NCBI GenBank assembly: GCA_964019425.1
Contig: OZ025802.1
Coordinates: 868,001-932,000, forward strand
DNA: 64,000 nt
Direction of reading: 5' to 3'
Source of the DNA: Flectonema sp. DT1601
Taxonomy: Eukaryota
Positions 1-64,000 of the stretch are shown here, one piece after another. Position numbers and translations under genes: made by a program. Numbering within the stretch: the first letter of the stretch is position 1; every line of letters starts with the position of its first letter. The notes under the pieces were generated by a model that was not told the DNA's origin, did not search any database, and saw only the letters and a program-made list of their open reading frames with translations.

Positions 1-17800: not shown

Positions 17801-20800
17801 CGGATTCTATGCCCTCATTGAAGTCTTGCGTGACTGGGTTGTCACTCTGCCGCTGAACGGAGAGTCTGGATCAGTTGGAATAAACAGCAAGAGAAACAAT
17901 GGAGGTGTTCGTGTTGGTTTTATTCAATTTTCAGGAAAGTACAGAGGGTCCCAGGCTAAAACCTCAACTCCAAGTGTTGGTACTGGAGGTAGACTGTCAG
18001 GTATCAACAAGGAACTTCAAGATGATCTTGACTGGCATCACAACAACTTTTATAACAAGGGAACTCGCATCAAGAAGGGTCTGGAACTTGCTGTTGACAT
18101 GTTCCACGACAGTAGAATGGATGACGACAGACAGCGTGTTTTGATTATCTTCGGTGACGGTAAGATTTCGGATAAGTCGAAGCTTGCTGCTGCTCGGTCC
18201 GACCTCGACAAGGAGGACGTTCAAGTATTTGGTATCGTTTTGAGAAGACAATCCCAGCACACGAAGTCTGATTTAGCTGCTGAGAAGACGTTGAAGCCAA
18301 TTACTTCCGACCCTCACGATGAGCACTTTGAAAACGTTCTGATCGATGAAGTAAGCTCCTTGATCAAGGATATCTGTAACCCTAATGGACCGTGGGGACA
18401 TTTAATTGTCAACCACATCCCAACACCTACCACTGGTCATCACTTACCATGTCCTGACTACAAGGTCCAGGCCAACTGTGTGGGAGATCCGGGTTGTGTT
18501 TGGTCCGATGCTGGTATTGCGTGTGTCAATTCACCTTGTTTATTGCATTGTGACTCGACAAACTGTACCCTCGCTGCTGCTTCTCACAACTGCTCATGGA
18601 ATGCAACTGCTGGGGAGTGTTTCAAGGAACCGGTGCCAGATTGCCACTGCAAGTTCGACACCAACGACGATACCTACAACAAGCAAAAGTGTGATGCCAA
18701 CGCGGAGTGCTTCTGGAACGCCCCACTTTCGAAGTGTGAGGTTGACGAGTGCAGTGCGAACAATGCCGGAGCAGTCTGTGCTGCAGCTGGACAGACGTGC
18801 ACTGATCCTAACAAGGAGCCGTGCAGCTTACATGATTGGACTTGCGAGTGCACACCTCCTGCTACTGGATCCAAAGTGGCTGATGTCGCTGAATGTGTTC
18901 TCGATGAGTGTATCGTAATGGGATGTCCAACATGTGCTAATGGTACCTGCCCAACTGGACAGACTTGTAAGGATCCAAATCCATCAGCTTCTTCAACAAA
19001 TGATTGGATGTGTGAATGTGATGATCCAGCAACTGGAAGTGCTATCATCGGAGTTGCTGATTGCAAGATCGATGAGTGCACCTACGACTGCGCATCATGT
19101 GAAAAGAACACATGTGCAACTAAAGGTCAGAGTTGCCTGGACCCCGACCAGTCGTCAACGTCGTTGAATGACTGGATGTGTGTTTGCGCGCCACCTGCTA
19201 CAGCTAACAAGACGGTGGGCCTCGCTGACTGTAGGTTCAACGAGTGCGACCTCGTCACTGTTTGTGATGCCAATGGACAGAAGTGTGTTGATCCAGATCT
19301 CGAGAAGAAAGACGACTGGAAGTGTGTTTGCAAGGACCCTGCCGTGGGAGCGTCGATCGGCAAGCCAGCGATCTGCGTTTTGAATGAGTGCAACACAACT
19401 TGTGCCACTTGTGCCAACGACACATGCACATCCCAGAACCAGGTTTGTGATGATCCAAACAAGTCTGAGACAAGCACCGGTGACTGGACTTGTACTTGTG
19501 TCCCCCCGGCAACAGGCCAGGCTACCGGAAATAACGCTGATTGTCTGATTGATGAGTGTACCTACACGTGTCCAACATGTGCGAACACCACCTGCAGTGA
19601 CGACAGTCAAGCCTGTCTTGATGCCGACAAGACTTCGACTTCGCTCGGGGACTGGGAGTGCATCTGTCCTCCACCGTCTAACGCAACTCAGCTAACGGGG
19701 ATTGCTAACTGCAGTATTGACGAATGCGACCTGCACCGTGATATTTGCACGAACCAGGGACAGCTTTGCCATGATCCCAACGGACTGAAGCAGGGTGACT
19801 GGATGTGCATATGCGTTCCTCCATCTAACGGCACCAACGTCGGTGATGTCGCTGCGTGTAAGATCGACGAGTGCGTCGCCACCTGCCCAACGTGCGCAAA
19901 CGACACTTGCTCTGCCCAGAGTCAGGAGTGCAATGATCCGGATCCTAGCGCTGACGTTACCGGAGACTGGACATGCAAGTGTGTACCTCCAGCGGTTGGA
20001 AACGCCACCGCCAATGCTGCCCACTGTGTGATCGATGAGTGTACTTTCACTTGTGACACTTGTGCGAACACAACCTGTTCTGATGCTACTCAGGAATGTT
20101 TCGATAAGGACACCACTTCGACGTCGAAGAATGATTGGGAGTGCGTCTGCCCTCCGCCATCGAACGCAACTGAGGTGACTGCTGTTGCGAACTGCAGCTT
20201 TGACGAGTGTGACCTTCACGGAGACACCTGCACTCGCCACGGACAGGTTTGCAATGACACTGGCCTGCTGACTCTGGATGACTGGGAATGTATTTGTGTT
20301 CCACCAGCAACGGGAAGCAACGTCGGAGACGTCGCAGCATGTCAAATCGATGAGTGTATCGCTGATTGCCCAACATGCGCTGGGACAAACTGCTCTGATG
20401 CACATCAGGTTTGCGTTGACGACAACATGAACGCCACCTCAACTGGAGACTGGCACTGCGACTGTGTTCCTCCACTCAACGGTACGGCGGTTGTCGACGC
20501 TGCTTCCTGTACCATTGATGAATGTGTTTCAGTTTGTCCAACATGTGCTAATGATACTTGCAGTGGTGTTGGTCAAACTTGTTTTGATCCTGATAAATCA
20601 GCAACCAACACCAGCAACTGGATTTGTACTTGCGTTCCTCCAGCATACGACTTCGCTGTTGCTCAAGCGGCACACTGTGTAGTGAATGAGTGCCACGACC
20701 ACGAGAAAACCTGTCACGCTGCTGGTCAGACATGCGAGGACCCGGACACAACACCAAGTGCTTCGGGAGATTGGGTGTGCAAGTGCGTGCCACCAGCGAC

Positions 20801-23800
20801 GAATGCAGGTACCACTCAACAGGGAGGAGTAGCGATGTGTGATTACCCGGGTGATTGCTCAGATACTATGGTTAGTGATGTTTGTACGAACGCTGGTCAG
20901 GTTTGCGACGACCCAACTGATATCATGACACCAGGTGACTGGACTTGTGAATGTGTGCCTCCGGCAATACTTGCGATGGGAAGCAATCCAGTTCAGGGAG
21001 CTCCGTCTGACTGCGTTCACGACGAGTGTGTGTTGGTTTGCCCAACTTGTGCTGACACCGGATCTGGTAACATCTGTTCTAAACACGGACAGGTTTGCAA
21101 GGACAGCAACACCAGTTCCCTCTCACTGAGCGACTGGGTGTGCGAATGCAACCCTCCGGAGAAGCCAGTTGACCCGAGCGCTGTTGCAGTTGCCAAGCCT
21201 GCTGAGTGTCAATTGAACGAATGCATCGAAACTTGCGCAACCTGTCAAAACGGAAAGTGCAACGGGCAGACTTGCGAAGATCCAAACATGGACCCAACGA
21301 TCACGAATGACTGGACTTGTACTTGCATCGCTCCGGGTGTTGGTGTTGCTACTGGCAAGGAAGCCGCTTGTGTTTGCGATGAGTGTCTGACGACAACAGT
21401 TTGTGGTAACCAAACCTGTTTCGATACCAACACCTCGTGTCCTGCTGGCAATGACTTCACTTGCACTTGCCAGCCTCCATCGATTGACTTCGATGTTGCA
21501 GCACCGGCTGTCTGCAAGTACGACGAGTGCAAGGAGAAGAGTGGTGAGTGTAACGCTGTGGGCCAAACTTGTAACGATCCGAATCTCACTGTTGCTGGAG
21601 ATTGGGAGTGCGAGTGCATTCCACCGCAGTTGCCGGATGGCAGGAACTCGACGAATGACAAGCACGCGGTGTGCAAGCTCGACGAGTGTGTTCAGACGTG
21701 CCCAACTTGTGCCAACAACACGGCCTGTGGGTCGCAGACTTGCAAAGACCCTAACACCGACCCTACGATGGTCGGTGATTGGACCTGTACCTGTGTTGAA
21801 GGTGTTGGTTTTGCAACAGGTAAGCAAGCGGAGTGTGTGTGTAACGAATGCTTAAATACGATGATCTGTGAGAATGCCAACCAGACGTGCTACGATGCGG
21901 ACAAGTCGTGTCCTCCAAAGAATGACTTCGACTGCGAGTGCCAACCTCCATCAGCTGATACCGCAGTGGCAGCAGCCGCAATCTGTACTTACGATGAGTG
22001 CATTGATCACAAGGCAAGCTGTACTCAGGTGGGTCAGGTGTGCAAGGACCCGGACACTGCTGTTGGAGGAAACTGGATTTGTGAATGTGTCGCACCTCAG
22101 GTTCAACAGGGTAACACGGTTCAGGGAAGACCTGTGACGTGTGCGATTCCGGAGTGCGACGTGGTTGGATGTCCAACTTGCGCGAATGACACCTGCAGTG
22201 GAGCTGGGCAGACTTGTTTTGACCCAAATACTGATCCGTCAAGTTTGAGAGACTGGACCTGTACTTGTGAGCTGCCTGGTGTGGGGTTTGCGACGGGGAA
22301 GCCTGCGGACTGCGTTTGCAACGAGTGCCTCAACAGCACGACGTGCTCTGATGCGGACCAGACTTGCCACGATGCCGACAAGTCGTGTCCTCCAAGGAAC
22401 GACTTCAAGTGCGAGTGCAAGTTCCCATCGAGCGATTCTGCTGTGGGTCAGGCGGTGGCTGTTTGCACGAACCCGGAGTGTGAGAAGAACAAGGCTGTGT
22501 GCGCGTCTGTCGGGCAAACTTGTGTGGACAACAACATCACGAGGGACAACGACTGGGAGTGTGTGTGCCCGCTGCCATCTTTAGGAATCGGTTTGATGCA
22601 GCCAGCTGCCTGTACTCTGGTTGAATGTGATCAGACTTGTTCGACTTGTGCTAACGATACTTGCAGCAGTGTTGGTCAAACGTGTTCGGAGGTGAGCACC
22701 GACCCAACGGATGTGAACGACTGGGAATGTGTTTGCAAACCGCCTGCGACCGGAAGAGCCAGCGGTGCGGCAGCGCACTGCGAGCGTGACGAGTGCAAGG
22801 AGCACGGGGACAAGTGTACTCTGAACTGCAAGACTGGTTCCCTTGACTGCGCACAGAAGTGCGTTGATCCGGACAAGTCGGTTACGTCGCTGAACGACTG
22901 GAAGTGCATCTGCGAGCCTCCTTCGAGCAACTACGCTGTTGGGAAGTCAGCGAAGTGTTCGGTTGATCCGTGCGTGGCGGACAACGAGGAGGCGTGCCTG
23001 AACGACAATGCCGGATGTGAGTGGACGGAACTGCCAACCAGAACGTGCAAGAAGATTCCTTGCGAGTTCGACAACCCAGCGAGCTGTAACTCGACCGCGG
23101 ACTGCGATTGGGTGAGCACCGCTGGGAGCAGAGGGGGACTGGGAAGCATTTCGTACGACAACGTCAACGCGGTGAGTCCGTTCGCATCGGTGACGTGCGA
23201 CGGAATTTCGTTTACGGGTTCCTGCAGCTGCAACATGCTGCTGGGAGCTGCTGGAGAAAAGGGAGGGGCGCAGGTGACGATCGAGGACGGATACTCGAAG
23301 GGATCGGACTCGCTGGAGTGCACCGGGTGCGCGGGAGCTGGAATCGAGTCGGTTTGGAACGCCAACACTGGAACCCTCATTTTGAAGAAGTCGGCGGGGG
23401 CGGGGGCGACTGCGCGCGAGCTTGTGGAGGCGATCAAGACGGTGGCGTTCAGAACTTCATCGAGTGACGGGAACTTGCGTGGACTGACTTGGAACTTGGG
23501 TAACGCGATGTACTCGAAGAGGACGAGCCACTACTACCGTCACTTCACCGCTGCGGAATGCAACGGTGCGGGTGGGGGCTGCACGTGGGAAGAGGCGCAG
23601 AACATGTGTTCCAGCAAGTCATTGTTTGGATTGACGGGTTACCTGATGAGTGTGACGTCTGGGGCTGAGAACTCGCTTGCGAAGGGGAAGTTGGAGGGAT
23701 CTGGTTGGATTGGAGCGATGGGAAGCGGAAACTCTTGGAAATGGGTAACTGGACCAGACGCTACGAAGGGACCGTCCCCGTGCCGGTCGTTCACCGGAGG

Positions 23801-26800
23801 TGCGTCGAGCTGTGACTTTGCGGGAGTGGACAGCGGGAAGGGATACCCGATCGGTTCAGGGGTGGCGGACCAGTTCGTGGCGGCGCAGGTTCTCGGACTT
23901 GCTGCGTACAACCAGTGGGATACCTCGGAGCCAACGCAGTCGGGTAGGTTCGCTTCCTTTGCGGTTCCATCTGGTGAATGGTCGACACCTGGATCTTCGA
24001 GTGACGGATTCATCTGCGAGTGGGGAGAGATCGGGAACGCGTGCCTGGCTACGGCGGATGACTTGTGGGGAACGGTCGACCTGGTTGCGGGAGTCTGCAA
24101 GGAGAAGAGATGTACCGAGTCGTCGCAGGCGGAGTGCGAGGTGGATCCGTTCTGCAACTTCGTTGGTGGAAACGTCGACCCTTGCGTGCCAAAGCCATGT
24201 ACCGAGTACCCTGATGAGAAGAGTTGCGACAAGGATGAAAGATGTGATTGGGACACCAGCGTTGCACCGGGGCTCTGCAGTGAGACGGTGTGCGAGAAGT
24301 TGAAGACGGCCGAACTGTGTGAGAAGCACCCTGACTGCGACTGGGACACGCTGACTGGACACTGCAAGGAACAGATCTGCCCTGTGAACACCGACCGATG
24401 CTCGTGTAACGAGGAGCCGAAGTGCTTCTGGTCGGACTCTGCGGATGCAGCTGCGAGACAATGTGTAGACTCGAAGTACGCGTTGTGCCCGGTGATGGAT
24501 ATGATTATCATGTTCTCGGGTACGAAGAACATGGCTCAGGTATTCGGACGTCACCCTGTTGGGTTCGACGCGGTGACTTCGATCTTGAGGGATTGGGTGT
24601 CGACGATGTACTTGACGGGTGAGAGGTACACTGTGAATCCGTCGGTGGCGAACGGTGGGGGGGTGAGAGTTGGTTTGGTGCAGTTCGCCGGAGAGTTGGC
24701 GCCGTCGACGACTGTGGTGACGAAGGCGGTAAGGACCTCTCCAACTGGTGTCGGTGAGAGCGGACAACTGTCTGGAGACATGAACGAGCTCCTTGAGGGG
24801 ATCACCTACCACGAGTCGAACTACTTGATGGGACAGGGAGCCTACATTGTTCCTGCTTTGGAGAAGGCGTCGAGCATGTTCACGTCGACTCCGATTGGTA
24901 GAAAGAGGGTGTTGATTGTGTTGACCGGTTCAACGATCAAGGACATCGATCAGGTTCAACCTAGCCAGAACAAGTTGGAGACGCAGGGAGTGGAGATCTT
25001 CGGAGCGGTGATCCGCAGAATGGACACGAAGACCGCTGAGGACATCAGGGCTGAGGCTGCGATGAAACCGTTGGCGACTGATCCTGCTGTTGACCACTCT
25101 GATGGCATCAAGGTCGACGATTTGGAGGCAATCCTGCACGGAATCTGCGATCCAAACTCGAAGTGGAACGTCGCGACGTCACCGGCGGTGCCGCAGGCTG
25201 GAGTGCACAAGCCGTGCGCTCAGTATGGTTCCCAGAAGGACTGCACGGCGGACAAGGGATGCGTGTACTCGGGAGTGTTCCAGAAGTGCGAAGCTTCGCC
25301 GTGCATTGCGCACTGTGGGGAGGTTCAGTGCAACGCGGACAACGTGAACCTGTGCGAGTGGGACGCGGCGAACCAGACGTGCTGGAAGCGTGAGCTCTGT
25401 CCACACCACAACTCGACCGCTTGCGAGGACGACCCTGCGTGTGACTGGAACTCGAGCGCTTCGACGGTGGAAGACAAGTGTGTCGAGAGGGAATGCAACT
25501 ACAAGTCTGAGCAGGAGTGCGCTGCCGAGGTTCTCGTGAAGTGCGACTGGGATTCAGCGTCCAGAACCTGTGGATTGACACCTTGCCAGCACGCGAACGA
25601 GACGAGTTGCACTGCGGATGCGTCTGAGCATTGCGAGTGGGACGTCTGCGTGGCATCGCACAACTCGGCGGATGCGTGCAGGAAGGATCGCTGCCTGGAC
25701 TACGGAGCGGAGTACAGCAACTGCACCCAGGACCCGATGTGTAGGTGGGATGCCCTCGCCGGAAACGGGAAGTGCTTGCGCAAGACTTGTACCGAATTCG
25801 GAGACGAACGTTGCTGCAATGACCAGGACGGATGCTTCTGGGACATCAGCGTGTCGCCGGCGCTGTGCAGTGAGAAGCTGTGCGAGTCGTTGAAGCAAGA
25901 CCAGGGTGCATGTGGAACTGAGCCAACTTGTGAATGGGACAGCGCGAAGAACACGTGCGTTGACAAGGATTGCAGTGTGATGGAAAGATGTGACTGCGAG
26001 AAGGACGTGGACTGCTTCTGGAGATCTGCGAACGGGACGGAGTCGTGCACGTGGAAGAGCTACGGCGAGTGCCCGGCAATGGACATGGTGTTGCTGTTGG
26101 GAGGATCGTCGACGATGGGGCTGCCGTTCGGAAGACACCCGAAGGGATTCAACGGAATGACCGAGGCACTGAAGAAGTGGGTTGCGACGATTCCGCTTTC
26201 AGGGGAAGCTGCCTCTGTTGGACTGGGGAGCAAGCCGACGGGGATCCGAGTGGGAGTTGTGCAGTTTGGGGGAGAGAACAAGGACGGTGGGAACCCAGGA
26301 AGGGCGGACGCGAAGACGGCGCCGGTGGGTGTCGGAGCTGCGGGGCAGTTCAGTGGTGACGTGGCTGAGCTGAAGGCGGACTTGGACTGGCAGGAGGACA
26401 ACTTCTACGGAAGCGGGATGATGATCGCCAACGGTCTCGGAGTTGCTGAGAGAATGATGAGAGACTACTCTCCACAGGATGGAAGAAAGAAGGTTGTCGT
26501 GATCCTCGCGGACGGGAAGATGTACGACACGGACACCGTGTCTGGAACGATCGCGTCGATGCAGGTTCAGGGTGTGGAGGTGTTCGGGGCGGCGATCAGA
26601 AGGCAGCCGGTGAGCACGCTGGTTGACCAGAACGCGGTGGCTTCCCTTCGAACGATCGCGACTTCGCCAAGCAGCGGGCACGTTGCGAACATCGTTCTCG
26701 ACGAGTTGGTGGACACGACTAAGAGTTTGGGAGGGATCTGCGACAGCAACGCGTTCTTCGGAAAGCTGCTGGTGGACGCGCAGCCGGACACGACGGTGGC

Positions 26801-29800
26801 GGTTGGAGGACAGCACAAGCCGTGTGATCAGCATCTCGAGAAGTCGCCTTGCAACATCGACCCTGGTTGTGTTTGGTTTGATGCGTCTCTGTCTTGTGTT
26901 GAGACCCTCTGCATGCAGCACAGCTGCAACCAGAGTTCTTGTGAGCAGGACGTTGCCAATGGATGTGTTTACGAGACGGCCACCCACAGGTGTTGGAAGG
27001 AGCCAAAGGACTGCTCGCTGTACACGAACATGACGAAGTGTGCTGAGGACGCGGAGTGCCAGGCATCTTCGGACAAGACTACCTGTGTGGACAAGAAGTG
27101 CGACCACGACGACGAGAAGGGATGCATTGCCGATTCAGACTTGTGCGTGTGGGACAACCTGCAGAGCATCTGTGGAGAGAGGCCGTGCAGCGCGACGACC
27201 GAGGCGGACTGCAAGTTGGCAACTGGGGAGCAGTGTGTTTGGAACACGTTGCTTCCGGTGAACGGAACAACTGAGTCGTTCGCAAAGGGGAAGCCGATGC
27301 AGCCGTTCAACAGCGTTGGGACGACTGGATACCCGGAGGACTGCTCTGCGGGGATGTTCGCTGGCGGGTCTTGCAGCTGCGCGACGACGCTGAGCGAGGC
27401 GCACGTGGGGGTCGAGGAGGGATACACTCCGAGCAAGGATGTGTTCGAGTGTCCGAAGTGCGCGTCTCTCGGAGTCAACACTGAGTGGAACTCGGCGACC
27501 GGAATCATGACCCTCAGAGCGGCGGGTTCGGCGGCGGGGGGGACGGCGGACACGTTCTTGAAGGCGATCCGGGAGGTGACCTTCACCACGACGTCGGACG
27601 ACGGGAACGCGAGGAAGCTGACGTGGAACTTGGGGGGAGCATTCTACTCGTCGAACACGGGACACTACTACAGGTACTTCGCGAAGTCCGAGTGCGGAGG
27701 CGTGCAGGGAGGCTGCAGATGGGACGAAGCGAAGACTGCCTGCGAATCGGACTCGAGGATGATCTTCGGGTTGAGGGGATACCTTCTTTCGATCAACACC
27801 GAGACCGAGACAAAGGCCCTGATGGGGAGAATCTCCGGTGAAGGTTGGATCGGTGCGACCGATGCCGGGGCGAACGAGGGAGAATGGCGTTGGATGACGG
27901 GACCTGAGGCACTGACGGGAACAACTCCGTGCGGAGCGTTCGGCAACAACAGGGCCAGCTGCGACGTTTCGATTGACCTCGCGAGCGGTAAGTTGGTGGG
28001 AGCGGACGCTGCGAAGGGTGTTTCGATTGGATCGGGAGTGGGATCGAGATTCACTGCGGTGTCGTACGCAAACTGGGCGATTGGGCAACCGGATGACAGC
28101 CACACGGCGTGTCCTGGAAGCTGTGCTGCCTGGGGAGAAGACTTCGCGCAGTACTCGATCCCATCCGGTACGTGGAGGGACGCACCGGGGGATGCGAGCG
28201 ACGTGGCCGGGTTCGTGTGCGAGTGGGGAGGAGTCGGAAGCCTGTGCGTGCAGTCGAACGCGTTTGGATCGAAGTTCGTGACGGCCGGTGTGTGCGAAGA
28301 GAAGAAGTGCACGACGGACATCGAAAGCGAGTGCAAGAGAGACCCATACTGCAAGTGGGAGAACAACACGTGCGGGATCAAGAAGTGTGCCGAGTACCCG
28401 GATGAGGTGACTTGCGAGCAGGATGAGATCTGTGACTGGAACCCAGCGGTTTCGCCGGCGATCTGCGAACAGAACCCATGTACGAGGTACCTGGACAACA
28501 GCACGTGCGAGGCGGACAGCAACTGCATGGTGGACCCTACCGGAAAGGCGAAGAGCCTCTGCGTGGACAAGGACTGCAATGAATACGACAAGTGTAAGTG
28601 TAAGAACGACGTTGAGTGCTACTGGAAGAACAACAGCTGCGTGAACAGCAACTACGGGGAGTGTCCGACTCTGGACATCGTGGCGATCGTCGACGGTTCG
28701 GGATCGATGTCGCAGTCGTTCGGACGTCACCCTCACGGATACTACGGACTGGTGTCAATCTTGAAGGACTGGGTGAAGAACCTTCCTCTGTCCGGGGAGC
28801 TCGCGAACATTGGTGCGGCGTCGACGCTGACTCAGAAGACGAGAGTTGGGTTCGTTCAGTTCTCGGGTCACCCGCAATACAGCGATCCTGCGACTGGTGT
28901 GTGGAGCGGTCCGATCGTGAACGACGTTGCGACGACGCCGATGGGAACTGGAGCCGGGGGAAGGATCTCGGGATCCATCACCGAGTTGAACGGAGACCTG
29001 GCGTGGCACCAGTCGAACTACCTGGATGCCGGTACCTACATCGCGAACGCGTTGATTACCGCGAATGACATGTTCTCGAAGCAGTCGCCGCAGGACAGCC
29101 GTACCAAGGTTTTGATCATCTTCACCGACGGAGTGATCTCTGACATCGACAAGACGTCGACTCCGAAGTCTTCACTGGAAGGGAAGGGAGTTATGATCTT
29201 CGGTATAATGATCCGCAGAGGTGATATTCCATCAAGCGTTGACCTGACGGCTGAGGAGACGCTGAAGAAGATTGCTTCGGAACCGAACCGAGTGTACAAC
29301 CTCCAAATTGATGACATTCCGGACGTTCTGTCGAAGGTGTGCGACCCTACCGACAAATGGGGAGCTGAGATTGCGAAGGTTCCAAAGTCGCAGACGGGAG
29401 TGCACTTGCCTTGTCAGTTCTACGTTGAGAAGAAGCCTTGTGATGTGGACCCTGGATGTCTGTGGTCGGATGTGCTGTCTTCGTGTACCGACAGTGTGTG
29501 CATCGGGTACTGCAGCGAGCAGGATTGCGTTGCGGACACGGCGAACCATTGCAAGTGGGAAAACGACGAGTGTGTGAAGTTCAAGCCTTGCTCGTACACG
29601 CAGAAGGTGCAGTGCGAACAAGACACCGAGTGCCGATTCAACGACACGTCGAACGAGTGCGGTGAGAAGCCTTGCACGCACAGCGACGAGAACAGCTGCG
29701 TTGCGGAGACGACGTACGAGTGCGAGTGGGTGCCGGGTACCCAGGAGTGCATTGAGAAGCCTTGCGTGCAGCTGACGGACTCGGGGAGCTGCGCGGCGGA

Positions 29801-32800
29801 CGCGCAGTGCGAGTGGGACTCGGCGTGCGACAAGGATGTGTGCATCAAGAAGGTGTGCCAGCACGTGGCGATGGACCAGTGTGAACTGGACACGCTCTGC
29901 GCGTGGGTGGGGAGCGCGTGCCAGCGCAGGACTTGTGGAAACCTCGTCGACGAGAAGTGCTGCGTTGAGGACGAGCAATGCTTCTGGGACGTGTCTGCCG
30001 CACCGGGAGTTTGCAGAAAGGAGCCGTGTTTGGAGTACAACTCGACGAACTGCAACGACCAACGGGAGTGCCGTCTGGACACTTCCAACAACTGCAAGCC
30101 GAAGGACTGCGTGAACTACGACCAGTGCTCTTGCGAGGGTGACGCCGACTGCTTCTGGATCGCGGCGGCCCAGACTTGCACGTCGTCAGCTTACGGACAG
30201 TGCCCGACGATGGACATCGTTTTGCTGATCGACGGTGGGGATTCGATGAAGAAGGCGTTCGGGCGTCACCCGTTTGGATTCTACGGGTTGACGAACGTGT
30301 TGAGGGACTGGATGATGACTCTTCCGTTGAACGGGGAGTCGGGATCGGTCGGTAGCAACTCGAGGAGCGGGACGGACCAGGCGAGAGTGGCGATCGTGCA
30401 GTTCGCGGGAAGTGAAATCTGGGCGCCCGGGAACGAGCGTCAGTACCGAGTGTCGCCACCGGGAGTCGGAACTGGTGGGAGACTGTCGGGAATGAGGTCG
30501 GAGTTGGTTGCCGACTTGGCTGACCACGAAGCGAACTTCATGGGGGCGGACGCGGCCCTGCAGCCGATCCCGAGGAAGACGTACTTGCTTGGAGGTCTTG
30601 CGAAGGCGGCGTCCCTGTTCAAGAACTCGCCTGTCGACCGGACGAAGATCCTCATCATCTTCGCTGACAACGCGATGGACGACAAGAGCGCGTACGCAAC
30701 GGCGCAGTCGGAATTGAACCGGCTGCAAGTGAACGTCTTCGGGGCGGTTGTGCGTCCGTACGACGTCCGCGGACCAATCGACACCGGTGCCGAAAGCGCG
30801 TTGACGACGGTGACGTCGAACGTGCAGTCGGAGCACACGGTCAACAAGCAATTGGACGAGTTGGCTGCGGTGCTCGAAGGTTTGTGCGATCCAAGCACCC
30901 CGTGGGGCAAATACATCGCCAAGAAGGATGGTGGTGGTAGACAGCCGTGCCCGAACCACAAGGACAAGACTGTCTGCAACAAGGACTCCGGATGTGCTTG
31001 GCATGACCAGACCCTGAGCTGTGGTGACACGCCGTGTTTGACCCACTGCGCGGAGGCAAACTGCACTGCGGACACCATCAACACGTGTGTCTGGAATTCA
31101 ACAGTTGGTTGCGAGAAGGAGAAGACTTGCGACCACACCAACCCGGACGACTGCAGAGTCGACGACAAGTGTCAGTACGACGACGTCAGCAAGAGCTGCG
31201 TCGCCAAGAAGTGTGACCACGAGGCGGAGCAGGGTTGCCTTGCGGACCCTGACGTGTGTGTGTGGAACAACCTGAACAAGGTTTGCGGTGAGAAGCCTTG
31301 CAACATCCACGAGGAGCGTGAGTGCAACAATCACATCAACTGCACGTGGAACACGAGTTCGCGGACATGCAACGTCGACAAGTGTCTGTGGACCAGCGTC
31401 GACGAGTGCAACACCGATCCGTACTGCGTGTGGGAAGGTGCAGGTGGTGCGGGAAGTGCTGACCCTTGCGTGCAGAAGAAGTGCACGGAGCACATGACGG
31501 AGTTGGAGTGCGAGTTGGAAGCAGACTGCGACTGGGACACTTCAATCTCACCGGGGATCTGTCTGGAGACGTACTGCAGACGCTACGGAAACGACAGCGG
31601 GTCGTGTGACTCCGATGGAAAGTGCATGTTCGAGAACTCGACGGATACTTGTGTGGACAAGGATTGTTCGACGTTTGAAGTTTGCAGGTGTCAGAAGGAC
31701 CCGGAGTGCTTCTGGTCGGCGGATGCGTCCCCTGCGAGCTGCAAGGCTGCGCAGTTCGGAGAATGTCCACAACTGGACATCGTTGTGATGATTGACGGGT
31801 CGGACTCGATGAATTTGGTGTTCGGACGTCACCCGTCTGGTTACGTTGGAGTTATCGAGATGTTGCGTTCTTGGGTATCGGGACTTCCGCTTTCTGGTGA
31901 GAAGGCTGGAGTTCCGTCGACGAAGAACGGAAACACCAGGGTCGGGTTTGTTCAATTCGGAGGTCTCGCACAGTTCCCAACGCAGAGCGCGAGGAAGGCA
32001 CCTGCGTCTGTGGGATCGGAGGGGCGGTTGAGCGGAGACAAGATGCAGGCTTTGGGGGACCTGTCGTGGCACGCGAGCAACATTGTCGGGGGGGAGACGT
32101 ACATCGCGAGGGGTCTGGACATGGCGGCGGACATGTTCATGGCGTCGCCGAAGGATGGCAGGAAGAGGGTTCTGATCATCCTGAACGACGGAAAGATCTT
32201 GGACGCGGACTCCCTGACGACACCTCGAAGCAGACTGATCCAAAAGAACGTGTACACGATGGGGGTTGTGATCAGAAGGTTCGATGCGCAGTCACCTGTG
32301 GACATGGATGCCGAGGGAGCTCTGAAGAAGTTGACGTTCGACCCGGTTACGAAGCAACCTGCCGACGATATGATTACGAACGTGGTTTTGGATGATTTGA
32401 TGGCGAAGTTGAACTCCCTGTGCGACCCGACTAAGTTGTGGGGACAGCGCATCGTCGACCGTGTTGGACAGCAGGTCGGTGTGCACCGTCCGTGTGGAAA
32501 CTACCAGGACAAGGTGATGTGCGGGAAGGATGCGGGTTGTGTTTGGAGAGACGTGATCGATGCGTGCGTGGACACTCCGTGCACGCTGCACTGCCAGGAG
32601 GGTGAGTGCAACACCGACGTGGCGAACAAGTGTGTGTTCGATTCCAGCAGCCAGGTTTGCTCGAAGACCGACACCTGCGCTGCGCACGACCAGGCGGCAT
32701 GCAGCTTGGACGCCGAGTGCAAGTTCAACACGACCTCGAACGGGTGTGAGGAGAAGCCTTGCAAGCACACCAACGAAGGGTCGTGCGTGGCGGACAAGAC

Positions 32801-35800
32801 GTACGAGTGCGAGTGGGTGCCGAACACCCAGGAGTGCATTGAGAAGCCTTGCGTGCAGCTGACGGACTCGGGGAGCTGCGCGGCGGACGCGCAGTGCGAG
32901 TGGGACTCGGCGTGCGACAAGGATGTGTGCATCAAGAAGGTGTGCCAGCACGTGGCGATGGACCAGTGTGAACTGGACACGCTCTGCGCGTGGGTGGGGA
33001 GCGCGTGCCAGCGCAGGACTTGTGGAAACCTCGTCGACGAGAAGTGCTGCGTTGAGGACGAGCAATGCTTCTGGGACGTGTCTGCCGCACCGGGAGTTTG
33101 CAGAAAGGAGCCGTGTTTGGACTACAGTGCGGATACTTGCAACGACTACAAGAATTGCCTGTACGACAGCGGGTCCTCGAGTTGCCTGCCGAAGGACTGC
33201 AGCAAACACGACCAGTGCGGTTGTGGAAGTGACGCCGACTGCTTCTGGGTGCAGGCAGTTCAATCGTGTATCCCACAGATCTACGGGCAGTGCCCGACGA
33301 TGGACATCGTTTTGTTGATCGACGGTGGTGTGTCGATGAAGAGCACCTTCGGACGTCATCCGGTTGGGTTCTACGCGTTGACGAACGTTCTCAGGGATTG
33401 GATGATGACGCTCCCACTGAACGGGGAGTCGGCGAACGTTGGGGTGAACTCGGTTCCGGACACGGAGCAGGCGCGTTTGGCGATCGTGCAGTTTGCCGGT
33501 AGCACTGTGTTCGACAAGCCTGGGAACGACGGACAATTCCGAGTGTCATCAGTTGGTACTGGGGGAAGACTCTCTGGAATGAGATCCGAATTGATGGCCG
33601 ATTTCAAGGACCACGAGGACAACTTCATGGGGGCAAACGCAGCTCTGCAGCCAACTCCAACGAAGACCTACTTGTTGGGTGGTTTGAACAAGGCGGTCAG
33701 CATCTTCAAGACTTCACCGGTTGTTCGGATGAAGGTCTTGATCGTGATCACCGATGACGAACTCGATGACAAGGACATGTACCAGACGGCGCGTGCTGAG
33801 TTGGCGCAGATGAACGTGCAGATCTTCGGAGCGGTCGTGCGTGGATTCGATGCCAGCGGACCATCGGACCAAAATGCCGAGAGCACCCTCCGCAAGGTGA
33901 CGACCGAGTCGCAGCTTGAGCACACGGTGAACGTTCAGATTGATGGTTTGGAGGCGGTGTTGAAGAGCATCTGCGACCCATCGCTGAACTGGGGTAAGGA
34001 CATTACGAAGTACAAGGTTGTGAAGGAGAGGCAACCTTGCCAGCTGTACCACGACAAGACCAAGTGTAACAAGGACGCTGGGTGCACCTGGTACGATGAC
34101 ACCCTGAGCTGTGGAGACTCGCTGTGCCTGACTCACTGCAAGTCGAGCAACTGCACTGCCGACCGGGGGAACCTGTGCGTCTGGAACGCGACGACTGGAT
34201 GCGAGAAGGAGAAGGTGTGCGACTTCAGCGCAGCCGAATGCGCGAACCACCCGGAGTGCGGTTTTGACGGGAAGAACTGCGTTGCGAAGACGTGTGACCA
34301 CGAAAACGAACAGGGATGCCTGGCTGATCCAGACACCTGCGTGTGGAACAACTTGCAAAAGTCTTGCGGAGGGGTGCCTTGTGTGTACGACGCGGCTGAC
34401 GAGTGCAACAAGGACGTGAACTGCACCTGGAATGCGACGGGACTGAAGTGCGAGGTGGACAGGTGTCGCTGGACGACGAAGGGTGAGTGCGAGTCTGACG
34501 TGTTCTGTGAGTGGAAGAACCGCCGAAACCAGCCGGAGGAGTGTGTGCAGAAGATCTGCGTTGAGCACGCGGACGAAAACTCGTGCAGGAGAGACGAGAA
34601 CTGCGAGTGGGACACTTCGATCGCCCCGGGGATCTGTACCGAGACGTACTGCAGGACGATCTGTGGGGACTCTTGTACCTCGACGGAAAGGATTGCCTGC
34701 AATGCCGATGAAAGGTGCATGTCGAGGGACAACAACGGAACGACGAACTGCGTGAACATGAACTGCGACGAGTTGGATGCGTGCGCTTGCCACGGCGACC
34801 TTGCGTGCTTCTACCTGGCGGACGAACAGGCGTGCGTCAACAAGAAGTACGGAGCGTGCCCGACGATGGACATCGTTTTGGTAATCGACGGGTCGGGTTC
34901 GATGAGCAACTCGTTCGGTAGACATCCTCACGGATTCGACGCGATGATCTCTGGGCTTTCTGAGTGGATCGCGACCCTGCCGCTGAGCGGGGAGTCTGCG
35001 AGCGTGGTGAACCCGGCGCCGGACACTCGCAAGATGAGGGTCGGTGTGGTTCAGTTCAGCGGACGAGTTGAGGCGGGTTCGGTTGTCGATGCGGCGCTGA
35101 AGCCACCCGCGGGAGTCGGTTCGAGCGGGAGAATCACGGGAGCTCTGCAGGAGCTGAAGGATGATCTCGAGTGGCACAGCTCCAACTACGCTGCGAAGGG
35201 AACGTACGTCGCGGAAGCTCTTGGGGTGGCGGCGACGATGTTCAAGAACACGCCGGTTGGCGCGAAGAGAGCGGTGATCATCATCACCGATGGGAAGCTT
35301 CAAGACACGCCTGCTGAGATGACGCCGAGAAGGTCGGCTTTGGAGACCCTGGGGGCGCAGGTCTTCGGTATCGTCGTGAGGAGGTTCCCATCGCAGACCG
35401 ACGTGGACAGGGATGCCGAGGCGGCGCTGAGGCCGATCACATCCGCTCCGCAGAGCGATCACTTCGTGAACCTGGACATGGATGACTTGGTTTCCCAGGA
35501 CGGTCCGCTGACGAAGTTGTGTGATCCAAATTCCGCATGGGGAAAGAACATCGCTTTGTCGACGGTCGGAGGAGGACTGCACCAGCCGTGTGCGTTGTAC
35601 GCGAAGAAGCCAGGTTGCGTTGCGGATGCGGGATGTGCTTGGGGAGACCACACACTGACGTGCTCGGACACCCCGTGCATCCTTCACTGCAACAGCACCG
35701 CCTGCGACGACGATGTCGAGAATGCGTGCAGGTGGGACGCGGCTACTTCGAGTTGCTACAAGAAGGACGTTTGCAACGAGCCGACCGAGCCGTTGTGCAT

Positions 35801-38800
35801 CTTGAGCAAGGATGACTGCGAGTGGGTTGACAACAGACAGCCTCCGTGCCAGACTCGTGTCTGCAGCCACACCGACGAGATCGGTTGCCTGGCTGACGTT
35901 GTGGGTTGCAAGTGGTCTGACATCACGAAGAAGTGTACGGTCGTTCCTTGCCAAGCAACCGTTCAGTCTGAATGCGTTGGAGGCTGTGAGTGGAACGCCA
36001 CCGACGACACCTGCGTTGTGAAGAACTGCCTGTACACCCAGGAACAGGAGTGCAAGGACGACGTTCTCTGCGCGTGGTTCCCTGTCAACAACACCTGTGC
36101 TGAGCGTCCGTGTGCCAAGTACTTGTCTGAGAAGCAGTGTGACGAGCAGCTGCTGTGCAAGTGGGACGTCACGGCGCCACCGGGCAGTTGCCAGACTCCG
36201 TACTGCTCGAGGTTCAACAAGGAGAAGTGTGATGCCGAGCCGGGATGCATTTACAAGACGGGGCTCGTTGTTCCGGGATACCAATCGCCTGTCGACGTTT
36301 GTGTCGAGAAGAACTGCCGCGACATTCCGAACCCGTGTGCGTGCCAGGCGGATCCAGAATGCTACTGGGCGATCCACAACGGAGTTGGAGTGTGTGAGGA
36401 AGAGAAGTTCGGTCAGTGTCCAACACTTGACATCGTTTTGGTGTTGGATGGTTCTGGATCGATGTCGCAGTCGTTCGGACGTCATCCTCACGGATTCTAC
36501 GCGATGATGGAGATGTTGAAGACTTGGGCCCAGTCGTTGCCGTTGAGCGGAGAAGACGCGACTGTCGGAATCAACTCTGCGTTGACTGGAGCTGTTCGTC
36601 TCGGAGTTATCCAATTCAGTGGAAACCCAACGATGCTGTCACCTCAGGGAGTAGTGGTCGGGTCGAGCCAGAGGGTTCCACCTGGAGTCGGAACTGGTGG
36701 TCGTCTGTCTGGAGACCTTACCCAGGTGTCGACCGACTTGTTGTGGCAGGAGAACCACTACTTGGCGGAGAGCACTTACATCGAGGAAGCGCTCGTCGCA
36801 TCGCTCGACTTGTTCAGCGGATCTCCGCTCGACGGCAGGAAGAAGGTGTTGATAATCATCACTGATGGAGAGCTCAAGGACGCGGACAGGCTGACTGTTT
36901 CCCGTTCAAAGTTGAACCAGGCTGGAGTGATCGTGTTTGGAGCGGTCATCAGAAGGTCGGCTGCGGCCACTCCGACGGATGCTGCTGCCGAGGCGGCGCT
37001 TCTTCCGATTGTGAGCGAACCGAAGGACGGTCACTTTGCGAACTTGATCGTCGATGAGCTGCCGTTGGAGGTTCTGGACACGCTCTGCGACCGCAACGGA
37101 AGATGGGGTAAGTACGTCGTCGACAACGGAGCTGGAAGGCAGCCTTGCCAGTACTACGAATCGCAGTCACCGTGCAACAGAGACAAGGGATGCGTGTGGC
37201 ACGACAGCACATTGTCGTGTGGTAACACCCCTTGCTTCGAGCACTGTGACGAGCAGGTGTGCAATGCCGACACGGTTGAGAAGTGTCAGTGGGACAACAC
37301 GCTCGGGCTGTGCTTCAGAATCCCTGTTTGCGACTTCGACATGGAGCAGCAATGTACTGCGGACCCTTACTGCGCTTGGGATGCGGTCAAGAACTGCACT
37401 GAGATCCCATGCAAGCACGAATCCGAGGACAGTTGTTTGAGTGATCCAAAGGGATGCATCTACGATTCGATCAAGAGAACTTGCTTGCCTGACCCATGTA
37501 AGGACAAGCCTGAGCTGGCGTGCTCCCTTCTGTCGCCTCAGTGTGTGTGGGACACTGCTGCGCTGGTTTGCAAGAAGGAGGAGTGCAACAACTGCGGTGT
37601 CGACCACCAGTGCTGCAACGACTACGCGAAGATCTGCGAATGGAACTCGACTGTCTCGAGCTGCCAGCAGAAGAAGTGCGTGGAGCACGTTACGGAGTTG
37701 GAATGCGCCAACGACAACGCGTGTGAATGGGAAGGAGCGATCTCACCGGGCCACTGTACCCGTACTTACTGTGACAGGTACTCGAACACCACTGAGTGTG
37801 GACTTGACGACAAGTGCAAGTGGGATTTCGGATCGTGCATCAAGGCTGGATGCACCAAGCACACCGAGTCCGGATCGCATTGTGATTGCAATGCGGATGC
37901 CGAGTGCTTCTGGCACGACAGCACCTGCGTGGACATCAACTTCGGAGCTTGTCCAACGATGGACATCGTGATCCTCCTTGATGGTTCGACTTCGATGGGA
38001 GAGGACTTTGGCACCCACCCTCACGGATTCTATGCCGTGTTGGAAATGGTGAACGACTGGATCATTAACCAGCTTCCGTTGGCCAATTCACTGGGTCGCT
38101 ACGGAAAGGCACCAAGGTATGCTGAGGGCCTCGCCCGTGTTGGGTTCGTGCAGTTCTCGGGAGACTCGGCGCTTCTCGAACCGAACAAGCCGTTCACGCA
38201 GTCGGCAATCTTGTCGATCACCGACACCAGAGGAGGACTGACGGGATACACACCGGAGATCACTCGGGACTTGGACTGGCACCAGAAGAACTTTGCCGGC
38301 AAGGGTACGTACATCGCGGAGTCCCTGAAGAAGGCGGCCACGATCTTGTCGACGAACCCGACCAAGAGCGGTAAGAAGTTGGTGATCATCATTTCAGACG
38401 GGAAGTTTGAGGACGATCCAATTTACATCACGAAGGGAGTCGATGCCCTGAAGGCGGTTGACGCTTACGTGTTGGGTGTCGTGGTGAGAAAGTTGATAAT
38501 CCACACGAAGGTCGACCTCGATGCGGAGGCTTCGCTGAAGTCGATCTCCGACTACGTTGCGAACTTCCGTTTGGACGATGTGAAGGATGGACTGTTCAAG
38601 AAGCTGTGCAGCCCTGAGACTGTTTGGGGGAAGCACTTGGTCTCCGTTGACAGCAACTCTCACGTTCCGTGCGGATTCCACGCGATCTCTGACACTTGCA
38701 ACAAGGACACCGGATGCGGTTGGGATGATTCTTTGACGATCTGCGTTGACAGTCCTTGTCTGTCAATCTGTGACCAGCCTAGTTGCCTGAAGGCCGTTGC

Positions 38801-41800
38801 TGACCAATGCGTGTGGGATGGAAGCGAGAAGACTTGCAACAAGATCAGCGTCTGCGGTCACGGTAGCGAGATTGACTGCAACAACGACCCGTCTTGTGTG
38901 TGGGATGTGACGACTGACAACTGCATCATCACACCGTGTGACCACCACACGGAGGGAGCATGCGACAAGGATCCGGTGGGCTGTGAGTGGGATTCGAAGA
39001 AGGAAAAGTGTTCGACGAAGAAGTGCACGTACACGGGGTCGGCGAACTGCACTGCGGACACCACGTGCATGTGGGACCAGTCGAGTTCGAGTTGCACCGT
39101 GAAGCTGTGCCAGCACACTTCGTACTCGGCGTGTGACGAAGACACACGTTGTAAATGGAAGAACACGACCAAGACCTGTGAGCAGAAACCTTGCCTCGAG
39201 CACGTCGAGGAATCCGCGTGTGGCGCTGATTCTGAGTGCGAGTGGGACATCAGCGCGTCGCCTGCATTCTGCAAGCCAACCGAGTGTTCGAGATGGAAGA
39301 CCGAGACGTCGTGCACCCTCGACACTGGCTGTACTTGGGGAGGACCAGTGTCGTCGTCGAGTTCGTCGTCTTCAGCCAAGCAGTGCGTGAAGAAGAACTG
39401 TGATGTGTACGGATCGGATTCCTGCAGCTGCAGATCTGACCCCCACTGTTACTGGCAACCTGAATCCAACGAGTGCGTTGGTGTCGACTTCGGTGCCTGT
39501 CCGGGTATGGACATCGTCGTTGGGTTCTCTGGCCACGAAAAGATGATGGAAACGTACGGCAGATACCCGCACGGATACTCTGGTCTGCTGGAGATCCTCG
39601 CAACGTGGTCGAAGGCTCTTCCGCTCAACAAGGACAGCCACATCGTCGCTGCCGACAAGGCTCTCATGACGGGGATGAGACTCGGGTACATGCAGTACAG
39701 TCTTTCACCACTGACCGGTGACGAGACTACCGCCGTGCGGGGAGTTGGTGCCGAGGGACAGCTGACGGGGAAGATTGCCGAAGCCCTCGGAGACGTCGAC
39801 TACTTCAAGAGCCACCACCTCTCTGGGCACACCAACTTGGTAGGACCTTCGTTGGGTTTGGTACTCAACATGTTCAAGAGATCTCCAGCTGGTAGAAAGA
39901 AGATGTTGATCTTGTTTACGGGTCCTGCCATCGACGATTCCGACAGAGTTGCTGATGTTCGTCGTTCACTTGACAGTCTCGGAGTTCAGGTGTTCACGAT
40001 CGCATTGAGAAAGTCACCGATGAAGACCGCTGAGGAAATCTCCGCTGAGCCGTCGGTCAGCGGACTGGCATCGGTTGACGTGCACGACCACTTTGTTTCT
40101 CTCCAGTTGAGTGAAATTGAGGATCAGTTGGCTGACATGTGCTCACCTTCCTCGGACTGGGGTAAGGCCATCTTGGAATTCAGTGAGAAGCACTCGAAGA
40201 AGACCAATCCAAAGACTCGTTCATGTCCGTACTACCAACTTCCATATGAATGCAAGGCTGACCCTGGATGTATGTGGTCTGAGTCGGTTCTTAACTGCAT
40301 CACTTCACCTTGTCTCCTGCATGAGTGCAACGAGGCTGCCTGCAACGCTGATACTGACCACCACTGTAAGTGGGACTCCAGCAGCAAGGCTTGTTTCAAG
40401 GACCCGCCATGTCCGGCCACCACTCCGCAAACTTGCGATGCTGTTGGAGGATGCAAGTGGAACGCCGCCAAGCAGAAGTGTTACGAGAAGCTTTGCAGCC
40501 ACACGTCGGAGCCAAGTTGCTTGTACGACCCTGCGGGTTGTGAATGGGACAGTGCGACTGACAAGTGCACTGTGAAGCCGTGCCAGCACACTACCAACTC
40601 CACCTGTCTCAATGATGAGGAATGCTTGTGGATTGAGGGTCCGTCGTCGTTTATTTGTGAGAAGAAGCATTGCACTGGAAAGTCACCGGCGGTCGTCTGC
40701 GAGGTGGACAAGCGTTGCGAGTGGGACACCTCAAAATCCACCTGTGAATACAAGAAGTGTCAGGGATACTTGGATGAGGTTTCTTGTGACCATGACTACG
40801 AGTGTCACTGGGACGTTGCGGCATCACCTGCGAAGTGTGACATCAAATACTGTCTGCGTTTTGAGACCGAAGGCACCTGCAACACAGAACCGGAGTTCCA
40901 GTGTGAGTGGAGTTCAAATGACGGAAAGTGTAAGGATAAGAACTGCGATGACCTTACCAAGAACCCGTGCAAGTGTGGCTCTGAACACGGATGCTTCTGG
41001 GACGATGGGTCTTCCACCTGCGTGACTTCCAGTTACGGAGCCTGTCCAACGATGGACATCATTGTGGCTTTCGATGGTTCGGATGTGATTACGGGATCAT
41101 TCGGACGTCATCCAAATGGATTCTACGGTCTGTTGGAAACACTGAGAGACTGGGAGAAGACTCTGCCTCTCGGAACTGTGAAGCTCGGGTTTGTTCAGTT
41201 TGCTGGTCCGAAGTCGGCTCAGAGCTCGATTCCGGGAGTAGGAACGGGAGGTAAGACCAGTGCCAGCAGTAAAGATATTTCTGATGATCTTGATTGGCAC
41301 GAGGCTCACAGAATAAAGGGTTCGAGTGAAGCTCACATTGCCGATGCTTTGGATCTCGCTCAGAGGATGTTTGCGTTGAACAAGGATCCAGGACACAAGA
41401 AGGTCTTACTTGTGATCTCATCTGCTAAGATTGTTGACATCGGTACCAACTTGGTGGAGGCGGAGAAGAAGTTGAAGGGTGATGGTGTGAAGACCTTTGG
41501 AGTAACACTCCGTCCACAAACGGCATTGTTGAAGGATGACCAGGAAGTTCAATCGAGTATGTCATCCATCGTGTATGATTCCAGCTACCTTGTTAATGTG
41601 AAGCTCGATGATTTGAAGTACAAGGTTCTCCAGTCCCTTTGTGATGCGCATTCGTCGTTTGGAAAGAAGATCACGAGCCTCACCGTGGCGAAGCCTGAGA
41701 ACCCGTGCCATACATACCTGGAGAAGTTGCGTTGCAACGTCGACATCGCTTGCAGATGGAATGCCGAACAGGCGCAGTGCGCTGACTCTGCTTGCCTGAG

Positions 41801-44800
41801 TCACTGCTCGGAGCTCAACTGTGTCAACGACTACAGCAGTCTGTGCAAATGGGACGCGGGGAGAAACATGTGCTACAAGCAGAGGTTGTGCAACCACGAG
41901 TCGCTTGTTTCGTGCAGCAGGGATCCTGGTTGTAAGTGGGTGTCTTCCTCTGGGGATTCACCGATGTGTGTGGAGAAGTCTTGCCAGTACGACAACGAGG
42001 ACGGTTGCAATGACGACAAGGAGGGATGCGAGTGGCACGGTACCGACGAGCATTGCTACCCAAGAGAATGTACTTACACGTCGAAGGGTGCGTGTAGCAA
42101 GGATCCACACTGTGCTTGGGACAGTTTGTTGGAAGACGAGAAGGTTCCTTGGAAGGCGTGCATTGAGGTGCCTTGCGTGACGACGACTGACTTCGTGAAG
42201 TGTATTTCGGACTACAGGTGCAAGTTCAACCCAGCTGCCACTCAACAGTGCGAGAGGAGGCAGTGCGTCGACCACCCTGATGAGGTTGAGTGTGGTGAAT
42301 ATCCAAACTGCTACTGGAACACCAAGGCGTCACCGGTGTCGTGTTCCTTGAAGAAGTGCCCTGCTTACGAAGATGACCAGGCTGGATGTCAGGGAGACGA
42401 TGAGTGCTTGTGGGTGAACAGCAAGTGTGTTGAGAAGATCTGCAAGTTGATGGACAGGTGCGACTGTTCCAAAGAGAAGGGATGCTTCTGGGACACTCGT
42501 AATGCTGGAGGTGCCGTGGTTGCACATGGCGCTGACACGGATGGAAGATGTGTCGAAACCGAGTTCGGAGGTTGCCCAGAGATGGATGTGGTGGTACTGA
42601 TGGATGGGTCGGGATCGATGTCAAACCACTTTGGACATCACCCTCACGGATACTACGCGATGTTGGAAGCTCTCAGGGATTGGGTTCGTGCTATTCCACT
42701 CACCGGTGAGCGTGCCACTACTCAGGGAGCCAACTCGACAGCGCCAAATGGAGGAATCAGAGTCGGTTTGATCCAATTCTCCAAGTCTGATGAGGCATTG
42801 AGGACGCCAACCAATGTTGGAACTGGTGGAAGACTGTCGGGTGCGATCGATGAGATCCTTGCCGACGTTGGTTGGCATGAGCACCACTTCATGGCGTCTT
42901 CGACTTACATAGAGAAGGCTCTGGAATTCGCTGACAACATGTTCGGAGGGTCCCCACCGAAGCGTAAGAAGATTCTCTTGGTCTTAACGGACGGTAAGAT
43001 CTACGATGCTGGTAAACTGGGAAAGACGAAGGGTTACCTCGGAACAAGAGATGTCGAGATCTTCGGAATTGTGTTGAGAAGGTTCGAAACCAGTACGACG
43101 GTCGACAAGGACGCGGAGGAGACTCTGAAGACGATTGTCACGGCGCCAATTACAGACCACTACATGAACTTGCCGATGGACGACTTCAGCAAGGTGCTTT
43201 CGGGGATCTGCGACCCGACGACGAAGTTTGGTGGTCAGGTGTTGAAGACGGCTGCGTACGAGCTTCCTTGTATGTTCTACGAAGACGTGCGCACTTGTGA
43301 AGGAAGCAGCATATGCACTTGGAACACTTCGAATCTCCACTGCGAGGACAGCACGTGCCACAAGTTCTGTGAGGAATCGAAGTGCACGTCTTACACGGGA
43401 GAAGTTTGTGAGTGGGAGACGACGGGGAAGTACTGCCACAAAAAGTTGCCTTGCGTGTACACGGAGGAACAAACCTGCACAGCTGATGACAAGTGCTACT
43501 GGTACCAGGACGATCAGAAGTGTGGTAAGCAGCCTTGCGTGTCTGAAACGACTGAAGATGCGTGCAGGGCCGACAGGTTTGGTTGTGAATGGGACAGCAG
43601 CACTTCCCTGTGCACAGCTTTCCCATGCAAGTATTCGGTTGCTGCGACTTGTACTGCTGATGCTGAGTGTCAGTGGGACGGTGTGAGTGACATCTGTGTG
43701 CACAAACCATGTTACTACTCGACGGAGGACAAGTGCGTGAAGCACTCATCTGACTGTGAATGGGTTTCAGGAAACTGTCAGATGAAGGTCTGCGTTGAGC
43801 ACATCAGTGAGTTGAATTGCATTAAGGATTCGAACTGTGAATGGGCCACTGATCACGCACCTGGAAGCTGCAACATCAAGGTGTGCCACACGTACGGAGA
43901 CAAGACGAGCTGCGAATCAGCGCAAGCTGTTGCGGACGGATGTGTTTGGGACAAGAACAACAAGTGCGAGTACTCAGTTGATACTTGCAAGACTGTGTTG
44001 GATGACTGCGAGTGCAAGCAAACGATTGGCTGTGCTTGGGAGTCGGAGCCAGGACCAGATGTGATGCCAAGATGCTTCCCATCGATCTACAGCAACTGTG
44101 AAGGAATGGACATGGTCTTCTTGCTCGACGGTTCCTCAGACATGAATGCGCAATTCGGACGCCATCCAAGTGGATACATCGGACTCCTCGAGACGATGGC
44201 TCACTGGATCAAGCAGCTTCCACTTACGGGTGAGTCAGCCAATGTGGACGAGACTGCAGCCCACAAGTCAGGAATGAGAGCAGCGTTTGTTCAATACAAT
44301 GCTAAATCCAGTGCCCTCCGTACTCCAAGTGCTATCGGTGCTGGTGGAAGACTCTCTGGAAGTGAGACGGAGTTGCTGAATGACCTCGACTGGCACACGG
44401 CGAACCAGATCGCCAAGAAGAACACCACTGCGGACTACGAGAAGGACGACCACTACTTGCAACACGCTCTTGATATGGCTGCTAAGATATTGGAAGGTTC
44501 AGCGTACGACAGAAAGAAGGTTGTCATGATCTTTTCTGCTGGCATCATCAGCGACAAGGATTACCTCAGCAAGCCAAAGCTTCTCCTGGACTCCATGCAC
44601 GCCTCGACTTTTGCGGTTGGTATGCGCCGACACGGTGCCTCGACTCACAAGGATGAACTCGTGTTGGATGAGTTGAAGCCAATCGTAACTGCTCCAAAGG
44701 ATGGCCACGCGATGAGCATCTCGTTCGATGACTTGGAGAAGGAAGTCCTGACTCAGATCTGTAACGAGGACAACTTGTTCGGATACTTCTTCGTTGAACA

Positions 44801-47551
44801 CGGTCAGTCTACTCATCAAAAGTGTAGCGAGTGGAAGACCAGCGACAGTTGTTTGATTGATTCACTGTGTGTGTGGACTGTTGACAGTTGTGTTCCATCA
44901 TCGTGCCCTGCTATTTGTAACGAAGCGGAATGCGAACAAGCTGCTGAGGGATGCCACTACTACAGCAAGGACAAGACTTGCAAGCGATCGGTGTGTTACC
45001 ACCCAGCGAAATCCGAGTGCGAAGGCGACAAGTTGTGCTGGTGGGATGTTTTAGGAAATACTGCTGAAGACAGTTGCAAACCGGTGGTAGGATGTCACAA
45101 GCATAAGAGTGACACTCCTTGTGGCAAGGACAATGCTTGTAATTGGGATCAGTCTGTTGGGAAATGTACCGACAAGCGTAGATGTATTGTCCATCCGGAC
45201 ACCCTGTCGTGTAACAACGACACCGCTTGCGTGTGGAACACTGCCTCTGGTTACTGTGAGGACCGTACTGGATGTGCTCTGTACACTGAGGCAAAAACAT
45301 GTGCTGCTGGTAAAGAACAGTGCTTGTGGATAGTCCAGGATTCCCTTTCGTCTTGCATTGACAAGACATGTGGTGGATACGACTCGCAGCTCACTTGCAA
45401 CGCCGAAGAAACATGTGAGTGGAATTCAAACAACGCGACTTGCTTTGACAAGACTGGTTGTGTCTTGCACATGAGACAGGATATCCCAGAGGCATCTTGT
45501 TTGAGTGACGACCGCTGTGTGTGGACTGGCCTCAAGTGTGAAGACAAGGAGGGATGTGCTGCTTACGTTAAACGTGATGCGTGTACACGTGACACGGGAT
45601 GCACTTGGTTGAGCGAGACTAATGTTTGTGTCGATGACGGATGCAGTGCCATTGCGAACATGGATAAATGTGAATCCGATGCGAAGTGCATGTGGTTTAC
45701 TAACATCGGAACTAATGATCGCTGTGATGACAAGTGCAGTGCACACTTCACTTCTAAGGACTGCAATACCGTTGCCATCTGTGAGTGGTCTCAAGACACC
45801 TGTATCCCAAGTAACTTCTGTCCTGCTACCTACGGAAAAGACAGCGAGAACTGTAACGAGGACATTAATTGTGAATGGTATGTTTATGTTTGTTTTGCAG
45901 TCGTGGCTGCAATAGTATACGTGGTTTTCCCTCTCCTCTTTGTTCTTTTTTCTTTTTTTTCTCTCGTTTCTTCTTTTTTTTTTTGTATGGTCTTAAACAA
46001 TCCGCAAAAACAGGGACGTGTTGTATGAGCGTTGCAACAAGAAGAAGGCTTGCGTGATGTACCCATCTGAAGTTGCGTGCAACGCCACCAGCAGCAAGTG
46101 TATCTGGGAGAAGGAGAGCAACGTGTGCAAGGACATCGCACAGTGCTCGTTCTACGATTCCTCGTTGGTATGTTTTTTTTTTTTTTTTTTTTAAATTTTT
46201 CTATCGAAATGTGACGCAGTTTTTAAGGTGGAAGCTTTTTTTTATTCTTTTTGTTCTTTTTTTTTTGGTCACGGCAGAAATAAAAAAAAAGGGACCAACA
46301 AAACATAATAAAATAATAATACCATCAGGAGTGTGCCAAGGACGCTGGTTGTCAGTGGTCCGACGCCGAACCTGTGTGTCTGCCAAGAGACGATCCATGC
46401 AGTGGAAGACCAGAGAACCTGTGTACCGCTGAGGAGTGCATCTGGGAAGGTGATAAGTGTAAGTTGAAGTGCAGCGAAACCTGCAGCGCGGCGGGAGGAG
46501 TCTGCAACGGCGAGTGCTGCACTTGCAAGCAGGGATACTACGGAGAGAGGTGTGACATGTGCCTGTTTGGAAAATCGGAGAGTGGCGGGTGCCTCACGTG
46601 CTCTGCTGAGTTCTGCAGCAACCACGGACGCTGTGACTCTGAAATGACTTCGTGCATCTGTGACAGTGGCTACGGAGGTGCTGACTGCAGTGCGAGAGTT
46701 TGCAGTGCTGAGATGCCAGTTTGGTACACTACCTTCCCGCTTCGTCCGATGAAGAACGAGCGTTTCACTTTCATCATCCACGGTTGTTGGGACGATGCCG
46801 CGAACAGCACTGGTCGCGACGTTAAGATAGTTCCGGCATCGCAGACGTGTGACAGCCCTGCTTCATGTGGTATGTTATTTTAATTTTACTGTTTGCGTAA
46901 TTGTGTTCTCGGTTTTATGGTTTCTTTCGGATGGGGGGTTTTTTTGTGTATTTTTGAAGGGGAGGAAGATGTGAAACAAAAAGAAATAACAAAAAAAACT
47001 CCAAACAAACAGAGAAACCAATGTTGATGTCCGACGAGCAGCTGGAGATTGGAGATGAGGGTGCGAAGTGTACCAGCTCAAGAGTTTTGAATGCTGCATT
47101 AGAGCCAAAGAGTAAGATGGAGTTGTTGGTTAACACGACTGTGGCATTTGCTGATGAAGATGACAGAGAATTGATTGTGTGCTGGAGAGACCCAGTCAGA
47201 GACCAATGGAGAGAGCTTGAGACTCACTACAAAAATGGAAGTGTTACCAGGACTACTATCGTACAGGGTGCTGTTGATGAAGACACGGGTTCGAGACCTG
47301 CTCCAAATTTGGCTGGAACTGGTGATGAGTGTTGCGAGGGATTGAGACTCGGTGAAGTTTGTCTACCAACTGCTCTTGTTATCGTCCTCTGGGTGTTGGT
47401 ACTCTTCTTGATTGGATATCTAGTTTTTGCCCTGGTCAAAGGGAAGAAGGAGAATGACGCTCTAAGCAACCAACCAAAGAAGGGTTACCAAGACTTCGAG
47501 ATGGAAGATGGAAACAGTGGTTTGGTAAATGATCAAAGAAGCAGCAACTAG
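14860..47551 (+). CDS. Giant cysteine-rich VWA/C-type lectin/EGF-repeat type-I membrane protein, copy A (5'-incomplete at the gap); exons <14860-45877, 46014-46167, 46329-46869, 47013-47551
   Basis: 10,384-aa ORF with 16 VWA domains (first one partial). Removing three GTATGT...CAG introns joins four frames seamlessly (..NCEW/DVLYERC.., ..YDSSL/ECAKDAGC.., ..PASC/EKPMLMSD..). Ends in a TM helix and cytoplasmic tail, with TAG at 47549-47551. Confidence 0.93.
18740..22970 (+). repeat. Block of roughly 28 tandem EGF-like Cys-rich protein repeats (~45-55 aa) within copy A
   Basis: Recurring (D/N)EC...C(PTCANDTC)...GQxCxDP....DWxCxCxPP.G....AxC. Confidence 0.8.
23130..24100 (+). other. Beta-rich adhesin-type domain plus C-type lectin-like domain within copy A
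   Basis: HYYRHF..CTWEEAQNMC..GYLMSVTSGAEN..GWIGA..WKWVTGP..YNQW..EP..GFICEW, which are CTLD hallmarks. Confidence 0.8.
27270..28290 (+). other. Second beta-rich plus C-type lectin-like module within copy A, with a QPD motif
   Basis: TGHYYRYF..CRWDEAKTAC..GYLLSINT..GWIGATD..GEWRWMTGPE..YANWAIGQPDD..EDFAQ..GTWRD..GFVCEW. Confidence 0.85.
28662..44780 (+). repeat. Eleven tandem [VWA + Cys-rich spacer] units with ~1.54 kb (~513 aa) period within copy A
   Basis: VWA starts (CPxxDhhhhhDGSxSM or degenerate) at ~28662, 30201, 31764, 33291, 34857, 36417, 37950, 39498, 41043, 42573 and 44097. Confidence 0.9.
45878..46013 (+). other. Spliceosomal intron 1 (136 nt, phase 2)
   Basis: TG|GTATGT ... AAAAACAG|G; low-complexity T-rich sequence; splicing restores the Cys-repeat frame. 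Confidence 0.85.
46168..46328 (+). other. Spliceosomal intron 2 (161 nt, phase 0)
   Basis: TTG|GTATGT ... CCATCAG|GAG; splicing joins the frame of ORF 46374..46883. Confidence 0.88.
46870..47012 (+). other. Spliceosomal intron 3 (143 nt, phase 1)
   Basis: TGTG|GTATGT ... AAACAAACAG|AG; splicing joins the frame of ORF 47021..47551. Confidence 0.85.
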
Positions 47552-47953
47552 TGTGCTGCTTTCGAAGGTCTTTTCCTTTTTTTTAAGTTTTAAAGTGGAT
47601 TTTTATTTTTATTTATTTTTATTTCATTTCTTGTGTCGAATTCCTTTAATATTGGACTTTGCAAACCCTTTGAGACCCCTTCCCGTATCCCTTACTACAC
47701 ATCACTATGTCACGAGACAGTTGTATTCTACTGTGAATATATTGAACATTTTTTTTCCCCCTTTTTTTTTTCTTTTTTTTCTTGTATCTGAATTGAATTA
47801 AAAAAAATGAATTATATTTGTTCTAAATTTAATAATTTAGTAGTTCGTGGTATTTATTTTTGTTGTCCTTTTTTTTTTTTTTTGAATTTTGATTTGATTT
47901 TTCTGGCAGTCGGTGACCTGTTGTAACTTGTAACTATAATTGTAATTTGCTAA

Positions 47954-47984
<31 letters not shown>

Positions 47985-48397
47985 ATATCATATTCTAGCT
48001 CCGAATCCTGTTGATGAATCAGGGTATCAAGTTGCCCCAGGCTTCACTCGCTTACTGTTATGATTAACGTGTTCAGACGAATTGTCTCTCAGTGGTTTTA
48101 CGAGGGGATAGTTCTGTGGAGAAGAGTGAATGATATGCATTCCACTGAAAAGATAGCATCGATTTCCTGATCGAAGTAACGTTTTTTATTTTTTCCCTTT
48201 CCAAAATGTTTTTGTAAGTGATCTTCAGTGTAGCAGAACCTTGCTTGCTGAAGGTCAGGTAGCGTAGTCCTTTCGTAAATAATAGTTTCTTGGATTTTTT
48301 TTTTTTTTTTTTTCGTTCTCTTATTTTCTCTTGTTTTCTTGTTTTGGTTTTGTTTTTCTATTTTATATACTTCGAGTAGCCCTTAGGAGCCCACCGA

Positions 48398-48487
48398 GTA
48401 TTCTTGCGTCTCTTGATCGATGGTGAAACGCAACAACTATTGTATTCTTGCGTCTCTTGATTGATGGTGAAACGCAACAACTATTGT
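48398..48487. repeat. Tandem duplication of a 44-bp unit
   Basis: GTATTCTTGCGTCTCTTGAT(C/T)GATGGTGAAACGCAACAACTATT occurs twice with one mismatch. Confidence 0.9.
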
Positions 48488-49020
48488 GTCTTGTCATTGG
48501 TGGTAGTAAAGCTTCAAAAATAAAATGCTTTGCATTTTACCCATGTAGATATAAGTTTCAAGATAGGGGAAATAATGATGAAAAAAAAAAAAGATTGTGG
48601 AAGTTAGTTCTTTTTTTTCGATGGATACGAGAAGATGACGAAACGAATTTTATTTAATAAATTTTTTGATTTAAAAAATGCAAAAGAAAGTGCACAAATG
48701 AATTAGTGTTTAGCTTTGATGGACGTGCCTTTTGTCAGTCTGCCATACCAATCCTTTATTAGATACGGATGTATACTGCAAGGGTTCATTCTGACACTCC
48801 CTGTGGAATTTGCGTTTGGAGAGAGATGATGTCCTTTTCTTTGTAAGTAGTGTGTCCCTCTGGTGTAGATTTCCGTCCGGTGGAATGCATTGACGTGCAA
48901 TAAGTTATTATGACATTATTTCTTTTCTTTCTCCCCCTTGCACTTAAGGGCAAGGTACACGCATGCCAGCTCTGAAAGGCAGCTGGTTTTTTTTTTTTTT
49001 TTTTTACAGTTTTTTACATA

Positions 49021-49094
49021 CCCCAGAGGGACCCTCCGTCCCTCTGGTGAGGGACCCTCCGTCCCTCTGGTGAGGGACCCTCTGTCCCTCGGGG
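49021..49094. repeat. Three 23-bp GC-rich palindromic repeats
   Basis: GAGGGACCCTC(C/T)GTCCCTC at 49026, 49049 and 49072, bracketed by CCCC...GGGG. Confidence 0.9.
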
Positions 49095-51119
49095 ATATAT
49101 CGAAAAACTGAAAACCACACGTAAATGGCGTCCACTGTAGCGGATGGGTGAAAGGTGCTACAGGGGTTGAACAAAAAAAAAAAAAAAGAAAGAAAAAGAA
49201 GCTGGGAATCTCGATGCGTCTCAAAATTTGGGGAGCACCCCCAGCCATTTTTAAAATGAACGCCCTGTTCTGAAACTATTTGCGTAATAGTTTGTTTGCC
49301 TGATTATTTTTTCCCCTTCTTTTATATTCCCTTTTTTTGTTTCACAGAATTGGAATAGTATTTTTTTTCCCTTAAAAAAAACAACCAACTGATTTCTGTC
49401 CCACAAATCCTAATGGCAAATCTGCAATCTGCAATCTGTTTTTTTTTTTTTTTCCCCCTGTGTGCTTTACCACGGTATTTCTCCTTAGCCAACTTATACC
49501 TATTAATTGAGTCTCCCTTACTTTCTTCGCTGAAGAGGGCTGGGTAAGGGGAACGGTCCGAAGAAAGATTTTTTAATCTCAGCCCGAAACCAACCATTAT
49601 TTGTTTGTTGTCCTACGAACTTTTTGCATTCGATTGAATTTTCCCGCCCTCTCGATAACCATTAAATACTAACCAATACTAATTAAGTCAAAAAAAATAA
49701 AAAAATCGAAAGGCCACGAAAGTCGAACCTCAGTCAGGGTTTTTAGGGCTAATTAATTAATTAATTAATTAATTTTTTTTTTTTTTTTTTTTTTTTTGTA
49801 ATACAATGGCTGCTTAGGCGGTTGCCCTTACTGGGCCGCTCACGTGCTTATTTAGTATCTTTTTTTAGTTTTTAAAAACGATAAGAACGTTCTTGAAACT
49901 GAATTATAAGAAATTTGGAATAAAGTCCCCTAGTGAAATCCTCAGAGGGACAAGTAGTATAAGATTAAACTATGTTTTTCCACTGTTCTGCTGCCAATGT
50001 AAACATAAATATTTGATGCTGTGAGTGTTTTTTTTTTTTTTTTTTTAATTTAATTACCATACCGTGTGTTTGTTCCATGTGTTTCCTAACTAACCATTTA
50101 TTTTTATTTTATTTAATTTTTATCAGTTCGATAATTTAATAAAAGCTAGGCAACGGTAATTAATGCTTTTCTTTTTTTCATTTTTTTGACCTCTTGTGCT
50201 AATTGTATTTTTCATTTCCCACATCCCACCTCATCAGATTACGTTTACCTTTGTGTAGCCCGGTACAGTCCTTTCTATATTCATGGGGTTCTTTTTATCT
50301 TTATAAAGACCCTGGTATTGCCCACAGGAGTGAGTGCAAAACTTCATCTCCTCTACATACACTGAAGTACATTTTCTTCTGTTGTGGGTTTCGTTATTTT
50401 CTTTTTCTATTTCTTGCTCCCTTTACAATATTGTGATCGATTCATTCTCACTTACAGTATTAGCAACCCTCTTTAACTTCATTAGCTTGTTGTTCTTGAT
50501 CTTTGATTTTACTGCTCTCTTTTTTTCTCTCTCTCTCTCTCCCTCTCCCTCTCTCAAATTTCATTTGTTAGCTTGTTTGCGTCATATGCACAAGTTACGA
50601 ACAAAGAAAAAAAAAGAAAAAACTGAATGTTTTTTAAAAGCTGAACGTTTCTTTTTTAATTTTTTTTAATATTTTCATGTGGATGGAAGCTATCGGACGG
50701 TGGCACAGCCGTCTGACTACTTCGCCTCACGGAATGCGTTGTTCATTCTGTGTCTTCCCTATTGAAGCTCTGAGCTTCTCAAGGAAAGCGTGCATTCTAT
50801 GTTGAGGAAAATCTGCTCTGTGTGTATGTTTTGTATCACCTGAAGAGTTATCTATTTCTTCCCCCCACACACAACAGGGTACAGACTATTAATTGAAGTG
50901 CAGGTATTCTTTTTAAATGTGTTTAGATCCTATTAAGTGACTTCTTCAACCCCCCACAGAACGAGGATATCTCTCACACCCTCCCACGCCCTCATCCCGT
51001 ATTTTCTTTTTAGTTCCCTACAAAGGAACCCCCTCGTTACCCCAACATCAAGGGCTGTTGTTTTTATAACTGAAAGCTCTCGTTTTGTGTGATAACAAAA
51101 AAAAACTCAAAACTAAAAA

Positions 51120-54100
51120 ATGAGAAGTTTCGGCTTCGTGTTAGCTGCTTTGTTACCGGTATGTCTGGCTGGTACGTACGAGCAGAATGTTCCGAAGAAT
51201 GTCTTCAACGTTGATTGTCAAACGATCGTCTTTACTACCGGAGAGTGCGATTGTAACACAGTCATCCCTGGAGCATCAATTGATGTTGAAGAAGGATATG
51301 TTAACGGTAGAGACACATTGTCATGCCCAGCCTGTGCCGGACTGGGTATTCAGACTCAGTGGATCTCCGGAACTGGTGTCTTGAAGTTGACAGGTAATGG
51401 AAAAACCATCAACGACTTCGCCAAGGCAATCGACTCCATAAACTTTTTGACGACTTCAGGAGATGGTAATTCGAGAAGAATTACTTACAACTATGGTCAC
51501 GCTCTTTACTCAAGTGTTACTGGTCACTTCTACGAATTCTATTCGCAGTGTTCCACCTCAGCGTGTCATTGGGACGATGGTCAGGCGTCATGTGCCGATA
51601 AGAAACGTGATATACTTGGGTTGGTTGGTTACCTCGCTACTATTACCAGTGCTGGTGAACGTGATATCACAAATACTAAGATCCGAGGACAAGGTTGGTT
51701 GGGAGCTTCAGATGCTGGTCGAGAAGGAACTTGGAAATGGGTAACTGGACCAGAAGGATGTCCTCCTTATGACACCAGTGTCACTGGAGCACAACGTTCT
51801 GCATGTGACTTCGGATATCCACTTCCTAATAAAAGAAATCCATGTTCTGGTCCAGATTGTGATGGAGGTACTTTAATGGGAACTGGAGCTACTTGGCGGT
51901 TCCGTCAGTCAGGATATGGAAACTGGGCAGGAAGCCAGCCAGACGAATGGAGTCGACCTGTCCACGGAGAAGATTACTTGCATTACTTCGGCAGAAATGG
52001 ATTGTGGAATGATTACCCGCTCACACACGGAAGTATCGATGGGTTTATGTGTGAGTGGGGAGGTGTTGGTGAGCTCTGCATAGACAGTGGTGATGTGTTC
52101 AAATCGTACATCCTTGTTTCTGGATGTGACGGCTTTAAGTCGCAAGACAAGTGTGAAGCACACATTCCAGTTGGATCATGTGCCTGGGATATCAATACTG
52201 GATCATGTATTCCTCATGGTTGTCACGTACACGAAGACGAGGCTCAATGTGGTCAGGATCCACTCTGTGATTGGGATCTTACTGTGTCACCAGCAGCATG
52301 TGTAGACAACAAGTGTGCTTCATCACACACCGATGTTAGTTCTTGTAATGGGGATCTTGTTTCTCCATGTCGATGGGACGATAACCAACCTGACGGTGCC
52401 CAATGTCAGCCACTCAACTGCGGTGACATTACCGACATGTGCACATGTACGAAACTAGGAAACTTGTGCCTCTGGGACCCATCATCAAAGACTTGCTTGG
52501 ATCCTGATCAGAGTACTTGCCCAGCTGCTGATGTTATATTTGTAGTACCAGGTACTAAACATGCTGGAACTCAATTTGGTACTCACACAAATGGATACTA
52601 CGGATTAATGGAACATCTGAGACACTGGACTTCATCAGCTCACATGGCTGGTGCTTCCGACTCCAACTACGGATTCCGTGCGGCGTATGTGACGTACGGA
52701 AGGAATGGAAAGTCGGTCACTGCATCTGACAGCACGGGCGCTCCAGCCACCTTCGACAACTGTAAGACGTGGGACCCAGTTACTGGAACTACCGGAAACA
52801 ACGGAGGGTTCTCTATGAACCCTCACGCTCTCAACATGGACATCAGTTTCTTGGAGAACTTCTACTGTCCTAACTGGGCTGGTAGTGGAAGCTATGCAGT
52901 CCCTGGTCTACAGACTGCTTTGAGCAGTGTTCAGGCCGCCTCAGCAAACGGTCGTAAGAAGTACGTTTTCATTGTTGCTGAGTCGAAACTCAGCGACAGT
53001 TCCACGGACTTGGCCAACGTCGTTAACCAAATTAAGGCTGTGCCTGATACCGAAGTATTTGGAATTGTTCCTCGTGCGCTTCAGGGAAGTACTTCAACAG
53101 ACGTTCAGGCTGAGGCAAAGTTGAAGCCGCTTGTGACATCTGACAAGCACATCGTGAACGTTGAGTTGGCGAATTTGGGAGATGAAGTTCTCTCAAAACT
53201 CTGTGACGCTTCGACAACTTTCGGCAGCGTTATTTCTACGAAATCTGATGTCGGATGTCGCCAAAGGGACGAGACGGATTGTAAGGGTGCTCACCTTTGT
53301 CTGTGGGATATTTCGAAGTCACCATCGTGTGTTAACAGTCCGTGCCTACAGAAGTGTACTGAGGTTGAATGTAATTCCCAGGCCGGTTGCCAATGGGATG
53401 CCGCTCTCGGTGTTTGTGAGAAAGATATTGTCGACTGCTCACTCCACAACGGTGACAAGGCTGCGTGTGAGAACAACGAGAACTGCGTTTTCGAACCAGT
53501 TTGGGCTGCCGCTGATACTTGTGCAACCAACCCGTGTAGGGACTTGACTGATTCCACAAGTTGTGTTGCTGAGACGGAAACTGTATCGGCACCATGTGTT
53601 GATCCTCCTGGTAACCCGGATTATTGTAAATTAAGTGTTTGTGAATATGATGATTCAAAGTCTCCGAAGTGTAATGTTAAGAAGTGTCTTCAGAAGGACC
53701 AGACGAAGTGTGAGGCTGAAGATGGATGTCTTTGGGAGCCACTCCAAACACCTCCGCCAACTGGACCACCATCGACTCTTGTGTCGTACTGTGCTGAGAA
53801 GAAGTGCGACTACCCGAGTCAGGCGGCGTGCGTTGCGGATCCGAAGGGTCAGTGTCAATGGGACGATGGATCTCAAACATGTAAGGAACTTCCATGTGTT
53901 CACAACCCTGACGAGCTGACTTGTGACAATGATCCAGTGTGTCACTGGGATATTTCTACTAACCCACCAGGATGTATTGAGACTCCTTGTGGTAAGAACA
54001 AGAATCAAGGTGATTGTGATGCTTCTAGTGACTGCATGTGGAACAACGATAACCCTGCGAAGCCTTACTGTGAAACATTGAACTGTGGAGAAATAAAGAC

Positions 54101-57100
54101 TGCTTGTGAATGTCAGGAGTCTCCGCACTGCACATGGCGCCAGGCTGCTCAGCACTCCCACTGTGTTGATCCACTGTACTCAACTTGCCCTGATTTAGAT
54201 ATTGGTTTCATTATTGATGGTTCAGGATCCATGTCTCTTCGGTTTGGAAACCATCCTCACGGATTCTTTGCTCTCATGAACATGCTTCAAGATTGGGTGA
54301 AGACTCTTCCGCTTACTGGTGAAGATCACACTGTTGGTGCTCAGTCAACTGTCAGAGGAGGAGGTTTCAGAGTTTCATTTATTCAGTTCTCAAAAGCTGA
54401 TGCTTCTCCTGCTGACGACCATCCAACGAACTGTGCTATTGGTGCTTGCACTGATGGTAAATTATCAGGTATGAGATCTGAGCTTCTCGGTGACATTCAG
54501 TGGCATGAGACGAACTACCAGAGTCAGTGGACGTACATCCACGATGCGCTTTTGGATGTTGCGGAAAACACCATTGACCCGCTTCACTCACCGGCACACA
54601 GAGAACACATTGTGATCATTTTGGCTGACAATGGTCTCACTGACTACGACGGTGATTCCTGCTCTTCGGGAGTCTGTGGAGCTTGCCCACAGGGATGTGA
54701 TTCATTGTTCAAGCCTTCCTACAGAACTATTCTTGACCAGGGTACCGCGAAGTTAGTGGCCGACAACGTCACTGTTTTCGGTGTCGCAATCAGAAGATTC
54801 GCTTCTTCGAACTTCCAGGACCAGAACGCTGAGAACAAATTGAAGCCACTTGTTTCCTCACCTCGTGATGACCACTTTTTGAGTCTGCAAATGGATGAGA
54901 TTCCTGACAAGCTTTTGAAGTCACTTTGTGATCCAAACAGCAAGTTCGGTGCCATCGTGGCACCCGCTGTCAACGTGGATCACTTCCCGTGTGCTTCATG
55001 GGGATACCGCGACGAGTGCATGTCTGATGAGACTTGTGAGTGGGTGACACCAAAACTGACAACTTGTGACGCTACCACCGGATGCCCTCAATTAAATTGC
55101 CAAGAGTTACCAATTCATTACCGAGGAATCTATGAATGTAATAAATGCAGATTAGCTCGTACCGTTATCACTTGCGGAGCCAATGTGGCGTCTTCCATTG
55201 TGGGAACCTGTCGTCAGACTGCCTGCATGGCATGCTGTAACAGCACTTGCTGTGATGCGAAACCGGAGTGCTCATGGAACACAACTGATTCTACGTGTAC
55301 CCGCGATGTCTGCGAACACCCGAACAAGGACGACTGCGAGAACGATGCCAACAACCTTTGCAAGTGGGACCCTGTGACAAAAGATTGCAGCAAGAAGGAG
55401 TGCGAGGCGACGTTTGAGCAACACAAGTGCGCAGCTAACCCTGAGTGCTTGTGGGACGCTGGTGTAGATCCTCCGGTGTGTCTGCCAATTCCGAAGTGTG
55501 ATACTTACACTGCTGAGGCACAGTGTGTTACTGATGTACAGTGTACTTGGAATTGTACTGATTCGGATTGCAGATACACGCTCTGTCCGTTTGCGAATGA
55601 AGTTGACTGCCTGTCATCAACTGACTGCGAGTGGAGCGGTACCATTTGTGTTGAGAAGCCGTGCCGCTACAACACCAGCAGTGAATGTGCCGCTGGATGT
55701 GACCCAAACTGCAAGTGGGACAACAAGACGAGCACTGAGCACTGCAGACAGGATCACTGCAAGAAGCATGCTGGCAACCCAGCCTGTGATAAGGATCCAC
55801 GTTGTCACTGGAGTGGTACAACTTGTGATGAAGACTATTGTGCTGATTACGATAACGATGAAGTTGAGTGCAAGGATGACCCAAGATGTACTTGGAGTAA
55901 AGACGCATCACTCGGATGTGTTTTGACGAACTGTTCAAAGGACCACGGGATCCCATCAACAGCTTCGTGTGCTCCTGATGTGAACTGTAAACCAGGTACA
56001 GATGCTACTGGTGACTACTGTGAACCAACTCAGTGTCATGATTTGGATTCATGTGAGTGTCCACAGAAGGCTGGATGCTACTGGGATCCAAATGGAGGAG
56101 CCACCAACTCTGGAGAATGTAAGGAGGATGCTGGCAGTCTTTGTCCTGACTTGGATGTCGTGTTCTTGCTCGACGGTTCTGGTTCGATGAGCGCTCGCTT
56201 CGGATCTCATCCCCATGGATACCAAGGTATGATTGAAGTACTTAAGGATTGGGTAAACACTATACCTCTTACTCATGAACCTGCTCATACTACATCAACT
56301 GTTACTGGTGGAACATTCCGACTTGCATTCATCCAGTTTGCTAAGACTTCTGAGTACTGGGCATGCAAGAATGATGGATCTGGATGTAACAGAAACACTT
56401 GGGGATGCAGGAATCCGGATGTTTCACAACTTCCTGGTGCAAAGTGCGCGGATGGTACTTTCTCAGGAGATTTAACTGAGCTTCAAAATGATTTGACATG
56501 GCACGAGAGGAATTACATGGGTTCGGTCACTTACATGTCAAAGGCTTTGGAAGATGCTGTTCAGGTATTTGATGACTCTCCTGCAAACAGAAAGCATGTT
56601 GTTGTTATTATTACCGATGGTTCTTTAAATCCTAGAAGTCGTCAATCTAGAGAAATTCCTCCTCTCCGTGCTCAGTTAGACGCGAAGGATGTCATCACGT
56701 TTGGTGTTGTCGTCAGAAAGGGGCAATCGCACACGAAGGCTGATCTCGATGCTGAGGCCACGTTGAAGCCGATTACTAGCGACCCTCATGATGATCATTT
56801 TGTAAACGTTCCACTTGATGACATGTTGGATCACGTGTTTAAAGACTTTTGTGATCCAGCGAGTCCATTTGGTAAGGCTGTGTCTACTGGAGGAACACGT
56901 GCTGCAGTCCTGCCGTGTTCGAAGTGGGGTTTGGAGTCTGAGTGCCACGCTGACGCAAGCTGTGAGTGGACGTCGGCCTTGCCAGCAACTTGTGTCAAAC
57001 CTAGTGGATGCAAGAATCTGAACTGCCTGGAACTCTCAGGGACTCAAGCTCAGGCATACACCTGTGAGCAGTGTGTTCTGGTTGGTTCAGTTGTGACCTG

Positions 57101-60100
57101 CAGTGCTGGGACTAAGAATACTGGCACTGGACAGTGTCTTCAATCTGATTGCTCAACTGCTTGTATTGTGTCCACTTGTGCCAACAAGAACGGATGTGTT
57201 TGGAATGGTGGCCTCTGTCAGGAGGAGCAATGTGACTACGCCAACCGCACTGCTTGTGAGAACGACGCAATCTGCAAGTGGAACACCACCAAATCACCTG
57301 AGGAGTGTGAGAAGAAGCAGTGCACTCACTTTGCTGCTGGACCTTGCAATGGTGACAAGAACTGTACTTGGGATGATGCTACTCAGAAGTGTTATCCAAA
57401 CAATCCAGAGTGTGATAAAATCAAAAATGATGCTTTGTGTTTGGCTGAACCATCTGGCAAGTGTACCTGGAACTGTATCACTGACGGGTGTGAAGTTAAA
57501 AAGTGTGTCTACACATCGAGTGTTGACTGTACAAGAATTGCCAGCTGCCAGTGGGACAACGCGGGACAAGTTTGCCAGGAAAAGCATTGCGTCTGGACTA
57601 AGGAGAATGAGTGCAACGCTGATGCAGTCTGTAACTGGGAGAACAACAACTGTGTTGTGAACGACTGCTACCAACACGGAACTGAATTGTTGTGTGTTCA
57701 GGATGACAAGTGCGAATGGGATACCGCAAACTGTGGAATCTGTAATGAGAAATACTGCCAGAAGTACAACAACAAGGCAGCCTGTGACAGTGACATCAAA
57801 AATGAGTGTCGCTTTGACGATGCTACGCAAAGCTGTGTCGACAAGAACTGCGTGGACTACAACAACGGTGCGTTGTACTCAGCGGGAGCTTCTTGTCCGT
57901 GCAAGAGTGATGCCACTTGTCAATTTGACACGACGACCACGCCTCCGCTGTGCAAGGCGACGGAATTCGAGAACTGTCCGAACCTTGACATAGCCATCAC
58001 CTTTGATGGATCGTGTTCAACAAACAATGCTTTTGGTCAACATCCGTCAGGATTTGAGGGAATGTTGGCAGCTGTGCACGATTGGATTGTCACCGCACCA
58101 CTTACCGGAGAAGCTGCTGGAAAGACCTCGACCGACACCAACGGTAGAATGAGACTTGCCATCAACCAGTACTCTTCCCAAGTTCACGTTGCTGACTGTC
58201 CTAACTGCGCGTGTGACAACCTCGACTTTCCGATCAACGGAGTGAACACGACCAAGTGTGGTAAGCTTTCTGGTGACTTGGGTGAACTAAAGCAGGACTT
58301 GGGCTGGCACGCATCTGCTGCGGGCAAGGCCACCCAGACTTGTGAGTCTCGCCTGAAGCCAGTCGAAGAGTTCGCGACTGAAGTATTTAAGCAGTCACCA
58401 TCAACCAGAATGAAGATATTGATTGTCGTTACTGACGGTGTCATGACTGACAAGGATGAACTTGCTACAACCACTGCTGCTCTCGTTGCCCAGGGAGTTA
58501 AGATCTTTGCTGTCAACGTCATGAAGGGGGCGTCCGCGACCAACACCGACGATGTTGCGTTGGCGTCTCTCGAATCGAAGATCGTCACGACGCCGGCGGC
58601 GCAGAATGCGCAGGGTTCGGACTTGGACTCCCTTTCGGAGTTGTTTGACACCTTCTGTGATCCAAGTGGTAAGTGGGGAGCTACTGTTACTGCGGGTACA
58701 ACGGGAACGACTCAGGTGAAGAAGTGCAGCGATCTCACGACGGTCCTCCTCTGTGACGCTAAGCTGACATGTGATTGGGATGGAACTTCTCTGCTTTGCG
58801 GAGACCACGCATGTTTCACTCACTGTAATGAGACAACTTGTCTTTCGGATCCTCAGAACACTTGCAATTGGAATGCCACTTCCCAGTCCTGTGAAAAGAT
58901 TCCGTGTGACGAGGTGACAAAACAAGATGAGTGTGAGAAGCACACGGAGTGTACTTGGGACGTAACAAAGTCACCTCAATGTACTGAAGATCCATGTCCA
59001 GCTAGAACTGAGAATGCTTGCATTCAGTTGAATGGATGCCAATGGGCAACTGACCCAGCCCCTGCGAAGTGTGAACCTATCCCATGTAACTTTGGAAACG
59101 ACTCTGTGGCGTGTAACGCGGAGCCAGGGTGTGAATTCGACGACGTCTGTCCTGATGCGGTAGACCAGCTTTGCAGATTGAAGCCGTGCGCTCAGGACAA
59201 GCACTTGACTCTGACCGGATGTCAGGCTGATCGCCTTTGTGTTTGGAACTCAAGCAACCAATGCGAACAGGCAGCTTGTGTTCAATACCCAGATGAGAAG
59301 TGTTGTGATCATTATTCTAACTGTCATTGGGATGTTAGTCAGTCTCCAGCAGTTTGCTCAGAGAAGTATTGTCCAAGGACTCACGACAACCAGGTTGAGT
59401 GTGACAAGGATACGAAATGCATGTGGAACTCAACTGACGGTACCTGCATTGAGAAGAACTGTGTCGAACTGGAAGAGTGTCGGTGCAGAGCTGACGCTGA
59501 GTGCTTTTGGGATCATCAGCACCACACTCCTCACTGTTCAGACTCAAAGTTCGGAGAGTGTCCTGTTTTGGATGTCGTCTTTTTGATTGACGCCTCAGGT
59601 TCAATGGGATGGAGATTCGGAAGACATCCAAATGGTTTCTTCGCCTTGATGGAGATCTTTCGTGACTGGATGATGACCGTTAGTCTTACTGGTGAGAAGG
59701 GAGGTGAAAACAAACTTGGAACAGTCGACGGTATCAGAATTGGTTTTATCCAATTTTCTGGTTCCAACCCGCGTAGGGGGCGAGGAGGAGCCGCATGGGC
59801 GAAGAAAACCCCAGCGAACACGGGAACTGGCGGTCGTCTCTCTGGTGACCGTAACGAGTTGCATGCTGACATTGATTGGCATGAGAATAAGTTTTACAGA
59901 TGGGGGACGATGATCGAAAAGGGGTTGACCATGGCCGGTGATGTGTTCGATGCTGCTCACGCCACCAATGGAAGAAAGAGAATATTGATCATCATATCTG
60001 ATGGTAGAATTTTTGATCCGTCAAAGCTCGCTAACGCACGTAAGGTTCTTAATCAGGAGAATGTTCAAACTTTTGGTGTCGTAATCAGAAGACAGGCTGG

Positions 60101-63100
60101 ACACACGAAGGCTGATCGTGACGCTGAGAGTACTCTGAAGCCAATCACTTCGGATGTTCACGATGAGCACTACATGAACATTCAGATGGATGAGGTCAGA
60201 ACAGACATGCTTGACTTGCTCTGTGATCCAAATGGTCCTTGGGGACACTTAATCGTTGATCAAACAAAGACTCAGGCTGGTGTTCACAGGCCGTGCACTA
60301 ATTACCAGGGTAACGCTCAGACTTGTGCTGCAGACCCTGGATGTATCTTCTCCCCTACCACAAACTTGTGTGTTGACTCTCCATGTTCCCATCACTGTGG
60401 TGAAGTACAGTGTACCGCTGATAACGTTAACTTGTGTGTGTGGAACTCTACAACTGGTGACTGTTGGAAGGACACGGAGTGTGCACACACAACGAAGAAC
60501 ACTTGTGAAGGAGACAGGGTTGGATGTAACTGGGACGACACTCGCGATCCTAAATGTGAGAAGACTCCTTGCACTTATGACTCTGAGACTAATTGTTTAT
60601 TAGATCAAACGTGTGAATGGACTACTGACCCAGTTACTGCTGCTGTAGGATGTACACCTATCAAGTGTTTACACAATGACAGCTCTACTTGTGGTAATGA
60701 TCCTGAGTGTGAGTGGAGGACTAACATCTGTACTGGTACTGTAGACTGTGAGGAGAAGAAGTGTACTTTCACATCTCAAACAGTGTGCCTGAAAGACCCT
60801 GCCTGTGAGTGGGAGAACAGCAAGTGTCAGACTCAACCATGCGCTCATTATTTAGAGGAATCTTGTTGTGACAAGGTTGATGAGTGCAAATGGGATGTGA
60901 CGACTACTCCAGCAGTGTGTGATGAAGCCAAATGCCCAAAGTACCCTGACCCAACTCAGTGTAACGCTGACACTGAGTGCTTCTGGACTGCTAACGCGAC
61001 AGGTGTTGAGAAGTGTCTGCCACTTGACTGTTCGAAACTTACAGACAGGTGTGGGTGCGACTCACACCCAAAGTGTTACTTCAAACCAACTCCAACTGGA
61101 GGTATGTGTACCGTTGTAGAGTTCGGAGAATGTCCAACTCTTGACATTGCTATTATTATTGATGGTTCGGGTTCCATGGGATGGAGATTTGGTAAACACC
61201 CACACGGATTCTATGCCCTCATTGAAGTCTTGCGTGACTGGGTTGTCACTCTGCCGCTGAACGGAGAGTCTGGATCAGTTGGAATAAACAGCAAGAAAAA
61301 CAATGGAGGTGTTCGTGTTGGTTTTATTCAATTTTCAGGAAAGTACAGAAGGTCTGAGGCTAAAACCTCAACTCCAAGTGTTGGTACTGGAGGTAGACTG
61401 TCAGGTATCAACAAGGAGCTTCAAGATGATCTTGACTGGCATCACAACAACTTTTATAACAAGGGAACCTACATCAAGAAGGGTCTGGAACTTGCTGTTG
61501 ACATGTTCCACGACAGTAGAATGGATGACGACAGACAGCGTGTTTTGATTATCTTCGGTGACGGTCAGATTTTCGATAGGACGAAGCTTGCTGCTGCTCG
61601 GTCCGACCTCGACAAGGAGGACGTTCAAGTATTTGGTATCGTTTTGAGAAGACAATCCCAGCACACGAGGTCCGATTTAAATGCTGAGAGGACGTTGAAG
61701 CCAATTACTTCCGACCCTCACGATGAGCACTTTGAAAACGTTCTGATCGATGAAGTAAGCTCCTTGATCAAGGATATCTGTAACCCTAATGGACCGTGGG
61801 GACATTTAATTGTCAACCACATCCCAACACCTACCACTGGTCATCACTTACCATGTCCTGACTACAAGGTCCAGGCCAATTGTGTGGGAGATCCGGGTTG
61901 TGTTTGGTCCGATGCTGGTATTGCGTGTGTCAATTCACCTTGTTTATTGCATTGTGACTCGACAAACTGTACCCTCGCTGCTGCTTCTCACAACTGCTCG
62001 TGGAATGCAACTGCTGGGGAGTGTTTCAAGGAACCGGTGCCAGATTGCCACTGCAAGTTCGACACCAACGACGATACCTACAACAAGCAAAAGTGTGATG
62101 CCAACGCGGAGTGCTTCTGGAACGCCCCACTTTCGAAGTGTGAGGTTGACGAGTGCAGTGCGAACAATGCCGGAGCAGTCTGTGCTGCAGCTGGACAGAC
62201 GTGCACTGATCCTAACAAGGAGCCGTGCAGCTTACATGATTGGACTTGCGAGTGCACACCTCCTGCTACTGGATCCAAAGTGGCTGATGTCGCTGAATGT
62301 GTTCTCGATGAGTGTATCGTAATGGGATGTCCAACATGTGCTAATGGTACCTGCCCAACTGGACAGACTTGTAAGGATCCAAATCCATCAGCTTCTTCAA
62401 CAAATGATTGGATGTGTGAATGTGATGATCCAGCAACTGGAAGTGCTATCATCGGAGTTGCTGATTGCAAGATCGATGAGTGCACCTACGACTGCGCATC
62501 ATGTGAAAAGAACACATGTGCAACTAAAGGTCAGAGTTGCCTGGACCCCGACCAGTCGTCAACGTCGTTGAATGACTGGATGTGTGTTTGCGCGCCACCT
62601 GCTACAGCTAACAAGACGGTGGGCCTCGCTGACTGTAGGTTCAACGAGTGCGACCTCGTCACTGTTTGTGATGCCAATGGACAGAAGTGTGTTGATCCAG
62701 ATCTCGAGAAGAAAGACGACTGGAAGTGTGTTTGCAAGGACCCTGCCGTGGGAGCGTCGATCGGCAAGCCAGCGATCTGCGTTTTGAATGAGTGCAACAC
62801 AACTTGTGCCACTTGTGCCAACGACACATGCACATCCCAGAACCAGGTTTGTGATGATCCAAACAAGTCTGAGACAAGCACCGGTGACTGGACTTGTACT
62901 TGTGTCCCCCCGGCAACAGGCCAGGCTACCGGAAATAACGCTGATTGTCTGATTGATGAGTGTACCTACACGTGTCCAACATGTGCGAACACCACCTGCA
63001 GTGACGACAGTCAAGCCTGTCTTGATGCCGACAAGACTTCGACTTCGCTCGGGGACTGGGAGTGCATCTGTCCTCCACCGTCTAACGCAACTCAGCTAAC

Positions 63101-64000
63101 GGGGATTGCTAACTGCAGTATTGACGAATGCGACCTGCACCGTGATATTTGCACGAACCAGGGACAGCTTTGCCATGATCCCAACGGACTGAAGCAGGGT
63201 GACTGGATGTGCATATGCGTTCCTCCATCTAACGGCACCAACGTCGGTGATGTCGCTGCGTGTAAGATCGACGAGTGCGTCGCCACCTGCCCAACGTGCG
63301 CAAACGACACTTGCTCTGCCCAGAGTCAGGAGTGCAATGATCCGGATCCTAGCGCTGACGTTACCGGAGACTGGACATGCAAGTGTGTACCTCCAGCGGT
63401 TGGAAACGCCACCGCCAATGCTGCCCACTGTGTGATCGATGAGTGTACTTTCACTTGTGACACTTGTGCGAACACAACCTGTTCTGATGCTACTCAGGAA
63501 TGTTTCGATAAGGACACCACTTCGACGTCGAAGAATGATTGGGAGTGCGTCTGCCCTCCGCCATCGAACGCAACTGAGGTGACTGCTGTTGCGAACTGCA
63601 GCTTTGACGAGTGTGACCTTCACGGAGACACCTGCACTCGCCACGGACAGGTTTGCAATGACACTGGCCTGCTGACTCTGGATGACTGGGAATGTATTTG
63701 TGTTCCACCAGCAACGGGAAGCAACGTCGGAGACGTCGCAGCATGTCAAATCGATGAGTGTATCGCTGATTGCCCAACATGCGCTGGGACAAACTGCTCT
63801 GATGCACATCAGGTTTGCGTTGACGACAACATGAACGCCACCTCAACTGGAGACTGGCACTGCGACTGTGTTCCTCCACTCAACGGTACGGCGGTTGTCG
63901 ACGCTGCTTCCTGTACCATTGATGAATGTGTTTCAGTTTGTCCAACATGTGCTAATGATACTTGCAGTGGTGTTGGTCAAACTTGTTTTGATCCTGATAA
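51120..64000 (+). CDS. Giant VWA/C-type lectin/EGF-repeat surface protein, copy B, N-terminal >4290 aa (runs off the window)
   Basis: ATG at 51120 after an A-rich context gives MRSFGFVLAALLPVCLAG (signal-peptide-like). Then a lectin module and VWA domains at ~52518, 54186, 56142, 57975, 59559 and 61132. From 58264 on it is ~99% identical to copy A, in the same frame. It is absent from the ORF track, consistent with no stop codon before the window end. Confidence 0.93.
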   Translation, partial: MRSFGFVLAALLPVCLAGTYEQNVPKNVFNVDCQTIVFTTGECDCNTVIPGASIDVEEGYVNGRDTLSCPACAGLGIQTQWISGTGVLKLTGNGKTINDFAKAIDSINFLTTSGDGNSRRITYNYGHALYSSVTGHFYEFYSQCSTSACHWDDGQASCADKKRDILGLVGYLATITSAGERDITNTKIRGQGWLGASDAGREGTWKWVTGPEGCPPYDTSVTGAQRSACDFGYPLPNKRNPCSGPDCDGGTLMGTGATWRFRQSGYGNWAGSQPDEWSRPVHGEDYLHYFGRNGLWNDYPLTHGSIDGFMCEWGGVGELCIDSGDVFKSYILVSGCDGFKSQDKCEAHIPVGSCAWDINTGSCIPHGCHVHEDEAQCGQDPLCDWDLTVSPAACVDNKCASSHTDVSSCNGDLVSPCRWDDNQPDGAQCQPLNCGDITDMCTCTKLGNLCLWDPSSKTCLDPDQSTCPAADVIFVVPGTKHAGTQFGTHTNGYYGLMEHLRHWTSSAHMAGASDSNYGFRAAYVTYGRNGKSVTASDSTGAPATFDNCKTWDPVTGTTGNNGGFSMNPHALNMDISFLENFYCPNWAGSGSYAVPGLQTALSSVQAASANGRKKYVFIVAESKLSDSSTDLANVVNQIKAVPDTEVFGIVPRALQGSTSTDVQAEAKLKPLVTSDKHIVNVELANLGDEVLSKLCDASTTFGSVISTKSDVGCRQRDETDCKGAHLCLWDISKSPSCVNSPCLQKCTEVECNSQAGCQWDAALGVCEKDIVDCSLHNGDKAACENNENCVFEPVWAAADTCATNPCRDLTDSTSCVAETETVSAPCVDPPGNPDYCKLSVCEYDDSKSPKCNVKKCLQKDQTKCEAEDGCLWEPLQTPPPTGPPSTLVSYCAEKKCDYPSQAACVADPKGQCQWDDGSQTCKELPCVHNPDELTCDNDPVCHWDISTNPPGCIETPCGKNKNQGDCDASSDCMWNNDNPAKPYCETLNCGEIKTACECQESPHCTWRQAAQHSHCVDPLYSTCPDLDIGFIIDGSGSMSLRFGNHPHGFFALMNMLQDWVKTLPLTGEDHTVGAQSTVRGGGFRVSFIQFSKADASPADDHPTNCAIGACTDGKLSGMRSELLGDIQWHETNYQSQWTYIHDALLDVAENTIDPLHSPAHREHIVIILADNGLTDYDGDSCSSGVCGACPQGCDSLFKPSYRTILDQGTAKLVADNVTVFGVAIRRFASSNFQDQNAENKLKPLVSSPRDDHFLSLQMDEIPDKLLKSLCDPNSKFGAIVAPAVNVDHFPCASWGYRDECMSDETCEWVTPKLTTCDATTGCPQLNCQELPIHYRGIYECNKCRLARTVITCGANVASSIVGTCRQTACMACCNSTCCDAKPECSWNTTDSTCTRDVCEHPNKDDCENDANNLCKWDPVTKDCSKKECEATFEQHKCAANPECLWDAGVDPPVCLPIPKCDTYTAEAQCVTDVQCTWNCTDSDCRYTLCPFANEVDCLSSTDCEWSGTICVEKPCRYNTSSECAAGCDPNCKWDNKTSTEHCRQDHCKKHAGNPACDKDPRCHWSGTTCDEDYCADYDNDEVECKDDPRCTWSKDASLGCVLTNCSKDHGIPSTASCAPDVNCKPGTDATGDYCEPTQCHDLDSCECPQKAGCYWDPNGGATNSGECKEDAGSLCPDLDVVFLLDGSGSMSARFGSHPHGYQGMIEVLKDWVNTIPLTHEPAHTTSTVTGGTFRLAFIQFAKTSEYWACKNDGSGCNRNTWGCRNPDVSQLPGAKCADGTFSGDLTELQNDLTWHERNYMGSVTYMSKALEDAVQVFDDSPANRKHVVVIITDGSLNPRSRQSREIPPLRAQLDAKDVITFGVVVRKGQSHTKADLDAEATLKPITSDPHDDHFVNVPLDDMLDHVFKDFCDPASPFGKAVSTGGTRAAVLPCSKWGLESECHADASCEWTSALPATCVKPSGCKNLNCLELSGTQAQAYTCEQCVLVGSVVTCSAGTKNTGTGQCLQSDCSTACIVSTCANKNGCVWNGGLCQEEQCDYANRTACENDAICKWNTTKSPEECEKKQCTHFAAGPCNGDKNCTWDDATQKCYPNNPECDKIKNDALCLAEPSGKCTWNCITDGCEVKKCVYTSSVDCTRIASCQWDNAGQVCQEKHCVWTKENECNADAVCNWENNNCVVNDCYQHGTELLCVQDDKCEWDTANCGICNEKYCQKYNNKAACDSDIKNECRFDDATQSCVDKNCVDYNNGALYSAGASCPCKSDATCQFDTTTTPPLCKATEFENCPNLDIAITFDGSCSTNNAFGQHPSGFEGMLAAVHDWIVTAPLTGEAAGKTSTDTNGRMRLAINQYSSQVHVADCPNCACDNLDFPINGVNTTKCGKLSGDLGELKQDLGWHASAAGKATQTCESRLKPVEEFATEVFKQSPSTRMKILIVVTDGVMTDKDELATTTAALVAQGVKIFAVNVMKGASATNTDDVALASLESKIVTTPAAQNAQGSDLDSLSELFDTFCDPSGKWGATVTAGTTGTTQVKKCSDLTTVLLCDAKLTCDWDGTSLLCGDHACFTHCNETTCLSDPQNTCNWNATSQSCEKIPCDEVTKQDECEKHTECTWDVTKSPQCTEDPCPARTENACIQLNGCQWATDPAPAKCEPIPCNFGNDSVACNAEPGCEFDDVCPDAVDQLCRLKPCAQDKHLTLTGCQADRLCVWNSSNQCEQAACVQYPDEKCCDHYSNCHWDVSQSPAVCSEKYCPRTHDNQVECDKDTKCMWNSTDGTCIEKNCVELEECRCRADAECFWDHQHHTPHCSDSKFGECPVLDVVFLIDASGSMGWRFGRHPNGFFALMEIFRDWMMTVSLTGEKGGENKLGTVDGIRIGFIQFSGSNPRRGRGGAAWAKKTPANTGTGGRLSGDRNELHADIDWHENKFYRWGTMIEKGLTMAGDVFDAAHATNGRKRILIIISDGRIFDPSKLANARKVLNQENVQTFGVVIRRQAGHTKADRDAESTLKPITSDVHDEHYMNIQMDEVRTDMLDLLCDPNGPWGHLIVDQTKTQAGVHRPCTNYQGNAQTCAADPGCIFSPTTNLCVDSPCSHHCGEVQCTADNVNLCVWNSTTGDCWKDTECAHTTKNTCEGDRVGCNWDDTRDPKCEKTPCTYDSETNCLLDQTCEWTTDPVTAAVGCTPIKCLHNDSSTCGNDPECEWRTNICTGTVDCEEKKCTFTSQTVCLKDPACEWENSKCQTQPCAHYLEESCCDKVDECKWDVTTTPAVCDEAKCPKYPDPTQCNADTECFWTANATGVEKCLPLDCSKLTDRCGCDSHPKCYFKPTPTGGMCTVVEFGECPTLDIAIIIDGSGSMGWRFGKHPHGFYALIEVLRDWVVTLPLNGESGSVGINSKKNNGGVRVGFIQFSGKYRRSEAKTSTPSVGTGGRLSGINKELQDDLDWHHNNFYNKGTYIKKGLELAVDMFHDSRMDDDRQRVLIIFGDGQIFDRTKLAAARSDLDKEDVQVFGIVLRRQSQHTRSDLNAERTLKPITSDPHDEHFENVLIDEVSSLIKDICNPNGPWGHLIVNHIPTPTTGHHLPCPDYKVQANCVGDPGCVWSDAGIACVNSPCLLHCDSTNCTLAAASHNCSWNATAGECFKEPVPDCHCKFDTNDDTYNKQKCDANAECFWNAPLSKCEVDECSANNAGAVCAAAGQTCTDPNKEPCSLHDWTCECTPPATGSKVADVAECVLDECIVMGCPTCANGTCPTGQTCKDPNPSASSTNDWMCECDDPATGSAIIGVADCKIDECTYDCASCEKNTCATKGQSCLDPDQSSTSLNDWMCVCAPPATANKTVGLADCRFNECDLVTVCDANGQKCVDPDLEKKDDWKCVCKDPAVGASIGKPAICVLNECNTTCATCANDTCTSQNQVCDDPNKSETSTGDWTCTCVPPATGQATGNNADCLIDECTYTCPTCANTTCSDDSQACLDADKTSTSLGDWECICPPPSNATQLTGIANCSIDECDLHRDICTNQGQLCHDPNGLKQGDWMCICVPPSNGTNVGDVAACKIDECVATCPTCANDTCSAQSQECNDPDPSADVTGDWTCKCVPPAVGNATANAAHCVIDECTFTCDTCANTTCSDATQECFDKDTTSTSKNDWECVCPPPSNATEVTAVANCSFDECDLHGDTCTRHGQVCNDTGLLTLDDWECICVPPATGSNVGDVAACQIDECIADCPTCAGTNCSDAHQVCVDDNMNATSTGDWHCDCVPPLNGTAVVDAASCTIDECVSVCPTCANDTCSGVGQTCFDPD
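51170..52130 (+). other. N-terminal beta-rich plus C-type lectin-like module of copy B, with QPD and WND motifs
   Basis: TGHFYEFY..CHWDD..C..GYLATITSAGE..GWLGASD..GTWKWVTGPE..YGNWAGSQPDE..EDYLH..GLWNDYP..GFMCEW. Confidence 0.85.

Follow-up and report, generated by a model that had tools for sequence, protein, structure and literature searches.

Duplicated genes under gene conversion can show a local divergence peak, the human red and green opsins being one example treated in part of the work of Fawcett and Innan (PMC3924837), and this evolutionary pattern is already known. The copies that we analysed of a gene for a predicted giant receptor, likely from a diplonemid, are likewise tandem, near-identical duplicates whose divergence is confined to small regions. 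Those regions are functionally selected in opsin-type peaks, whereas selection on function is what we infer for this receptor. The receptor further differs from the opsins in that its islands are loop-sized (6-30 nt) and are spread over a number of binding modules within a single giant protein of a protist, and the divergence-peak model would be extended to such a case.

The modules themselves also have described counterparts. Integrin αI domains (α1, α2, αM and αX) gave the best sequence and fold matches to the sixth VWA domain of the receptor (VWA6) and have the full MIDAS motif. Unlike integrins, with which identity is about 18%, the receptor would carry 19 VWA domains in one chain, and a Pfam scan of it returned no match to the integrin beta-propeller family. 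With the C-type lectin receptors (DC-SIGN, mannose receptor/Endo180 and echinoderm CEL-I) it has in common the predicted fold and the EPN or QPD plus WND motifs, together with a type I membrane topology and a Tyr-based tail motif that are predicted for the receptor. Unlike those lectins, its lectin domain forms part of a beta-rich module of which bacterial genomes also have examples; this domain occurs together with many VWA domains and, in copy B, has a Pfam score below the curated cut-off.

Apicomplexan TRAP/MIC2 adhesins are type I membrane proteins with a MIDAS-bearing VWA domain, a thrombospondin repeat and an acidic tail with a terminal Trp. The receptor resembles them as a predicted protist type I membrane protein with MIDAS VWA domains and an acidic tail. 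It is far larger than TRAP/MIC2 and multicopy, the Pfam scan detected no thrombospondin repeat, and the tail has no terminal Trp. Programmed cassette conversion of the VSG/vlsE type involves silent donor cassettes, a single expression site and switching in clones. We found no silent donor cassettes of this kind within the window, the 64-kb stretch of DNA that was analysed as a whole.

Tandem copies of a predicted giant receptor

The window contains two copies of the gene, A and B (Table 1). They are tandem copies on one contig, and the array is real because the tail-to-head junction between A and B is ungapped. Copy A starts directly after a run of 200 N, and its 5' part is therefore missing from the assembly. 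Comparison of the window with itself aligned A 14860-20596 to B 58264-64000 without gaps, at an offset of 43,404 nt and with 99.37% identity (36 mismatches); it also revealed that positions 1-2991 duplicate 8618-11608 with a single difference. The 36 nucleotide differences between A and B fall into 33 codons, 21 replacement and 12 silent, which are exactly the approximate counts of the first-pass annotation. Its assignment of 13 replacements to one VWA domain (VWA6) and four to the preceding one (VWA5) was reproduced, and all six motif changes that it listed for VWA6 are present in the alignment. Sequencing error was ruled out as the source of these differences, since all are ungapped and preserve the reading frame and 25 of the 36 are transitions.

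The differences are strongly clustered. VWA6, 672 nt long, contains 22 of the 36 (binomial p = 2e-12). None of 20,000 scan simulations reached the observed 19 of 33 codon events in an interval of that size. At the other extreme, the cysteine-rich block of ~2 kb reported as free of differences is indeed identical in A and B over 2,000 nt, where the background rate would give 5.5-8.4 differences (P(0) = 0.004 to 0.0002). This block is EGF-like by cysteine pattern only; a Pfam scan of 62100-63998 found 0 families at E up to 1. Within copy A, an exact repeat of 296 nt is likely a recent conversion tract inside the gene.

Table 1. Positions of the features discussed, numbered from the first nucleotide of the window
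Feature	Positions	Strand	Positions in A	Details	Evidence
Assembly gap	14660..14859	.		200 N, immediately before copy A	
Copy A	14860..47551	+		5' end cut by gap; 31-kb open frame to about 45877, then 3' exons	
VWA6 of copy A	17727..18398	+		94% identity to B; MIDAS intact	
Exact repeat in copy A	29739..30034	+		296 nt, repeat of 32826-33121; within an internal duplication that is older (~82% identity)	
Predicted transmembrane helix and cytoplasmic tail	47372..47551	+		YQDF, then acidic residues	
Tail-to-head spacer between A and B	47552..51119	.		gap-free	
Copy B, 5' part	51120..64000	+		signal-peptide-like start, lectin module, VWA1-6; leaves window at its end	
N-terminal C-type-lectin-like domain of B	51480..52067	+		QPD 51936-51944; WND 52005-52013	
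VWA3 of B	56142..56873	+		6 replacements vs P0032, 4 top-face	
VWA5 of B	59559..60245	+	16155-16841	4 replacements vs A (2 top-face); 6 vs P0032	
VWA6 of copy B	61131..61802	+		divergence island; intact MIDAS D11-S13-S15, T113, D144	Pfam VWA, AlphaFold, Foldseek
MIDAS loop 1 island	61173..61202	+	17769-17798	R17G, R18W and 2 silent	
Bottom-face replacement	61296..61298	+		R56K, the only one	
Beta-hairpin island	61350..61358	+	17946-17954	G74R, Q76E and 1 silent; third version in P0032	
MIDAS Thr loop island	61467..61472	+	18063-18068	three adjacent nucleotides: one silent and R114Y	
MIDAS Asp loop island	61560..61583	+	18156-18179	K146Q, S148F, K150R, S151T	
Strand E-to-helix island	61668..61691	+	18264-18287	K180R, A184N, K187R and 1 silent	
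Homogenised cysteine-rich "EGF-like" block	62001..64000	+	18597-20596	identical in A and B	

The sequence predicts a gene product of type I membrane topology and ~13,000 residues, an estimate that assumes that the 5' part of B and the 3' part of A represent the same gene. It would contain 19 distinct VWA domains, 10 of them with a full MIDAS, three C-type-lectin-like domains and cysteine-rich repeats. The open frame of copy A accounts for 15 complete VWA domains and two further lectin-like domains; after ~45877, three predicted GT-AG introns connect it in frame with a hydrophobic helix followed by a short tail, whose end lies at 47551, the last acceptor in these splice models being ambiguous. 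The tail motif recurs in the closest relatives, for example as YDGF, YEEF and YEDF. Of 49 tails in which a helix could be detected, 26 contain a Tyr-x-x-hydrophobic match, in some cases at the helix edge. Tyr-based tail motifs act as endocytosis signals. The YxxF-acidic tail points to a capture or uptake receptor; its probable targets are ligands of prey, host or substrate, which it would take hold of and internalise.

Every named homologue that we examined is a diplonemid protein; one JGI/NCBI "hypothetical protein" (P0013) is listed without an organism, and a minority of the 111 matches were looked up. The diplonemid homologues include DIPPA_18845/13460/02028/01853/07282 of Diplonema papillatum together with Rhynchopus, Flectonema, Namystynia, Artemidia and Sulcionema proteins. 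They have the same VWA/cysteine-rich architecture at about 35-48% identity, are multicopy, and are annotated only as hypothetical, Notch-like or halomucin. Another species has several near-identical copies on common contigs. We found no description of this receptor family in full-text searches for diplonemid plus von Willebrand or in broader searches of titles and abstracts, and no literature match for MIDAS polymorphism; these searches covered few subscription journals. The main text of the D. papillatum genome paper contains no match for Willebrand, lectin, EGF or adhesion (PMC10161547).

Divergence islands in VWA6 and the lectin domain

The best stretch of VWA6 against Pfam PF00092 corresponds to residues 3342-3539 of B. 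An AlphaFold model built with 41 sequences had a pLDDT of 95.4, its best Foldseek matches were integrin α1 I domains (E = 4e-10, probability 1.0), and the domain is predicted to have a Rossmann-type VWA/integrin-I-like fold. In alignment with the α1 I domain, the complete MIDAS motif DxSxS...T...D is found in VWA6 of both A and B, and the strand E-to-helix island falls on the αC region. The first-pass annotation had placed the variable sites on the MIDAS face. Predicted top loops do hold 10-12 of the 13 replacements (p = 1e-3 to 1e-5), namely 10 under a strict definition (73 residues, p = 1e-3) and 12 under a wider one (77 residues, p = 1e-5) that leaves one (R/K56) on the bottom face, where top (the loops after parallel strands plus the Thr loop), bottom and core were classed from predicted secondary structure and topology, not from 3D distances, and were drawn with the variable sites known. 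The comparison of top with bottom loops gave p = 0.024. As a measure of substitution tolerance, we used entropy over 200 non-redundant VWA domains, from 285 found. Mean entropy was 3.43 at the 13 variable sites versus 2.46, so these positions are variable across the whole domain family, and the top-face enrichment holds among high-entropy positions (p = 6e-5 to 0.02).

Positions 17 and 180 of VWA6 map to ligand-contact regions of integrin α2 (the loop after DxSxS and αC), on what we take to be the α2 MIDAS numbering. In integrin α2, Asn154, Tyr157 and Tyr285 contact ligand, as stated in a section of bioRxiv 10.1101/2025.07.28.667101. K/R swaps account for four of the 13 changes. The idea that copy A has the more arginine-rich face was not borne out, as Arg occurs four times in each copy at the variable sites, and eight (A) versus nine (B) times on the top face. 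Lys occupies four variable sites in A versus one in B, and W, Y and F are present in B; the predicted binding face is more Lys-rich in A and more aromatic in B.

Comparison of the two DNA sequences gave no dN/dS above 1 at the binding surface, with omega at 0.67 over VWA6 (pN 0.030, pS 0.044) and 0.59-0.76 on its top loops. Omega outside VWA6 was about 0.36 by subtraction, and the ratio of replacement to silent changes inside versus outside the domain did not differ significantly (Fisher p = 0.72). Positive selection, one of the processes originally proposed, is not supported in the sense of dN>dS: the VWA6 value of 0.67 is not significantly above background, the result named beforehand as speaking against it. 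Silent changes are themselves concentrated, with six of the 12 in VWA6 (p = 0.001), five of these six on top loops (p = 0.015-0.019) and four of them no more than two codons away from a replacement (p = 0.004). The pS value is 0.11 on VWA6 top loops, 0.01 elsewhere in VWA6 and 0 over the 2 kb of identity; 5.5 silent changes fall in about 50 top-loop silent sites versus 1 in about 96-99 outside these loops. Because silent divergence is concentrated on the loops, beside replacements, the VWA6 loops are older than the flanking sequence. The overall profile is that of a divergence peak: divergence is mostly low, with a local peak that includes silent sites.

A donor search showed that no VWA domain in the 64-kb window carries the A or the B state across the VWA6 islands, and the longest matches of the islands to other VWA domains within the window were 14-15 nt. 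A 14-nt match of B loop 1 to VWA5 was rejected as a donor; it does not exceed other chance matches in length and may reflect shared ancestry.

A third copy, the ENA protein P0032, matches residues 1-3485 of B with 97.9% identity. Its frame stops within VWA6, and it could represent a paralogue, an allele or a close strain. The largest divergence island between B and P0032 is the N-terminal lectin domain, with 34 of 65 substitutions and two insertions in 196 aa (p = 2e-25). The remaining substitutions fall mainly in VWA3 (6), VWA5 (6), the covered part of VWA6 (5) and the linkers (12 in 1,822 residues), with one each in VWA1 and the first 120 residues and none in VWA2 or VWA4. VWA2 of B has an intact MIDAS yet no difference from P0032. 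Of the 18 VWA differences, 13 occupy the top face (p = 0.0025, but a marginal 0.053 when top loops are compared with bottom loops), and at sites outside the A/B test the count is 9 of 12 (p = 0.0085). A, B and P0032 fit a star tree, with 8, 7 and 7 private changes, respectively, and one three-state site. We rejected the notion that P0032 proves loop shuffling: its eight switches between A-like and B-like states in 14 intervals also fit private mutations on a star tree.

The lectin domain has QPD plus WND in B, and EPN plus WND in P0032. EPN is described as the classical mannose motif and QPD as the classical galactose motif in part of PMC12842671, where the two are also said not always to be predictive of specificity in invertebrate lectins, with molluscan exceptions. 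Taken from the motifs, a functional change between the copies is suggestive only. The model of the domain has a pLDDT of 91.3, the listed Foldseek matches are C-type lectin domains (best E = 3e-6), and sequence matches in the PDB reached E = 1e-4. Against Pfam Lectin_C, the B domain scores 16.7 bits, below the cut-off of 22.6, and the third lectin-like domain passes with 26.5. This larger island with its QPD/EPN switch had been missed in the first-pass annotation and is visible only against the third copy.

Variation in relatives

Five copies from D. papillatum have 43 of 233 columns variable in one MIDAS-intact VWA domain, compared with 4 of 216 in a neighbouring VWA domain without the MIDAS motif. 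Among informative site pairs in the D. papillatum VWA domain, 44 of 91 are incompatible, and all four pairings of loop-1 with strand-E-loop haplotypes are represented. Eight of the 13 variable positions of VWA6 in the window are also variable in D. papillatum (p = 4e-4; entropy-matched, p = 0.02). Top-face enrichment was not significant in this VWA domain, with 19 of 84 top and 10 of 54 bottom positions variable (p = 0.15), and in some copies block-wise differences extend to the cysteine-rich region (103 of 771). A general rule that MIDAS-intact domains vary and dead ones do not was discarded, as it holds one way only: VWA2 of B is almost invariant, as are two D. papillatum domains in which DxSxS is present.

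In an ENA family of 10 proteins, the pattern of A and B is repeated by a same-contig pair, P0019/P0020, whose 46 differences are confined to residues 1-2,120 out of 5,956; the top face holds 20 of the 27 located in VWA domains (p = 5e-4; top versus bottom loops, p = 0.053, marginal). Over the 10 pairs tested in this family, top-face enrichment reached p<0.05 in four when compared with the whole domain and in one when compared with bottom loops; in distant pairs, top and bottom loops are equally variable. No VWA excess was seen for P0009/P0016 and P0011/P0023. Pairs made up of transcript isoforms, or of near-identical database entries (P0004/P0029, P0003/P0024 and P0133/P0178), were uninformative. 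Incompatibility in the family rises from 0.13 at <=10 residues to a plateau of 0.32 beyond, with a PHI-like p of 5e-4 for pooled domains of five or eight of the 10 proteins; one of four single-domain PHI tests was significant. Short loop motifs recur at different domain positions across these proteins, beside domain-specific flanks. The recombination signal is confined to the relatives, two other diplonemids, and to the protein level, and the window copies A and B with P0032 alone give a star tree.

Probable gene conversion and selection, and alternative explanations

We consider it reasonably probable that gene conversion homogenises the scaffold of the receptor while selection keeps differences at the binding sites, so that the copies form a recognition repertoire. 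Short-tract conversion, with tracts of tens of nucleotides, would homogenise the scaffold of the tandem copies, and selection would remove those conversions that erase binding-site differences. Islands of silent and replacement changes would then remain on the VWA MIDAS loops and the lectin site, the silent changes riding along beside selected sites. The VWA domains would bind protein ligands via Mg/Mn and the lectin domain glycans via Ca, and additional copies could increase the variety of surfaces (prey, host or substrate) that the receptor recognises. Of the original proposal of diversified binding on a homogenised scaffold, the mapping to the MIDAS face, the homogenisation and the recurrence elsewhere stand; selection as dN>dS and a donor in the window for "targeted" conversion do not. 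The weak points are an omega below 1 and a top-face enrichment that is weak or absent in several replicate pairs.

If selection for different binding sites had no part in the pattern, VWA6 and the lectin domain would be neutral leftovers that escaped recent conversion, with old differences persisting in tolerant loops around a purified core. An omega of 0.67, the coincidence of the 13 sites with family-wide variable positions (entropy 3.43 vs 2.46), the D. papillatum divergence in blocks outside VWA domains and the equal variation of top and bottom loops in distant ENA-family pairs are all in keeping with this. Such leftovers, however, predict silent changes spread over the whole domain, rather than 1 in about 96-99 sites against 5.5 in about 50. 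Top-face enrichment also persists at tolerant positions, the islands match binding modules in three comparisons (A/B, B/P0032 and P0019/P0020), and the QPD/EPN residue pair changes jointly, and we regard the neutral account as unlikely. The opposite possibility, plain positive selection on point or multi-nucleotide mutations after a recent duplication and with no conversion, is quite improbable in our judgement. It would fit the private top-loop changes and separate hairpin versions of A, B and P0032, the several A/B differences at adjacent nucleotides and the variability of the same VWA6 sites in D. papillatum. Against it, there is no dN>dS, the relatives have four-gamete violations with multi-residue haplotypes, and a loop pS of 0.11 next to 2 kb without any difference would require parts of the gene to be of different ages.

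In another account, balancing selection, for self/non-self recognition or escape from viruses, would maintain the variants as alleles, with haplotypes mixed across the array in the assembly and identical blocks that may be partly collapsed consensus. The region is hard to assemble, as seen from the start of A at a gap and the duplication of 8618-11608 by 1-2991, and P0032, whose frame ends inside VWA6, could be an allele. The ungapped tail-to-head junction nevertheless requires at least two tandem copies, near-identical copies lie on common contigs in another species, and ungapped, in-frame differences with 25 of 36 transitions are unlike sequencing error; we give this reading little credence. 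At the other end of the range, a dedicated diversifying mechanism might transfer short cassettes of loop sequence from one domain or gene to another and so assemble a combinatorial repertoire. ENA-family loop motifs that recur in different domain positions beside domain-specific flanks, and linkage that decays within about 10 codons in that family, are what it would produce. But the donor cassette is absent from the window, targeting signals and a single expression site are without evidence, and ordinary conversion plus selection gives the same picture, which makes a dedicated mechanism highly improbable. A combinatorial repertoire might also arise by focused conversion, with VWA loops and lectin motifs swapped between tandem copies as 10-30-nt cassettes. 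We think this rather unlikely; if true, cassette swapping would make the copies differ individually in the prey, hosts or viruses that they bind and would amount to an innate-immunity-like diversification in a free-living marine protist.

Conversion of the scaffold with selection at the binding sites, the reading that we prefer, can be set beside what has been reported of these organisms. Diplonemids glide, attach and aggregate, their ecological role is virtually unknown, and invasion of host or prey has been hypothesised, according to sections of PMC5845003. A multicopy receptor that varies at predicted binding sites, including the QPD/EPN switch, would provide direct candidates for diplonemid recognition. 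Among the 48 lectin-like domains that we collected, 13 have EPN and 7 have QPD.

Lectin-like module at the N terminus of copy B

The N-terminal lectin-like domain lies within a beta-rich module, and relatives of this module were confirmed in 165 of 228 candidate stretches from bacterial genomes. These relatives come from Bacteroidota, Chloroflexota, cyanobacteria and other groups, with identities of 26-40%. The module may be of bacterial origin.

Features located in the window
Feature	Coordinates	Strand	Remarks
Beta-rich module with inserted C-type lectin domain	51174-52130		Bacterial relatives at 26-40% identity
Two additional lectin-like domains	23484-24032, 27618-28235		Both in copy A
Non-LTR-type reverse transcriptase ORF	6230-11503	+	RVT_1 and zf-RVT matches
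AT-rich satellite (~142 bp) plus 212-bp repeat	2991-5540, 13236-14659, 12001-12646		
Short tandem repeats (23 bp, 44 bp, TAAT)	49026-49090, 48398-48487, 49750-49774		Spacer between copies A and B

Frame, lectin-like domains and copy variation

In copy A, a single open frame extends without interruption over more than 31 kb (14862-45877), and along it GC content rises from approximately 47-51% to 58-60% and then falls again. One of its two additional lectin-like domains is degenerate (EPT, WST), and the other carries QPD and WRD. The frame of P0032, the protein of the third copy, ends within the MIDAS Asp loop of VWA6; at the protein level, a contig end, a frameshift or a pseudogene could each account for this stop. 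Position 28 of VWA5 (59640-59642) differs F/Y between copies B and A, and the same position toggles between F and Y among the D. papillatum copies.

Repetitive DNA upstream of copy A

Positions 1-2991 duplicate 8618-11608 with one difference, through either recent copying or duplication in the assembly. The AT-rich satellite is present in both orientations and extends up to the assembly gap.
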